A stretch of 64,000 nucleotides of DNA from Paludibacteraceae bacterium (GTDB lineage Bacteria; Bacteroidota; Bacteroidia; Bacteroidales; Paludibacteraceae). Position numbers and translations under genes: made by a program. The stretch lies in the NCBI GenBank assembly GCA_045639365.1, contig JAZUCY010000010.1, positions 20,615 through 84,614 on the forward strand, in the 5' to 3' direction. The notes beneath the pieces are model-generated. The model did not search any database and had not been told where the DNA came from. It was given only the letters and a program-made list of their open reading frames with translations. Below, piece by piece: positions 1 to 64,000 of the stretch (position 1 is its first letter; each line of letters begins with the position of its first letter).

Positions 1-1125
1 TACCTGCAACAACGTTTTGGTATGAACACCTACAAATCAGGTGCATGGCTCTTCTTTGTCAGCAAGATGTTGGGTGCGAGTGTGCGTCTGTTTGTAGTAG
101 GCGAGGTATTGCAATTATTGGTGTTTGGACCATTGGGTGTTCCATTTTGGGTTAATGCTATCTTCACGGTGATGATCGTCTATCTCTGTACGTTCAAGGG
201 AGGTGTGAAGTCACTTATTTGGACGGACTTGCTCAAGACCTGCTGCCTTATCCTCTCTGTGGCACTATGTATCTACTTTGTGTTGCGTGCAGGGGTGAAT
301 ATTGACGGTTGGACCAGCAGCAGCATGACTCGCGTTTTCTTCTTGGATAATCCTAAAGAGGGAACTTATTTTTGGAAACAGTTCCTCGCGGGTATTTTCC
401 TTGTGATAGCAACTACTGGTCTTGACCAAGACCTCATGCAGCGTACGCTATCGTGTAAGAATCCTCGTGAGAGTCAGAAGAACCTCATTGTGGGTGCACT
501 CATGCAGATTGTGGTGATTGGGCTCTTCCTTTTCCTTGGATTCTTGCTCTACTCCTACGCTAACCAAACGGGAGTGACCGAGGTGGCACAACTCAAGGGT
601 GATGATGTATTCCCATTCTTGGCAACAGGTAACTATTTCCCTGTGGTCGTGGGTGTGCTGTTTATTATCGGTTTTATCGCTGCGGCATATTCGGCTGCGG
701 GTAGTGCGCTAACCGCACTCACTACGTCATTTACGGTGGATATTCTCAATAAAGAGAAGGATACTAATCTCACACAAATCCGCACTTGGGTGCATATAGG
801 AATGGCTGTATTGATGGCAGCATGTATATATGTTATCCACATTTTGAACAATGACTCTGTCATTCAGACGGTGTATAAGGTGGCAAGTTATACCTACGGA
901 CCACTATTGGGAATGTTCTGTTTTGGTATTTTCACCAAGCGTCAGGTACGCGACTGTTGGATACCGCTGGTGGTGATTTTAGCGCCTGTTATCACATGGG
1001 TGATAGACGTGAACTCTGCTGTGTGGTTCAACGGATACGTCTTCTCGCACGAGCGCTTGATTCTCAACGCCCTGCTCACGTTTGTAGGTATGGTGTGCTT
1101 GATTAAGACAAACAAAGAGTCATAA
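1..1125 (+). CDS. sodium:solute symporter (SSS) family transporter, 5' end outside the window
   Basis: ORF 22..1125 stays open in the same frame back to nt 1 (YLQQRFG precedes the first Met). The protein is a very hydrophobic multi-TM protein. The GLDQDLMQRTLSCKN segment resembles the conserved SSS-family motif. Confidence 0.65.
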   Translation, partial: YLQQRFGMNTYKSGAWLFFVSKMLGASVRLFVVGEVLQLLVFGPLGVPFWVNAIFTVMIVYLCTFKGGVKSLIWTDLLKTCCLILSVALCIYFVLRAGVNIDGWTSSSMTRVFFLDNPKEGTYFWKQFLAGIFLVIATTGLDQDLMQRTLSCKNPRESQKNLIVGALMQIVVIGLFLFLGFLLYSYANQTGVTEVAQLKGDDVFPFLATGNYFPVVVGVLFIIGFIAAAYSAAGSALTALTTSFTVDILNKEKDTNLTQIRTWVHIGMAVLMAACIYVIHILNNDSVIQTVYKVASYTYGPLLGMFCFGIFTKRQVRDCWIPLVVILAPVITWVIDVNSAVWFNGYVFSHERLILNALLTFVGMVCLIKTNKES

Positions 1126-1244
1126 ACTTAGATTAAGGTAAAACAGTGGTCAGTCTGCCGGGAAACTACACGGCAGTAACGAGGTGGTAACGGGGTGGTA
1201 ACGGTTACGCTGGCTGGAGAGGTAAAGGAAACATAGAAAATAGA

Positions 1245-1285
1245 TAAAAAAGAGTGTGTCAAAATGCAGACACACTCTCTTTTTA
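1245..1285. terminator. bidirectional intrinsic terminator between the convergent symporter and helicase genes
   Basis: Perfect 10-bp stem AGAGTGTGTC(1251-1260)/GACACACTCT(1269-1278), with an A-run upstream and a T-run downstream. Confidence 0.7.
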
Positions 1286-3523
1286 TTATTCTGTTTTCTC
1301 TAATTTCGCGTATGTAAGGAGCAATGTTTTCTTACCTACTTCGTCAAATAGAATATCTATTTTCTCGTTGTCATTTTCGCGATAGACTTCCAGTACAGTT
1401 CCTTTGCCGAACACGCGGTGCATCACGCGATCATCTTTTGCCCATTCGGAGCGAATCGCTTTCTTTTTGCTTTTCTCTTTGGCACCTGTTGTAGGAGTGA
1501 GGTGTGACATGCTCAGCGAGGATGCACTTGTAGTTATATGTGCAGGGCGCGAAGTGGCTGCTGATTCGGTGTTCAATACAAATTGTTTATCTATCTCCTT
1601 CAGGAATCGTGATGGGGTAGTGAAGGTCACTTGTCCGTTGCGGAAACGCTGTTTGGCATTCATCAGATGGCAATGCTCCATACTGCGTGTGATGGCCACA
1701 TATAGCAGTCGTCTCTCCTCTTCTATCTCGCGCTGTGTTTGGCTGAATGCCGATGGGAAGAGGTTCTCCTCCAGTCCAACGATAATCGTGTGGCGGAACT
1801 CCAATCCTTTGGCAGCATGTATAGTGAGCAGGGTCACACGTGCTTGTGTATCGTCTAAGTTTTCATCCTGATCAGTGAGCAGACTCACCTCTGCCAAGAA
1901 GTCGGCTATAGGGGTAAAGTCTATACCATCCTGCTGGCGCTGTTCGCAGAACTCATGAATACTCGTTAGCATCTCTTGCAGGTTCTCGTAGCGTGCTATG
2001 CCTTCTTGTGTTGTGTCGGCCTTCGCCTCGCGCAGAATACCTGTAGCAGTCAACACGTCTTGTGCGAAGATATATGCATCTTTCTTACCCATATCTACGG
2101 CAAACTGCTCTATCATTTGCGCAAATTCTTTGACTTTGTTTTGTGCAGCAGCAGAGAGGTCATTGGTCATTGTTTCAGGGGCGATAGCCACTGCCATGAG
2201 TGATACTTTGTTCTTGCGTGCAGCTTCTTGTAGTCTTCCCACGGTAGTGTCGCCGATGCCACGAGTAGGGTAGTTGACCACGCGCAAGAAAGCTTCATTA
2301 TCATCTCGGTTGGTGATAAGGCGCAAGTATGCCAAGGCGTCTTTGATTTCCTTGCGTTGATAGAAACTGGTACCGCCGTAGATGCGGTATGGTATGCCTG
2401 CTTGACGCAATTCATCTTCTATCACGCGCGACTGCGCATTGGTGCGGTACATGACGGCTATATCGTCATAGGTGAACTTCTCCGAGCGTTTGCTCAGTAA
2501 GCGGATTTGCGAAGCAACACCTTTGGCCTCATCACGGTCGCTCATATAGGTTGATAGAGCGATACGCTCACCTATTTTCAGTTCTGAATAGACATCCTTG
2601 CGTATCTGACCTTTGTTGTGACGAATGAGCGAATTGGCAGCTTGCACGATGGTCTGTGTGCTGCGGTAGTTCTGCTCCAGCTTGCACAGTTGTGCGTCGG
2701 GGTAGTCCTTCTGGAAGTTGAGGATATTGCTGATGTCTGCTCCGCGGAAGGAGTAGATGGACTGTGCATCATCGCCTACTACGCATATATGCTGATGTGC
2801 CTCTGCCAAACGCTTGATAATCATGTATTGTGCGCGGTTGGTGTCTTGGTACTCGTCCACAAGTATGTATTGGAATAACTCCTGATACTTCTCTGTCACT
2901 TCGGGAAACTTCTGTAGTAGGGTTTGGGTATTGACTAATATATCATCAAAATCCATAGCGTTGGCAGCTTTCACGCGGCGGTTATATTCGGCGTAAATGC
3001 GTGACATATCGTTCATCTTTTCAAAGCGGTCGCGCATGAGGTATTCGCGGTCGGCAGCATACTGGTTAGGCGACTGCAGGTTATTCTTGGCCATGGATAT
3101 ACGTGCATGGACTACGCTGGGTTTGTATATCTTTTCGTCCAGATTGAAGTCTTTGATAATCTGCTTGATGACAGACTTAGAGTCGGTAGTATCATAGATG
3201 GAATAATCGCGTGTGTACCCCAATACTTCTGCTTCTTGGCGCAGTATGCGCGCGAAGATGGAGTGGAAGGTGCCCATCCACAGGTATCGAGCTAGCTCTT
3301 CTCCCACGAGTAGGTTGATGCGGTTGCGCATCTCGCGAGCAGCTTTGTTGGTGAAGGTGAGCGCAAGGATATGTCCTGCGGGAACACCTTGTTCGAGCAG
3401 ATATGCTACTTTGTATGTCAGCACGCGAGTTTTACCAGAGCCAGCTCCTGCTATGACTAATTGAGGGCCATCGTTGTACGTTACAGCCGATAATTGTGAT
3501 GGATTGAGTTGTGCGATATTCAT
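1286..3523 (-). CDS. ATP-dependent DNA helicase, UvrD/PcrA/Rep family
   Basis: 745 aa. N-terminus reads LNPSQLSAVTYNDGPQLVIAGAGSGKTRVLTYKVAYLL (Walker A). Also has DEYQDTN, the QNYRST motif and a C-terminal UvrD-type Tudor-like tail. Confidence 0.92.
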   Translation of the reverse strand: MNIAQLNPSQLSAVTYNDGPQLVIAGAGSGKTRVLTYKVAYLLEQGVPAGHILALTFTNKAAREMRNRINLLVGEELARYLWMGTFHSIFARILRQEAEVLGYTRDYSIYDTTDSKSVIKQIIKDFNLDEKIYKPSVVHARISMAKNNLQSPNQYAADREYLMRDRFEKMNDMSRIYAEYNRRVKAANAMDFDDILVNTQTLLQKFPEVTEKYQELFQYILVDEYQDTNRAQYMIIKRLAEAHQHICVVGDDAQSIYSFRGADISNILNFQKDYPDAQLCKLEQNYRSTQTIVQAANSLIRHNKGQIRKDVYSELKIGERIALSTYMSDRDEAKGVASQIRLLSKRSEKFTYDDIAVMYRTNAQSRVIEDELRQAGIPYRIYGGTSFYQRKEIKDALAYLRLITNRDDNEAFLRVVNYPTRGIGDTTVGRLQEAARKNKVSLMAVAIAPETMTNDLSAAAQNKVKEFAQMIEQFAVDMGKKDAYIFAQDVLTATGILREAKADTTQEGIARYENLQEMLTSIHEFCEQRQQDGIDFTPIADFLAEVSLLTDQDENLDDTQARVTLLTIHAAKGLEFRHTIIVGLEENLFPSAFSQTQREIEEERRLLYVAITRSMEHCHLMNAKQRFRNGQVTFTTPSRFLKEIDKQFVLNTESAATSRPAHITTSASSLSMSHLTPTTGAKEKSKKKAIRSEWAKDDRVMHRVFGKGTVLEVYRENDNEKIDILFDEVGKKTLLLTYAKLEKTE

Positions 3524-3673
3524 GGTGATATATTGTTTCTATCTTGTTGATAATACACAGCAATTTGTTAAATAGCAGGCAAAGGTACAAAAATTTTCTC
3601 ATTTATGCAAAAAAAACGAGAAAATATCCCATAAAAAATCTGTCTAAAGGTTGCATATATGCAAAAAAAGTAG

Positions 3674-3681
3674 TAATTTTG
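3674..3681 (+). promoter_or_regulatory. Bacteroidetes -7 promoter box TAATTTTG upstream of miaB
   Basis: Matches the TAnnTTTG consensus of Bacteroidetes primary-sigma promoters, about 49 nt upstream of the ATG at 3730. Confidence 0.6.
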
Positions 3682-3729
3682 CAGCGAAAATTGATTAGTA
3701 AGCATCGGAAATGCTACATCAGACAAAAC

Positions 3730-5064
3730 ATGAAACAGTTTTATATTGAGACATACGGTTGCCAGATGAATGTGGCAGATAGCGAGGTAGTAGCAGCGAT
3801 TGTGCAAATGACAGATGCACAACTCACCGACAATATAGCAGAAGCTGACATTATTATCCTCAATACTTGTTCCATTCGCGAGAACGCAGAACAAAAAGTG
3901 CAACACCGCTTGCAGGAGTTGCGTGGAGGACGAAATAGAAAAAAGGATCACAAACTCATCGGAGTCATTGGCTGTATGGCAGAGCGCATGGGTGAAGAGT
4001 TGGTGCGAGATTACGGGGTGGACTTTGTAGCAGGTCCCGATGCCTATATGGACATACCTAACCTCCTCGCTCAATGCCAACAAGGATTGCCTGCGGTGAA
4101 TATTCAACTCAGTACCACTGAGACTTACCGAGAAGTGATGCCCGCACGTATTGGTAAACAAATATCGGGTTTTGTGAGTATCATGCGCGGTTGCAATAAT
4201 TTCTGCTCCTATTGCGTAGTGCCTTACACCCGCGGTCGCGAACGCAGTCGCGACGTGGAGAGTATCAAGAATGAGGTGCTTGATCTGCAACAAAAGGGCT
4301 ACAAAGAGGTGACACTTCTGGGACAAAATGTCAACTCCTATCGCTATGAGCATACCAATGAGCAAGGCGAGACCGAGCTTATCGACTTCTCCACTCTGCT
4401 CCGTATCATAGCCGAGTTGGTACCCAATATGCGTATTCGTTTCACCACCTCACATCCTAAGGATATGTCTGACAAGACGCTGGAGGTGATAGCTCAATAT
4501 GACAATCTCTGCAAGTTCATTCACCTGCCTGTACAGAGTGGTTCTAACCGCATCTTGAAACTCATGAACCGCAAATATACCCGCGAGTGGTACTTGGAGC
4601 GCATAGCTGCTATTCGTCGTATATTGCCTGACGCTGCTATTAGCACAGACGTCTTTTGTGGCTTCCATAGCGAGACGGAGGAAGAACACCGTGAGACCCT
4701 TTCTCTCATGCGCGAGGTAGGATTTGACTCTGCTTTTATGTTTAAGTATAGCGAACGTCCAGGTACGCATGCTCAGAAGCATCTCCCCGACAATATTAGC
4801 GAGGAGGAGAAAGTACGCCGACTGAATGAGATCATTTCGCTGCAGACACAACTGTCCTTGGAATCCAATCTACGCGAAGTGGGTAAGGTAGTAGAGGTGC
4901 TGGTAGAGGGATTTTCCAAACGTAGCCATGATGATATGTACGGACGCACTAGTCAGTACAAAACGGTTGTTTTCCCACGCGAAGGCAGAAGCATAGGAGA
5001 GTTGGTAAAAGTAGAAATTTTGGAGGCTTCAGCAGCCACTTTAAAAGGAAAAATCGTAAAATAA
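3730..5064 (+). CDS. miaB: tRNA (N6-isopentenyl adenosine(37)-C2)-methylthiotransferase MiaB
   Basis: MKQFYIETYGCQMNVADSE N-terminus, radical-SAM CNNFCSYCVVP motif and a C-terminal TRAM-like domain. The start was moved from the track position 3544 to the Met downstream of the promoter box. Confidence 0.9.
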   Translation: MKQFYIETYGCQMNVADSEVVAAIVQMTDAQLTDNIAEADIIILNTCSIRENAEQKVQHRLQELRGGRNRKKDHKLIGVIGCMAERMGEELVRDYGVDFVAGPDAYMDIPNLLAQCQQGLPAVNIQLSTTETYREVMPARIGKQISGFVSIMRGCNNFCSYCVVPYTRGRERSRDVESIKNEVLDLQQKGYKEVTLLGQNVNSYRYEHTNEQGETELIDFSTLLRIIAELVPNMRIRFTTSHPKDMSDKTLEVIAQYDNLCKFIHLPVQSGSNRILKLMNRKYTREWYLERIAAIRRILPDAAISTDVFCGFHSETEEEHRETLSLMREVGFDSAFMFKYSERPGTHAQKHLPDNISEEEKVRRLNEIISLQTQLSLESNLREVGKVVEVLVEGFSKRSHDDMYGRTSQYKTVVFPREGRSIGELVKVEILEASAATLKGKIVK

Positions 5065-5128
5065 TACATTTATTACGAAAAAAACGCTTTTTTTTCATAA
5101 AAAATTTGCATGATTAAAAAAAAAGCAG

Positions 5129-5136
5129 TACTTTTG
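5129..5136 (+). promoter_or_regulatory. -7 promoter box TACTTTTG in the miaB-greA spacer
   Basis: TAnnTTTG match. It is followed by the hairpin CAACGAGA(5183-5190)/TCTCGTTG(5203-5210) and a T-rich tail. Confidence 0.45.
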
Positions 5137-5312
5137 CACTCGAAAACAATAAATTTTCATAGTTAAGGTTTAGGTTTAATGGCAACGAGAGGCTGGGAAG
5201 TTTCTCGTTGTTTCTTAAAACTACGCAAAAACAGAAGTATTGTTTTCATTATTTTTTTTGGTCTAATCTTTATATCATTATAAATCAATTCATAGAAGCG
5301 ACCTAAAGAGAT

Positions 5313-5420
5313 ATGAACGAATTAACGAACAACACCCATCCTCAGGATGTGGACTTGACCGATGTAGAAGAAGCTCGCAAAGCATTTATTGCGAGCGAAA
5401 TTTTTAATCGTAAATACTAA
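5313..5420 (+). CDS. possible 35-aa upstream ORF (MNELTNNTHPQDVDLTDVEEARKAFIASEIFNRKY) ending 8 nt before greA
   Basis: ATG-to-TAA ORF read by hand. It is not in the supplied track because it is under 60 aa. I recognise no homology. Confidence 0.2.
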   Translation: MNELTNNTHPQDVDLTDVEEARKAFIASEIFNRKY

Positions 5421-5428
5421 ATAACAAT

Positions 5429-5899
5429 ATGGCAACTAATTATGTAACCGCAGGAGGTCTTCAAAAACTGAAAGAGGAACTTCAACATTTGGAAAGCGTG
5501 GAGCGCCCACGCGTAATCGCGGCTATTGCAGAGGCACGCGAGAAAGGCGATTTGAGCGAGAACGCAGAATACGATGCAGCCAAGGAGGAACAAGGTGTCT
5601 TGGAGAGCCGTATCGCTATGCTCAAAGCTAAAATCATGGACGCTCGTATCATCGACGAGACAGACATCAACACCGACGAGGTGCAAATCTTGACCAAAGT
5701 ACGTGTACAAAACCTGAAAACAGGTCAAGAGAAAGTATATCAACTGGTCACCGAAGGAGAAGCCAATATCCTTGAGGGAAAAATAGCTACCACTACGCCT
5801 ATCGCCAAAGGTCTGTTGGGCAAAAAAGTAGGCGACACCGCTGAGGTAGTTGTACCAGCTGGTAAACTGCAATTCAAGATATTGGAAATCAGTATCTAA
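5429..5899 (+). CDS. greA: transcription elongation factor GreA
   Basis: 156 aa. The sequence GGLQKLKEELQHLESVERPRVIAAIAEAREKGDLSENAEYDAAKEEQ is the classical GreA coiled-coil signature. Confidence 0.95.
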   Translation: MATNYVTAGGLQKLKEELQHLESVERPRVIAAIAEAREKGDLSENAEYDAAKEEQGVLESRIAMLKAKIMDARIIDETDINTDEVQILTKVRVQNLKTGQEKVYQLVTEGEANILEGKIATTTPIAKGLLGKKVGDTAEVVVPAGKLQFKILEISI

Positions 5900-5935
5900 A
5901 TTTGTAAATAGTAAATTGTCAAATAGTACATCACC

Positions 5936-6340
5936 ATGACTATCTTCACCCGTATTATCAATGGCGAGATTCCCAGTTACAAAGTAGCTGAGAATGAGCA
6001 TTTTTATGCTTTCTTGGACATCAATCCGCTCCAAAAAGGACATACCCTGATTGTACCTAAGTTGGCGGAGCCAGAAGCAGATTATATATTTGACCTCGAC
6101 GATGACCTGCTCAGCGAGATGTTGGTCTTCTCCAAGCAAGTGGCTCGTGGCATCAAGGGTGCTGTGGAGTGCAAACGCGTAGGCGTAGCAGTGATAGGAC
6201 TGGAAGTGCCTCATGTTCACATGCACCTCATACCAATCAGCAAAGAGGGGGATATGTCCTTTGCTAATCCTAAGATGACTCTACCTGCAGAAGAGATGAC
6301 CGAGATAGCCAAATCTATTGCTCAAGTTATAGAGGCATAA
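5936..6340 (+). CDS. HIT (histidine triad) family protein
   Basis: 134 aa with the histidine triad HVHMHLIP. Confidence 0.9.
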   Translation: MTIFTRIINGEIPSYKVAENEHFYAFLDINPLQKGHTLIVPKLAEPEADYIFDLDDDLLSEMLVFSKQVARGIKGAVECKRVGVAVIGLEVPHVHMHLIPISKEGDMSFANPKMTLPAEEMTEIAKSIAQVIEA

Positions 6341-6361
6341 ATTAGAACAATATATACCAAC

Positions 6362-6394
6362 AAAAAATGACTGCCAATTAGCAGTCATTTTTTT
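6362..6394. terminator. bidirectional intrinsic terminator between the HIT and DUF2147 genes
   Basis: Stem ATGACTGC(6367-6374)/GCAGTCAT(6381-6388), flanked by an A-run and a T-run. Confidence 0.7.
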
Positions 6395-6413
6395 ATGCAA
6401 CAATCAATTGCTA

Positions 6414-6848
6414 TTATTGCTTAGGCAACCATGTTTGGCTTCTGCCCAGCAGACCCGCTTTGTCCAGCGAACCGCGCAAGATGAGTTTGCCATCCTTCAG
6501 ATACACCTTAGCGTAATAGAACTTACCATTATCTGGATCGAGCACTTTTCCACCGCGCAACTCACCTTTTTCCAACTGCATATCACGGATAATAGTCAAA
6601 CCCACAATAGGTTGGTTGTGATCCTCACCTTCACATGCTTCACAAACAGCAGTAGCACCATCTTCGCCAAAGAGCTCGATAATTGTACCGTAATACTTGC
6701 CATTTTCTGCTTGATAAATACGCACTACGGACTTCTGTTCGCCACTGGCATCATCTACCGTAATCCACTCGCCCAAAATAGGAGTTTGAGCCATCACTTG
6801 AGTAGCGAATAATACCATCGCTACCAACAACATTTTTGTCTTTTTCAT
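6414..6848 (-). CDS. DUF2147 domain-containing secreted protein
   Basis: 144 aa with a signal peptide. The pattern GEWITVDD...VVRIYQAENGKYYGTIIEL...C.AC.GE...P..GL.II...GG.VLDPDNGK.Y.A...L....L.LRGSL is typical of DUF2147. Confidence 0.8.
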   Translation of the reverse strand: MKKTKMLLVAMVLFATQVMAQTPILGEWITVDDASGEQKSVVRIYQAENGKYYGTIIELFGEDGATAVCEACEGEDHNQPIVGLTIIRDMQLEKGELRGGKVLDPDNGKFYYAKVYLKDGKLILRGSLDKAGLLGRSQTWLPKQ

Positions 6849-6965
6849 ATCTTATTTACGATTAAAAATGAAACATATAACTCTGTATCGGCTGCAAAAG
6901 TACAAAAAAAAGATGGAATATACCAAATCAAGAGCAAATAATTTTGATATTTGCATAAAAAATAG

Positions 6966-6973
6966 TAATTTTG
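6966..6973 (+). promoter_or_regulatory. -7 promoter box TAATTTTG upstream of rdgB
   Basis: TAnnTTTG match 26 nt upstream of the ATG at 6999. Confidence 0.55.
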
Positions 6974-6998
6974 CACGCAAGATTTGAAAATTCAAAAC

Positions 6999-7589
6999 AT
7001 GAAACTCGTATTTGCCTCTAATAATGCTCATAAGTTGGCAGAAGTTCGTCATATCCTCTCACATGTAGAGGTAGTCAGTCTTCGTGATGTCGGCTTTCTC
7101 CAAGAAATAGATGAGACTGGCCAAACGCTGGAAGAGAACTCTCGTCTCAAGGCTATGACCGTCTGGCAATGGCTCACTCTTCATCATTTAGATACGGAAT
7201 ACAATGGCGTTTTTGCAGATGACACGGGTTTGGAGATAGAGGCGCTAGGCGGGGCACCAGGTGTTTATTCGGCACGTTGGGCTGGCGAACCATCCAATGA
7301 TGCTAACAACAGAGCCAAGGCCCTGCAATTGTTGTCTAATAACAGTAACCGCACGGCGCAGTTCCGCACCGTTATCACCCTTCTCAGCCACGAGCAGGAT
7401 TTACAAGTGGAGGGTATAGTCAAGGGGCAGATAGCCACGGCGGAGAGTGGCAATCAAGGTTTTGGATACGACTCACTCTTTATCCCAGAGGGACACGACT
7501 GCACCTTTGCCATGCTCAGTGCCGAAGAGAAAAATGCAATCAGTCATCGCGCACGCGCATTGCATGCGCTACGCGCGAACATTAAATAA
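6999..7589 (+). CDS. rdgB: non-canonical purine NTP pyrophosphatase (RdgB/HAM1 family)
   Basis: MKLVFASNNAHKLAEV N-terminus, plus FGYDSLFIPEG and SAEEKNAISHRARAL motifs. The track start at 6984 is a TTG; the ATG at 6999 is preferred. Confidence 0.85.
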   Translation: MKLVFASNNAHKLAEVRHILSHVEVVSLRDVGFLQEIDETGQTLEENSRLKAMTVWQWLTLHHLDTEYNGVFADDTGLEIEALGGAPGVYSARWAGEPSNDANNRAKALQLLSNNSNRTAQFRTVITLLSHEQDLQVEGIVKGQIATAESGNQGFGYDSLFIPEGHDCTFAMLSAEEKNAISHRARALHALRANIK

Positions 7590-7598
7590 AGTATTGCT

Positions 7599-9950
7599 AT
7601 GAAAAAGTTATTATTACTCCATTTATTCATCTTAGCAACGTCAAGCCTATTCGCTATTAAGCATATCGACACATCCGAAGAGAATTGGACGTACGGCAAT
7701 ATGCACCTATGGCGCGCTCACTCAGCTTATTCTATCATAGATGAAGTGGCAGTGATGAAGGAAAAAGTGTTTGCCCTATCCAACCATTCGCTCTTTGCCG
7801 TGGACAAACGGTCTGAGGAACTTTCCTATTACAGCCGCTTGACAGGCTTAAACGGTGCGGTCATATCCACTATCGGGTACAATCCTGCGCTCAACTTGCT
7901 CTTAGTATGCTATGAAAATGGACAGTTGGATGTCATCAATGCCAAAGACGAGATAGAGAATATCCCCGACTTGTACCTCAAACAAGCCAATTTCTCCAAG
8001 ATCGTGAATAACATCTGTATGCACGAAAACACCGCCTACCTCGCTATGGGCTTTGGTATTCTCGTACTGGACATGAAAAAACGAGAGATTAAAGATACCT
8101 ACATTATTGGTAAAGATGCCTCGGAGGTGAACATCAAGGACATCACCATTTTAGGTGATAGTATCTACGCCGTTTCACCCCAGCACCTGTATTCCGCAGC
8201 GCTATCAGATCCACTTTCAGACTATGCCTATTGGCAGACACAATCACTACCCAATGGCAAAGAAGTGACGGCTCTGTGTGCGCACGAAGAACAATTATAC
8301 ATTATCCGCGATGCCGTATTATGGTCGCGCAACGGGGGGCAATGGCACAAACATAGCACAACATTCGCTGCAAAAGACCTTTGTCAAACCAATCAGGAAC
8401 TTTTTATCTTGCCTAAAGACAAAGATGGTGTAGCAATTGTTGGCACAGATTTATCACTGCAATGGCAAGAAATGGGAATTATATCAGATATTCAGTCAGA
8501 CGGCAATTCCCTTTGGTTTGCGCTAGATAAATATGGACTGATGAGAGGAAGCGATAGACAAACGTTTCTACCTGATGGACCTATCAATAATATTGCCTAC
8601 CGTATGCGCTTCTTTGGCGACCGCCTGTATATCGTACCTGGTGGCAGATGGGCGACTCAAAATAATACACCAGGCGATATTATGTACTACGAGAATGGCA
8701 GCTGGACAAACATCTCCAACGCTCAACTCAATGAGGCTACTGGTACAACCATCTTAGACCTGATGAATGTGGCACAAGACCCCAAGGATCCTGACCACTA
8801 TTTTGTCACCAGTTATGGATTGGGCTTATTGGAGATGCACGATACTACGGTAGTCAAACTCCACAATCATACCAATAGCCAGTTGAAATCGGCAGCACCC
8901 AACAACCCTCTTCGTGCGGGATTCTATGTTCGCACCGATGGGGCTATGTTTGATGAGCAAGGTTACTTATGGGTGATAAACACCGAAGTTGATAAGAATC
9001 TACACATCATGGATGCAAATGGCAACACTTTGGCTGCATACAATCTGGAGAGCAACAGCGGTCGCATTCAATTGTACACGCCTGGAGAAATCATGGTGGA
9101 TAAAAGAAATACACAGTGGAAATGGATTCCTATTTGTCGTGCAAACAACGGAATTGCCGCGGGATTACTCCTGCTACAAGACAATGGTACTCCTCTCAAT
9201 CCTATAGACGACAAGGTTATTTATAAATCCGAATGGTATGACCAAAATGGCAAACCTGTCGCGCCCGAGAGTATCTATTGCATGACCCAAGACCGTGATA
9301 ACACCATGTGGGTAGGTACTAATAAGGGACTCTTTCTGATTCCTGCCACAATAGATTTTACCACTTCTAACCGATGCGAACGAGTAATCATTGGTCGCAA
9401 TGATGGTACACAATTAGGAGATTATTTGCTCGAAAACGAACAAATCAATAGCATTGTGGTGGACGGTGGTAATCGCAAATGGATAGGAACGGCATCTTCC
9501 GGTGTGTTTTTACTATCACCTAACGGCGAAGAAACAATAGAGCATTTCACTTCCGAAAATTCTCCGCTTCCGAGTAACAATGTCTTGTCAATTGCTATTC
9601 AAGAATCTACTGGTGAAGTATTCTTCGGTACAGGTCAGGGATTGGTATCCTATATGAGTGATGCTATCGAACCCGCTACTGATTTTAACGAAATCTACGC
9701 CTATCCTAATCCTGTGCACCCAAACTACAAAGGATTAATCACCATACGAGGATTGATGTTAAATACCCAAGTACGTATCGTAGATGCCAATGGCAATCTT
9801 GTCGCTAATATCCCAAGCAATGGTGGAGAAGCGGTTTGGGATATGACCAACGCGCAGGGCAGCAGAGTAGCATCGGGTATATATACGGCACTATGCAACA
9901 CCCAAGATGGTGCTGCCCATAGTACGGTAAAAATAATGGTAATGAACTAA
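7599..9950 (+). CDS. porZ: PorZ-like T9SS component: double beta-propeller (two-component-regulator propeller repeats) with a C-terminal T9SS sorting domain
   Basis: 783 aa with a signal peptide. It has repeated Reg_prop-like motifs (NTMWVGTNKGLFLI, NRKWIGTASSGVFLL, STGEVFFGTGQGLVSY). The C-terminus YAYPNPVHPN...VRIVDANGNLV...GIYTALC...VKIMVMN looks like a type A CTD. Size and architecture match PorZ as I remember it. Confidence 0.55.
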   Translation: MKKLLLLHLFILATSSLFAIKHIDTSEENWTYGNMHLWRAHSAYSIIDEVAVMKEKVFALSNHSLFAVDKRSEELSYYSRLTGLNGAVISTIGYNPALNLLLVCYENGQLDVINAKDEIENIPDLYLKQANFSKIVNNICMHENTAYLAMGFGILVLDMKKREIKDTYIIGKDASEVNIKDITILGDSIYAVSPQHLYSAALSDPLSDYAYWQTQSLPNGKEVTALCAHEEQLYIIRDAVLWSRNGGQWHKHSTTFAAKDLCQTNQELFILPKDKDGVAIVGTDLSLQWQEMGIISDIQSDGNSLWFALDKYGLMRGSDRQTFLPDGPINNIAYRMRFFGDRLYIVPGGRWATQNNTPGDIMYYENGSWTNISNAQLNEATGTTILDLMNVAQDPKDPDHYFVTSYGLGLLEMHDTTVVKLHNHTNSQLKSAAPNNPLRAGFYVRTDGAMFDEQGYLWVINTEVDKNLHIMDANGNTLAAYNLESNSGRIQLYTPGEIMVDKRNTQWKWIPICRANNGIAAGLLLLQDNGTPLNPIDDKVIYKSEWYDQNGKPVAPESIYCMTQDRDNTMWVGTNKGLFLIPATIDFTTSNRCERVIIGRNDGTQLGDYLLENEQINSIVVDGGNRKWIGTASSGVFLLSPNGEETIEHFTSENSPLPSNNVLSIAIQESTGEVFFGTGQGLVSYMSDAIEPATDFNEIYAYPNPVHPNYKGLITIRGLMLNTQVRIVDANGNLVANIPSNGGEAVWDMTNAQGSRVASGIYTALCNTQDGAAHSTVKIMVMN

Positions 9951-9959
9951 TCGGTTTGT

Positions 9960-10541
9960 TTATCCGCGAATAAGGTTCATAAACTCTTCGCGTGTTTCTG
10001 GGCGATTGAATGCGCCTGTGAAGTCGCTGGTGGTGGTTACTGCACCTGATTTCTGTACTCCGCGCATTTGCATGCATAGGTGTTGTGCTTCTATCACTAC
10101 CATTACGCCCAAGGGGTTCAGCGTGTTCTGAATACACTCTTTGATTTGTGTTGTCATGCGTTCTTGCACTTGCAGTCGGCGGGCGAAGACGTCCACCACA
10201 CGCGCCACTTTGCTCAGTCCTGTGATTTTGCCATTGGGAATGTATGCTACATGCGCTTTGCCAAAGAAAGGCAGCAGATGGTGCTCGCATAGGGAGTAGA
10301 AGGGTATATCTTTCACCACTACCATTTGGCGATAATCTTCTTCAAATAGTGCCGAGCGCAGGATTGCTTCGGGGTCTTGCTGATAGCCTTGAGTGAGAAA
10401 TTGCATAGCTTTGCCCACGCGTTCGGGTGTGCATTGCAGACCTTCGCGCTCTGGGTCTTCGCCTATATGCTGTAGCAGTTCCACTACGTGCGGAGCTATG
10501 GCTTCTGTAGTCTCTGGATTAGGAACGAATATATCAGTCAT
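9960..10541 (-). CDS. folE: GTP cyclohydrolase I FolE
   Basis: 193 aa with the motif [31 protein letters not shown]. Confidence 0.95.
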
Positions 10542-11038
10542 CGTATTATAATTATCTTATCGGGTACTATATAGGTGCTGCCTGTCAATTCTGGGAATAG
10601 TTCCAATAGGGTAGCTTTGTAGGTGTTTGCCTCTTCGCGGTTAAGGAAGTTGCCTATTCTCACTTTCCAGAACGGAGGTTCAGATAGTGTATAGACGGGC
10701 ACATCTATCTGCGTTTCGATGCGTTGGTGTAGTTCAAAAGCCTCTTGTTTGGCTTTTTGCTGTGCGTTCGAGGCGTATATTTGGACTCTGAAGCCGTCTA
10801 TTACTTGTTCTCCGCGGGTATAGCCTAATCGTTTGTCACGCATGAGTTGTGTCACCAATGAATCCTGATGCACTACTGCGTGTGCCATATCTTCTATTAT
10901 CAGTGGCACGCTTAGCGAATCTATAGTGCTTATAGCTTCTATAGTACCTGCTTGTTCTGCTTGCTCCATTGGCTCTTGAGCCACTCCCACAGCTCCGAGC
11001 CACCATATCATGCTTAGTATTAATATTCCTTTTTTCAT
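10538..11038 (-). CDS. SPOR domain-containing protein
   Basis: 166 aa with a signal peptide. The C-terminal [19 protein letters not shown]...[19 protein letters not shown] is SPOR-like. It has a 4-nt ATGA overlap with folE. Confidence 0.75.
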
Positions 11039-11087
11039 ATCTTTGTCTTTAAACTCTCGCTATAGTCCATAACCTATAGCCCATCTC

Positions 11088-12773
11088 CTAATACCTAAAC
11101 GAACTACCTCCCACGAACTCGCGCAAGAACGATGTAGGTGGTATCTCGCGTTCTGGGATTGACTCAAAGTAGCTTAGGTACTTCTTCAGTCTATGTGCTG
11201 TGGTGTATTCGTCGCAGTATTTGGGCACTTCATCTAAGATTGGTTCTGCGTGTCGTTTTAGTACGGCGAGTTCGAAGAGCAGTGCTGAGTTGAACATCAC
11301 ATCGGCTTCTTCTTGGAATGGTGCTATCCATCTTTCTTCGCCGCGTTGTACGCTGTCGAGTCGCGCAATTGTCTCCCGCGCGGAGTATCCGCGATAGCGG
11401 TAGTCGCGCACGATACGACGAATCAGACGCACATCGCTCGTAGGTATCCAGTTGTGGTTGTCCAAATTGACGGTTGTGAGCGAACTCACGTAAATCTTGA
11501 ATGTCGTTTCGCGTGGGATATTCGGTATCAGCTCTGGGTTCAGCGCATGCAGTCCTTCCAGGATAACGACTGTGTCTTGTTCCAGTCGAAGCATATCACC
11601 TCGGTACTCGCGTTTGCCTGTCTCAAAGTTGTAGAATGGCAGCGACACGGTTTTTCCTTCTGATAGGTCAGCCAGTTGTTGGCGGAATAGTGGTAAGTCC
11701 AGCGTATGTAGGTTCTCAAAATCCCATTCGCCATTCTCATCGCGTGGTGTATCTTCGCGGTTGACGAAGTAGTTGTCCATGGAGATGACCACAGGGCGAA
11801 TACCATTGACCATCAGTTGTATGGTCAGACGTTTGGAGAATGTCGTTTTGCCAGACGAACTAGGACCTGAGATAAGTACGAATTTTGGTATTCCACTTTC
11901 TCGATGTGCTATTTGGTCGGCTATTTGTGCCACTTTCTTTTCGTGCAATGCCTCTGAGAGTTTGATCATCTCAAAGCTCTTTTGGTTTTTGCAAGCTTTG
12001 TTAAATTCGCCGACATTGCTGATGTGTATCAGTTTGTTCCACCCTCTATATTCTTTGAATATCTCGAATCGTTTGTTTTGCACACATTTCTCTTCCAGTT
12101 TGTTTGGGTCGCGACGACAGGGGATACGTAGTAGGATATTGTCGTGATACATTTCCACGTCAAACAGGTTGATGTATCCTGTAGATGGCATTAGTGCGCC
12201 GGTGTAGTAGTCTATATAGTCGCCCATGCGGTAGTATCGGCAGTAGGGGTTGCCTAATGTTTCGAATAGTGTCACTTCGCCTTCGTTGCGTTCGCCGAAT
12301 AGGCGTATTACTTCTTTTGTTTGTCTCTCTTCGGTGATGATGGGTCGATCTTCCGCAATGATGGCTTGCATGCGTTCTTTGAGTTGTTCTACTATTGCTG
12401 GGGTGATCGTTTTTGCTGTATCTCTTGATTCGCGTATGGTGCAGTAGAATCCTTTGCTGATGGGGTGTTCTATGCGCAGGTCGCAGTCGGACCATAGTTC
12501 GCGCACGGCGCAAGCCATCACCATGCTCAATGTACGGATATAGCAGCGTGCACCGCTTTCGCTGGTCGCATCGATAAATTCGATGTCTTTGGGTTTATAT
12601 ATCAAGAAGTTGAGGTTTTGCACTTTGTAGTTCACTCGTGCGGCTATGATAGGGTAGCGGATGTCGAGTGTAGGACGCAGTTGGTCGTATAGCTCCTTGA
12701 TAGAGGTACCACAAGGGATTTGAACAAACTGTTTGTTGTTCTTGCAATAGATGGTGACTAAGTTTGCTGCCAT
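11088..12773 (-). CDS. TGS-like domain plus uridine/nucleoside kinase family protein
   Basis: 561 aa. It has the P-loop ISGPSSSGKTTFSKRL and the uridine-kinase-like stretch VVILEGLHALNPEL, with an N-terminal TGS-like region. Confidence 0.75.
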   Translation of the reverse strand: MAANLVTIYCKNNKQFVQIPCGTSIKELYDQLRPTLDIRYPIIAARVNYKVQNLNFLIYKPKDIEFIDATSESGARCYIRTLSMVMACAVRELWSDCDLRIEHPISKGFYCTIRESRDTAKTITPAIVEQLKERMQAIIAEDRPIITEERQTKEVIRLFGERNEGEVTLFETLGNPYCRYYRMGDYIDYYTGALMPSTGYINLFDVEMYHDNILLRIPCRRDPNKLEEKCVQNKRFEIFKEYRGWNKLIHISNVGEFNKACKNQKSFEMIKLSEALHEKKVAQIADQIAHRESGIPKFVLISGPSSSGKTTFSKRLTIQLMVNGIRPVVISMDNYFVNREDTPRDENGEWDFENLHTLDLPLFRQQLADLSEGKTVSLPFYNFETGKREYRGDMLRLEQDTVVILEGLHALNPELIPNIPRETTFKIYVSSLTTVNLDNHNWIPTSDVRLIRRIVRDYRYRGYSARETIARLDSVQRGEERWIAPFQEEADVMFNSALLFELAVLKRHAEPILDEVPKYCDEYTTAHRLKKYLSYFESIPEREIPPTSFLREFVGGSSFRY

Positions 12774-13132
12774 TATTGTGTTTTTTTTGAAGTTTACCTA
12801 TGGTCTCAGTATTGAGTGATTGACAGATAAATATTATTTCCGCCACAAAGGTACTAAAAATCCCTGATATACGCAAGCCCTTGCTTCAAAAACCGCAAAA
12901 TTATTGTTTTTTGTTTTGTCCACCAATAGATGTGTTTTGAGTTTTGTGTTCATCTGTGCTCTTCTGTGGTGGGTCAATCTCCCGCGCAGTGATTTTTACA
13001 ACCAAATGCACAAAGCCTACGAAACCTCCTTTCGATTATAAAATCACTCCCACAAGCACATTCGTGCATTGTTTATAATTGTCTTTTTGATTATCTATAA
13101 TTGTCTTCAAAAAATGCCCGCTTTGACTTCTA

Positions 13133-13291
13133 AATCCAGCGGAATTTGGGTGAAAAGTGTCTAAATCCGCTGAATAAGCGCAGTTAATCCAGCGGAATTT
13201 GGGTAAAAAGTGTCTAAATCCGCTGAATAAGCGTAGTTAATCCAGCGGAATTTGGGTAAAAAGTATATAAATCCGCTGAATAAGCGGTTTT
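13133..13291. repeat. 3 x 53-bp tandem repeat ending at the ATPase promoter
   Basis: Units start at 13133, 13186 and 13239 and have 2-5 mismatches between them. Each unit contains an imperfect inverted pair, ATCCAGCGGAATTT ... AAATCCGCTGAAT. A further half-site GGCGGATTT lies at 13298-13306. Confidence 0.9.
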
Positions 13292-13317
13292 TATTTGGCG
13301 GATTTGAATATTTTTTG

Positions 13318-13325
13318 TACCTTTG
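13318..13325 (+). promoter_or_regulatory. -7 promoter box TACCTTTG upstream of the ATPase gene
   Basis: TAnnTTTG match 26 nt upstream of the ATG at 13351. Confidence 0.6.
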
Positions 13326-13350
13326 CAGCCAAATTAAGAATCTTACTTTT

Positions 13351-14793
13351 ATGAAAATCAAGGGTAGAGAAAATGAAATTGCTCTTTTGGAGCAGTTGTA
13401 TGAGAGTAAACGCTCAGAATTTGTTGTTGTATATGGTCGTAGACGTGTAGGAAAAACATATCTTGTGAGCGAATTGTTTCAATCACGTTTTGCTTTTTAT
13501 CATACTGGATTGTCTCCGATTCAACAAGATACGAAGAGTATCTTATACGAACAACTTCATGCTTTCTATATTACCTTACGTTCATTTGGTTTGGATATAA
13601 CTATTCCTCAACCTCAAAATTGGTTGGATGCATTCGAATTGCTAAAGTCATTGCTAATACAGAAGAGAGACGGAAAACGGCAAGTTGTTTTTATCGATGA
13701 GATGCCATGGTTAGATACTCCTCGTTCAAGTTTTATGACCGCTTTTGAACATTTCTGGAATGGGTGGGGGGCGCGCCAGGAAGATCTTATGCTTATTGTT
13801 TGTGGCTCAGCTACTTCTTGGATGAAACAAACGCTTATAAACAACAAAGGTGGTTTATATAATCGCATCACGCGCGAGATAAAGGTTCAGCCATTCACAC
13901 TATATGAAACAGAGCAGTTGTTGCTTGAGAATGGTATCAAATGGAGTCGTTTTGATATAGCTCAATTCTATATGATTGCTGGAGGTATTCCACAATATAT
14001 CAATTTTGTTCAGCCTAAGCAGAGTTTACCACAGGCTGTAGATTCTGTTTTCTTTGCAGATCAAGCTCCACTTAAACAGGAGTTTGAACGTTTGTTTGCA
14101 TCACTATTTAGTAATGCTGATGAATATATAAAAGTCATACGGTTAATAGGTAAAACACATTTGGGACTTACGCGCAAAGAACTGTTGGAGAAACTCAAGA
14201 AGAAAGATGGTGGCACTTTCTCTACTATTCTTAAGAATCTTGTGATGAGTGATTTTTTGCTTCCTTATACCTCTTTCACTGCTAATAAATGGCAAGAACG
14301 CTACAAATTGATTGATCCTTTCTGCCGTTTCTATTTGACATTTATGGAGAGAAAAAATCAACAAACTGATTTTTGGCAGCAAAATGCTACATCAGCTCAA
14401 ACCAATGCTTGGAGAGGAAATGCCTTTGAAGAACTTTGTTTTAATCATGTTCCTCAAATCAAAGATGCTTTAGGAATACCTCAAGTAAGTACAACCATTT
14501 CAAAATGGACTTTACAAGGAACAGCTACTACCACTAAAGGTTCGCAAATAGATATGGTTATTGATCGTGCAGATAACGTTGTTGACCTATGTGAAATGAA
14601 ATTCTCAAATACTCAATTCACCATTGACAAGAGTTATGATTTAACGCTACGTGAGCGTTTGCAACTATTGTCAGAACAACTACCAAAACGCAAAATACCA
14701 CATCTTGTTTTTATTACTTCTTTTGGTATAAAGCAGAATGAATATGCAGGGATTGTACAAGATAATATTACTCTTGACGATTTATTTAATTAG
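13351..14793 (+). CDS. AAA-type ATP-binding protein (archaeal-ATPase/DUF234-like) with a C-terminal PD-(D/E)xK-like motif
   Basis: Walker A GRRRVGKTYL and Walker B VVFIDEMPW. The C-terminal IDMVIDRADNVVDLCEMKF looks like a D...E.K nuclease-fold motif. The start was moved to MKIKGRENEI, downstream of the promoter box. The gene is visibly AT-richer than its neighbours. Confidence 0.75.
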   Translation: MKIKGRENEIALLEQLYESKRSEFVVVYGRRRVGKTYLVSELFQSRFAFYHTGLSPIQQDTKSILYEQLHAFYITLRSFGLDITIPQPQNWLDAFELLKSLLIQKRDGKRQVVFIDEMPWLDTPRSSFMTAFEHFWNGWGARQEDLMLIVCGSATSWMKQTLINNKGGLYNRITREIKVQPFTLYETEQLLLENGIKWSRFDIAQFYMIAGGIPQYINFVQPKQSLPQAVDSVFFADQAPLKQEFERLFASLFSNADEYIKVIRLIGKTHLGLTRKELLEKLKKKDGGTFSTILKNLVMSDFLLPYTSFTANKWQERYKLIDPFCRFYLTFMERKNQQTDFWQQNATSAQTNAWRGNAFEELCFNHVPQIKDALGIPQVSTTISKWTLQGTATTTKGSQIDMVIDRADNVVDLCEMKFSNTQFTIDKSYDLTLRERLQLLSEQLPKRKIPHLVFITSFGIKQNEYAGIVQDNITLDDLFN

Positions 14794-14926
14794 CCACCAG
14801 AATACCTTCATTAACGTGGGGTCAAGGTCAGATAGCAGCTTTTCCCGTTACCATTCCGTTACCACTCCATAATCTTACGATACTTTGCTGCTACTTTCGC
14901 GAGCTTTAGTCCCTTTGGTATAAATA

Positions 14927-14969
14927 ACAACAACCACCGTTGCAGTGTTGCAATGGTGGTTGTTTGGTT
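14927..14969 (-). repeat. orphan copy of the AACAACCACC...GGTGGTTGTT hairpin terminator
   Basis: Nearly identical to 15366-15412 (CAACCACCGTTGCAGTGTTGCAATGGTGGTTG is shared), but no intact ORF precedes it on the minus strand. Confidence 0.7.
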
Positions 14970-15365
14970 AGATAGTACAGCACAGCTTCGTATCCAGCTG
15001 TGCCCAGCAGCATGCCGAAGTGTTTATTTTTCGGTATAATCCCTAAGCACATTGGATAGTGCATACAATGTCATAGGTGTATCTGGATAACAACATGCAA
15101 ATTTTTTCAAAAAGGAAGAGGAATAATGGTATCGTTTTTTCAAAAAGAAAGAGGAAAGAGCGTTTTTATTTATTGTCAGCGTGCTTGAGTCAGTGGAAAA
15201 TTGAAGATTTATACTGGTGGATTTTCATTAGAAGAATTCTTGTCTATTCCGCTACGCACTTTTGTAGAAACATTGAGATAAATTTTAATTATAATCCATG
15301 CAGCGGAATCGTAACGTACATTACGGTAACAGCTGTTACGATTGTAAAAAATCATTATTTATACA

Positions 15366-15412
15366 GACACCAACAACCACCGTTGCAGTGTTGCAATGGT
15401 GGTTGTTGGTTT
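15366..15412 (-). terminator. hairpin terminator after small ORF 15433..15570
   Basis: About 18-bp stem CCAACAACCACCGTTGCA / TGCAATGGTGGTTGTTGG with loop GTGT, about 20 nt after the stop codon of the small ORF. Confidence 0.65.
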
Positions 15413-15432
15413 GATAGTGATGTACGGAGAGA

Positions 15433-15570
15433 TTATTGCATACCGCCTGTTGGGCTACCTGTTGATACTCCAGGATAGATGTCCAAAAATCCCTTATTAT
15501 TCTGCATTATATCTTTTGCAGTACGAAAACTCACAATCTCGGAGTGAGGTGCAATATATACTTTTTTCAT
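15433..15570 (-). CDS. small ORF, 45 aa: MKKVYIAPHSEIVSFRTAKDIMQNNKGFLDIYPGVSTGSPTGGMQ
   Basis: Hand-translated; under 60 aa, so absent from the track. It lies 71 nt downstream of the 1686-aa gene. A paralog sits in the equivalent position after the 1586-aa gene. It has no signal peptide and no Cys. Confidence 0.55.
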   Translation of the reverse strand: MKKVYIAPHSEIVSFRTAKDIMQNNKGFLDIYPGVSTGSPTGGMQ

Positions 15571-15641
15571 ATTCATAACTTTTCTTTGTGACCGCTTGGC
15601 TACTAAAGTATAGTCAGTAGCCTAAGGTGGTCGAGTTTATC

Positions 15642-18600
15642 TTATTCGATTACTTGTCCTTGGATATTGTATTGTTTCTCACCACGGATAATGATTATTT
15701 GTCCATCCTTCATCACTTTGCGCACATTGTTTTCAGGTGCTACCACTGTTGGAGTAGAAGTAGCTTCATTTTCGCCACAAACTACGCGTGCACGGATTGG
15801 TCTTCCTGTACTATTAATAAAGTATGCACGCAAACCAAGCAATGCAGTAGGATGATTACCTGCGCTATAAATATGCTTGTCAGATGCCAACCAATACTCA
15901 CTTGCTTGAGTCAATCTACCTCCGCCATCCAGTATTGGTTGCATAGTGATAGCACCAATTGTAACAGGATTTTGGGTTGTGTTAATAATCACATTTTCAA
16001 TAGTGAAACCATCTTTTGCATCATAATCATCATCTAGCAATTCTATGATATATGGTGTACCCGCTTTGATGGTTGTTGTTGGATCAAATTGCAAGTAGAA
16101 CATGCCATTTTCATCTTCTCCTACACTATTGAACTCATACACTGTCGCATCACCAAACACAGCTTGTATTTGTGTGGCACCCATATCGAATGGCAGAGTA
16201 AGAGTCAAAATGCTATTTGGCGCAAAGTTGCGAACTACCTTGGCTGTCACCTCTTTACCCTCGAATGGAGTGAGAGCGGTCGTATTGTTAGCATTTTCAT
16301 CTACAATCACCTCTTCTACCACGCGGAAGATATGTTGACTTGCACCAGGTGTTGTCACCTCACCGCTATATGGCATAGCGTATGCAACCAGTTTATGATT
16401 AACGTCACCTACCACATACAGGTTATTGGCATAATCCCATGCAAAATCGTTTTGTGAACGACCCACAGTACTTATACTGATGGTTTTTTCTTCGGTTAAA
16501 ACGGGTTTGCCATCAGCATCCTTGCTTACGCTATATAGCACTGCATTAGTTCCACCTGCAATCACCACTTTGGTAAAGTCGCTATTGAAACGAAAACCTG
16601 CATTATTGGTATTATCTCGGAGTTCTTTGTAGTCTTCTACGCCCTCAGCAGTAAAGTGTACCAAACCAGGACATTTTTCAGTTGTTTCTGATCGATTTTG
16701 TACATACCAAACGCCACCATCTTTATCATATTGTACTTGTGCGTTTGTAGCTGCAAGAAAATAGCTTTTACCAGGACCTGTATTATCATGTGGGAATGCT
16801 TTCGATGGAGCAGCATTCCATGTTGTTGCTGTACCAAGGTTATATTCTGACACTCTAAATCCCTGATAATTAAAACCGTATGTATCCGTATTGGCAGACA
16901 GCATCAAAAGTTGCAAGTCTGCACCTGAACCACGCACATCAAAGCCCGCGTTAGGACCAGCTACGAAGGTAGAACCATTATAAAGGTCTTTTTTCTCATC
17001 TTGTGTTAGACCAGTAAACACCTTAGTCCAGGTATTCATATTATCTGGATTTACTTCCCAAAGCACATCGCCATTGGTGTTGAGCGACGTCACGAAGATA
17101 CGACCGTCATCGGATATACGCACACGGTAAGGTGCATATGCATCTGCACCATTATTATCTGCACGCTTTTCGGTAAAGGTATTACCACCATTGTAGCCAG
17201 GGTCTGTACCATTAGCTGCAGGAGTGAAGTCTGGATTAAACGCGTAGATACCTGCGCCATAGCCAGTACTCAAGTAACCATCTGTGTGTTTCACACTATG
17301 ACGGCTTTCTGTTACAAGGATTCTACCAAAGGTTTTGTTCGCTGGGTTATTATCAATATCGATAGATGTAGGGTAAAGCAATTCATAATTCGTTGCGCAC
17401 TCGGCTACCTCTGTTCGCTTGTCAGATACGGCAATCACATTCCATGTGAGCGCTTTATTTGATGGCAATTGAGCCAACTCGCCGTCCGTCAAAGTTATAG
17501 CATACGTATGCGCACCACGCGTAATACCAGTACTTTGTTTTCTGATGTATTCCACATCGCCATCGCTGAGGGTAATATATACTTCTTTGGCATCTGCATT
17601 CAATGTGTAGTGGGTAGTGAATGTCTTAGCAGCTACATCCCATGTGGCACTCAGATTGTATGCGTATGGGTTCAATGCTGTTGCACTTGGAGCCTCATCC
17701 AATGTGATAGTAAATGTATGCAACGTAGCATCGGTTATCAGTGTGACGGTCAGCGTATTACCATCGGCTTTTACTGCTGTGGCAGCAGCGGTAGCAGCTA
17801 CAGGAGTTGTCAACACACCATTCTTCAACCATTTAGCAGCACCCAAACCATTGGTAATATCCATCACGCGTACGCCTCCCACCTTACCACTAACATCTGC
17901 GTATGGAGCCACCATCAGGTGTTTGCCGTTGACGGTGAGATAAGTCACGCCGTTGTATGTCTTGCCAAGAGTACCTGCTGCCAGTTTTGTACCCTCTGCT
18001 ACGTCTTTATTGGACTGTGATAGATCAGGAATAAAAATTTCAAATGGTTCCACTAAATTGCCATCTACAAAATAATTAGTTTCACCAAATGGAGATGCAT
18101 TCAACTCATAATTTTGACCAATAATATCGGTTGTGTAATTATCCTCTCGCGCCCCAAAAGATGCTGAGTGTGCACCATCTTTTATCGTAAAGAGTGTATA
18201 ACGGAATCCATTATCTGTTGTATTAGCGGTTACACCCGTTATGAATATATAAGCATTGGTAGAAGTTCCCTTGATAGCCATCGTATGACCTTGGATAGAC
18301 CTGAACCACGAAGATGAGAGTTGGGAGGTGAACCATACTGTGGGATTGCCAGCCAAATCATCCCACTTGTAAATGCGCGTTGTACCACGCTTATAACCAG
18401 CATCTACATTTTCATCTTCATTCTGACACACAACCTTGTTACAAGCCACCAACTTGCCGTCATCTGTAATAGCAATGTCTGAAATAGAGAGGTAGTCGCC
18501 AGCATTGTCAGGATCGCGCGCTACAACATTTTTTTGCGAAATGGCTGTAGCCACACCATTGGTCACGCGGTAGATATGAGGTGTACCGTCTGCCTCGTGC

Positions 18601-20702
18601 GTGAGAACGATAATATCCTCACCCAATTGAATAGCGCGTTTCACCACACCAACTATCTCCTCTGGAATCTCAATGGTAGTAGTCAGCGTGTGGAGAGTAG
18701 CGTCGGTTATGAGGGTAATGGTCAGGGTGTTGCCATCTACTTGTACTGCCGTCGCAGTGGCTGTGGCTGCTACAGAAGCATCCAAATCGGCTGTGGCTTT
18801 CAGTTCAGCTGCATCCAAACCGCTGGTAATATCCAATACTTTCACACCTGCGACCTTACCGCTTCCGTCAGCGTATGGAGCCACCATCAGGTGCATACCT
18901 CGAATGCTCAAATAGGTTGCACCATTGTATTGAGCAGGCAAAGTAGCAGCATCCATACGACCGAGGACTGTTACATCCTTACCATTAGCAGCGACTTGGA
19001 ACTCCGATGGCACCATCTTACCTGCATCCATGATAAAATGCCCAGTGCCCTTTGGAGAAGCAGACAATTGCAAATCTTCACCCATGGTATAGGTATAGTA
19101 TGTTGCATTTCCGCCACTGATTGTGCTACCTTGGTATATACGGTCTGATTTGATACCGTTGGTTATCGTAAAATAGTTCATACGTACCGAACCATCGGCA
19201 CCGCCCGCTTCGCCATTTACATTATAATGACGTCCTGTCACAAGGATATTACAAGCAGTAGAAGAACCACTCAATGCCATGGTGTAACCCATGTCAGCGC
19301 GATATGAGTTGGCAGCAAATTGCTCAGAAAACCATTCTCTTGCTCCACCTGTCAAATCATCCCAAATATAGAAACGGTTAGTACCTCTCTTATAACCAGT
19401 ATCGACTTGAGCATCTGCATTTTGACAACGAATATAATTACAAGCCACCAACTTGCCATCATCTGTCACAGCAATATCCGAGATTGAGAGGTAGTCGCCA
19501 GCATTGTCTGGATCGCGCGCTAAAACGCCTTCTTGCGAAATGATAGATACCTCACCATTGGTTACTCGGTAGATATGGGGTGTACCGTCTGCCTCGTGCG
19601 TGAGAACAATAATATCCTCACCCACTTGAATAGCGCGTTTTACCACACCTATTATCTCCTCTGGATGATCAGGAGTCGTCGTCAGTGTATGGAGAGTAGC
19701 ATCGGTTACAAGGGTAATGGTCAACATATTGCCATCTGCTTTCACTGCGGTGGCAGCAGCCGTAGCAGCTACAGGAGTCGCCAAGTTGATAGTTTCTTTC
19801 AGTTCAGCAGCATTTAAACCGTTGGTGATATCCAATACTTTCACACCTGCTACATTGCCACTGGCATCAGCGTATGGAGCCACCATCACATGCTTTCCGT
19901 TAACGGTAAGATACGTAGCACCATTGTATTTCTTGCCGAGAGTACCCTCAGCCAATACAGCAGAAGCCGAATATGCATCACCTTTGCCAGCAGGAACAAC
20001 AAACTCGGATGGTTCGCTCAACTCGCCTTCAAGATACCAATTACCTATTGTAGCAGAAGCATTTAGTTGAAAATGCACACCTTGTGATGGCTCTTTATAG
20101 TATGCTGCTGTAGTATGAAGACCAAACGTAAAGTAACTATCACTTTTATACTCTCCACCGACAACTTTGTGCAAATCCATACGAACAGCACGATTGTTGT
20201 TATGCACAGCAGTTACCAAAATTTCTGCATTCTGAGATGTCCCCTTTAGCGCAAAAGTACGTCCTACATCAGCTACATTTGAATTTCCTGTAGTTTGAGT
20301 GGTAAACCACGTAGAAGGATCTCCTGCAATCTCATCCCAAATATAGAATCGGCTGGTACCTCTCTTATAACCAGTTACTAATTGTTCATCACTATACTGA
20401 CAACGAATATAATTACATGCTACCAACTTGCCATCTTCGGTTACCGCAATATCTGAGATTGAGAGATAGTCACCCAGATTGTTAGGGTCGCGGGCTACCA
20501 CACCTATTAGGGAAACGGCAACTGCCTCACCATTGGTTACTCGGTAGATGTGGGGTGTTCCGTCAGCTTCGTGGGTGAGAACGACAACATGTTCACCATA
20601 TTGAATGGCACGTTTTACCACGCCAACAATGGAGGCTGCATAAGTTGCAACGGAGAACAAACTAATTGTAATAGCAACTAATAATAGAGTTAGTTTTTTC
20701 AT
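15642..20702 (-). CDS. giant repeat-containing surface protein (1686 aa)
   Basis: Signal peptide MKKLTLLLVAITISLFSVATYA. It has three ~325-333-aa tandem repeats (GVVKRAIQ.GE..VVLTHEADGTPHIYRVTNG...DYLSISDIAVT.DGKLVACN). It also has one LNPYAYNL Ig-like plus propeller-like module homologous to the triplicated module of the neighbouring gene. The final ~230 aa are shared with that gene and end in KVMKDGQIIIIRGEKQYNIQGQVIE. Confidence 0.85.
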   Translation of the reverse strand: MKKLTLLLVAITISLFSVATYAASIVGVVKRAIQYGEHVVVLTHEADGTPHIYRVTNGEAVAVSLIGVVARDPNNLGDYLSISDIAVTEDGKLVACNYIRCQYSDEQLVTGYKRGTSRFYIWDEIAGDPSTWFTTQTTGNSNVADVGRTFALKGTSQNAEILVTAVHNNNRAVRMDLHKVVGGEYKSDSYFTFGLHTTAAYYKEPSQGVHFQLNASATIGNWYLEGELSEPSEFVVPAGKGDAYSASAVLAEGTLGKKYNGATYLTVNGKHVMVAPYADASGNVAGVKVLDITNGLNAAELKETINLATPVAATAAATAVKADGNMLTITLVTDATLHTLTTTPDHPEEIIGVVKRAIQVGEDIIVLTHEADGTPHIYRVTNGEVSIISQEGVLARDPDNAGDYLSISDIAVTDDGKLVACNYIRCQNADAQVDTGYKRGTNRFYIWDDLTGGAREWFSEQFAANSYRADMGYTMALSGSSTACNILVTGRHYNVNGEAGGADGSVRMNYFTITNGIKSDRIYQGSTISGGNATYYTYTMGEDLQLSASPKGTGHFIMDAGKMVPSEFQVAANGKDVTVLGRMDAATLPAQYNGATYLSIRGMHLMVAPYADGSGKVAGVKVLDITSGLDAAELKATADLDASVAATATATAVQVDGNTLTITLITDATLHTLTTTIEIPEEIVGVVKRAIQLGEDIIVLTHEADGTPHIYRVTNGVATAISQKNVVARDPDNAGDYLSISDIAITDDGKLVACNKVVCQNEDENVDAGYKRGTTRIYKWDDLAGNPTVWFTSQLSSSWFRSIQGHTMAIKGTSTNAYIFITGVTANTTDNGFRYTLFTIKDGAHSASFGAREDNYTTDIIGQNYELNASPFGETNYFVDGNLVEPFEIFIPDLSQSNKDVAEGTKLAAGTLGKTYNGVTYLTVNGKHLMVAPYADVSGKVGGVRVMDITNGLGAAKWLKNGVLTTPVAATAAATAVKADGNTLTVTLITDATLHTFTITLDEAPSATALNPYAYNLSATWDVAAKTFTTHYTLNADAKEVYITLSDGDVEYIRKQSTGITRGAHTYAITLTDGELAQLPSNKALTWNVIAVSDKRTEVAECATNYELLYPTSIDIDNNPANKTFGRILVTESRHSVKHTDGYLSTGYGAGIYAFNPDFTPAANGTDPGYNGGNTFTEKRADNNGADAYAPYRVRISDDGRIFVTSLNTNGDVLWEVNPDNMNTWTKVFTGLTQDEKKDLYNGSTFVAGPNAGFDVRGSGADLQLLMLSANTDTYGFNYQGFRVSEYNLGTATTWNAAPSKAFPHDNTGPGKSYFLAATNAQVQYDKDGGVWYVQNRSETTEKCPGLVHFTAEGVEDYKELRDNTNNAGFRFNSDFTKVVIAGGTNAVLYSVSKDADGKPVLTEEKTISISTVGRSQNDFAWDYANNLYVVGDVNHKLVAYAMPYSGEVTTPGASQHIFRVVEEVIVDENANNTTALTPFEGKEVTAKVVRNFAPNSILTLTLPFDMGATQIQAVFGDATVYEFNSVGEDENGMFYLQFDPTTTIKAGTPYIIELLDDDYDAKDGFTIENVIINTTQNPVTIGAITMQPILDGGGRLTQASEYWLASDKHIYSAGNHPTALLGLRAYFINSTGRPIRARVVCGENEATSTPTVVAPENNVRKVMKDGQIIIIRGEKQYNIQGQVIE
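17700..20635 (-). repeat. three tandem ~975-999-bp coding repeats inside the 1686-aa gene
   Basis: The GVVKRAIQ-coding 24-mers lie at 20601, 19626 and 18627, giving offsets of 975 and 999 bp. The off-frame plus-strand ORFs at 18534 and 19533 mirror each other. Confidence 0.85.
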
Positions 20703-20765
20703 AATTACTGGGTATTTGATTATTACGGTATAAGTGTGTTATTGGAGTACTTTTCCAAAATCGCA

Positions 20766-20773
20766 CAAAGTTA
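20766..20773 (-). promoter_or_regulatory. -7 promoter box (TAACTTTG on the minus strand) for the 1686-aa gene
   Basis: The plus strand reads CAAAGTTA. The downstream leader GGTATTTGATTAT(T)TACGG is conserved with the leader of the 1586-aa gene. Confidence 0.55.
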
Positions 20774-20857
20774 CAACAAAAATTATGAATATGCAAGATA
20801 TTTATAAAAAAAAGTGTAAAATATTATGAAAAACACGTAAATTGTTGTAAAATAGAC

Positions 20858-20897
20858 ACCAACAACCACCCCTGCCGCTCGCAGAGGTGGTTGTTTG
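20858..20897 (-). terminator. hairpin terminator after small ORF 20942..21076
   Basis: AACAACCACC(20861-20870)/GGTGGTTGTT(20885-20894) plus 3 further pairs. The stem words are the same as in the 15366 and 14927 copies. Confidence 0.65.
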
Positions 20898-20941
20898 GGT
20901 TAGTATTTGCAGGTAGCTTTCTGCAACTACCTTATGGAACA

Positions 20942-21076
20942 TTAGTCTATAGAACCAGGCACACCTGTTCCATCGTACAAGTTAAGTGGCCCTACTGGAG
21001 GGCTGCCAGCCATTATAGCATTAGTACTTAAGAGCAGAACGGCTTTGGTCTCTGGTGTTTGATATACTTTTTTCAT
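20942..21076 (-). CDS. small ORF, 44 aa: MKKVYQTPETKAVLLLSTNAIMAGSPPVGPLNLYDGTGVPGSID
   Basis: Hand-translated and absent from the track. It lies 42 nt downstream of the 1586-aa gene. It shares the MKKVY..P N-terminus and a Gly/Pro/Ser/Thr-rich tail with ORF 15433..15570. Confidence 0.55.
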   Translation of the reverse strand: MKKVYQTPETKAVLLLSTNAIMAGSPPVGPLNLYDGTGVPGSID

Positions 21077-21118
21077 AACTTCAATATTCAATGATTCAAC
21101 TATTCAATGATTTCAGGA

Positions 21119-24100
21119 TTATTCCATTCGTTGTCCTTGTACATTATACTTTTGCTCGCCGCGAATGATAATGAGTTGACCATTCTTCATCACTTTGCGC
21201 ACATTGTTTTCCGATTGTGCTTCTACCATTGGGATAGAGGTGGCTTCGTTGTCTTGGAATACCACGCGAGCTCGGATTGGCAGTGATGAAGTGGATTCAA
21301 AGTATGCACGCAAACCTACGAGAGCCATATTGTATGTTCCTGCGTTATACAAACCACCTCCTGACAGATAGTACTGATTGTTTTGATCCAATGTGTCACC
21401 TGCATCTAATACAGGAATCATTGATACTCCATCTTCGGTAACAGGAGACCATGACAAATCAATCTCTACACCTTCAATAGTGAAACCATCTTCTGCATCG
21501 TATCCACTTGTAGCGGTAACGAGGATATATGGTTTGCCTGCGGTGATAGAAGTAACAGGAGTGAATTGCAAGTGAACTTCAGTTGCATTATATTTTTCAA
21601 CATTGTAGAATTCGTACACTTTCGCATTGCCGAAGAAAGTACTAATTTGCGAAGCACTCATATCGAATGGCAGAGTAAGAGTCAAAATGCTATTTGGCGC
21701 AAAGTTGCGAACAACATTCGCAGTCACCACATCACCCTCAAATGGAGTAAGAGCGTTCGTGTTGTCTGCATTTTCATCGATGGTCACCTCATACTCTACA
21801 CGGAAGGTATATTGAGAAGCAGCAGGGGTAGTTACTTCGCCGTCGTATGGCAAGCGGTAAGCCGCTGCCCACTCGTTGCTATTACTTACAGCATAGAAGT
21901 TATTCGCATAATCCCATGCAAAGTCATTGATATTGCTACCAAGAGTTGCCAAACTAAATCCAGATTCCCATGTCAATACTGGTTTGCCTGTTCCATCTTT
22001 GCTAACTTTGTAGAAGTTTACAAATGCATTATCTGCAATCGCAACTTTTGTAAAGTCATTATTGAATCGGAAACCAGCATTGCGAGTTAGATTACGTAGC
22101 CATTTAAAGTCTTCTACACCACTTGTGTTGACATGAACCAAACCAGGCTCAGCCTCTGTCGTCGCGCCACGATATTGGATATACCACACACCACCATCCT
22201 TGTCAAACTGCGCATTGGACTGGTTAGTAACAAGCATATAATCAGCACCTGCAACCTCTTTTGTAGGTTCTGTACTCCATGTAGAAGCCGTACCAAGATT
22301 ATATATATGACACTTAAAGTTAGCCACTTGTGCACCTGGTAAGGAAGCCGAAAGCATCAAAAGTTGGAGATTAGCACCTTCTCCGCGCACATCGAAACCA
22401 GCATTGGTACCCGCAACAAACTTACCACTTCCATCTTTCAATGTATAACCATCATTTGTACCTTGGAATACAGTAGTCCAATCATTCAAATCTTCAGTAT
22501 TCACTTCCCAAAGATACTCACCACTACCATCTTGTGCTGTTGCGAAGATACGACCATCATCAGAGATACGAATACGACGAGGAGCAAACATATTAGCTGC
22601 CGTACTGAATGTCCTGTTACCGTTGTATTTACCCGTAATTTCAAATGCTGGGTCGAAAGCAAAAATACCCGCACCGAAACCTTTACTGATATAAGGGTTT
22701 GTACTTGTAGTATTCTTAACGGATTGCATTGCCTCATTCACCAACACCATTCCAAAATTCTTACTTTCTGGGTTATTATCAATATCCACAGAAGATGGGT
22801 GAAACAATTTATGCTTTGTTGCGTACTCCTTAACCTTATCCACAGAAGTGCCATTTACCACCATCTTCCAAGTCAAATCAGTATTCATAGGCAAGCCTTC
22901 GGTTGGAATAGTAATCGAGTGTACGCCCTTAGTCAGGTCTGTACATGGCACTAGTTTAACCTCTGTAGTACCATTCATAATGACTACTTTCGCACTATTA
23001 GCAGGCGCATTGAGTGAATAATTTATCTTCACATTCTTACCACCATCTATCAACTCGGAAGAAAGACCGTATGCAAATGGGTTGAGGTCTGAAGTTGTAG
23101 AAGGCACCCAACCTGCCAATGGTGTAAATTCATATTGTGTAGCACATGGAGTAGTAATTGTTCCGCTGTAAGGGAGAGCGAAAGCAATTATTTTCTCTCC
23201 GGAGTTTCCTACTACATATAAGTTTTCACCAAAGTCCACTGCAAATTCATTCAAGTTTCGACCAATATGATTTGCCGCCACATTCCATTTTGGAGTCAAT
23301 GTGACTTTACCCGCAGCGTCTTTTCCTATAGTATATACTGTAAAGTTACCTACTGTAGAACTTGTACGAGCCTTGCCTTTAAAAAGCATACCATTGTGCA
23401 CTAACACACCGTCACCACCATAAAACTCAGCATTTTCAGAATAGTAGTCTCTATTTCCGTTTTTATCAAAGTGTACTAAGTTTGGTTGATTTGCGTTGCC
23501 CGCACGGCTTGCACCAAACCAATAACCTCCTTCACCATCGTAAATAACTTGGGCGTTAGAATACACATATCCATACTTACCATTAAAGCAAGTTATCGGT
23601 GTTGGTGCTTTGGAATTATCCCATTTAGTATCTTCACCTAAAGCATATTCATCTAAACGGAAGAGACTTTGTGTCTGACCTGTTATTCCTGTTCCACTTG
23701 CAGAATATAATAAGAGTTTCAAATCTTTTCCGCTACCGATGACATCCATACTCACATTCATTCCCGCTAAGAATTGACCATCTGATGTGGTAAAAGCATT
23801 TCCTTTCATTGTAGTACTTGTTTTTTCTTGTCCACGAGCAAGAACTTCCGTCCACGTTTGAAGATCTTTTGAAAGTTCCCAAACAAACTTACCATTCAAA
23901 TCACAAGAAGAAACAAAAATACGACCATCATCGGAAATTTTCACGCGCCATGGTTGGTATCCGTATGATGCCCATTGGCGAGTAAAATCTATCCCACCAT
24001 TATACACTTTTCCGTCAGTTGCAAACTCTGGTGTAAATGCATACAAACCAGCACCTTTACTAGATGATAAATAACCTGACGCAGGAACTGCTTGCATTGC

Positions 24101-25879
24101 CTCTGCAGCAAGAATTCGACCAAAGTACTCTGAATTTGGATTCTTGTCAATTGCCAAACCGTGAGGACAATAGAGTGAATAGTAAGTGGAAACTTGTGTA
24201 GGTACAGATTTGGTAGTACCTTTTACTTCTACACTCCATGATAATTTACGATTGAGTGGAATATTATCACCTGCCACAGAAATGACTTCTGTGTATGAAC
24301 CACGCGTTTTACCGCTGCAAGCAATACGTTTCAACTCCAAATTGCCATCCTTAATAACAATATCAACAGAATTTGCATTCGCATTGAGGGTGTAGTTGAT
24401 AGTTAATACTTTGTTCGTATTATTGAAAGTAGATGTCAAATTATATGCGTATGGGTTAAGTTCCGATGCCTTAGCCATTTGTGCTGCCGAATTAATCGTA
24501 AACTCATACTTAGAAGCGCAGGGGGTGGAAACTGAACCAGAGTAAGGAAGTGCATAAGCAAGAATCTTTTCACCGTTGTTTCCAATTACATATAAATTCT
24601 CAGCAAAGTCAACCGCAAACTCATTATGATTACGTCCTAATCCTGTTGATGCAACTTTCCATTTTTGGGTCAAAGTGGTTTTACCATTTGCATCCTTCCC
24701 TATCGTATAAATACCAAAATTACCATCTGTAGAAGAAGTACGAGCCAATCCTTTAAAAAGTAAACCTTTATGTACCAAAACTCCACCTCCGCCATAGAAA
24801 GTTGTTGTCTCATCTCTAAAACCTTCTGTACCGTCAGCCTTAATATGCACTAAGTTTGGTTGACCAGCATTGCCACCACGACTACCGCCAAACCAATAGC
24901 CACCTTCCCCATCGTAAATAAAATCCACATCTGTGTGCGTTACACCAAATTTACCACCATTGATAATATTCTTTGGAGTTCCTGTAAATGTTGTTGCAGT
25001 GCCAAGTTTGTATTCATCCAAACGATAACCAGATTGGTTGTATGCAATACCCTTATTATTAGTAGAATATAGCAACAGTGTTAAATCATCTCCGCTTCCT
25101 TTTACGTCCATAGCAACATTCAAACCAGCAAAGAAAGCACCATCCTTCTTTATGGTATAATCAGTAGCATCATTCGTTCCATATATAACAGGTGTCCAAG
25201 TGTTTAAGTCTTTAGAAACTTCCCAAACTACCACCCCATTTATATCACAAGAAGAAACAAAAATACGACCATCTTCTGAAATTTTCACCTGATATGGTTG
25301 ATAGCCATTACTTGTTAATTTGCGGGTAAAATCATTTCCACCTGTGTAACGAGTTTTATCTGTTGTAAAATCTGGATTGAACACATAAAGACCAGCACCC
25401 TTTCCTCCAGAAATATACGTTGTAGCAGATTTACTTGCTACTGCATGCATTGATTCGCTAACTAAAATACGGCCAAAGTTTTCTGATTCGGGGTTATTAT
25501 CAATAGCTAACCCATGAGGACAATAAAGGCCATAGGTTTGTGATTCTTGCGTTGGTTTCGTAACTGAAGTACCCGTCACATCTATTCTCCAACTGAGTTT
25601 TTTGCCGAGAGGCATATTAGGATTATCAAGGGCAACGGTTGCAGTGTACGAACCTTTATCTAGACCTTTGTCATTAAGATTAACGGTCTTGATAACCTTG
25701 TCACCATCTAGTAGAACAAAATCCACATTTGTAGCGGTCGCATTGAGTGAATAATTAACCGTCAACGTGGTCTGATCTGGATTAAGACTAGATGTCAATC
25801 CATATGCAAATGGATTCAACGCTGCAAACGACAGCGTGCTGAATAGCATTGCAACTAAAAATAGAGTAAGTTTTTTCAT
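21119..25879 (-). CDS. giant repeat-containing surface protein (1586 aa), paralog of 15642..20702
   Basis: Signal peptide MKKLTLFLVAMLFSTLSFA. It has three ~455-aa modules. Each begins with LNP[FY]AY[GN]L plus an Ig-like segment, followed by DNNPES.NFGRIL...ISDDGRIFVSSCD propeller-like repeats. The module period is about 1.36-1.38 kb. The C-terminal ~230 aa are shared with the 1686-aa gene and end in KVMKNGQLIIIRGEQKYNVQGQRME. Confidence 0.85.
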   Translation of the reverse strand: MKKLTLFLVAMLFSTLSFAALNPFAYGLTSSLNPDQTTLTVNYSLNATATNVDFVLLDGDKVIKTVNLNDKGLDKGSYTATVALDNPNMPLGKKLSWRIDVTGTSVTKPTQESQTYGLYCPHGLAIDNNPESENFGRILVSESMHAVASKSATTYISGGKGAGLYVFNPDFTTDKTRYTGGNDFTRKLTSNGYQPYQVKISEDGRIFVSSCDINGVVVWEVSKDLNTWTPVIYGTNDATDYTIKKDGAFFAGLNVAMDVKGSGDDLTLLLYSTNNKGIAYNQSGYRLDEYKLGTATTFTGTPKNIINGGKFGVTHTDVDFIYDGEGGYWFGGSRGGNAGQPNLVHIKADGTEGFRDETTTFYGGGGVLVHKGLLFKGLARTSSTDGNFGIYTIGKDANGKTTLTQKWKVASTGLGRNHNEFAVDFAENLYVIGNNGEKILAYALPYSGSVSTPCASKYEFTINSAAQMAKASELNPYAYNLTSTFNNTNKVLTINYTLNANANSVDIVIKDGNLELKRIACSGKTRGSYTEVISVAGDNIPLNRKLSWSVEVKGTTKSVPTQVSTYYSLYCPHGLAIDKNPNSEYFGRILAAEAMQAVPASGYLSSSKGAGLYAFTPEFATDGKVYNGGIDFTRQWASYGYQPWRVKISDDGRIFVSSCDLNGKFVWELSKDLQTWTEVLARGQEKTSTTMKGNAFTTSDGQFLAGMNVSMDVIGSGKDLKLLLYSASGTGITGQTQSLFRLDEYALGEDTKWDNSKAPTPITCFNGKYGYVYSNAQVIYDGEGGYWFGASRAGNANQPNLVHFDKNGNRDYYSENAEFYGGDGVLVHNGMLFKGKARTSSTVGNFTVYTIGKDAAGKVTLTPKWNVAANHIGRNLNEFAVDFGENLYVVGNSGEKIIAFALPYSGTITTPCATQYEFTPLAGWVPSTTSDLNPFAYGLSSELIDGGKNVKINYSLNAPANSAKVVIMNGTTEVKLVPCTDLTKGVHSITIPTEGLPMNTDLTWKMVVNGTSVDKVKEYATKHKLFHPSSVDIDNNPESKNFGMVLVNEAMQSVKNTTSTNPYISKGFGAGIFAFDPAFEITGKYNGNRTFSTAANMFAPRRIRISDDGRIFATAQDGSGEYLWEVNTEDLNDWTTVFQGTNDGYTLKDGSGKFVAGTNAGFDVRGEGANLQLLMLSASLPGAQVANFKCHIYNLGTASTWSTEPTKEVAGADYMLVTNQSNAQFDKDGGVWYIQYRGATTEAEPGLVHVNTSGVEDFKWLRNLTRNAGFRFNNDFTKVAIADNAFVNFYKVSKDGTGKPVLTWESGFSLATLGSNINDFAWDYANNFYAVSNSNEWAAAYRLPYDGEVTTPAASQYTFRVEYEVTIDENADNTNALTPFEGDVVTANVVRNFAPNSILTLTLPFDMSASQISTFFGNAKVYEFYNVEKYNATEVHLQFTPVTSITAGKPYILVTATSGYDAEDGFTIEGVEIDLSWSPVTEDGVSMIPVLDAGDTLDQNNQYYLSGGGLYNAGTYNMALVGLRAYFESTSSLPIRARVVFQDNEATSIPMVEAQSENNVRKVMKNGQLIIIRGEQKYNVQGQRME

Positions 25880-25921
25880 AAAATATTTGGTATTTGATTA
25901 TTTACGGTTTTCAAAAGCGTG

Positions 25922-25929
25922 CAAAGTTA
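25922..25929 (-). promoter_or_regulatory. -7 promoter box (TAACTTTG on the minus strand) for the 1586-aa gene
   Basis: The plus strand reads CAAAGTTA, about 43 nt upstream of the ATG at 25879. Confidence 0.55.
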
Positions 25930-26316
25930 GTGAAAATAAACGGAATACGCAAATAATTTTGAAGAAAAGTTAATTTTTTATTGGAAGTAGTATAAGATTT
26001 TAGATTTGAAAGGGTATTTTCGCCCAATAAGAAGACAAATAGCTCCTACTCGCTGCGCTCGTCCGCTGAAGCTTTAAAGACAAATCTAATGACCGATTCG
26101 GGTTAAAAGACAATACCGACAACAAAGAAAACGTACGGCTATGCCGATCGTTCGAACGAAGTGAGATAAGAATTGTAAACAATTACAATGGGTTACCAAG
26201 AGTTAAGATTAAGCGGACGCAAGGAGATAACAATAACCCTCACGCGCGCGGCGCGCGCAACATAATATTAAGGTGAAGCAGATGTTATATAGTGAAGTAA
26301 ATGTTATATAACGCAG

Positions 26317-26340
26317 AAAACCGCCCACGCAGGCGGTTTT
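26317..26340. terminator. isolated bidirectional-looking hairpin AAAACCGCC-CACGCA-GGCGGTTTT
   Basis: GC stem flanked by an A-run and a T-run in a 650-bp non-coding stretch. No annotated transcript ends here. Confidence 0.4.
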
Positions 26341-26392
26341 CATATATGGATAAGGGTGAAATCTATGCTTCTTTCCTTAGTCAAAGTAGCGG

Positions 26393-26447
26393 AATAACCT
26401 ACTAATCACCTATTAATAACCTACTAATCACCTACTAATAACCTATT
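26393..26447. repeat. 2.5 x 22-bp tandem repeat AATAACCTACTAATCACCTAYT
   Basis: Units at 26393-26414 and 26415-26436, plus a partial unit at 26437-26447. One mismatch. Confidence 0.85.
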
Positions 26448-26505
26448 ATTTTCGAGGAAAAACAAACTTTTGTTCATTTCTCTTGCTTTTGTTCATTTTT
26501 TGTTG

Positions 26506-26513
26506 TACCTTTG
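26506..26513 (+). promoter_or_regulatory. -7 promoter box TACCTTTG upstream of the DUF4294 gene
   Basis: TAnnTTTG match 12 nt upstream of the ATG at 26525. Confidence 0.5.
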
Positions 26514-26524
26514 CAGCAGAATAC

Positions 26525-27106
26525 ATGAAAAGAAATATCGTCATACTACTCTTAACGAGCTGTTGGTTCATTCTGTCGCATGCCCAGCATACGGTCGATT
26601 CGGTACGGTTGCAAGTCAGCCAAAACGACACTTTTTATCTCGCACGAATGCAAGACGTCTGGGTCTATCCACAAATGGTATTCAAAAACAAACAACAAGA
26701 ACGCTTCTATTGGAAGACCATTCGTGACGTCAAACGCACCCTTCCACTTGCCAAAGAACTGGCCAAAGAGATGCAAGTCGCAGACCAACAGTTGGCATTA
26801 TTGCCCGACGACAAAGCCCGTCGCAAATGGTGGCGACAGTACGAGAAATACCTATTCCAAAAGTACGAAAATAATTTCCGACGCATGACCGCCTCCCAAG
26901 GGCAAATGCTCATGAAACTCATGGATCGCGAGAGCGACCGCACGAGTTACGAAATCATCCAGCATTATCGCGGAAAAGCCAGTGCTAACTTCTGGCAGTT
27001 CGTTGCCAAACTATTCAAGAATGACCTAAAAGAAGGCTATGATGCTGCGGACAAAGACCGCATCGTGGAGCGCGTGATTAACCTTGTGGAGGCAGGGCAA
27101 CTATAG
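26525..27106 (+). CDS. DUF4294 domain-containing protein
   Basis: Signal peptide MKRNIVILLLTSCWFILSHA. The stretch RMTASQGQMLMKLMDRESDRTSYEIIQHYRGKASANFWQFVAKLF matches my memory of DUF4294. Confidence 0.7.
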   Translation: MKRNIVILLLTSCWFILSHAQHTVDSVRLQVSQNDTFYLARMQDVWVYPQMVFKNKQQERFYWKTIRDVKRTLPLAKELAKEMQVADQQLALLPDDKARRKWWRQYEKYLFQKYENNFRRMTASQGQMLMKLMDRESDRTSYEIIQHYRGKASANFWQFVAKLFKNDLKEGYDAADKDRIVERVINLVEAGQL

Positions 27107-27350
27107 TCCCCTACGGTTCTCTTATTCATATTTAGTGCAAGACTATTAGCCTAACGATTATGTTATCAACAACTTAAACAACATTTTTCTTCAACAACAA
27201 CTGCGCGCGCCAACATGCGCTTGCCATGACATTTCTATGGTGATTTTATATTTCATGCCGCTCGCGATGTTGGCGAGCGGAAGGTTGTTGATTTTTTTGT
27301 TGTTTTTGTTGTTGGAAGTTTATTTTCTTGCACGAAATTTGAATACCCCC

Positions 27351-28709
27351 CTATGCAGTAAACTGGCGCATGTCGCGGTTGATGACAATAGCCGCAGTAA
27401 TCACAGACAGGCTGTCGCTGATTGGCCATGCCCACCATACGCCCCAAATAGCATCAAAACCGAAACGCTGGAACACTATAGGCAAGCACAATATCAGCGG
27501 TATGAGGAATAATACCTGACGAGTTAGACTCAGGAAGATGGCTTTTGGCGCCTTGCCAATAGAAGTGTAGAAGTTACCCGTAATCATAGGAAAACCGATA
27601 GCAAACATCACGCATAGCATGATACGAGCAGGTGCAATAGACTGTGCTATCAGTGCTTCATCGTGCGTGAAAAGGCGAATAAAACCTTCGGGCCAAATCA
27701 CGCCAAACAACCACAATACACCCATCACGCAAGTCGCACAATACACCGACAACTTGAACGCTCTCAACATACGCGCATACAAATTCGCGCCGTAGTTATA
27801 TCCCACAATAGGTTGCATACCCTGCTGAATACCCATGACAATCATCACAAAGAAGAAGATAAAACGGTTGGTCATACCGAAGGTAGCAATAGACATGTCA
27901 CCGCCATAACGTTTGAGCTGGTTGTTGAGCACAATCACCACAAAGCAAGCTGCCATGTGCATGAGGAAAGGTGCAGTACCTATACCCAACGCACGCATGG
28001 TAATATCACGCTTCAGGCGCCATATACCGCGGTGAAAATAGATGACCTCCTTGGGATTGAGGAATATAATCAACTCTATCACCACGGACACCAATTGCGA
28101 GAGCATGGTTGCCAATGCAGCACCGCGCACACCCATATCCAACACAAAAATAAAGATAGGGTCTAATACCACATTCAATGCCACCGCCAAGATGGTTGCG
28201 TACATGGATATACGTGGATGACCAATGGAGCGCAACATACTATTCAGACCATAGTAGATATGGGTGAGTATATTGCCCAACAATATTATCTCCATATAAT
28301 CGCGCGCGTAAGCAATCGTGGCATCGCTGGCACCAAAGGCATACAGGATAGGGTCAAGCCAAAAGAGTCCCACCACCATGACCAATGCACCTAAGAGCAC
28401 ATTCAGAATCACCACGTTCGCCAGCACATCATTGGCAGAACGGTAGTCTTTCTCACCCAATTTGATAGCCACCAGCGAACTGGCACCCACACCCACCAAT
28501 GTGCCAAAGGCAGCGCAAATATCCATAAAGGGTTTGGCAACCGTCAGTCCCGACAATGCCAGAGCACCCACTCCGTGGCCGATAAAAATGGAGTCCACCA
28601 TGTTGTAGAGCGACATGGCGGTCATGGCTATAATGCCTGGAGTAGCGTACTTGAGCAGTAGGCTACGGATAGAAGCTGTGCCGAGTTCGGTTATCTTAGG
28701 TGCTGACAT
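27351..28709 (-). CDS. MATE family efflux transporter
   Basis: 452 aa with about 12 TM segments. The N-terminus LLKYATPGIIAMTAMSLYNMVDSIFIGHGVG is typical of MATE transporters. Confidence 0.85.
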   Translation of the reverse strand: MSAPKITELGTASIRSLLLKYATPGIIAMTAMSLYNMVDSIFIGHGVGALALSGLTVAKPFMDICAAFGTLVGVGASSLVAIKLGEKDYRSANDVLANVVILNVLLGALVMVVGLFWLDPILYAFGASDATIAYARDYMEIILLGNILTHIYYGLNSMLRSIGHPRISMYATILAVALNVVLDPIFIFVLDMGVRGAALATMLSQLVSVVIELIIFLNPKEVIYFHRGIWRLKRDITMRALGIGTAPFLMHMAACFVVIVLNNQLKRYGGDMSIATFGMTNRFIFFFVMIVMGIQQGMQPIVGYNYGANLYARMLRAFKLSVYCATCVMGVLWLFGVIWPEGFIRLFTHDEALIAQSIAPARIMLCVMFAIGFPMITGNFYTSIGKAPKAIFLSLTRQVLFLIPLILCLPIVFQRFGFDAIWGVWWAWPISDSLSVITAAIVINRDMRQFTA

Positions 28710-29731
28710 ATCGTTTCAAACATTTGTGCGGCGGGGTGTCCATCTTGCAGGGCGATAGGTGTGCCCTCGTCGCCTCCTTCGCGTATCGATTGTACCAGTG
28801 GCACTTGTCCCAAGAGTGGGATATTCAACTCCTCTGCCAGTTGCTTGCCACCATCTTTGCCGAAGATATAGTATCGGTTGTTAGGCAACTCCGCAGGCGT
28901 GAACCATGCCATATTCTCTATCAGACCCAAGACGGGGACATTGATTTTCTCGTTGAGGAACATATCCACGCCCTTGCGTGCGTCCACCAGTGCCACAGGT
29001 TGAGGCGTAGTCACTACGATGGCTCCTGTCAGGTGCAAGTGTTGCACCAAGGTAAGGTGAATATCGCTGGTGCCAGGAGGGAGGTCTATGAGGAAATAGT
29101 CCAACTCGCCCCAGTTGGCATCCTGAATCAATTGCTTGATGGCGTTGCTCGCCATACCACCACGCCATACCACTGCCTGCTGCGGATCAACAAAGAAACC
29201 GATAGATAGCATCTTCACACCGTATTGCTCGATAGGCTCTATGAGGTTGCGACCGTTCACGGGTGTGGAGACAGGACGGCAACCCTCGGTGTGAAACATC
29301 TTAGGTATAGATGGACCATGTATATCCGCGTCCAAAAGACCCACCTTGTAACCCATCTTTGCCAATGCAATAGCCAAGTTAGCAGAGATAGTGGATTTAC
29401 CCACACCGCCTTTACCCGAGTGAATAGCAATCACTTGCGCTGCGCGCAAGTTCTCCACCGAGTCGGCCTTGGGGGCCATGTTCTGCTTGATAAACTTGGT
29501 GTGGATATGCACGGCTGCGTTCTCATCGACGTATGTATGAATAGCCGTTTCTGCTGCTTTGACTACAGATTTGCGGAATGGGTCGTTGTCTTTGTCGAAT
29601 ATCAACGAAAACGATACTTCTAAACCCGAGATACGAATATCGTCTTCGAGCATACCGCTCTCTATCAAGTTCTTACCCGTGCCTGGGTAGCGAACATGTT
29701 GTAGTGCGTCAATTATTTGTTGAGGATACAT
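28691..29731 (-). CDS. Mrp/NBP35 (ApbC-type) iron-sulfur cluster carrier ATPase
   Basis: 346 aa with the deviant Walker A SGKGGVGKSTISANLA, an N-terminal DUF59-like region and the ENMAWF motif. Confidence 0.9.
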   Translation of the reverse strand: MYPQQIIDALQHVRYPGTGKNLIESGMLEDDIRISGLEVSFSLIFDKDNDPFRKSVVKAAETAIHTYVDENAAVHIHTKFIKQNMAPKADSVENLRAAQVIAIHSGKGGVGKSTISANLAIALAKMGYKVGLLDADIHGPSIPKMFHTEGCRPVSTPVNGRNLIEPIEQYGVKMLSIGFFVDPQQAVVWRGGMASNAIKQLIQDANWGELDYFLIDLPPGTSDIHLTLVQHLHLTGAIVVTTPQPVALVDARKGVDMFLNEKINVPVLGLIENMAWFTPAELPNNRYYIFGKDGGKQLAEELNIPLLGQVPLVQSIREGGDEGTPIALQDGHPAAQMFETICQHLR

Positions 29732-29763
29732 TATTTTTTCGTTTAAAGTGTAAAGTTTATAGT

Positions 29764-30546
29764 TTAAAGGCTGGAGGTATAGTTTCTGCCATACGAGCGA
29801 TAGGTGTCTTTTTCGATTTCTATTTCAGGTTCTATGAGCGATGGTTCTTTGGGCAGTTGCCATGCTATATACTTGATAGTCAGTCCGCGGTCAAGCCACT
29901 GGTGCTCGTAGTGCGTCTGCAAGGCGCGTGCTTCTTCTGTGGCTGATGCTGGTGTCTGGTATCCGGCATCCGGTATCCGGTTATAAAGATCATCCGTGTC
30001 CACCAATATTTGATACTTATTCTCTTTCACCATTGCCTGTGTGTAGGTATAGAGGAATGGGCTGTCGGTCTTGAGATGGATGATACCATCGGGACGGAGC
30101 AGTTGGCGATAGCGCGCCATGAAATAGGTGGAAGTCAGTCGCTTGGTAGCTTTCTTCATTTGTGGATCGGGGAAGGTAATCCAAATCTCTGCCACCTCAT
30201 CGGGGGCAAAGAAGTGAGAAATCATTTCTATGTTCGTGCGCAGGAATGCCACATTCTTTATGCCTGCCAGTTCGGCTTGTTTAGCACCTGCCCACATGCG
30301 CGCACCCTTGATGTCTATGCCTATATAGTTCTTGTGAGGGTTACGCTCAGCCAGTCCTACGGTGTATTCGCCACGACCACAACCCAGTTCCAATACGATA
30401 GGGTTGTCGTTCTTGAAGTACTCCGCATGCCACTTGCCACGCATAGCCACTACGGGACTCTCTTCCACACACTCGCGCGCTCCACACTGAAACACGTTGT
30501 GGAAAGTCTCCATCTCTGCAAATTTCTTTAGTTTATTCTTTCCCAT
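29764..30546 (-). CDS. trmB: tRNA (guanine(46)-N7)-methyltransferase TrmB
   Basis: 260 aa with the motifs [16 protein letters not shown] and [12 protein letters not shown]. Confidence 0.85.
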
Positions 30547-30556
30547 ATCCTTGCCT

Positions 30557-31018
30557 TTAATCTCTAATCTCTACAACTACTCCTACATCCGTAATGCCTT
30601 TCAGCCATTCTGTTCGCATGCCTTGTCGAATGGCGAAGGTGTATTCGCCTGTGTGCTCAAAACGGCGATGCGCATCGTACAACAATGGCAACTCATATCG
30701 GTTGATACCTTTGCCAAACCAGCGACCATAGTCGTCTGCCATCATAGCCTCAATAGTATCTCGATGCAGGAGCATATTGCCCTTATACTCATCCACAAAC
30801 AGCCACAAGTTCTGATAGGGATATTCTCCATTATGGCGTACCACGATAAGCATGTCGTATAGCGCAGTCGAGTCGGCAATCTCGGCGGTGTAGGTCAGCG
30901 CAGAATCTTGATGCCACCCCTCGAGAGGCTGCGAATAGAAAGTGGTATATACCACCCGCTCGTGGCAGGCACTACATAGCAGAACTATCGTCAGTAGTAT
31001 GAACCAGATATTTCTCAT
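30557..31018 (-). CDS. gldH: gliding-motility/T9SS-associated lipoprotein GldH
   Basis: 153 aa with a lipoprotein signal (LLCSAC). It has [22 protein letters not shown] and [12 protein letters not shown]. The gene order holB - PSP1 - gldH is typical of Bacteroidetes. Confidence 0.7.
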
Positions 31019-32199
31019 TCGGACTTGCGAGGTGCTTGTGGGTTGTTACCACGAGGACGATTATCGCGGCGACGGTTGTTATTGTTGTGGTTATTATTGT
31101 GATTCTTGTTGTTGCGGTTGTTCTTCTTCTTGTCGAAACGGGTCAAGTCGTCCTGTCCCACTACGTTTTGATAGTCCACCTCAATGGCTTCGATAGAAGA
31201 TTGCTTACCGCCCAGATTATAGGGTTTCTCTCCTCGTCTATTCATCTCGATGATGTCCCGTGCTTGTTTCACAGATATGGCTTGCAGGTTCACAGGGCGA
31301 TGTGCATCAGTAGAGTAGGTTACTTCGCCCTTCAGAGGATCTGCCGAGAAGAAATAGTAGGTGGCATCTTGTGTCTCGAGTGGTTGGTGACGCGATGGCA
31401 ATTTCTTGCATGCCTCCTCATATACGGGTATCTCGTAGTTGAGGCAGCATTTGAGTTTGGCGCATTGTCCTGCCAGTTTCTGTGGATTGAGCGACAGGTT
31501 CTGTATGCGAGCAGCATTCGTGCCTACGGAGGTGAACTGTGTCATCCATGTCGAGCAACAGAGCTCTCGTCCGCAAGGTCCTGTACCACCAATGCGCCCA
31601 GCCTCTTGGCGTGCACCAATCTGCTTCATCTCAATGCGCACACGAAACGACTCGGCATACACCTTGATGAGTTGACGGAAGTCCACACGTCCCTCGGCTA
31701 TGTAGTAGAAGATGGCTTTGGAACCATCGCCTTGGTACTCCACATCGCCAATCTTCATTTCCAGTCCCAAGGATTTGGCCAGTTTGCGGGCTTCAATCAT
31801 AGTAGCTTGCTCTTTGGCATGAGCGTCCATAGCGCGTTGTTTGTCCTCTTCGGTGGCGAGACGGAGGATATTGCGAATCTCATATCGCTCGGTGTTGATA
31901 TGGTTCTTCTTGATTTGCAGGGGCACCAATCGTCCTACCAGTGTCACTTCGCCCATGTCGCAACCAGGGTTAGCCTCCACTATAACCACCATACCCTTCT
32001 CCAATGGGAGATGATTGATGTTGTGGTAATACCCTTTGCGGGTGTTCTTGAACTGCACCTCCACCAAGTCGGTTTCATCGCCTGTGAGAGGTACATCGCT
32101 CAACCAGTCCACCACAGGCAACATGTGCTTGGGGTTGTGATTGACAGCGCGTTTGCTGATATGACATACACCCGTGTCTATTGTAAAATCTTCTTTCAT
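31015..32199 (-). CDS. PSP1 domain-containing protein (RicT/YaaT-like)
   Basis: 394 aa with the motifs GPCGRELCCSTWM and CAKLKCCLNYE. It has a low-complexity Asn/Arg-rich C-terminal tail. Confidence 0.85.
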   Translation of the reverse strand: MKEDFTIDTGVCHISKRAVNHNPKHMLPVVDWLSDVPLTGDETDLVEVQFKNTRKGYYHNINHLPLEKGMVVIVEANPGCDMGEVTLVGRLVPLQIKKNHINTERYEIRNILRLATEEDKQRAMDAHAKEQATMIEARKLAKSLGLEMKIGDVEYQGDGSKAIFYYIAEGRVDFRQLIKVYAESFRVRIEMKQIGARQEAGRIGGTGPCGRELCCSTWMTQFTSVGTNAARIQNLSLNPQKLAGQCAKLKCCLNYEIPVYEEACKKLPSRHQPLETQDATYYFFSADPLKGEVTYSTDAHRPVNLQAISVKQARDIIEMNRRGEKPYNLGGKQSSIEAIEVDYQNVVGQDDLTRFDKKKNNRNNKNHNNNHNNNNRRRDNRPRGNNPQAPRKSE

Positions 32200-32224
32200 A
32201 TATATCTTGCCTTTAAACTCTAAA

Positions 32225-33370
32225 CTACTTCACCAGCACAATCATCTGCAAACAGAGATCAAAAAAGATAATCTTTGCATTGCCGTTCTGGCTGATTTGT
32301 TGCTCGGCTCTACCGAGTTCGTTCATCATCTTCTCTACATTCCCCTCGTGAATAAACGGAGCAAAACGGGTTGAGAATTGTCGTTCGCTGGCTGTTTGGT
32401 AGTTCATTTCAGGGGATCCAAAATTGTAGATATAGTTCTCGCGTATCTGTCGTTGTGCGTATTGCAGGAATGCCTTCTGTTTCTCTCGTCCTACCTTGTT
32501 ATCCGCTATATCATTGCTCCATTGACGGAGTTTGAGCAATGCGCTATAATCCTTCTTTTGTCCGACCAGCCAAGCGTTTCGCATCAGTGCCACAAAGTCA
32601 TCAAAGTATCGGTTCTCCTCTTCGCTGTTTCGCCATGTTCTGAGGGCAGTGAGGAAACTACCATTGGCTATATGGGCTATGTCCTGTGCATGTGCAGGGG
32701 TGATGTCTGCCATTTGTGTGATGAGAGCTTCGGCTATCACTCCTTCCGATAGGCGAGGTACGCGTATCTCCTGGGCGCGGGACAATATGGTGGAGAGCAA
32801 CAACTCGGGATGGTCGCTGACCAGCAGGAACAAGGTTTTAGTGGGTGGCTCTTCCAGTAATTTGAGCAGTTTGTTAGCGCAAGTCAAGTTCATCTTCTCA
32901 GGCAACCACACTATCATTACCTTGTATCCATTACTAAAACTCTTCAATGACAACTTGCGCAGTATCTCGCTGCTTTCTTTCTCGTAGATAAGACCTTGTT
33001 TTGTTTCCACGCCCAGTGTGCGGTACCAGTCATCCAAATCAAAATAGTGGCTCTCCAGTACCATTGTTCGGAACTTGTCGATGTATGCGTCACACACGTC
33101 ACCGTTGTCTGATTTAACGATAGGGAAAACAAAGTGTAGGTCAGGGTGTTGCATTTTCTGGTATTGCAAACAACTGGCGCATTGTCCGCATGAATCTTCT
33201 TCGTTACGATGTGGGCAAGCCAGATATTGGGCGTATGCGATGGCTAAAGCCAACTTACCTACGCCACTGATACCAGTAAACAGTTGGGCATGCGCGATAC
33301 GTCCTTCCTGTACGGATTGACGCAGTCGTTTTTTGACTTCTTCTTGTCCTACAATTTCACAAAAACGCAT
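32225..33370 (-). CDS. holB: DNA polymerase III subunit delta' (HolB)
   Basis: It contains MRFCEIVGQEEVKKRLRQSVQEGRIAHAQLFTGISGVGK and a zinc-module-like C.QC.SC. The start was moved from 33538 to the Met at 33370, downstream of the promoter box. Confidence 0.8.
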   Translation of the reverse strand: MRFCEIVGQEEVKKRLRQSVQEGRIAHAQLFTGISGVGKLALAIAYAQYLACPHRNEEDSCGQCASCLQYQKMQHPDLHFVFPIVKSDNGDVCDAYIDKFRTMVLESHYFDLDDWYRTLGVETKQGLIYEKESSEILRKLSLKSFSNGYKVMIVWLPEKMNLTCANKLLKLLEEPPTKTLFLLVSDHPELLLSTILSRAQEIRVPRLSEGVIAEALITQMADITPAHAQDIAHIANGSFLTALRTWRNSEEENRYFDDFVALMRNAWLVGQKKDYSALLKLRQWSNDIADNKVGREKQKAFLQYAQRQIRENYIYNFGSPEMNYQTASERQFSTRFAPFIHEGNVEKMMNELGRAEQQISQNGNAKIIFFDLCLQMIVLVK

Positions 33371-33388
33371 AGTTATACAAATTCGCTG

Positions 33389-33396
33389 CAAAGTTA
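33389..33396 (-). promoter_or_regulatory. -7 promoter box (TAACTTTG on the minus strand) for the holB operon
   Basis: The plus strand reads CAAAGTTA, about 19 nt upstream of the ATG at 33370. Confidence 0.55.
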
Positions 33397-33603
33397 CTAC
33401 AAAAAATGCACATTTACAAGAAAAATGAGCGAAAAGTTTACTTTTAGGCGAAATTTGCTCGCAAATTGACTGCATTAAGCGACCATATTTTCTATTATCC
33501 TTCGCACCCATCTTTTCATAGATGAAAATATACCCCAAAAAGCAAAAGTGAGAAATATTTTAAGATTTTTTATAATTTATTTGGAAATTCCGCCGAAAAT
33601 GAG

Positions 33604-33611
33604 TACCTTTG
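33604..33611 (+). promoter_or_regulatory. -7 promoter box TACCTTTG for the 33638 gene
   Basis: TAnnTTTG match 27 nt upstream of the ATG at 33638. Confidence 0.55.
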
Positions 33612-33637
33612 TCGCCGAAAAGTACGCATTTAATACT

Positions 33638-34768
33638 ATGGCTGTAGAAATTAAAGAAATCACGACACGTCGTGACCTAAAGAAATTCATTCAATTTGGT
33701 AATGATTTTTATAAGGACAATGAGTATTTTTGTCCTCAGTTGATTAGTGATGAACTCAATACGTTCGACCCTAAGATTAACCCCGCTCACGAGGTATGCG
33801 AGCATGTGTTGTATATGGCATATCGCGATGGACGTATCGTAGGACGTATCGCAGGTCTGATCAACCACGCTGCTAATGCACGTTGGGGCGTGAAGCACGT
33901 TCGCTTCGGCTGGATTGACTTTATCGATGACGAAGAGGTGAGCCGCGCACTTCTGGACAAAGTAGCCGAATGGGGCAAAGCCAAAGGTATGGAGCAAATC
34001 AATGGTCCTGTAGGTTTTACCGACTTTGACCACCAAGGTCTCCTGCTGGAGGGCTATGATCACCTTGCGCCTATGGCATCTCTCTACAACTATCCTTACT
34101 ACGTTCGACACATGGACGCATACGGATTGCAGAAAGAAGCCGACTGGATTGAGTACCAGATCTATCCACCTGAGACACTGCCAGAGCGTTTTGCCAAGAT
34201 GGACCGCATCGTGCGTGAGCGAAGTCATGTACGCGTAGATAAAGTCAAGAACTGCAAAGAGTTAGTACAGAAATACGGCACACAATACATGGACGTCATA
34301 GATGTGGCTTACCAGAAACTCTATAATTTCCAACCTTTCACAGAGCGCCAAAAGAAATACTACTGCGATGTGTATTTCCCTATCCTAAACTTCGACTTTG
34401 TGACCATCGTTGTCAATGAGAAAGACGAAGTAGTAGGCGTAGGTGTGGGTATGCCAGATATCTCCAATGCGTTGCGCAAATGCAAAGGCAGACTCTTCCC
34501 ATTCGGTTGGTACCACATGCTCAAAGCCCTGCGCGCTAAGCAGATGGATGCCTTTGACTTGCTGATTATTGCAGTGCGTCCTGACTATCAAGACAAGGGT
34601 CTTAACGCAGTCATTATTGCCGACCAACACCCATACTTCGTCAAGTATGGTATCAAGCGTGTAGAGACCACCTCTATCTTGGAGACCAACACGAAGAACC
34701 AAGGACACTGGGAGCTCTTCCCACACAAGATTCACAAACGCCGTAGAGCATATATCAAGGATATTTAA
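33638..34768 (+). CDS. conserved hypothetical protein, possibly a GNAT-fold acyltransferase
   Basis: 377 aa. The segments YMAYRDGRIVGRIAG and VRPDYQDKGLNAVI suggest an acetyl-CoA-binding GNAT core. This was assigned by eye only. Confidence 0.45.
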   Translation: MAVEIKEITTRRDLKKFIQFGNDFYKDNEYFCPQLISDELNTFDPKINPAHEVCEHVLYMAYRDGRIVGRIAGLINHAANARWGVKHVRFGWIDFIDDEEVSRALLDKVAEWGKAKGMEQINGPVGFTDFDHQGLLLEGYDHLAPMASLYNYPYYVRHMDAYGLQKEADWIEYQIYPPETLPERFAKMDRIVRERSHVRVDKVKNCKELVQKYGTQYMDVIDVAYQKLYNFQPFTERQKKYYCDVYFPILNFDFVTIVVNEKDEVVGVGVGMPDISNALRKCKGRLFPFGWYHMLKALRAKQMDAFDLLIIAVRPDYQDKGLNAVIIADQHPYFVKYGIKRVETTSILETNTKNQGHWELFPHKIHKRRRAYIKDI

Positions 34769-34773
34769 GCCGA

Positions 34774-35232
34774 GTGCCACACAGAAAAGAGCATAGCGTA
34801 GAGAAGGGGACAGAGCAACTGCGTGCATATCTCACAGAGCATGGATTGAAGCACACGCCCGAACGGTATAGCATCATGGCTACTGCCTGCCGACTGCAGC
34901 ACTTCACCATCGATGAACTCCGCGCATCACTCACCGAGTTTTCCATTAGCCGAGCGACTATCTATAATACGCTTTCGCTACTGGAGGATGCGCGTTTGGT
35001 ACAGAAATTGGATAAGGAGTTTGGTGTGCGTTCCGCTCAATACGAATGGGTGATTGATCGCGAATCGTCGGTGCATGTGGTTTGTTCCAAGTGTGGGCGC
35101 GTGAGCCCCGTCAAAGACTCTACTATCAGCCGTATGTTGGCAGATAAGCGGTGGACGAACTTTGTGCCTCACCACTTTTCGCTATACGTGTTTGGCGAGT
35201 GCAGAGTATGTAGAAGAAAACTAAGAACCTAA
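34774..35232 (+). CDS. Fur family transcriptional regulator
   Basis: 152 aa with a winged-helix N-terminal half and two Cys pairs (CSKCGR ... CRVCRRK). It has a GTG start, so the exact start is uncertain. Confidence 0.65.
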   Translation: MPHRKEHSVEKGTEQLRAYLTEHGLKHTPERYSIMATACRLQHFTIDELRASLTEFSISRATIYNTLSLLEDARLVQKLDKEFGVRSAQYEWVIDRESSVHVVCSKCGRVSPVKDSTISRMLADKRWTNFVPHHFSLYVFGECRVCRRKLRT

Positions 35233-35259
35233 TTCCTAACCTAATAAACGATTAACAAA

Positions 35260-35928
35260 ATGTATTGGCTATTATTTATCACCATCGCGTTGGTGAGTTG
35301 GGGCGTGAGTGCCCTAATGGAGCATCGCTTTAAGGAGTATTCACAGGTCTTCCTGCCACTTACAGGCCGCCAAGTAGCAGAGAAAATGCTCCGCGATAAT
35401 GGTATCACCGATGTTCAAGTGACTTGTACCCCAGGTCACCTGACTGACCACTATGACCCTCGTACCAAGACGGTGAACCTATCAGAATCCGTATATAACT
35501 CTGCCACTGTAGCTGCGGCTGCAGTAGCAGCACACGAGTGTGGTCACGCACTGCAACATGCTTTCGCCTACGGTCCATTGCGTATGCGTAGCGCATTGGT
35601 GCCAGTCGTGAGTTTTGCTTCACGTTGGGTGACATGGATATTGTTGGGCGGTATATTGTTGATACACTCTTTTCCGCAACTGCTTACTATCGGTGTGATT
35701 CTCTATGGTCTCACGACTCTGTTCTCGTTCATCACCTTGCCTGTAGAGATTAACGCTAGCACTCGTGCCGTAGCATGGTTGGAGATAGCAGGTATCACTG
35801 ACCGTGAGACCACTCCCATGGCAGCCAGTGCATTGCGTAGTGCTGCCTATACATACGTAGTAGCCGCCCTCGCATCTCTGGGCACACTCATCTACTATGT
35901 GATGATTCTCGTGGGCAGAAGGGATTAG
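35260..35928 (+). CDS. membrane zinc metallopeptidase (YpfJ/Zn_peptidase_2-like)
   Basis: 222 aa with the HECGHALQH zinc motif and several TM segments. Confidence 0.8.
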   Translation: MYWLLFITIALVSWGVSALMEHRFKEYSQVFLPLTGRQVAEKMLRDNGITDVQVTCTPGHLTDHYDPRTKTVNLSESVYNSATVAAAAVAAHECGHALQHAFAYGPLRMRSALVPVVSFASRWVTWILLGGILLIHSFPQLLTIGVILYGLTTLFSFITLPVEINASTRAVAWLEIAGITDRETTPMAASALRSAAYTYVVAALASLGTLIYYVMILVGRRD

Positions 35929-36091
35929 AGGCGAGAGGTTAGAGGCTGGTAATATGCGACTACGTCGCTGAGCCTTGCTTTTTACTTGAAACAAATAAGT
36001 CAAAATCGCTGATTTTGACTTAAGAGCGGAGGCAACGAGCGCCCTAACGATGACAGCGTCATCGGTCAATGCGCGAGTTAGCCGAACGCGA

Positions 36092-36165
36092 GGCTCCGTA
36101 GCTTAGCTGAATAGAGCGTCAGATTCCGGTTCTGAAGGTCCTGGGTTTGAATCCCAGCGGGGTCA
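36092..36165 (+). tRNA. tRNA-Arg (anticodon CCG)
   Basis: Folded by hand as a 74-nt cloverleaf. Acceptor stem GGCTCCG/CGGGGTC (2 G-U pairs). D arm GCTT-AGCTGAATA-GAGC. Anticodon arm TCAGA-TTCCGGT-TCTGA. Variable loop AGGTC. T arm CTGGG-TTTGAAT-CCCAG. Discriminator A. CCA is not encoded. Confidence 0.85.
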
Positions 36166-36193
36166 CTTGGATTTACGATTTGACAATTTAGAA

Positions 36194-36934
36194 TTGACAA
36201 AACGGTTATTATACATAGTATTGTTGTGGGTTGGGTTGGCGTTGTCAGCCCATGCTGAGGTGGTAGTACTTCGTTCGGGACAGACTGTCAAAGGCGAGAT
36301 ATTGCTCAATAACGAGGAAGTAGTGATTTTACGTCAGAAAGATGGATTGCGCTATCAGTATCCGCAAACGGAAGTGGTGTCTATCACAATTGAAGACCCT
36401 ATGCTAACTGCTGTAATTCCTGCTGAAGCACCGAGCCCCAAGGTCATTGATATTTGTCTGTCGGCATACGGTGGCGTAGCCTTTGTGCCATACAAGGGTA
36501 CAGGTGCAACGGCCGAAGTGCATGCTATGGTGGGTAGTCATAATCTGCTCAACAGGCAGATGTTCTTGGGTGGAAGTGTTGGCTATCGAGGTGTGTTTAT
36601 CGGAGAGCAAACCTATTCATGGATACCGCTACAACTCGTCTTGCAGTTCCCCATTGCCAATAGCCCATCACCACAAGCCCATCGCCCATTGGTCGGCGGG
36701 TCCTTGGGATATGCTTTGGCTACAAACAAAGAGTGGGGAAGTGGCGTGTGCGCCGACATACACGTTGGCTGGTGGTATCAAGTCAGCGAGCGTAGCTCCC
36801 TCTCGCTCGCACTCAAAGCCCAATGGCAACAATCGGCTATAACCGTAGTAGAAACGATTCAAGAAACGCAATATACCAACCACATTGGTTGTAGTATCTT
36901 AACATTGGGTGTCAGTTTCGGCATACACTTTTAG
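36194..36934 (+). CDS. hypothetical secreted or outer-membrane protein
   Basis: Signal-peptide-like (L)TKRLLYIVLLWVGLALSAHA followed by alternating beta-strand-like sequence. The track start at 36167 abuts the tRNA 3' end, so a TTG at 36194 is proposed. The start remains uncertain. Confidence 0.45.
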   Translation: MTKRLLYIVLLWVGLALSAHAEVVVLRSGQTVKGEILLNNEEVVILRQKDGLRYQYPQTEVVSITIEDPMLTAVIPAEAPSPKVIDICLSAYGGVAFVPYKGTGATAEVHAMVGSHNLLNRQMFLGGSVGYRGVFIGEQTYSWIPLQLVLQFPIANSPSPQAHRPLVGGSLGYALATNKEWGSGVCADIHVGWWYQVSERSSLSLALKAQWQQSAITVVETIQETQYTNHIGCSILTLGVSFGIHF

Positions 36935-36953
36935 TCCAAATCGTAACACGCGC

Positions 36954-37178
36954 ATGAAGAACAAAGCCACCACATCATCTCGCTCGCTCAAGCATCCTCA
37001 CCAACGGGAGGCACGCACACACCGTGTGTGTATTAAGCTCAATGATAGCGAGATGCGCGCACTCAACCGCTACTGCGAGAAATACAACGTGCAAAACCGT
37101 TCGCGCTTTGTCCGTGAGACATTGATGCGCACTGTACTCAAACAGTTTGAAAAAGATGCACCGACCCTTTTCGATTAA
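36954..37178 (+). CDS. small basic protein, possibly ribbon-helix-helix-like
   Basis: 74 aa from the ATG at 36954. The stretch RVCIKLNDSEMRALNRYCEKYNVQNRSRFVRETLMRTVL resembles RHH/MobC-type folds. This is a weak call. Confidence 0.35.
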   Translation: MKNKATTSSRSLKHPHQREARTHRVCIKLNDSEMRALNRYCEKYNVQNRSRFVRETLMRTVLKQFEKDAPTLFD

Positions 37179-37213
37179 CCATCGCCCATCGCCAATAGCC
37201 AATCACCAATAGC
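37179..37213. repeat. five tandem heptamers CCATCGC CCATCGC CAATAGC CAATCAC CAATAGC, filling nearly the whole spacer between convergent genes
   Basis: Read directly. The array starts right after the TAA at 37176-37178 and ends 1 nt before the RNB gene stop codon (37215-37217). Confidence 0.9.
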
Positions 37214-37214
37214 C

Positions 37215-38822
37215 TTACTTCTCCACCAACTCAAAATCTATCTTCTTTCGCTCCACATCGACTCTCGTCACGCGTACGCGAACGCTATCAGATAGCGTAT
37301 AGGTGTTACCACTACGAGCGGCAATCAAGCAGTAGTTCTCTTCGTCGTATTGCATATAGTCGTGTGGCTCAATCGTGCGTATAGGGACCAATCCTTCGGT
37401 GAGCGTATCCGACAACTGAACAAATAAGCCAAACTCAGTCACGCCACTAATCACGCCATCAAACTCTTCGCCAATGCGGTTGCTCATCCAACGTGCTTGC
37501 ATCTCCTTGATGGAGTTGCGCTCCGCCATTTGTGCCATCTGTTCGGTATCGGAGCAATGTACGCATGCCTCCTCCAGTACTTCTTTGTCGTGACGGCAAG
37601 TGACTTTGGACTGCAATAGATAGCGTGCTACCAAACGGTGCACCATCATATCCGGATAACGGCGGATAGGCGAGGTGAAGTGTGTATAGTAAGGGAAAGC
37701 CAATCCGTAGTGTCCGATATTGGAAGTTGAGTACACCGCTTTGGCCATCGAACGAATCGTCAGTGTCTCTATCAGCGTTTGGCTATTGGTTCCCTGACAA
37801 CTCTCGAGCAAGGCGTTGATATGCTTGTTTTGTACGCTTCGTTTGGCAGAAGTGCGCAAGTGCAAACCAAACTGACGAATGAAATTGCCTAACTTCACCA
37901 ACTTCTCAGGATCGGGCACATCGTGTACACGATATACGAATGGCCTTCTCGCCTCATCGCCTTCTCGCCTCATCGCCTCTTTTCCTCCTATCTCTTTGGC
38001 TACAATGCGATTGGCAAGTAGCATAAACTCCTCTATCAAGTGATTGGCCTCGGTCAAGGTACGGAAAATAATCTCCGTAGGGTTGCCTTCGCTATCCAAA
38101 TGGAATTGCACATCGGGTGTCTCAAAATTGATAGCACCGCGCTCAAAGCGCTTCTTGCGCAACTCTTTCGCCAATCGGTTCAGCACTTGCAGCGCTGCAG
38201 ATAATGGACTGCTACTATCATCTTTATCCAATATCTCTTTGGCTTGTTGGTAGGTCAATCTGCTGTCGGAATGAATAACCGTTCGGCATATCTTATGACG
38301 GATCACTTTGGCCTGTTCGTCCATCTCCACCACGACCGACATGCATAGTTTATCTTCTTCGGGACGCAAACTACACAACTCATTGCATAGTCGTTCGGGC
38401 AACATAGGTATCACACGATCCACCAAATAAATGCTTGTACCGCGTTGATAAGCCTCTTCGTCCACTGCCGATCCCTCTTGTACATAATGTGTGACATCGG
38501 CGATATGAATACCAATCTGATAGTTTCCCGACTCAAGCACTTGGAAGGATAACGCATCGTCAAAATCTTTTGCATCATCAGGGTCAATAGTGAAAGTGAG
38601 CACATCGCGCATATCGCGACGGCGCAAGACTTCTTCCGCAGTGATAGCAGTAGGCAAGTGCTTCAACTCGCGCATCACTTCGTCGCTGAAATCAGCAGGT
38701 AATTGGCACTCTTCTTTGACCGTTGGTTCGGCTATCGTATGTCTCTCTATGGCGTTGCGTTCGGCACGTGCACGTTGCTGTTCACGGCGTTTACGCTTCG
38801 CTATTAAATCTTTCATTCGCAT
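37215..38822 (-). CDS. RNB-domain exoribonuclease (RNase R/II family) lacking the usual N-terminal cold-shock domains
   Basis: 535 aa. The RNB core begins about residue 75 (LTFTIDPDDAKDFDDALS). It has a C-terminal S1 domain (FDGVISGVTEFGLFVQL). Only ~170 bp separate the start from pgk. Confidence 0.85.
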   Translation of the reverse strand: MRMKDLIAKRKRREQQRARAERNAIERHTIAEPTVKEECQLPADFSDEVMRELKHLPTAITAEEVLRRRDMRDVLTFTIDPDDAKDFDDALSFQVLESGNYQIGIHIADVTHYVQEGSAVDEEAYQRGTSIYLVDRVIPMLPERLCNELCSLRPEEDKLCMSVVVEMDEQAKVIRHKICRTVIHSDSRLTYQQAKEILDKDDSSSPLSAALQVLNRLAKELRKKRFERGAINFETPDVQFHLDSEGNPTEIIFRTLTEANHLIEEFMLLANRIVAKEIGGKEAMRREGDEARRPFVYRVHDVPDPEKLVKLGNFIRQFGLHLRTSAKRSVQNKHINALLESCQGTNSQTLIETLTIRSMAKAVYSTSNIGHYGLAFPYYTHFTSPIRRYPDMMVHRLVARYLLQSKVTCRHDKEVLEEACVHCSDTEQMAQMAERNSIKEMQARWMSNRIGEEFDGVISGVTEFGLFVQLSDTLTEGLVPIRTIEPHDYMQYDEENYCLIAARSGNTYTLSDSVRVRVTRVDVERKKIDFELVEK

Positions 38823-38863
38823 ATTTTCAAAGCAATTTTATGGGGCGTATCACAAAAATCGTG

Positions 38864-38871
38864 CAAAGATA
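38864..38871 (-). promoter_or_regulatory. -7 promoter box (TATCTTTG on the minus strand) for the RNB gene
   Basis: The plus strand reads CAAAGATA, about 42 nt upstream of the ATG at 38822. Confidence 0.5.
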
Positions 38872-38905
38872 CAAAAAAAAATTTGCATATTTGCAATATT
38901 TATAG

Positions 38906-38913
38906 TAATTTTG
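38906..38913 (+). promoter_or_regulatory. -7 promoter box TAATTTTG for pgk
   Basis: TAnnTTTG match about 81 nt upstream of the ATG at 38994. Confidence 0.55.
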
Positions 38914-38993
38914 CACCCAAATTCGGCAAAAAATCAATATTGAACCATTTTGCACAACTTTGAACAATACAAACAATTAAATAATACACGATT

Positions 38994-40241
38994 ATGACTA
39001 TCAATGATTACAAATTCGCTGGCAAAAAAGCGATTGTTCGCGTGGACTTCAATGTGCCATTGAACGAGAATGGAGTGATTACTGACGACACCCGTATCCG
39101 TGGTGCGTTGCCTACCCTCAAACACATCCTTGAAGAGGGTGGTGCGCTCATCATCATGAGCCACATGGGTAAACCAAAAGGCAAAGTAGTAGCTAAATAT
39201 AGTTTGAAACAAATCGTTGACGCTGTGAGCGCTGCACTCGGTACTCCAGTACAATTCGCTGAGGATTGCGCTAAGGCTGCTGAGCAAGCTGCTGCACTCA
39301 AAGCAGGCGAAGTACTCTTGCTCGAGAACCTCCGTTACTATCCAGAGGAGGAAGGCAAACCAGTAGGTATCGACAAAGAGGATCCTGCATACGAGGAGGC
39401 TAAGAAAGCTATGAAAGCAAGCCAAAAAGAGTTCGCTAAGACTCTCGCAAGCTATGCTGACTGCTATGTGAACGATGCTTTCGGTACCGCTCACCGCAAA
39501 CACGCTTCTACCGCAGTTATCGCTGACTACTTCGATGCTGACAATAAGATGCTCGGTTACCTCATGGAGAAAGAGGTAGAGGCTGTTGATAATATCCTCA
39601 AGAACATCAAACGTCCTTTCACCGCTATCATGGGTGGCTCTAAGGTAAGTACCAAGATTGGTATCATCGAGAACCTCATGGACAAGGTGGACAACTTGAT
39701 TCTCTGCGGTGGTATGACTTATACTTTCGCTAAGGCTAATGGTGGCGAGATTGGTAACTCTATCTGCGAGAACGACAAGTTGGAGCTTGCATTGGACATC
39801 ATCGCACAAGCTAAGGCTAAGGGTGTAAACCTCGTATTGGCAACCGACTGCGTAGCAGCTGATGATTTCTCTAACGATGCTAATACCCAAGTTCTTCCAA
39901 GCAACGCTATCCCAGAGGGTTGGGAAGGTGTGGACGCTGGTCCAGAGAGCCGCAAAGCATTTGCTGCTGCTATCGAAGGTGCTAAGACTATCCTTTGGAA
40001 CGGTCCTGCAGGTGTATTTGAGTTTGACAACTTTGCTGCTGGCTCTAAGGCTATTGCAGAGGCTATCGCTACTGCAACTGACAATGGTGCTTACAGCTTG
40101 ATTGGTGGTGGCGACAGCGTAGCTTGTGTCAACAAGTTCGGTATGGCTGACCGCGTAAGTTATATCTCTACTGGTGGTGGTGCATTGCTCGAGGCTATCG
40201 AGGGTAAAGTGCTCCCAGGTGTAGCTGCAATCAAAGGCTAA
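38994..40241 (+). CDS. pgk: phosphoglycerate kinase
   Basis: 415 aa with the motifs [21 protein letters not shown] and STGGGALLE. Confidence 0.97.
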
Positions 40242-40444
40242 TAAAATAACGACCGTTCACTTCGTTCTCTGTTAGAAGTCAGATCGTTCACTATCGCTCA
40301 CTGTTAGATTGCGACTTAGTCGCTGTTAGACTCCATGAATCTAATATCTAACAGCCCGTAGGGCGGTCCAACAACGCAGTGGTCTCTCAGGCGCTTTGCG
40401 CCGGTCTAACAGTACCGCAGGAACGGTCTAAAAAAGAATTTTTT

Positions 40445-40846
40445 ATGGAAATTTCAGGTAAGATTATACAAGTATTGCCAGAGCAAGGTGGCGTGAGCAA
40501 GACCTCTGGCAAGGAGTGGAAACTCCAAGCATACGTGCTTGAGACCCAAGAGCAATATCCTCGTAAGGTGCACTTTGAGGTGTTTGGCGAAGATCGCATC
40601 AAGGCTAACCCTTGCCAAGTGGACGATATCGTAACCGTATCGTTTGATATCGAGAGCCGCGAGTTCAATGGTCGTAGGTACACCTCTATCCGCGCATGGA
40701 AGATTCAGCAAGGTGTGGTAGAGGCTACCGCTGCTCCACAAGCAGTACCAGCAGCTCAACCTGTTGTTGCTGCTGCTCCACAAGCCAATACTGCTACTTT
40801 TGATGCCGCTGCTGGCGTGGACGAAACAACTGATTTGCCATTCTAA
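40445..40846 (+). CDS. DUF3127 domain-containing protein
   Basis: MEISGKIIQVLPEQGGVSKTSGKEWKLQAYVLETQEQYPRKVHFEVFGEDRI...ESREFNGRRYTSIRAWKI, followed by an Ala/Pro/Gln-rich tail. Confidence 0.8.
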   Translation: MEISGKIIQVLPEQGGVSKTSGKEWKLQAYVLETQEQYPRKVHFEVFGEDRIKANPCQVDDIVTVSFDIESREFNGRRYTSIRAWKIQQGVVEATAAPQAVPAAQPVVAAAPQANTATFDAAAGVDETTDLPF

Positions 40847-41856
40847 TGCGTCGTTTGGTAGGATGGATACTATTCTTATGTCTTCTCGCAGGTGGCGCGA
40901 CACTTTGCGCCATCCGCTGGCAAGCGTGGTTTGGTAATCCTGCCGAACCTACATGGACTGAGGAGAAAATAGATCATCAGTTCACGACGATGACCAATGA
41001 TAGTGTGTTGCGTGATGTACAACGCGACACGCTATCATTCCTTTTGTTGGGCGATATACATAATTCGCTCACGAACGAGCAGATGGCTACACTCACTCAC
41101 CGCCATTCGGATATACAGTTTTACGCCCAACTGGGCGACTGGATGGAGCGTCCATATACCTACTACGAGCAGATGATGTATCACTCGCTCCTCGGTACTG
41201 GTTTGGATACACTACCCGTCGTGGCTATCCCAGGCAATCACGAGTACCTCAAAGGTGTGGTAAAAACCCTACCTGAGAAGTGGAAAACCATCTTCCCTAA
41301 TCCGCAGAATGGTCCAGCCCGATTCTTGGGCACCACCTATTATGTAGATTTCCCCCAACTGCGTCTGATAGCCCTTGACACCGATGGCCTTCACCGCATG
41401 TCCGACTATACGCAAGTAGCGTTCTGGCTAAAGAAAACGCTACGCGAAGCTGGTGATAAGTACACTATTGTCATCATGCACCATCCTGTCTATAGTACAG
41501 CACAAGGACGGAGTAATCCCTTCATTTGGCTCGCTTTTCATGGTCCTCTACGCGAAGCGGATGTTGTGTTCTCGGGGCATGATCACAATTACGCTCGCCG
41601 TACCGAGCACTACAAAGCTCGTTTCTGGAAGAAAGAAGAGCCAACGATTTTTATTGCCACAAATGCTTCTACCAAGGTGTATCCTGTCAAAGAAAAAGTC
41701 CGCTATGATAGTTCGTTTTTTGGCGAACCGGTGTATCATCATATTACCGTGACTCCCACCACACTTGTGATAAGCACGTATAATCTCTCTTCAAAAGAAT
41801 TGATTGATCAAGTGCAACTTCTGCCGTCAAGAGTCACCGCGCCTGCTATCGAATAA
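40846..41856 (+). CDS. metallophosphoesterase family protein
   Basis: 336 aa with the motifs LLLGDIHN, GDWMERP, IPGNHEY, VIMHHP and SGHDHNY. The ATG overlaps the upstream TAA. Confidence 0.8.
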   Translation: MRRLVGWILFLCLLAGGATLCAIRWQAWFGNPAEPTWTEEKIDHQFTTMTNDSVLRDVQRDTLSFLLLGDIHNSLTNEQMATLTHRHSDIQFYAQLGDWMERPYTYYEQMMYHSLLGTGLDTLPVVAIPGNHEYLKGVVKTLPEKWKTIFPNPQNGPARFLGTTYYVDFPQLRLIALDTDGLHRMSDYTQVAFWLKKTLREAGDKYTIVIMHHPVYSTAQGRSNPFIWLAFHGPLREADVVFSGHDHNYARRTEHYKARFWKKEEPTIFIATNASTKVYPVKEKVRYDSSFFGEPVYHHITVTPTTLVISTYNLSSKELIDQVQLLPSRVTAPAIE

Positions 41857-43159
41857 TCAGCCATCTTGGTTGGTTATTTTTTTTATCTGTCGAATAGAGT
41901 TGCAAGGTAGGGTCGTCGGTCGTTTTGATTTGTACGCCAATCAAATCTGCCCATTTTTGTGCTTTCTTAGCATTTCTGCGGCGTCGTTGAATGTTGCGCG
42001 TGTCTTTCTCCCAATGGCGTTGCTTTTTGCTTTTTAGTTTCGGTTGATGTGTCACGCCTATTTGGATAGCTTCTTGCACTTCTTCTGTGGTGGCAAAGCT
42101 CAGTGGTTCGTGGCTCAATGTCCTGCATTTCTCTAAAAACACATTCCATTCGTCCTCTGTCTTGTCCACCACTGCTTGCGACCCTGCTTCGTCATTGGTC
42201 ACACCCATCACTTTGTTCCACACGCGTTGCGTGACAGCTTCTTCCGAGATATAGTAGGGCAGGTCTGTGGGTACGTATAGTAGTTTGAACTTTACATTCT
42301 TCATCTTTATTCGCTTCGTTATTGCAGGTTCCTCTACCACTTGCAAAGTTGGTTCATTGGGTAAAGTCAGTGCCAAACGCAAACCGCAGTATTTCGTGGC
42401 TTGCATAGGGTCTTGTCTGTATCGATGCGATATATGACTATTGGCTCTACAATTGTCGAAACTACTTCCGCGCACAATTTTTTCTGTACCCGAGATAGGT
42501 CCTTTGGGATTAGGCTCTGTTCCTAATTGATAGGGAGCATACCAATCGCTACACCATTCGCTCACGTTGCCCGTCATATCGTACAGCCTCAATTCGTTAG
42601 GGCGTTTCAAACCGACAGTATGTTTGCGATAACCGCTGTTGCTCAATCCCCAACTCACGCTATCTACTATATTGCTGCCCGCAAACCGATAGTTTTCGCT
42701 CTTATTACCGCCTCGCGCAGCAAACTCCCATTCCGCCTCTGTGGGCAAACGAAAAGGCAGTCCTGTCAAACTATCCAAGCGCTGAATAAACACTTGGCAA
42801 TCATACCAACTGACGTCCGTGATAGGATGGTTCGGGTTGTGCCATTCGTCCATAATCTCCCATTCGGGCATAACGGCTTTCCATAGTGCCTGTGTCACTT
42901 CGGTATGCCCAATATAGTATGCATCAAGTGCGATGGTATGTGTGGGTAAATCAATGGAGACGGGTTCGCGATGCTGCTCGTGTGTACCACCCATCACGAA
43001 CACTCCGCCCTCTACGCGTTGCATGCTAAACGGAATACTATCCACCTCGAAACGAAGCACTTGTAGCGAGTCGGCGATCTTGCTGCGCGAGGATGCAACA
43101 ACGGTGTTGATCCCTAAGAGAAACCAACCTACTACTATATATAATGTAAATTTGTGCAT
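41846..43159 (-). CDS. formylglycine-generating enzyme (SUMF1/FGE-sulfatase) domain protein
   Basis: It contains HTEVTQALWKAVM, RLPTEAEWEFAARGG, NVSEWCSDWY and RGSSF. The start was set at MHKFTLY (43159). Confidence 0.8.
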   Translation of the reverse strand: MHKFTLYIVVGWFLLGINTVVASSRSKIADSLQVLRFEVDSIPFSMQRVEGGVFVMGGTHEQHREPVSIDLPTHTIALDAYYIGHTEVTQALWKAVMPEWEIMDEWHNPNHPITDVSWYDCQVFIQRLDSLTGLPFRLPTEAEWEFAARGGNKSENYRFAGSNIVDSVSWGLSNSGYRKHTVGLKRPNELRLYDMTGNVSEWCSDWYAPYQLGTEPNPKGPISGTEKIVRGSSFDNCRANSHISHRYRQDPMQATKYCGLRLALTLPNEPTLQVVEEPAITKRIKMKNVKFKLLYVPTDLPYYISEEAVTQRVWNKVMGVTNDEAGSQAVVDKTEDEWNVFLEKCRTLSHEPLSFATTEEVQEAIQIGVTHQPKLKSKKQRHWEKDTRNIQRRRRNAKKAQKWADLIGVQIKTTDDPTLQLYSTDKKNNQPRWLIIR

Positions 43160-43269
43160 ATCCGACACGAAGTAGTACAACATTTATGCCAATCTGCCAC
43201 AAAACAATAGAAAATACACCAAAAATACAAAAAATATGAAAATAATTTGGTGGTGTGAAAAAAATATAG

Positions 43270-43277
43270 TACTTTTG
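43270..43277 (+). promoter_or_regulatory. -7 promoter box TACTTTTG for rpsP
   Basis: TAnnTTTG match about 95 nt upstream of the ATG at 43372. Confidence 0.55.
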
Positions 43278-43371
43278 CAGGCTTTTTCGTGTAAAAGGCA
43301 TACCATTATTATTTATTATTAACCCGAGCATGCAATTCGAGAAATTGTAGCTCACAAATAAACAAACAGAA

Positions 43372-43911
43372 ATGGCAACAAAAATTCGTTTGGCTCGTCA
43401 TGGTCACAAGGACTACGCTTACTACCACATCGTAGTAGCAGACAGCCGCTCGCCACGTGATGGCAAAATCATTGAGCGTATTGGCTCTTACAACCCAAAC
43501 AACAACCCTGCAACCGTAGATCTCAAATTTGATCGCGCATTGTATTGGGTAAACGTTGGTGCTCAACCTACTGACACTGCTCGCAACATCCTCGCTGGTG
43601 AGGGCGTTATGCTCATGAAGCACTTGAACGGTGGCGTTGCTAAGGGTGCATTCTCTGCTGAGGAGGCTCAAAAGCGTTTCGAGGCTTGGAAAGCACAAAA
43701 GGATGCTAAATTGGGTAAGATCAGCCAAGCAGAGGCAGACAAGAAAGCTGCTGCTGCAAAAGCATTGCTCGCTCAAGAAGTAGAAACCAACAAGGCTAAA
43801 GCTGCTGAGGTAGCTAAGAAGCGCCAAGAGGCTGCTGATGCTCTCGCTGCTGCTGCCGTAGAGGCTGCTCAAGAGGCTGCTGCTGCAGAGGCTGAGGTTG
43901 CTGCTGAGTAA
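43372..43911 (+). CDS. rpsP: 30S ribosomal protein S16 with an Ala/Glu/Lys-rich C-terminal extension
   Basis: [42 protein letters not shown] followed by a ~90-aa low-complexity tail. Confidence 0.95.
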
Positions 43912-43936
43912 TTGACTATCACACAGATTGACAATT

Positions 43937-43977
43937 AAAAAGAGAGTTCAAAACTGCGGTTTTGAACTCTTCTTTTT
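43937..43977. terminator. bidirectional intrinsic terminator after rpsP and after the convergent lipoprotein gene
   Basis: 12-bp stem AGAGTTCAAAAC/GTTTTGAACTCT with loop TGCG, flanked by an A-run and a T-run. Confidence 0.75.
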
Positions 43978-43998
43978 GTACTCTAACCAACTCAGTGA

Positions 43999-44439
43999 TT
44001 ACTCCACCACTTGCTTGAAGGTCAAGGTGTGGGTCACATCTCGCTCGCCTACTTTATCTTTCTCGGCATAACGTACAGATAGTACCAATTCATCAGCCGT
44101 ATGATTTTCTATACGAAAGAACTGGGCTGTTTCGCTGTAGTATTTAGTGGCATACTCCGTTGTTATGATGTTGTCGGACACTGTGTAGCTGTATGTATCT
44201 GCCACATCCGAAACCAGCAATTGGCCATCTTTGGTAAACTCCCATACCATACCCACTTCGTATGACTCGGATACAAAAATGTCCTCCGTGTCATTTACAA
44301 AATAGTATGTACGACTTGCATCAATTACTTCCCATTTGCCAATAATCGTCATCTCATCCAGACCATTGTCGCAAGAGGTCATCAGTATCGAGCCAAGTAG
44401 CACCAATAAATTAGCTATCCAAAATTTAATTGCTTTCAT
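43999..44439 (-). CDS. hypothetical lipoprotein (lipocalin-like size)
   Basis: 146 aa with a lipobox (LMTSC). A minus-strand TACCTTTG promoter box lies at 44469-44476. Confidence 0.5.
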   Translation of the reverse strand: MKAIKFWIANLLVLLGSILMTSCDNGLDEMTIIGKWEVIDASRTYYFVNDTEDIFVSESYEVGMVWEFTKDGQLLVSDVADTYSYTVSDNIITTEYATKYYSETAQFFRIENHTADELVLSVRYAEKDKVGERDVTHTLTFKQVVE

Positions 44440-44575
44440 ACGTTATTTATAAGGGACTATTTTTGTCGCAAAGGTACTGCTTTTTTTTCAAACAACCAAA
44501 CTTTCTTGGAGTATAAACCCCAAAAGTCACTACTTTTTCTAAACATGTCCTATTTATGACCTTGAACTATCAATC

Positions 44576-44758
44576 TTAATCCAACTCTATACAATACTTC
44601 TCGCAGAGATATTTCACCACTTTAGGTGGTAGTATTTTTGTACGTGGAGTGATGCTGTTTGCTATCAGGTATGCCTCATCGCTGCGTAGCCAACGCCTAA
44701 AGGTCTCTCCGCTCACGCCAGCAGCGCGAGCCAATTCTATTTTCGTATATGCTTTCAT
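44576..44758 (-). CDS. DUF4248 domain-containing (HTH-like) protein
   Basis: 60 aa: MKAYTKIELARAAGVSGETFRRWL...LPPKVVKYLCEKYCIE. This type typically accompanies VirE-like genes in Bacteroidales. Confidence 0.65.
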   Translation of the reverse strand: MKAYTKIELARAAGVSGETFRRWLRSDEAYLIANSITPRTKILPPKVVKYLCEKYCIELD

Positions 44759-44794
44759 AGTTTTTTGTTGGTTGTCATGCTGCCGTTCCCGTTA

Positions 44795-45013
44795 TCATTC
44801 CGTTACCATTTCCTTACTGTCCCGCATTTTCCCCTTATTCCCAGCGTATTTTTCTGCGAATCGTCGTCGGGCTTCTATTTGGGCTGCTGTAGGGGGATGT
44901 CGTCTGTTGGGGCAGCGTTGTATGATTTGCTTGCCATACATCACTCGTGCATAGAAATCGCTTCCTATTTTTCCATGCACACTCTCAAAGGGTAACATTA
45001 CTTTCGCTTTCAT
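44795..45013 (-). CDS. hypothetical basic protein (72 aa)
   Basis: ORF only. It lies between the DUF4248 and VirE-like genes. Its last codons lie in the CCGTTACC word repeat. Confidence 0.35.
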   Translation of the reverse strand: MKAKVMLPFESVHGKIGSDFYARVMYGKQIIQRCPNRRHPPTAAQIEARRRFAEKYAGNKGKMRDSKEMVTE

Positions 45014-45171
45014 AATTTCGATCTGATTTTCGTTTTTAATTTGGTGTTATTTTCCATGTCGCTCGCTGTGTTGTTTCGAGCGAAACAAGTTGTTGGATAA
45101 AGTTGTTCTCTCATTGCCGATTGCCGCACTGCCAACCTTTTTTTATTCTACACCCGCGCGCGGGTGTAGGT

Positions 45172-46704
45172 TTAATATATGTTGTCACTGTCGGCAATTT
45201 TTGTTTTGGCTAACTGCTTCCTTTCGGCGTTAATATCTTCACTATCACGCTCATATACTATCCAGCCGCGTCGTGCAGGAGTTCCTTTCCTCTTGGCAAT
45301 AAATCCTTGCCGATGGAGTATGGCACCCAATTGATTCAGGCGCATGGGGCATTTTATATTGCCACGGCTTACTAATTTCTCACTTATTTCTGCTGTGGTT
45401 AGGAATTTGGCATTTGTGCTACCTTCTGCTGGTACGGCAAAATATACCATCAGCAACTGCTCTTCGTTGCTCTCATCGCGGAAATGCTGATTGTGTTCTT
45501 CCAGTACCTCTATCTCGTCCAACTCAAACCAGTAGCTGAAGATTGGATCCTGTGCCAGTGCCCATGCCTGCGCATACATCAGATCATAGGGTAGAGTCGT
45601 GAAGAATGGGTTTTGTATGCTCTCCACCTCAAACGGTAACCAGCGACGATTGCCTGTGATGTCGGTCAGGAAGTCGCGACGGTTACCGCTTGCGCAGAAA
45701 CTGGCAAGGCGTACCCTGCGTTCTTTGCTGTAGGCGTATGGAGCGCGTTCGTTGACGTCGCTGCTGGTTATCAGTGATTTTAGTTGGTTCAGTTCGCGAC
45801 TATGGAGAGCATCTATTTCGTCCATGTTTATCAGTCCGAACTCTGCGATGCGTAGGCGTTCATCTTTGTTCAAGTCGCTTATATTGCTCATTTTGCAGCA
45901 GTACGAACGCAGTTCGGGTGGGATGAGGTGTTCCAACCAGGTAGTCTTGTAGATGCCTTGTTTGCCTATCAATACCAATACTTGGTGATTCACCACCTCA
46001 TCCCTCATCCAGCTCGCCACCATCGCCACAAACCACTTCTTGAAGCACCTGCGCCAGAGGGCATCAGCGGGATTGTTTTGTGGGGACAAGGGTGTTGATT
46101 TTTCTGAAGACAACATAGACAACTCTTCCGCTTCGCCGTACGCAACGCGATCGTTCGAACGAAGTGAGATAAGAACATTGCTCAGCGGCGAGGATAATAT
46201 AGCATCCTTGGCAAGCGCCAATGTTGGGCGCGGCGGGGTCCCCGAAAAATCTGCTGATTTTTGGGGTGCACTGCAGAGGTTGTTTAAGTTGTCTTTATTA
46301 ATCCCACACTCCGTTTTGTCGTTCCCTTTCACGTGAACCTGCCTCGCCACCATGTCTATCCAGTCGGGTTGGTCGGGGGTGTAGGGCTTGAGCGAGAGGA
46401 TATACTCGCGCAGGGGGTGCACATCGGGGATAAGGTCCGATTGTAGTGCGGTGATGACTTCTCGGTAGCTGATATTGGCGTCATACTCTTGCGCGCATTG
46501 ACACACGATGCTGTTTATATCTTGCCGTGTCATTTCCCGCCATAATTCTTGCCTCTCGCCTCTTGCCTCTCGCCTCTCGCCTTTATCACTTAAGCTATGC
46601 GCGCGCTGCACTTGCAGTTTATCGCTGACCACATCGTGCCGTATTCGCCCGAAGTCCAAATAATTCTCTCGAATATATCGTATTACAATTGCCTGTTTAT
46701 TCAT
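45172..46704 (-). CDS. VirE/VapE (virulence-associated protein E)-like P-loop protein with an N-terminal BT4734-like region
   Basis: 510 aa. It has FKKWFVAMVASWM, the P-loop-like LVLIGKQGIYKTTW, INMDEID and NRRWLPFEV. Two low-complexity stretches appear to be inserted relative to my memory of the family. Confidence 0.7.
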   Translation of the reverse strand: MNKQAIVIRYIRENYLDFGRIRHDVVSDKLQVQRAHSLSDKGERREARGERQELWREMTRQDINSIVCQCAQEYDANISYREVITALQSDLIPDVHPLREYILSLKPYTPDQPDWIDMVARQVHVKGNDKTECGINKDNLNNLCSAPQKSADFSGTPPRPTLALAKDAILSSPLSNVLISLRSNDRVAYGEAEELSMLSSEKSTPLSPQNNPADALWRRCFKKWFVAMVASWMRDEVVNHQVLVLIGKQGIYKTTWLEHLIPPELRSYCCKMSNISDLNKDERLRIAEFGLINMDEIDALHSRELNQLKSLITSSDVNERAPYAYSKERRVRLASFCASGNRRDFLTDITGNRRWLPFEVESIQNPFFTTLPYDLMYAQAWALAQDPIFSYWFELDEIEVLEEHNQHFRDESNEEQLLMVYFAVPAEGSTNAKFLTTAEISEKLVSRGNIKCPMRLNQLGAILHRQGFIAKRKGTPARRGWIVYERDSEDINAERKQLAKTKIADSDNIY

Positions 46705-46767
46705 ATCCTTGCCTTTAACCTCTAACCTTTAACCTTATCGCCTTTCGCCTTTCGCCTCTAACCTAAT
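46705..46767. repeat. nine tandem degenerate heptamers between the XRE stop and the VirE start
   Basis: The plus strand reads ATCCTTG CCTTTAA CCTCTAA CCTTTAA CCTTATC GCCTTTC GCCTTTC GCCTCTA ACCTAAT. The minus-strand words have the form (A/G)AGG(C/T)NA. The XRE stop codon (46758-46760) lies inside the array. Confidence 0.9.
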
Positions 46768-47078
46768 CCCTCTATCACCTTCTTCAACCGTTTAAACGTA
46801 TCGTAGTGTGGGATAGTCATTTCGATAATGATGTGTTGTTCTGCGGTGCATTGGTATTGTATTTGTGGTTCTGAAACGAGTTCGCTTACGGGTATTTGGA
46901 AGTAGTTAGCGAATAGTTCCAGATGTCGAAAGGTGATGTTTCTTTTACCGCTGATGATTCGGCTTAGGTGTGCGGGGTCGATTATCATTTCTCGACTCAT
47001 TTCTTGCAGGCTAACTTCGTGTTTGTTGATCAGTCGTAGTACATTGGTGCGTACTACTTTTTCCAATGTTTGTTTCAT
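46758..47078 (-). CDS. XRE family helix-turn-helix transcriptional regulator
   Basis: 106 aa. The stretch LQEMSREMIIDPAHLSRIISGKRNITFRHLELFANYF is a typical HTH_3. It is divergent from the kinase-like gene. Confidence 0.75.
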   Translation of the reverse strand: MKQTLEKVVRTNVLRLINKHEVSLQEMSREMIIDPAHLSRIISGKRNITFRHLELFANYFQIPVSELVSEPQIQYQCTAEQHIIIEMTIPHYDTFKRLKKVIEGLG

Positions 47079-47254
47079 TTTTTTGTGTTTATGGGTTAAT
47101 AGTTAATTTTCTGCTTCGGTATGTATTTCCGAACGCGCTGCAAAATTACCTCTTTTCTCTTACATATCTATTGACCCATTGGCACGTATTCTTTGACCTT
47201 TATCTCTTTTGGCACGAACCTCCTTTTTAGCAAGTTCCTGTCATTGGTTATACC

Positions 47255-47397
47255 CACGGCGTGTTCGCCGTGTCTTCCTTTTCCCCTCCCGTTGGTTTTG
47301 TGCTCGCGGCTACCCCCGCGAGTCTTTCTCTGTCCATTTTCCCGAATGACATTCGTGTTCCCTTGCCTTTACACCTTACACGCTACACTTTTACACC
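47255..47397 (+). repeat. structured ~122-bp repeat, copy A, plus a TTACAC heptamer tail
   Basis: The core 47255-47375 has 1 mismatch in ~105 nt against copies B and C. It contains the dyads CACGGCG-N4-CGCCGTG, CTCGCGG-N6-CCGCGAG and CGAATG-A-CATTCG. Confidence 0.9.
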
Positions 47398-47427
47398 AAA
47401 ACATTTGTTCAATCCAAAATAAATTTG

Positions 47428-47435
47428 TACCTTTG
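47428..47435 (+). promoter_or_regulatory. -7 promoter box TACCTTTG for the kinase-like gene
   Basis: TAnnTTTG match 32 nt upstream of the ATG at 47467. Confidence 0.55.
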
Positions 47436-47466
47436 CACCCGTAAAGGTTGAATCACTGAAAAAATA

Positions 47467-48273
47467 ATGAATCATCAAAGTCCAAATAGTACATCCATGA
47501 TTGATTTTGAGTCGATCTATGTCGCTATTCGCGATAATGGTTTTTCAGAGCAAACAATACAACTAATTGATAACTATACTAACAATATACTCAATGGAAA
47601 AACAAACCTTACTCAATTCAATCAAGCGGAGCATGCAGGTCTCTGCTGCGCAGGTGAGATGCTCATTGGGGCGTACATCGTCAGCAGCTACGCGCGAACA
47701 AGCCTTGCAACAAGTGCAAATGCTTCAACAAGCCAAGTTGGCCCAGCAAATTGGCAAATAGATGAACTTCAAGAAAAACTAGTTCAGCAATGGGCAGAAG
47801 CCCGTGGCGTATGGTTTGATAATGCAGAAAAAGAAATCGAAGCTGAATATGGTTCGATGATTGCGCAAGGCGCAGAAGCAAAAGTGTATTATCAGAATGG
47901 AGATACATCTGTAATTAAACTTCGCACCTCTATCTATGCTACACTCGAAAGAGCGTTGGAAGCTATTATTTTGCATAATACGTTGTTTCCAGAAACACCG
48001 ATGAATGTCATCGGATTCACACGCGATACGGATGGATTGTTCCGTACAATCTGCACTCAACCCTATGTGACATGCAAAAGGTTGGCCACCAAGCAGGAAA
48101 TAGATCAGATGGTATCTAAAAAAGGTTTTCGTGATAACTGTGATGGTAAAGGTGTCAATTATATTAGCGAACGTTTGCATTTAGAAGATATGCACCCTGC
48201 TAATGTGTTTATTGACTCTGTGTCAGATATGCCAGTTTGTATTGATTGCATAGTGAAGTTTGTAAGACACTAA
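47467..48273 (+). CDS. hypothetical protein with a C-terminal Bud32/RIO-like minimal protein-kinase fold
   Basis: 268 aa. It has a Gly-rich-loop-like IAQGAEAKVYY, the lysine in SVIKL, a catalytic-loop-like LEDMHPANVFID (D-x4-N) and a metal-binding-like CIDCIV. Assigned by eye. Confidence 0.5.
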   Translation: MNHQSPNSTSMIDFESIYVAIRDNGFSEQTIQLIDNYTNNILNGKTNLTQFNQAEHAGLCCAGEMLIGAYIVSSYARTSLATSANASTSQVGPANWQIDELQEKLVQQWAEARGVWFDNAEKEIEAEYGSMIAQGAEAKVYYQNGDTSVIKLRTSIYATLERALEAIILHNTLFPETPMNVIGFTRDTDGLFRTICTQPYVTCKRLATKQEIDQMVSKKGFRDNCDGKGVNYISERLHLEDMHPANVFIDSVSDMPVCIDCIVKFVRH

Positions 48274-48384
48274 TCATACCGTTGATCACAGACGTAAAAC
48301 AGCAAACTAACTCATAATTCAAAATTAGAAAAATTGCCTATAAATAACCTGAGGCGGTAAAGTCGCACCGAGCAGCGTCCTGTT

Positions 48385-48600
48385 CACGGCGGTGGTCCGC
48401 CGTGTCTTCCTTTTCCCCTCCCGTTGGTTTTGTGCTCGCGGCTACCCCCGCGAGTCTTTCTTTGTCCATTTTCCCGAATGACATTCGTGTTCCCTTGCCT
48501 TTACACCCTACACCTTACACTCTACACTCTCGACTTGGCTGTCTTGTGCACGGCGGTAGTCCGCCGTGTCCCCTTCCCTTTACACTTTACGCCCTACACC
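48385..48600 (+). repeat. structured repeat copy B (48385-48507) plus an internally deleted second copy (48547-48600)
   Basis: It has the same three dyads as copy A. The second partial copy keeps the CACGGCGG-N4-CCGCCGTG hairpin and the CCTTTACAC tail but lacks the central ~75 nt. Confidence 0.9.
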
Positions 48601-48651
48601 CCAAAATCTCCCTAAAATACGATTTTATTTGCACAATCCAAAATATTTCAC

Positions 48652-48659
48652 TACCTTTG
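48652..48659 (+). promoter_or_regulatory. -7 promoter box TACCTTTG for the DUF1016 gene
   Basis: TAnnTTTG match 39 nt upstream of the ATG at 48698. Confidence 0.55.
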
Positions 48660-48697
48660 CAGGCGAATAAGGATATTGTATCTCAAAGCCCCAAGAT

Positions 48698-49798
48698 ATG
48701 GAACAATTCAGTTATCCCAATCTCCTTGCACAAGTGAAGGAGCGTGTGAAGTTAGCTCAGCAACGGGCTATATATGCTGCTAATGATGAGTTACTGCGCA
48801 TGTATTGGGACATTGGGCATATCTTATACGAGGAGAAAAAGAAAATCGGTTGGGGTAATGGTGCGTTGAAACGTTTGTCTGAAGATATGCACAACTACTA
48901 TCCCGAAATCAAGGGCTTTTCTGTGCGTAACTGCCAATGTATGATTCAGTTCTATGAAGAATACAACCAAGAACTGACCCTACCCAAATCGGGGACTCTA
49001 ATTGCGCAACTGCCAGTTGCGCAATTAGGCGAGGCAAAAACGCAACCAGCGGTTGCGCAATTACCAGAGTACAATTTCACACTTCCTATTATACATCTGT
49101 CATGGACGCACAATATCATTCTTATTCAGCGTGTTAAGGATATTCAAGCACGATATTGGTACATGATTCAGTCCATTGCTAATCATTGGTCAAAAGACTT
49201 TCTTATTGATGCTATCAAATTAGACTTCTATAAGAAACATGGTGCATTAGCCAACAATTTCGATATAGTCCTACCGCAACCAGAGGCAGCCGAAGTCAAA
49301 TCCATGCTCAAAGATCCATATGTCTTTGATATGCTTACTTTTACCGAAAGGTTTGACGAGGCAGATATAGAATTGGGACTAGTGAAAGAAATTGAGAAGT
49401 TCTTATTGGAGATGGGTACGGGCTTTGCTTTCATGGGACGACAATACCATTTGGATGTATGTGGCGATGATTATTATATTGACTTATTGATGTATAATAC
49501 TTTTATGCATAGGTATATGGTCATTGAGTTGAAGAACACAGAATTCATGCCAGAGTATATTGGTAAACTCAACTTCTATTGTTCCGCAGTTGATGATATC
49601 TTGTGTCGCGAAGGCGATAACCAAACTATTGGTTTGTTGCTTTGTCGTAGCAAAGATAAGATTAAAGCCGAATATGCGTTGCGTGACATTAACAAACCAA
49701 TAGGTGTTTCTGATTACGAACTCGGCAATGCTCTACCAAAAGACATACGATCTTCTCTACCCTCTATTGAGGATATAGAACGAGATTTAAACGAATAA
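48698..49798 (+). CDS. DUF1016 (YhcG-like) PDDEXK nuclease family protein
   Basis: 366 aa. The N-terminus LLAQVKERVKLAQQRAIYAANDELLRMYWDIGHIL is typical of the family. The C-terminal DLLMYNTFMHRYMVIELK is a D...E.K nuclease core. Confidence 0.75.
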   Translation: MEQFSYPNLLAQVKERVKLAQQRAIYAANDELLRMYWDIGHILYEEKKKIGWGNGALKRLSEDMHNYYPEIKGFSVRNCQCMIQFYEEYNQELTLPKSGTLIAQLPVAQLGEAKTQPAVAQLPEYNFTLPIIHLSWTHNIILIQRVKDIQARYWYMIQSIANHWSKDFLIDAIKLDFYKKHGALANNFDIVLPQPEAAEVKSMLKDPYVFDMLTFTERFDEADIELGLVKEIEKFLLEMGTGFAFMGRQYHLDVCGDDYYIDLLMYNTFMHRYMVIELKNTEFMPEYIGKLNFYCSAVDDILCREGDNQTIGLLLCRSKDKIKAEYALRDINKPIGVSDYELGNALPKDIRSSLPSIEDIERDLNE

Positions 49799-50006
49799 TA
49801 CTAATATCCAATTGCCAAAAGATCCTCCGCGAGAACCATATCCTCATCCTCCGCGAGGGTAGGATGTACACCATCATGGGCGCAGAGGTCAAATAACCCA
49901 CACAAGACAATCACAGCATGACAATAAAAGCGCTCGCAGGATTATTGATTGCGAGCGCAAATTGTCGGTATTGTCGTTGATAACCATTCCCATTGTTTGT
50001 TCTGTG

Positions 50007-50150
50007 CACGGCGATTTTCCGCCGTGTCTTCCTTTTCCCCTCCCGTTGGTTTTGTGCTCGCGGCTACCCCCGCGAGTCTTTCTTTGTCCATTTTCCCGAA
50101 TGACATTCGTGTTCCCTTGCCTTTACACCTTACACTTTGCACCTTATACT
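50007..50150 (+). repeat. structured repeat copy C plus a TTACAC tail
   Basis: The core 50007-50129 is identical to copy B outside the hairpin loop. Confidence 0.9.
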
Positions 50151-50223
50151 AAAAAAACACCCCTAATCCCCTATAATTTTACACTTTTTTTGCATTTTCC
50201 TTGTTGGGTTAAAAAAATAATTG

Positions 50224-50231
50224 TATCTTTG
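50224..50231 (+). promoter_or_regulatory. -7 promoter box TATCTTTG starting a ~310-nt leader or ncRNA upstream of the LRR gene
   Basis: TAnnTTTG match 379 nt upstream of the ATG at 50610. Confidence 0.5.
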
Positions 50232-50502
50232 CAGTCGAATCTCGCTGGAAGGGATATGTCCTCAGCGAAAAGTGTTTCGCATGGTACTTTCTATAGGGTA
50301 GGTTCAGACATATTGATAGCGTTTATTGACGCTTTGTGTTTGATGTACGAAACTTAGCAACTTTCACAAAAACAGTCAAAATCAAAGTAATCAGTAGATG
50401 CCTATGGGTGTGACATTACACCTGCTTTGTCGTATCTCGGCAAGGCGGTTTGTCATATCAGCGTAGGTTTCTTGTTGTTTATTTGACTGTTGGGTAATGC
50501 TA

Positions 50503-50546
50503 AGACCTCGTGCATTAGTAAACAGCATGAGGTCTGCGCTTTTTTG
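50503..50546 (+). terminator. intrinsic terminator or attenuator inside the leader of the 1337-aa LRR gene
   Basis: 11-bp stem AGACCTCGTGC(50503-50513)/GCATGAGGTCT(50525-50535) with 1 G-U pair, followed by GCGCTTTTTTG. It lies 64 nt before the ATG. Confidence 0.6.
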
Positions 50547-50609
50547 TTTACTATGGAAAACAAATCAAAGAATAAATAATAATATTAACAATAAAAAACT
50601 CAAAACATT

Positions 50610-53600
50610 ATGAAACGAGTGTACTTTTTCTTAGCAACCCTTCTTGGTCTGCTATCCGTTCTCCCTATGTCGGGACAAACAATCACAGTCAAAGCTAAAG
50701 TTCCAGCTCATTGGACGAATACTATTACCGCATGGGTCTGGGAAACAGATGGTGATAGTTATGCTGTAACACCAATCAAAGAAGGGGATTGGTATTCATA
50801 CACTCATACTGGCGCAAGTTTTAATATTATTTATCGAAATGGTGAGGATTGGACTGATGCTGCTAATCAAACGGTTGATATTACCAATATCAAAACGAAC
50901 ACTTGTTTTGCTCTTAGTCAAACGGGTGCAGAAAAAGCGGTGTACACTATTGTAGATTGTGAAACAGGTGAGGACATAACCAATACTGATTCTGTTTTTG
51001 CAAATGTGCTTATTTCCCAATCAGATGTGGAATTAACTATTCTTAATGATACTTTATATCCTTGGGTATATGATGCTACCAATGCTTGTATTACTAATAG
51101 CAACAAAGGAATCAAGTACTCTTCTGCAATACTATCTTTGTCTTATAAATCAGATTATGTAACCGAATTTCAAGTAGATTGGTTATCTTATAATTATTCT
51201 GCTCATCAACCTCTACAATTATATATTGATGGTGTATTAACCAAAACAACCAATAGTAGTTCTTATTCTACACCTCGTTATTATTTGCCCGCAGGTGAGC
51301 ATATTATCACTTTCCGTGATTCAATTGGAAATTCTTCATCAACTAACAATTATAGTCGCATATCTAATCTCCGCATCCACGAAATACTTCCTCTTGACAC
51401 CGCTGATTTCGTATCATATTCCGATGTGGATATTACTATTATCAATGATTCAATATACCCGTGGATACATAATGAAGGAACTACATATATTACCAACAGT
51501 AATTGTGGTTTTGCATATACAACATCTACACTATCTTTGTCTTATAAATCAGATTATGCAACCGAATTTCAAGTAGATTGGTATTCTTATAATTATTCTG
51601 CTCATCAACCTCTACAATTATATATTGATGGTGTATTAATACAAACAACTAGTAGTAGTTCTTACTCTACTCTACGTTATTATTTGCCCGCAGGTGAGCA
51701 TATTATCACTTTCCGCGACTCAATAAGTAACTCTTCATCAACTTATAACTATAGTTGTATTAAGAATCTCCGTATTCGCGAAATTCTTCCTTTTGAAGAT
51801 ATTGTCTTAACCGAAAACTCTCAACAACTTACTTTTACGAATGATAGTGTTTTCCCATGGACTATCGAAGATGGATATATCCAAAGTAGTAACTATGGTT
51901 TTACTGATGCAGTTTCTGCATTTTCAACAAGTTTTACAATAGATAAACCATCTATTTTTAGATGGACTAGTGGCTCTATAAAAATGGGTAATAATACCAG
52001 TGGATCGCATTTTTTTATGGTAAGGATAAATAATGAACTTGCTTATGGAAATAAAATATTTTTAGAGCCAGGAACATACGAGGTGGTATTTAAGGATAGT
52101 ATAAAAGGGTTGAGTGATAATGCTACGTATGTGTCTAATATAGAACTTTCATCAAGTTGGATAAATATAGATATGCCATCGGAAGGAATGTTAGGTGTAG
52201 AAGTATTGCAACAAGTAGATATCCTGCAAGATGTAGAATTGCTAAAGGTAAAAGGTAAATTGAATGCAGACGACTTGGCAAAAATCAAGCAAATGACATA
52301 TTTGGTTGGATTAGACTTGTCCGAAGCATCATTCGATGCATTACCTGTCTCCGCTTTTTCTTCCTTACCTTATTTATATGATGTAAAATTACCTGAGGGT
52401 TTGCTTTCAATAGGTGAAAGTGCATTTCTCAATACAAGAATACAACATATTGATATTCCTTCTACTGTCACCTCCATTGGTAAATCGGCATTCTCTCAAA
52501 CTCCTATACAAACTATTACTTTTGCAGAAAATGCGCAACTGCACTCTATAGGTTATCAAGCATTTTATAAATGTAGTCGCTTGAAAGAGTTTATAATGCC
52601 CAATACGGTAAAAAGTTTAGGATATAGTAGTTATCGTAGTGATTGTTTTTATGAGTGCACCGCATTAGAGACATTACATTTTTCAGACTCTATAACATAT
52701 ATACCCGATTATACCTGCTACAAATGTAGTAGTTTGAAAGATTTATCGTTGCCTAAAATGCTAACAGCAATTTGGGATTATGCTTTTTGCAACAATGCAC
52801 AGTTACGACATATCGTTTTCCCAGAAACTACAACATCAATATATCCTTATGCTTTTCAAAATTGTGTATTGGATACCGCCAAATTACCAATTCACTTAAC
52901 TTATTTAGGCGAATATGCATTCTACAATTGTGATAGTCTTAGATATATTGAATTACCTTCACACATTAGTCACTATAATGTGAACTTTTATGATTGCAAT
53001 GGTATCAACACTATAGTGTGTCCAGCCGCAACGCCACCTTTAATTGCATCTAATCCGTTAAGCAATGGAGCTTCAAAATCAAATATTACGTTGTATGTAC
53101 CTTCATTTGCTTTACTTAATTACAAATTAGACAATTATTGGTACGGATTTGGAGAAATTCTTCCGATGGATGAAGACCCTATAGACTGGACTATTGGCAG
53201 TGATATGACACTCTATAATGATAGCCCTATTAAGGTTGAACCCAATGTTAAGCTAACTTTTGGTGAAGACAATAGTGCACAATATAGTGGTAGTCTTACC
53301 GTAAATGGTAATGAAACGCTGTCAATGAGTTCTTTCTATATTCCATGGCCGCATAATAATCAATATGTAAATCCAGATGAAACGAAGATTTATTGTTCAC
53401 TAATTAATAATTCCAATCTTCGAGCTGATAACGTTGAGATTACCATTGCAAATAGAAATGATATTTGGACATTTGTGACTTTCCCTTATGACGTGAAAAT
53501 TTCTGACATCACTTTTACGTATAGTGGAAGCACCAATTATGTAATTCGCAAATACGATGGACAAAAACGAGCAGATGGAGAAACAAACTCCACATGGGTA

Positions 53601-64000: not shown

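Follow-up and report, generated by a model that had tools for sequence, protein, structure and literature searches.

Two tandem units on the minus strand

The window analysed here is a 64,000-nucleotide stretch of contig JAZUCY010000010.1 from a Paludibacteraceae bacterium (GCA_045639365.1). It contains two adjacent operon-like units of two genes each, both on the minus strand. In each unit a promoter box and a conserved leader precede the gene of a giant protein with a Sec-type signal peptide (1586 or 1686 aa), which is followed by a spacer of 42 or 71 nt, a small ORF beginning with MKKVY and a GC hairpin that closes the unit. The components of the two units are as follows.

25922..25929 (-), unit 1 promoter box TAACTTTG, which fits the Bacteroidetes -7 motif TAnnTTTG
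25889..25907 (-), unit 1 conserved 5' leader CCGTAAATAATCAAATACC, 9 nt before the ATG
21119..25879 (-), giant A, 1586 aa, with a Sec signal peptide, three ~470-aa repeats, a C-terminal module and a short tail
21263..21796 (-), giant A C-terminal module of ~178 aa, predicted beta-sandwich (motifs TLTLPF, AGKPYI, LRAYF, RARV)
21122..21262 (-), giant A linker plus C-terminal tail ..EATSIP..VRKVMKNGQLIIIRGEQKYNVQGQRME, a putative short T9SS (type IX secretion) sorting signal with permuted motifs
21077..21118 (-), spacer A, 42 nt, AT-rich, with a direct repeat of ATCATTGAATA
20942..21076 (-), pepA, 44 aa plus stop, MKKVYQTPETKAVLLLSTNAIMAGSPPVGPLNLYDGTGVPGSID
20861..20895 (-), terminator-like hairpin A, a 15-bp stem AACAACCACC../..GGTGGTTGTT followed by a T-rich run
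20766..20773 (-), unit 2 promoter box TAACTTTG
20711..20728 (-), unit 2 conserved 5' leader CCGTAATAATCAAATACC
15642..20702 (-), giant B, 1686 aa, with a signal peptide, three ~330-aa repeats, one A-type repeat, the module and the tail
15786..16319 (-), giant B C-terminal module, paralogous to that of giant A
15571..15641 (-), spacer B, 71 nt, with the small hairpin GGCTACT..AGTAGCC and the motif AGCGGTCACAAA shared with three other loci
15433..15576 (-), pepB, 45 aa from MKKVY (15570) or 47 aa from MNM (15576), then a stop, MKKVYIAPHSEIVSFRTAKDIMQNNKGFLDIYPGVSTGSPTGGMQ
about 15370..15409 (-), terminator-like hairpin B (CCAACAACCACC..GGTGGTTGTTGG)

The two leaders share the form CCGTAA(A)TAATCAAATACC and lie 8-9 nt before each ATG. 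The promoter box is also present in four loci (L001, L002, L010 and L011), where the leader recurs before the orthologous and paralogous giant genes; the function of the box as a promoter is inferred. The signal peptides of the giants, MKKLTLFLVAMLFSTLSFA and MKKLTLLLVAITISLFSVATYA, were judged by inspection. The giants are 51% identical over their last ~700 aa, while the two peptides are only 38% identical to each other. The hairpin stems (AACAACCACC/GGTGGTTGTT) are identical in the two units, although the loops differ, and they are better conserved at the DNA level than the peptide-coding DNA. A Pfam search of giant A gives only a weak FlgD_ig hit.

The layout given in the preliminary description is therefore confirmed, with a few corrections. 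The gene pepB may start two codons earlier, at MNM, and the claim that the peptides are unannotated is only partly true, since both are already present in public protein collections as predicted proteins, pepB from an NCBI record. Where such peptides carry a name it is 'hypothetical protein'. Moreover, the arrangement is not a local curiosity but one instance of a gene-pair family seen in about 70 further loci, so chance is excluded.

A conserved peptide gene linked to a C-terminal module

The small ORFs are protein-coding. They define a family of 40-67 aa found in Paludibacteraceae and Prevotella, in which the N-terminal part MKKxYxxPxTEAIxLLGxNAIMAGS is followed by a fast-evolving, net acidic tail rich in Gly, Asp and Pro. 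All 70 unique homologues have intact ORFs without stops or frameshifts, although the upstream spacers are unrelated between subfamilies. Pairwise differences at the three codon positions are 0.27, 0.17 and 0.45. The first 25 codons are under strong purifying selection, with pN/pS of 0.18, while the tail evolves almost freely (pN/pS 0.74). Residues M1, K2, K3, Y5 and P8 are invariant across 68 peptides, and only 1 of 70 contains a Cys. A signal peptide or membrane segment is rejected, since the longest hydrophobic run has a median of 5 residues and a maximum of 8, and Glu, Gln and Asn lie inside the candidate h-region. The AlphaFold2 model of the peptide alone shows almost no regular secondary structure, only a 4-residue helix, at mean pLDDT 69.

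A broad alignment of the peptides was too diverse to seed a search for loci, and a narrower one was used instead. Of 40 genome loci seeded with the peptide, 37 have a large upstream ORF on the same strand ending in the same tail. In these genome loci 42 of 42 upstream genes carrying the ~180-aa C-terminal module have the peptide 11-176 nt downstream, while 0 of 5 genes with the same tail but no module do. The reciprocal, module-seeded metagenome search found the peptide in 25 of 33 loci, and most of the eight loci without it are truncated contigs or tail-only matches. The window itself encodes a BspA-type protein with a canonical tail but no module, and this gene has no peptide. The partner is therefore defined by the module rather than by protein size, and the Prevotella partners are only about 400 aa. 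A strong hairpin follows nearly every peptide gene, and the gaps of 11-24 nt in some subfamilies leave no room for a separate promoter.

The AlphaFold2 model of the giant A module has pLDDT of about 90 over residues 1-178. A Foldseek comparison of the module with the PDB gave a best E of 0.19 and TM of 0.16 or less, which is uninformative, and PDB sequence searches with the module and peptide profiles gave nothing. No Pfam or NCBIfam match was found for nine different members of the peptide family at E-value limits of 1 or 10, and there is likewise no Pfam, NCBIfam or Rfam match for the module and no Rfam match for the peptide. Literature searches for a T9SS-linked small ORF found nothing relevant. 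The pair thus belongs to no described family in the libraries and papers searched, and it supplies a new domain and a new peptide family. It also shows that gene annotation without ORFs below 60 aa misses conserved, selected genes. The pair is abundant in rumen and gut Paludibacteraceae and Prevotella, where the partners are large adhesin-like proteins that shape how these bacteria meet fibre, host and each other.

The preliminary description had argued that the conserved position of the peptides in both units makes them real and functionally tied to the giant proteins, and knew of no described function for such a pairing. These points are supported, except that the tie is to the module and not to giant size, and that the functional tie itself remains an inference from linkage.

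Relation of the upstream proteins to type IX secretion

Components of the T9SS are encoded in the window, namely PorZ, which scores 681 bits against NF052228, GldH, and a protein with an FGE-sulfatase domain that would, judging by this domain, be PorK/GldK-like. However, the sorting-domain models TIGR04183 and PF18962 hit neither giant, nor the isolated tails at E up to 10, although PorZ of the same window is hit. The upstream proteins may resemble the short-CTD cargo of Prevotella intermedia (PMC11969387), which has a Sec signal peptide and a flexible linker with a ..T|G/S-I.. site, and ends in a 40-51-aa C-terminal three-strand element carrying the Y..G(R/K), GxYI and K motifs. The Prevotella-type partners (..YYDLQGRKV..GLYIxNGKKVxxK) fit this pattern. 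In the tails of the window the motifs are in swapped order (IxNGQLIIIR before KYNVQGQ) and, for giant A, three short strands are predicted at low pLDDT; their role as T9SS signals is putative. No downstream peptide is mentioned in that paper.

A dedicated accessory gene beside a large T9SS-secreted surface protein, repeated for several paralogues in one genome, is known for type B CTD cargo with a cognate PorP/SprF-like gene, for example sprB-sprF (PMC9143113). However, the PorP/SprF-like partners are outer-membrane proteins of normal size, probably beta-barrels of several hundred residues with signal peptides, that anchor type B CTD cargo. The partner described here is a 40-67-aa disordered peptide without a signal, the cargo tail is not type B, and there is no sequence similarity. 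Private secretion chaperones such as the T3SS class I chaperones are probably likewise small, acidic, cytoplasmic products encoded beside the gene of the exported protein that they serve. They appear, however, to be folded dimers of about 130 aa that bind the N-terminal region of effectors and co-evolve with them, while the peptide sits behind a C-terminal module and does not co-diverge with it. This lack of co-divergence weakens the chaperone role that the preliminary description had offered as one possibility.

Possible roles of the peptide

The function of the peptide can only be inferred. It is tentatively suggested, as the leading but unproven reading, that the peptide is a cargo-linked accessory factor. 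Being translated from the same mRNA, next to the last-made part of the cargo, it would use its N-terminal motif as a short linear docking signal, probably as an extended strand, while the tail would be a disordered, acidic appendage. The docking target would be an invariant surface, either the few invariant motifs of the module or a shared export component that handles module-bearing cargo, and the peptide would thereby assist or time the export or surface display of this class of T9SS-type proteins. A shared target is consistent with the N-terminal part being 72% identical on average, against 31% for the module. However, peptide and module identities are uncorrelated (Spearman -0.08), giving no sign of pairwise co-adaptation, no natural fusion of the two exists, and the peptide has no export signal, whereas the module functions outside the cytoplasm. 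The failure of the sorting-domain model to recognise the tails of the giants also counts against this reading, which is made without a model of the complex and without expression or proteomic evidence.

An exported leader-core peptide, like a RiPP (ribosomally made, modified peptide), bacteriocin or pheromone, is a less likely alternative. The conserved 25 residues would then be a leader read by a processing or export machine encoded elsewhere in the genome, and the variable tail would be the released product, as with prochlorosin-type precursors scattered around a genome. The short size, the conserved N-terminal part preceding a hypervariable tail, the several copies per genome, the conservation of the N-terminal part independently of the neighbouring gene, the disorder of the peptide alone and a semi-conserved aromatic-Gly motif in 35-41 of 68 tails are in agreement with this, and the invariant Y5..P8 may recall the YxxP leader motif bound by RiPP recognition elements. 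However, a double-glycine site requires a nearly invariant Gly at -2, while position 24 is G in only 37, V in 14, A in 7 and N in 7 of 68 peptides, and Ser25 is followed by Pro in 24 of 68. The lasso leader motif YxxPxL...Tx is not matched either, since position 10 is Thr in 55 of 68 peptides and Leu in none of the 68 tallied, although one MEK-start relative outside that tally (locus L068) reads YIAPSL. The ring-forming Asp/Glu at core position 7-9 occurs in 26-47% for any assumed core start. No known leader family is hit in Pfam or NCBIfam, the latter apparently holding GG-Bacteroidales, NHLP, Nif11 and lasso-leader models. No peptidase, ABC exporter, radical-SAM, Asn-synthetase-like cyclase or recognition-element gene recurs near the pair in 40 loci or is present in the window, genes elsewhere in the genome lying outside this comparison. 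Furthermore, this model does not explain the strict linkage to module-bearing genes. The precursor-peptide option of the preliminary description is weakened by the double-glycine and lasso results and by the absence of linked enzymes. More doubtful still is a trans-acting cytoplasmic regulator, by which each paralogous surface-protein operon would report its own expression, the shared N-terminal motif binding a common regulator or export-capacity sensor in a manner perhaps resembling the UpxZ trans-locus inhibitors of Bacteroides capsule loci. The family has multiple paralogues in tandem arrays whose halves recombine, the N-terminal motif is conserved across paralogues regardless of partner divergence, and the peptide is cytoplasmic and made in step with the cargo mRNA. 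But no regulator gene is linked, the peptide has no DNA- or RNA-binding features, the tail shows little constraint that could give locus specificity, and the idea is purely analogical.

It is very unlikely that the act of translation matters rather than the product, for example that a terminal mini-ORF protects the 3' end of a long mRNA or tunes the terminator, or that the ORF is a by-product of a conserved DNA or RNA element. The position of the ORF between the cargo stop codon and a strong hairpin, and the better conservation of the hairpin stems, would agree with such a role. However, amino-acid-level constraint is strong while synonymous sites vary freely (pS 0.46-0.70), RNAalifold finds no shared structure and Rfam finds nothing. 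Stop-codon read-through or fusion is rejected because the gaps range from 9 to 176 nt in all frames and spacer A contains stops. An immunity or antitoxin role is also rejected, since the conserved parts of the system are the C-terminus of the cargo and the N-terminus of the peptide, the opposite of polymorphic-toxin logic, and the module has no toxin-like match.

T9SS cargo of the common (type A) kind is thought to need only its own C-terminal signal, and a dedicated small gene behind a whole class of such proteins would add a missing player. A more far-reaching possibility, which is not excluded but appears unlikely at present, is that the MKKxYxxP peptides and the module together form a previously unrecognised two-component system of Bacteroidales surface-protein biogenesis. 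In this case a cytoplasmic peptide of about 45 aa, encoded in cis, would be required for export, anchoring or display of a whole class of T9SS-type proteins, and such peptides would be the first small-protein accessory factors of that pathway; alternatively, the peptide is itself exported by an unknown route and loaded onto the module at the cell surface. The peptide is not a copy of a cargo segment, as its profile-profile comparison with the module and tail gave a probability of 0.2%. Clustering of neighbouring genes over 40 genome loci shows that only the cargo family recurs, and the neighbouring ATPase_2/DUF234 gene is rejected as a third partner, being present in only about 8 of 75 loci and in either orientation.

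The two tandem units and their small genes

The region contains two tandem units on the minus strand, each comprising a putative promoter box and leader, a giant gene, a spacer, a small ORF and a hairpin, as follows.

Unit 1:
25929..25922 (-), TAACTTTG
25907..25889 (-), leader CCGTAAATAATCAAATACC
21119..25879 (-), giant A, 1586 aa, followed by a 42-nt spacer
20942..21076 (-), pepA, 44 aa
20895..20861 (-), hairpin with a 15-bp stem

Unit 2:
20773..20766 (-), TAACTTTG
20728..20711 (-), leader CCGTAATAATCAAATACC
15642..20702 (-), giant B, 1686 aa, followed by a 71-nt spacer
15433..15570 (-), pepB, 45 aa, or 47 aa from an upstream MNM
about 15409..15370 (-), hairpin

Both giant proteins start with a Sec-type signal peptide, and they are 51% identical over their last ~700 aa, while the two peptides are only 38% identical. 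A pattern scan of all six frames revealed no third ORF of this kind in the window, and no RNA family of Rfam was found in 14800..27400.

Both peptides are already present as predicted proteins in the public collection, in clusters of 14 and 12 near-identical variants that differ by substitutions and never by frameshifts. Word-indexed searches identified relatives down to 68% identity, and an exhaustive profile search of 1.84 billion representative proteins gave only 28 hits at E <= 1e-3, nearly all of which are peptides of 40-51 aa with the same head, MKKxYxxPxTEAIxLLGxNAIMAGS, and a variable tail. Across 46 and then 70 unique gene sequences from the retrieved loci, the pairwise differences by codon position are 0.27, 0.17 and 0.45. 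In close pairs pN/pS is 0.18 for codons 1-25, with synonymous sites diverged by 0.46, while it is 0.74 for the tail. Residues M1, K2, K3, Y5 and P8 are invariant, and S25 is present in 64 of 68 peptides. The DNA immediately upstream of the ATG is unrelated between subfamilies, and RNAalifold found no shared structure in the conserved 78 nt. Therefore, the constraint is on the protein.

Association of the peptide gene with a C-terminal module

A peptide-seeded search using one genome per species returned 40 loci, nearly all from Paludibacteraceae MAGs of ruminant or other animal guts; several loci came from the same genome, and two came from Prevotella(ceae). In 37 of the 40 loci the peptide gene is located 11-176 nt downstream, on the same strand, of a large ORF of 680 to more than 1990 aa that ends in ..ENGQLIIIRDGVKYNVQGQKL or a close variant. 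In one locus from Prevotella sp. (L042, 328..471) the family peptide (MKKTYQKPETQVVLMQHRTCLLSGSP..) follows an upstream ORF that ends in ..SLASLRRVCIS without a recognisable tail, which may be an exception or a damaged partner. When every ORF with the tail was counted in all of the loci obtained, 42 of 47 were found to have the peptide. The remaining five encode proteins of 380-526 aa that have the tail but lack the preceding ~180-aa region, the module, with motifs TLxLPF, AGxPY(I/L), LRAYF and RARV.

The reciprocal, module-seeded search of metagenome contigs was performed with the last 225 aa of giant A and gave 33 loci, 25 of which have an MKKxYxxP ORF 9-69 nt downstream. Of the eight loci without it, three have less than 200 nt of contig left after the stop, and four or five match only the last ~40 residues. 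This set also shows that the partner need not be giant, since the Prevotella-type partners are about 400 aa long and comprise a signal peptide, an N-terminal domain, the module and a canonical ..YYDLQGRKV..GLYIxNGKKVxxK tail. Their peptides are 47-67 aa long with strongly acidic ends such as DPESREFSFDE and GWDDEEEDWEDEDE.

An internal control is provided by the BspA-type leucine-rich-repeat protein of the window (50610..54623), which has a canonical tail but no module, and has no peptide. An ORF starting with MKKIVCLFIASLL begins 19 nt after this gene and runs off the window end (54642..64000, plus strand, more than 3100 aa). It contains repeats of the type YEYNPSVPGNP, and likewise has neither the module nor a peptide. 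Clustering of all neighbouring ORFs over 40 loci showed that only the cargo family recurs (35 loci), while nothing else was found in more than 5 loci. An ATPase_2/DUF234 ATPase gene lies next to the pair in about 8 of 75 loci, in either orientation (window 13252..14793, plus strand; L001 5904..7223; L005 561..1679; L026, L037 and L018, all being loci of the collected set), but this is probably incidental, since the family appears to be expanded in Bacteroidales. Almost every peptide gene is followed within 110 nt by a strong GC hairpin, the sequence of which differs between subfamilies. The unit is therefore cargo, then peptide, then terminator.

AlphaFold2, with an alignment of 20 sequences, models residues 1-178 of the last 225 as a confident beta-sandwich (pLDDT about 90), while the final 45 residues are modelled as a low-confidence linker plus three short strands. 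Foldseek found no PDB neighbour of the module (best E 0.19), and sequence profiles gave no matches in PDB, Pfam or NCBIfam. The window encodes PorZ, GldH and a protein with an FGE-sulfatase domain, apparently the domain of PorK/GldK-like T9SS proteins, so the organism has a T9SS. Ye et al. 2025 (PMC11969387) showed that 48 of 80 cargo proteins of Prevotella intermedia use 'short' sorting domains, which are 40-51 aa long, form a three-stranded sheet, follow a ..PT|GI.. cleavage motif and carry motifs B (Y..G R/K), D (GxY-I) and E (K). The Prevotella-type partners fit this description. However, the tails of the giant proteins in the window (21122..21262 and 15645..15785, minus strand; EAT|SIP ... 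IxNGQLIIIR ... KYNVQGQ) carry similar motifs in swapped order and are not hit by TIGR04183. They look like a circular permutation of the Prevotella short T9SS sorting signal, in which the IxNGQLIIIR strand, resembling motifs D and E, comes before KYNVQGQ, resembling motif B. The same genome also has the canonical order, in the BspA protein ending in ..VYTIMGVQIK..GIYIQNGKKFIVQ. Thus, the assignment of the giant proteins to T9SS cargo is a reasoned inference rather than a demonstrated fact.

Properties and possible roles of the peptide

The peptide has no signal peptide or membrane segment, and its longest hydrophobic run has a median of 5 residues. A Cys is present in one of 70 peptides, and the mean net charge is -2.2. 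The tail is composed of 22% Gly, 13% Asp and 9.5% Pro, with almost no Lys or Arg, and the last residue is Asp or Glu in 40 of 68 peptides. Modelled alone, the peptide has no stable structure (pLDDT 69). The N-terminal 25 residues are 72% identical on average across 741 pairs, whereas the modules of the partners are 31% identical, and the two measures are uncorrelated (Spearman -0.08). Therefore, the head behaves like a signal read by something invariant and not like a surface co-adapting with its own partner, yet, apart from the possible exception of L042, the gene is found behind module-bearing genes.

The best-supported reading, which remains tentative, is that of a cargo-linked accessory peptide, the head of which docks as a short linear motif on an invariant surface of the module, or on a shared export factor that handles such cargo; its synthesis beside the C-terminus of the cargo would be guaranteed by gene order. 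Alternatively, it could be an exported leader-core peptide, a possibility favoured by the architecture but considered doubtful, since the family fails both the double-glycine test (Gly24 in only 37 of 68 peptides, with Pro26 common) and the lasso test (no fixed ring acid), no linked enzymes or exporter were found, and the linkage to module genes is left unexplained. The role of a trans-acting regulator among paralogous units rests only on analogy and seems somewhat less likely still, while a function of translation alone or of an RNA element is very unlikely, being contradicted by the amino-acid constraint.

Where members of the family carry a name, it is 'hypothetical protein'. No curated family, solved structure or searched paper describes either the peptide or the module, and the tests of the peptide for membership in a known kind failed. 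The nearest analogy in logic is the arrangement of cargo and cognate partner known for type B CTD proteins with PorP/SprF-like genes (PMC9143113), but that partner is an entirely different protein. The finding is thus regarded as new by exclusion, with function untested.

Variation among loci and neighbouring features

Another strain (locus L001) carries a different giant protein of 1533 aa with the same last 230 aa, an identical pepA and the same hairpin, and upstream of it lies yet another cargo-peptide pair, with the peptide MNKKVYQQPLTQSMAVKPASILCASVKGILYDPNAADGLISD. In two further loci, L010 and L011, a B-type leader and signal peptide are joined to an A-type C-terminus with a pepA-type peptide. 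The units occur in tandem arrays (L010 485..6138, L011, and L001 1..5784) in which the N-terminal and C-terminal halves are shuffled between strains, so that the same 5' leader and signal peptide can be joined to a different C-terminus and peptide, and the reverse. The passenger part recombines freely, while the module, tail, peptide and terminator travel together.

In one subfamily (loci L004, L020, L029, L033, L034, L036, L038, L039 and L044) the spacer between cargo and peptide, preceding the peptide ATG, contains a GC hairpin (GAGAATGCGGC..GCCGCATTCTC) followed by 3-4 tandem TTTACAC heptamers. Other subfamilies have GGGAGGGGCTGGGGGTAGGC, TTTAAAAC repeats or AGCGGTCACAAA, the last of which is shared by the spacer following giant B in the window. 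A separate control of peptide expression by these elements is possible.

In the roughly 1.4-kb stretch without a long ORF between unit 1 and the MatE gene, a GC-only palindrome, TTGCGCGCGCCGCGCGCGTGA, is located at 26240..26260 (minus strand). At 44000..50000 of the window a VapE-like protein, a Kinase-PolyVal protein and a YhcG/DUF1016 nuclease are encoded together, followed by a drop in G+C to 0.35-0.40 from 50 kb on, which suggests an integrated mobile element or a foreign segment.

Follow-up and report, generated by a model that had tools for sequence, protein, structure and literature searches.

REP/BIME sequences of Enterobacteria and Pseudomonas are extragenic, GC-rich hairpins arranged in mosaic units of varying composition; they commonly lie at gene 3' ends and can act as terminators, mRNA stabilisers or recombination substrates. 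Modular intergenic repeats of ~100–150 nt with stable hairpins and a variable number of modules also occur in pneumococci (BOX) and in Neisseria (Correia elements, CREE); they lie near promoters and affect transcription and termination. In integron attC/CALIN arrays, co-oriented structured repeats with variable loops separate small accessory genes that are gained and lost cassette by cassette, while the leading regions of plasmids carry repeated structured non-coding elements (Frpo/ssi) before consecutive co-oriented genes of anti-defence type. Phage and prophage morons are units of promoter, gene and terminator that carry conflict- or defence-type cargo and are present or absent among collinear relatives, and Rickettsia palindromic elements (RPE) are hairpin repeats tolerated in frame. 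In phage P4, crr is a pair of ~120-bp direct repeats to which a primase-helicase binds.

We compared these systems with a ~122-base repeat, hereafter element E, in the genome of a Paludibacteraceae bacterium. The window (the whole 64,000-nt stretch of DNA analysed) contains three co-oriented full copies of E, designated A, B and C, and one truncated copy, B'. Based on its sequence and on comparison of related loci, E resembles non-coding punctuation at gene seams within one mobile island more than an on/off switch common to several genes. We tentatively put forward, as a quite possible reading, that E is a new, island-restricted mosaic hairpin repeat that may serve both as terminator/insulator and as recombination homology. 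The features of the locus are as follows.

45172–46704, − strand: VapE-like primase/helicase gene, with translated 7-nt repeats within the ORF at 46547–46582
46712–46757, + strand: 7-nt repeat tract in the XRE–VapE spacer; its polarity (pyrimidine-rich + strand) matches that of the tails of E
46758–47078, − strand: XRE-family HTH gene, −7 box TAATTTTG at 47141–47148 on the − strand
47255–47375, + strand: element copy A, a short-loop H1 (TGTT, the XRE-proximal type) joined to a full body
47404–47435, + strand: kinase promoter-like site (TTTG, 20 nt, TAccTTTG)
47467–48273, + strand: Kinase-PolyVal gene, strain-variable unit 1
48385–48507, + strand: element copy B, starting 112 nt past the kinase stop codon and containing the first hairpins 3' of the kinase
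48549–48600, + strand: truncated copy B', H1 fused directly to the heptamer tail, with ~88 internal nt gone
48628–48659, + strand: YhcG promoter-like site (TTTG, 20 nt, TAccTTTG)
48698–49798, + strand: YhcG/DUF1016 PD-(D/E)xK nuclease gene, strain-variable unit 2, matching the PADLOC candidate defence family PDC-S02
49886–50000, + strand: 3' trailer of YhcG, containing ATTGTCG repeats and a separate hairpin, GCGCTCGCA/TGCGAGCGC, at 49930–49958
50007–50129, + strand: element copy C, flanked by the trailer of YhcG and the promoter of LRR
50200–50231, + strand: LRR-leader promoter-like site (CTTG, 20 nt, TAtcTTTG)
50232–50609, + strand: conserved LRR leader of ~380 nt, with an intrinsic terminator at its end (50504–50546)
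48385–48404 (also 47255–47272, 48549–48568 and 50007–50026), + strand: hairpin H1 of E, a 7–8 bp GC-rich stem with a hypervariable loop
48418–48457 (also 47286–47325 and 50040–50079), + strand: 17-nt linker CTCCCGTTGGTTTTGTG, hairpin H2 (CTCGCGG-loop-CCGCGAG) and TCT, the most conserved block of E
48473–48489 (also 47341–47357 and 50095–50111), + strand: palindrome H3, CCCGAATGACATTCGTG
48499–48527 (also 47367–47396, 48578–48600 and 50121–50150), + strand: degenerate 7-nt repeat tail (CTTTACA, CCCTACA and similar)

The initial annotation had described three near-identical copies that differ by a single substitution over ~105 nt, together with a further, internally deleted copy, and these descriptions were supported by sequence comparison, sub-motif counts and a profile search. 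Scored over 111 nt, from the right arm of H1 to CTTTACACC, copies A, B and C differ at two positions at most: copy A carries the single core substitution (C at ~47330, where B and C have T), and copy B has a base of its own at the last compared position, being otherwise identical to C. Each of three sub-motifs was found three times, against 0–0.06 matches expected in shuffled sequence, and an nhmmer search of the 64 kb returned only the four places listed above, all on the + strand. The ~88-nt gap in B' has the microhomology CGTGT at its edges, consistent with an origin of B' by deletion from a full E. The element is evidently non-coding, since indels of 1–2 nt in the loops of H1 and H2 disrupt every reading frame.

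All full copies share one order of parts, namely H1, the linker with H2, H3 and the variable heptamer tail, and have their pyrimidine-rich side on one and the same strand throughout. The three dyad symmetries reported earlier for each copy were all recovered: CACGGCG(G)-loop-(C)CGCCGTG for H1, CTCGCGG-CTACCC-CCGCGAG for H2 and, in the window copies, CGAATG-A-CATTCG for H3. Selection on the structure of H1 with a free loop, also suggested by the initial annotation, agrees with the alignment of relatives, in which 15 versions of H1 have 13 different loops (1–6 nt, and 3–6 nt save for one short variant) on conserved stems. Two stem pairs show compensatory change (A-U to U-A, and the series G-C, G·U, A-U), and the wobble intermediate is a valid pair only on the + strand. 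Stem cells are paired in 98.6% of cases, compared with 20%–51% in slid controls. Folding yields three separate local hairpins with no end-to-end pairing, at z-scores of −3.3 as + strand RNA and −5.2 as + strand DNA. The unpaired linker is unchanged across 22 copies. The heptamers differ in sequence from tract to tract and in number before the same YhcG promoter (3 units in the window versus ~18 in a relative, L026). Against Rfam 15, the window gave no match at gathering thresholds, and 46400–50700 gave none of relevance at E ≤ 5.

As noted previously, copy A lies within the divergent XRE/kinase spacer, and each copy stands some 50–140 nt before a TAnnTTTG box; the measured distances from the end of the copy are 52 nt (A), 144 nt (B), 51 nt (B') and 94 nt (C). 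A TTTG precedes the kinase box and the YhcG box by 20 nt, the arrangement of Bacteroidetes promoters; at that distance the LRR box has only CTTG.

E probably is restricted to a narrow family of VapE/XRE islands in uncultured gut Bacteroidales, probably Paludibacteraceae-like. Searches gave no matches in GTDB species genomes (with two patterns), IMG/VR viral contigs, or plasmid and phage collections, and JGI metagenomes gave only chance high-GC matches. A spurious-ORF probe drawn across E retrieved only seven protein clusters, three of them (P0002–P0004) on contigs of ≤2.4 kb; the four whose contigs were inspected (P0001 and P0005–P0007) all belonged to this island or lay beside YhcG. XRE homologues form only five clusters, all at least 84% identical. 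Regarding copy number and flanks, which the initial annotation had proposed to check, E is not dispersed (one locus in 64 kb, none in the collections searched) and the flanks of its four copies contain no duplicated short sequence, while the flanking units do vary by strain. The suggestion that E is a MITE was rejected, given that it has neither a target-site duplication nor terminal inverted repeats, its ends (GTTCTGTT-CACGGCG... and ...CTTTACACC) not being complementary.

The alternative offered in the initial annotation, that E marks cassette boundaries, agrees with the strain comparison: the kinase gene, the YhcG gene and extra copies of E are present or absent as units, which indicates that E marks the seams of strain-variable units with promoters of their own. 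Between XRE and the LRR leader, ahead of the same downstream gene, the number of E copies ranges from zero (L030) to four (L029). In six relatives (L013–L016, L025 and L028) XRE and LRR are neighbours, separated by one full E and by short or variant units, and kinase and YhcG are both missing; the order in L021 is XRE, E, kinase; L029 lacks the kinase and reads XRE, E, E, YhcG, E, E, LRR; and in L020 and L022 copies of E stand in tandem with no genes between them. Overall, the Kinase-PolyVal gene is absent from L013–L016, L028 and L029 and present in L021. L030 has LRR without VapE, XRE or E, and its LRR −7 box, leader and operon are conserved while the −33/upstream region is unrelated, so that homology to the window starts only at the −7 box.

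The YhcG unit (48571–50089) also recurs elsewhere in the island family, being 98% identical to its counterpart in L026, where the context differs. In L026 and L027 it is flanked by variant E copies and stands ahead of a different, 112-aa gene, which in L023 is found at the far end of the island. The YhcG 3' trailer and the next E copy move together, and where the LRR operon ends, 9 kb away, E again comes after 3' trailers. Placement at unit seams is regular. In L018, a hairpin with duplicated heptamers is inserted in frame inside the VapE gene. Kinase homologues of other species retain the homologous promoter without E, and different tandem repeats stand ahead of homologous promoters there. 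Between lineages, E is 93%–96% identical, compared with 87% for the XRE genes and 85% for the spacers. This conservation above its neighbours, together with the invariance of the linker, suggests sequence-specific recognition, recent lateral spread or gene conversion.

Breakpoints among the relatives are scattered, falling in an arm of H1, in short microhomology, within E and in promoter homology, which implicates homologous recombination or slippage and not a fixed crossover site. Copy A itself looks like the product of a deletion between two H1 hairpins, because its position is occupied by both a short unit and a full E in L013 and L021. A hybrid H1 stem occurs in L025 and a hybrid kinase/YhcG promoter in L029, the latter breakpoint lying outside E, and types of H3 centre and of tail are mixed between E copies. 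These patterns point to exchange of units by homology-driven recombination or slippage, together with homogenisation of E copies within a genome.

Under the terminator/insulator and recombination reading, E would sit between self-contained units, each with its own Bacteroidetes-type promoter, gene and 3' trailer. H1 and H2 (7–8 bp GC stems followed by UCUUCCUUUU and UCUUUCUUUG) would be tandem terminators or insulators on the + strand that end the upstream transcript and shield the next promoter, making the units moron-like and independent of context. The three promoters would then not be co-regulated via E, but would have it in common since it was at E that recombination joined the units. A terminator scan called 23 sites where 6.3 were expected; H1 and H2 rank at the top, and in every copy they are called as intrinsic terminators on the + strand, with tails TCTTCCTTTT and CTTTCTTTGT. 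The stretch from the kinase stop codon to copy B contains no further hairpin. Several observations count against a terminator role, however. The U-tracts after H1 and H2 are interrupted by C, copy A and the short XRE-side H1 units have no co-oriented gene upstream, and the gene-free tandem arrays (L020, L022 and L029) would be redundant for it. A simple terminator also leaves the invariance of the 17-nt linker and the identity of E above that of flanking genes unexplained. Moreover, L023 has an H1 unit in + polarity between XRE and VapE, though both genes are on the − strand, and this, with the heptamers of the same polarity inside the VapE ORF, indicates that polarity follows the island and not local transcription. 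A candidate phage-defence gene (YhcG, PDC-S02) is among the small units gained, lost and reshuffled between strains at these seams.

The initial annotation had proposed a shared regulatory cassette under one regulator, possibly XRE; on this reading the XRE repressor would bind H3, and possibly H1 and H2, before each promoter and so co-regulate kinase, YhcG and LRR. Judged from the arrangement of the sites, control of the three units by XRE via E looks unlikely. The shape of H3 speaks for it: the H3 of relatives forms a perfect palindrome of 17 bp (CCCGAAT-N3-ATTCGGG), in which one helical turn separates the half-sites CCGAA/TTCGG, and its 3-nt centre varies in sequence (GAC, GCT, GTC, GGT) and never in length. 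Of the three dyads only H3 keeps an operator-like shape, and all three window copies carry the same G-to-T damage in one arm of it (giving CCCGAATGACATTCGTG). H1 and H2 vary in loop length (5–6 nt for H2), which a hairpin tolerates and a dimeric HTH operator does not, so these dyads behave as hairpins and not as operators. E and XRE do occur together at every scorable locus, both are missing from L030, and promoter-like sites are always downstream of E. Yet copy number (0–4) and promoter distance vary widely (51–144 nt in the window, with tails of 3 to ~18 units), in L030 the −7 box and leader of LRR persist with unrelated sequence upstream of them, the kinase promoter of other species does without E, and E is found after 3' trailers as well. 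The XRE gene's own promoter region (47079–47254) contains no E-like or H3-like site, but has a different inverted repeat, TTCGG-N9-CCGAA, at ~47113–47133. Neither the fixed promoter position nor the site at the regulator's own promoter that is expected of XRE/Cro-type operators is seen for E. Equally unlikely, in our estimate, is that E is a selfish or neutral repeat of the REP/BIME, BOX or RPE kind, spreading by slippage or unequal crossing-over with no role for its neighbours. Extremely variable copy number, tandem arrays and partial forms, the in-frame insertion in VapE and the different tandem repeats before homologous promoters of other species would suit such a repeat, whereas conservation above that of adjacent coding DNA, stems maintained by compensatory changes and regular placement at unit seams would not.

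The layout of gene, repeat, gene, repeat with all repeats co-oriented invites comparison with site-specific recombination, in which a putative recombinase would read the folded hairpin, as with integron attC or pdif, and move circular cassettes. E bounds the presence and absence of whole genes, one YhcG unit lies between E copies at two positions of the island family, structure is conserved while loops vary, and the 7-bp arms of H1 around a 6-nt centre resemble a tyrosine recombinase core site. We nonetheless consider this quite unlikely. No ORF of the 64 kb, or of the flanks examined, encodes a recombinase domain; R''/R' core motifs are absent, as is a single long imperfect hairpin; each cassette has a promoter of its own; breakpoints are scattered, one of them in promoter homology outside E; and an H1 centre of 1–6 nt is incompatible with strand exchange that needs spacer homology. 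It is very unlikely that E is a single-strand or replication signal of the island (ssi/sso, P4 crr-like, or an oriT mimic) used by VapE and active on one strand. Island-wide polarity independent of gene direction, the fold z-score being strongest as DNA, the constant company of VapE and XRE, the invariant unpaired block and the parallel with P4 crr all speak for it. Against it, no short iteron is common to E and the VapE-proximal repeat tracts, whose heptamers differ from one another; copy number is unconstrained, with E also present 9 kb off at the far end of the LRR operon; and there is no relaxase, nor anything that indicates replication or transfer of the island. P4-type ori/crr iterons were considered separately and set aside, as E and the VapE-proximal tracts have no short motif in common. 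A type III toxin-antitoxin system with ToxI-like repeats was also rejected, as promoter-like sites lie downstream of E and no + strand TAnnTTTG box lies upstream of any copy.

On a more far-reaching reading, Bacteroidales islands would possess an undescribed system for cassette exchange, or one active on single strands, with E as its recognition signal in an integron-like or leading-region-like array; going by the sequence features of E, we regard this as improbable. If it were true, the own-promoter YhcG/PDC-S02 and Kinase-PolyVal genes would be captured and repositioned via a folded-strand hairpin read by an island or host factor. The invariance of the linker and H2, the island-wide polarity and the conservation above that of genes would then reflect protein recognition and a strand-specific function, beyond homology.

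Returning to E as terminator/insulator and recombination homology, the likeness to described elements is partial in each case. Unlike REP/BIME, E is undispersed, being limited to one island family and, within the 64 kb, to four places at a single locus; its hairpins have a single polarity whereas those of REP/BIME alternate, and it has in addition 7-nt microsatellite tails and an unpaired linker that is long and invariant. A GTAG/CGTC head is absent beside H1, H2 and H3, and no Y1 transposase (RAYT) is encoded in the window. BOX and CREE elements number ~100 or more copies genome-wide whereas E is low-copy, and CREE have terminal inverted repeats and a TA duplication, neither of which E has. 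The resemblance to RPE is limited to the smaller hairpin-plus-heptamer modules, as in the VapE insertion of L018 and the translated heptamers, and does not extend to the 122-nt E or to any sequence relationship. In contrast to integron attC, E has no R''/L''-L'/R' architecture and no GTTRRRY core (attC cores of the form R''(RYYYAAC)...R'(GTTRRRY) are absent from E, and no IntI integrase is encoded in the window or examined flanks), its junctions are heterogeneous and its cassettes have their own promoters. The kinase and YhcG units share with morons their promoters, hairpins and conflict- or defence-type cargo (here Kinase-PolyVal and PDC-S02), but a common 122-nt repeat does not normally flank morons, and E also occurs in gene-free tandem arrays. 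Finally, Frpo is one long hairpin that rebuilds −35 and −10 boxes, whereas E consists of three short GC hairpins whose stems contain no promoter motif, and ordinary double-stranded promoters lie downstream of it.

Within the region 47255-50150, three full copies of a ~122-nt element (hereafter E) occur in one orientation, together with one internally deleted copy. The repeat reported here by the initial annotation is real and well defined, as sequence comparison, shuffled controls and a profile search agree. Copies and neighboring genes (window positions) are as follows:

45172-46704, minus strand, VapE-like primase/helicase
46758-47078, minus strand, XRE-family HTH regulator (XRE, 106 aa)
47255-47375, plus strand, E copy A, full
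47467-48273, plus strand, Kinase-PolyVal gene (kinase)
48385-48507, plus strand, E copy B, full
48549-48600, plus strand, E copy B', internally deleted
48698-49798, plus strand, YhcG/DUF1016 nuclease (YhcG)
50007-50129, plus strand, E copy C, full
50610-54623, plus strand, BspA-type LRR protein

A comparison over 111 nt, beginning at the first hairpin's right arm and running to CTTTACACC, shows a single core substitution that sets copy A apart from B and C, and B differs from C at the last position only. Each of three sub-motifs occurs three times (0-0.06 expected in shuffled sequence), and the profile search found no further copy in the 64 kb, all copies found being on the plus strand. E opens with a hairpin (H1, CACGGCG(G)-loop-(C)CGCCGTG). 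Next come a linker rich in pyrimidines, with the terminal block CTCCCGTTGGTTTTGTG, a second hairpin (H2, CTCGCGG-CTACCC-CCGCGAG), a palindrome (H3), and degenerate 7-nt repeats (CTTTACA/CCTTACA type) that form the tail. Its plus strand is 71% pyrimidine. E folds into three independent local hairpins, with z-scores of -3.3 (plus-strand RNA), -2.5 (minus-strand RNA) and -5.2 (plus-strand DNA), and had no Rfam match at gathering or permissive thresholds. A minus-strand ORF across E (MSFGKMDKERLAGVAAS...) was rejected as a real gene, given that loop indels of 1-2 nt shift its frame between copies.

We assessed how widely E is distributed. Neither the H2 region nor the invariant 24-mer CTCCCGTTGGTTTTGTGCTCGCGG had an exact match in 185,579 GTDB species-representative genomes or in IMG/VR, a pattern scan of JGI metagenomes returned only chance matches in high-GC contigs, and blastn of E found none in plasmid and phage collections. 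Exact-protein look-ups of the window kinase, YhcG and PGK proteins matched no record, and a literature search for comparable Bacteroidales repeats or heptamer tracts found nothing relevant. Two protein handles, the exact XRE sequence and a spurious ORF of 45 aa from the LRR leader, retrieved about 30 metagenomic contigs of sibling strains. When the spurious ORF across E was used to probe an index of 5.8 billion proteins, only seven clusters were recovered; the context check covered four, all in this island type (the VapE/XRE genomic island carrying E) or beside YhcG, and left out three on contigs of at most 2.4 kb. XRE homologues formed only five clusters, all at least 84% identical, and therefore offer no handle on diverged E through distant homologues. 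Cluster names for S16 indicate a Paludibacteraceae-like bacterium. Given the null scans and the few clusters from both probes, E appears to be low in copy number and confined to a narrow family of islands, and not a genome-wide repeat, the search of the source genome itself having covered the 64 kb of the window.

The sibling strains differ in layout as listed below, where S denotes a short form of E with H1 and heptamers only:

L013, L028: XRE, S, E, LRR leader
L014-L016: XRE, short variant E without H2, S, E, LRR leader
L020, L022: tandem E copies about 155 nt apart, gene-free between
L021: XRE, S, E, kinase
L009: two E copies with another repeat module between, then a kinase-type promoter leading to a different leader
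L029: XRE, S, E, module, S, E, YhcG, E, module, S, E, LRR leader (four E copies, kinase absent)
L030: same LRR leader and operon beside the S16 locus (VapE, XRE and E all absent)

Homology between L030 and the window begins only at the LRR -7 box, and the island itself occupies three chromosomal contexts: S16 (window), YceG/UvrB (L023) and LepA (L029). The YhcG unit (window 48571-50089) is 98% identical in L026 and L027, where it lies between variant E copies and precedes a different gene of 112 aa that in L023 is found at the far end of the island. Because strain layouts differ by whole units, the window kinase and YhcG are strain-variable units with their own predicted promoters, and E marks the seams between them.

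As to cargo, YhcG has a match to PDC-S02, a candidate defence family of PADLOC (E = 1e-130), and the Kinase-PolyVal domain family is linked to conflict systems. Stand-alone Kinase-PolyVal homologues (P0013-P0132; 1312 matches) are abundant in Bacteroidales, including Alistipes and Paludibacteraceae, and lie mostly on contigs of 1-2 kb, as expected for repeat-flanked, strain-variable genes. The kinase promoter region is conserved across species, while the preceding tandem repeats differ (7-mers, 11-mers of the type ACGGTAGATAT, or 21-mers). E is absent beside the kinase homologues of other species (L037-L040), one of which (L037) has only an H3-like palindrome and TACAC heptamers, so E is not obligatory in kinase cassettes.

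The initial annotation had offered cassette-boundary recombination sites or a MITE as alternatives to shared regulation. Terminal inverted repeats and target duplication are both absent from E, which disposes of the MITE. The cassette-boundary proposal is right in outline, since E sits at seams of variable units; the mechanism looks homology-driven and not site-specific, as breakpoints associated with E fall at several positions and not at a single site. Copy A joins a short-loop, XRE-proximal H1 directly to a full body where siblings have S then E, the ~88 nt missing from B' are flanked by two CGTGT microhomologies, L025 carries a hybrid H1 (CTCGGCG...CGCCGTG), and the copies combine different types of H3 centre with different types of tail. 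Compared with window 47367-47440 and 48600-48665, the L029 YhcG promoter (oriented 3760-3860) is itself a hybrid, of window-kinase-promoter type upstream and YhcG-promoter type downstream, its halves joining in about 19 nt of shared sequence (ATTTG..CAATCCAAAATA); this junction is a recombination breakpoint outside E. No recombinase is encoded in the window or the flanks examined, the far end of the island in this genome lying outside that view. Such scattered breakpoints fit slippage and homology-driven recombination between repeated modules, the copies in any one genome being homogenised, and do not fit a fixed-site recombinase. Repeated E would then supply the homology by which units are gained, lost and shuffled.

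The main proposal of the initial annotation, that E places three promoters under one regulator, possibly XRE, received no computed support and is probably wrong. A -7 box (TAnnTTTG) precedes each plus-strand unit, with TTTG (kinase, YhcG) or CTTG (LRR) 20 nt upstream. E copy number and spacing vary between strains, L030 keeps the LRR -7 box and leader without E or XRE, and kinase homologues in other species keep a homologous promoter without E. The XRE promoter, too, has nothing that resembles E; just downstream of its -7 box there is another inverted repeat (TTCGG-N9-CCGAA, at about 47113-47133). Direct repeats TTGACC..TTGGCACG occur twice between the XRE promoter and copy A (47160-47215), and together with this inverted repeat they are better candidates than E for the operator of XRE itself. 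The same sequence before three promoters need not imply co-regulation, and assembly of the locus explains E better.

The dyads of E also behave differently from one another. H1 has 15 versions across all loci, with 13 different loops of 1-6 nt and stems retained, and the H2 loop is 5 or 6 nt; a dimeric HTH operator does not tolerate such variation in loop length, whereas a hairpin does. Among 14 distinct E sequences, 98.6% of cells were standard pairs, compared with 20-51% when partners were slid by 1-3 columns. Covariation is informative for H1 only, as H2 and H3 are invariant in all 14. H1 has two compensatory pairs, one changing from A-U to U-A in three sequences and the other running from G-C through G·U (L026) to A-U (L029), with the wobble intermediate a valid pair on the plus strand only. 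H3 (CCCGAAT-N3-ATTCGGG) has a centre of constantly 3 nt and one pair broken in all window-type copies; among the dyads it alone seems to keep an operator-like shape, and it remains a candidate operator.

The LRR operon may have its own control. Strains, the one lacking E among them, share 83-100% identity in its leader (50232-50609), which is structured over about 300 nt and ends with an intrinsic terminator (50504-50546) directly ahead of the LRR start codon. RNAalifold on five sequences gave 20 pairs with double changes, and Rfam had no match to the leader. This structure, with a terminator so placed, suggests attenuation or antitermination.

As to what E does, H1 and H2 are the region's top-ranked terminator-like sites on the plus strand (23 sites in the scan versus 6.3 expected), the first hairpins 3' of the kinase stop codon are those in copy B, and E also lies 3' of the YhcG and LRR operon trailers. 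On these grounds E is a putative tandem terminator/insulator at unit seams. Against a simple terminator, however, copy A and S units have no co-oriented gene upstream, an S unit of plus polarity in L023 lies between XRE and VapE within a minus-strand operon, a 17-nt unpaired block is invariant in 22 copies, and lineages with XRE genes 87% and spacers 85% identical share E at 93-96% identity. Given these misfits, E may act as a signal at the level of DNA or of single strands, or may have spread laterally in recent times. We regard it as improbable that an undescribed system, one of cassette exchange or one active on single strands, recognises E as its signal.

Short repeats are widespread here. 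The most common microsatellites, both inside the island and beyond it, are tandem repeats with a 7-nt period and many different sequences (window 46712-46757, 29741-29769, 37181-37214 and 5897-5928; L026 1011-1176, 1755-1796 and 4009-4132), often following a hairpin or just upstream of a start codon; periods of 14 and 21 also occur. Tract length is highly polymorphic between strains (e.g., 5-12 units in the XRE-VapE spacer). Heptamers within the VapE ORF (46547-46582) are translated and keep frame in every strain, the encoded linker differing (KGERREARGERQE versus EAMRLEGDKAKGTE). VapE of L018 has an extra in-frame insertion of 66 nt, comprising a GC hairpin (CCCCAAAACG..CGTTTTCGGGG) and a ~22-nt duplication of flanking heptamers, which recalls Rickettsia palindromic elements. 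A second repeat module (L009 8260-8490; L026 2330-2470; L029; L038 9640-9890; L041 1418-1447) combines CATTGTC-type heptamers, a hairpin (CCGTGGCAC..GTGCCACGG or GCCGCTCGA..TCGAGCGGC), and AATAATCGTTCGAG-N-CGAGATAAGAA with GTTGTC repeats after it. This module is found repeatedly between E copies and in intergenic regions around PDDEXK_3 genes in a different bacterium; its AATAATCGTTCGAG...CGAGATAAGAA sub-module had one exact match in IMG/VR, inside an apparent methyltransferase-like coding region. Elsewhere in the window, a 53-bp tandem repeat (13133-13305; 2.9 copies, 96% identical) overlaps the start of an ORF (13252-14793) encoding an AAA ATPase of 513 aa with a match to PDC-S27, a candidate defence family of PADLOC (E = 2e-187). 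Two giant paralogous minus-strand ORFs (15642-20702 and 21119-25879; 1686 and 1586 aa) have internal repeats of ~1 kb, and in blocks offset by 5477 nt they share 70-80% identity with each other.

If the reading of E as a seam between exchangeable units is true, E shows uncultured gut or rumen Bacteroidales assembling and reshuffling small accessory genes beside giant BspA-type surface-protein operons, with the accessory units expressed independently and at least one of them a candidate phage-defence gene. The 24-mer would serve as a sequence handle for cassette turnover in metagenomes, and E as a compact candidate terminator/insulator part for Bacteroidetes. Among known systems, E lacks the defining features of REP/RAYT elements, and it lacks a defining feature of integron attC sites, of ToxI-like antitoxin repeats and of P4-type iteron repeats. 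In kind it is a mosaic hairpin repeat like REP/BIME, pneumococcal BOX and Neisseria Correia elements, and the units it brackets are like phage morons. Unlike all of these, and unlike MITEs, E is confined to one island family, has a single polarity, and combines an invariant linker and H2 block with 7-nt microsatellite tails.
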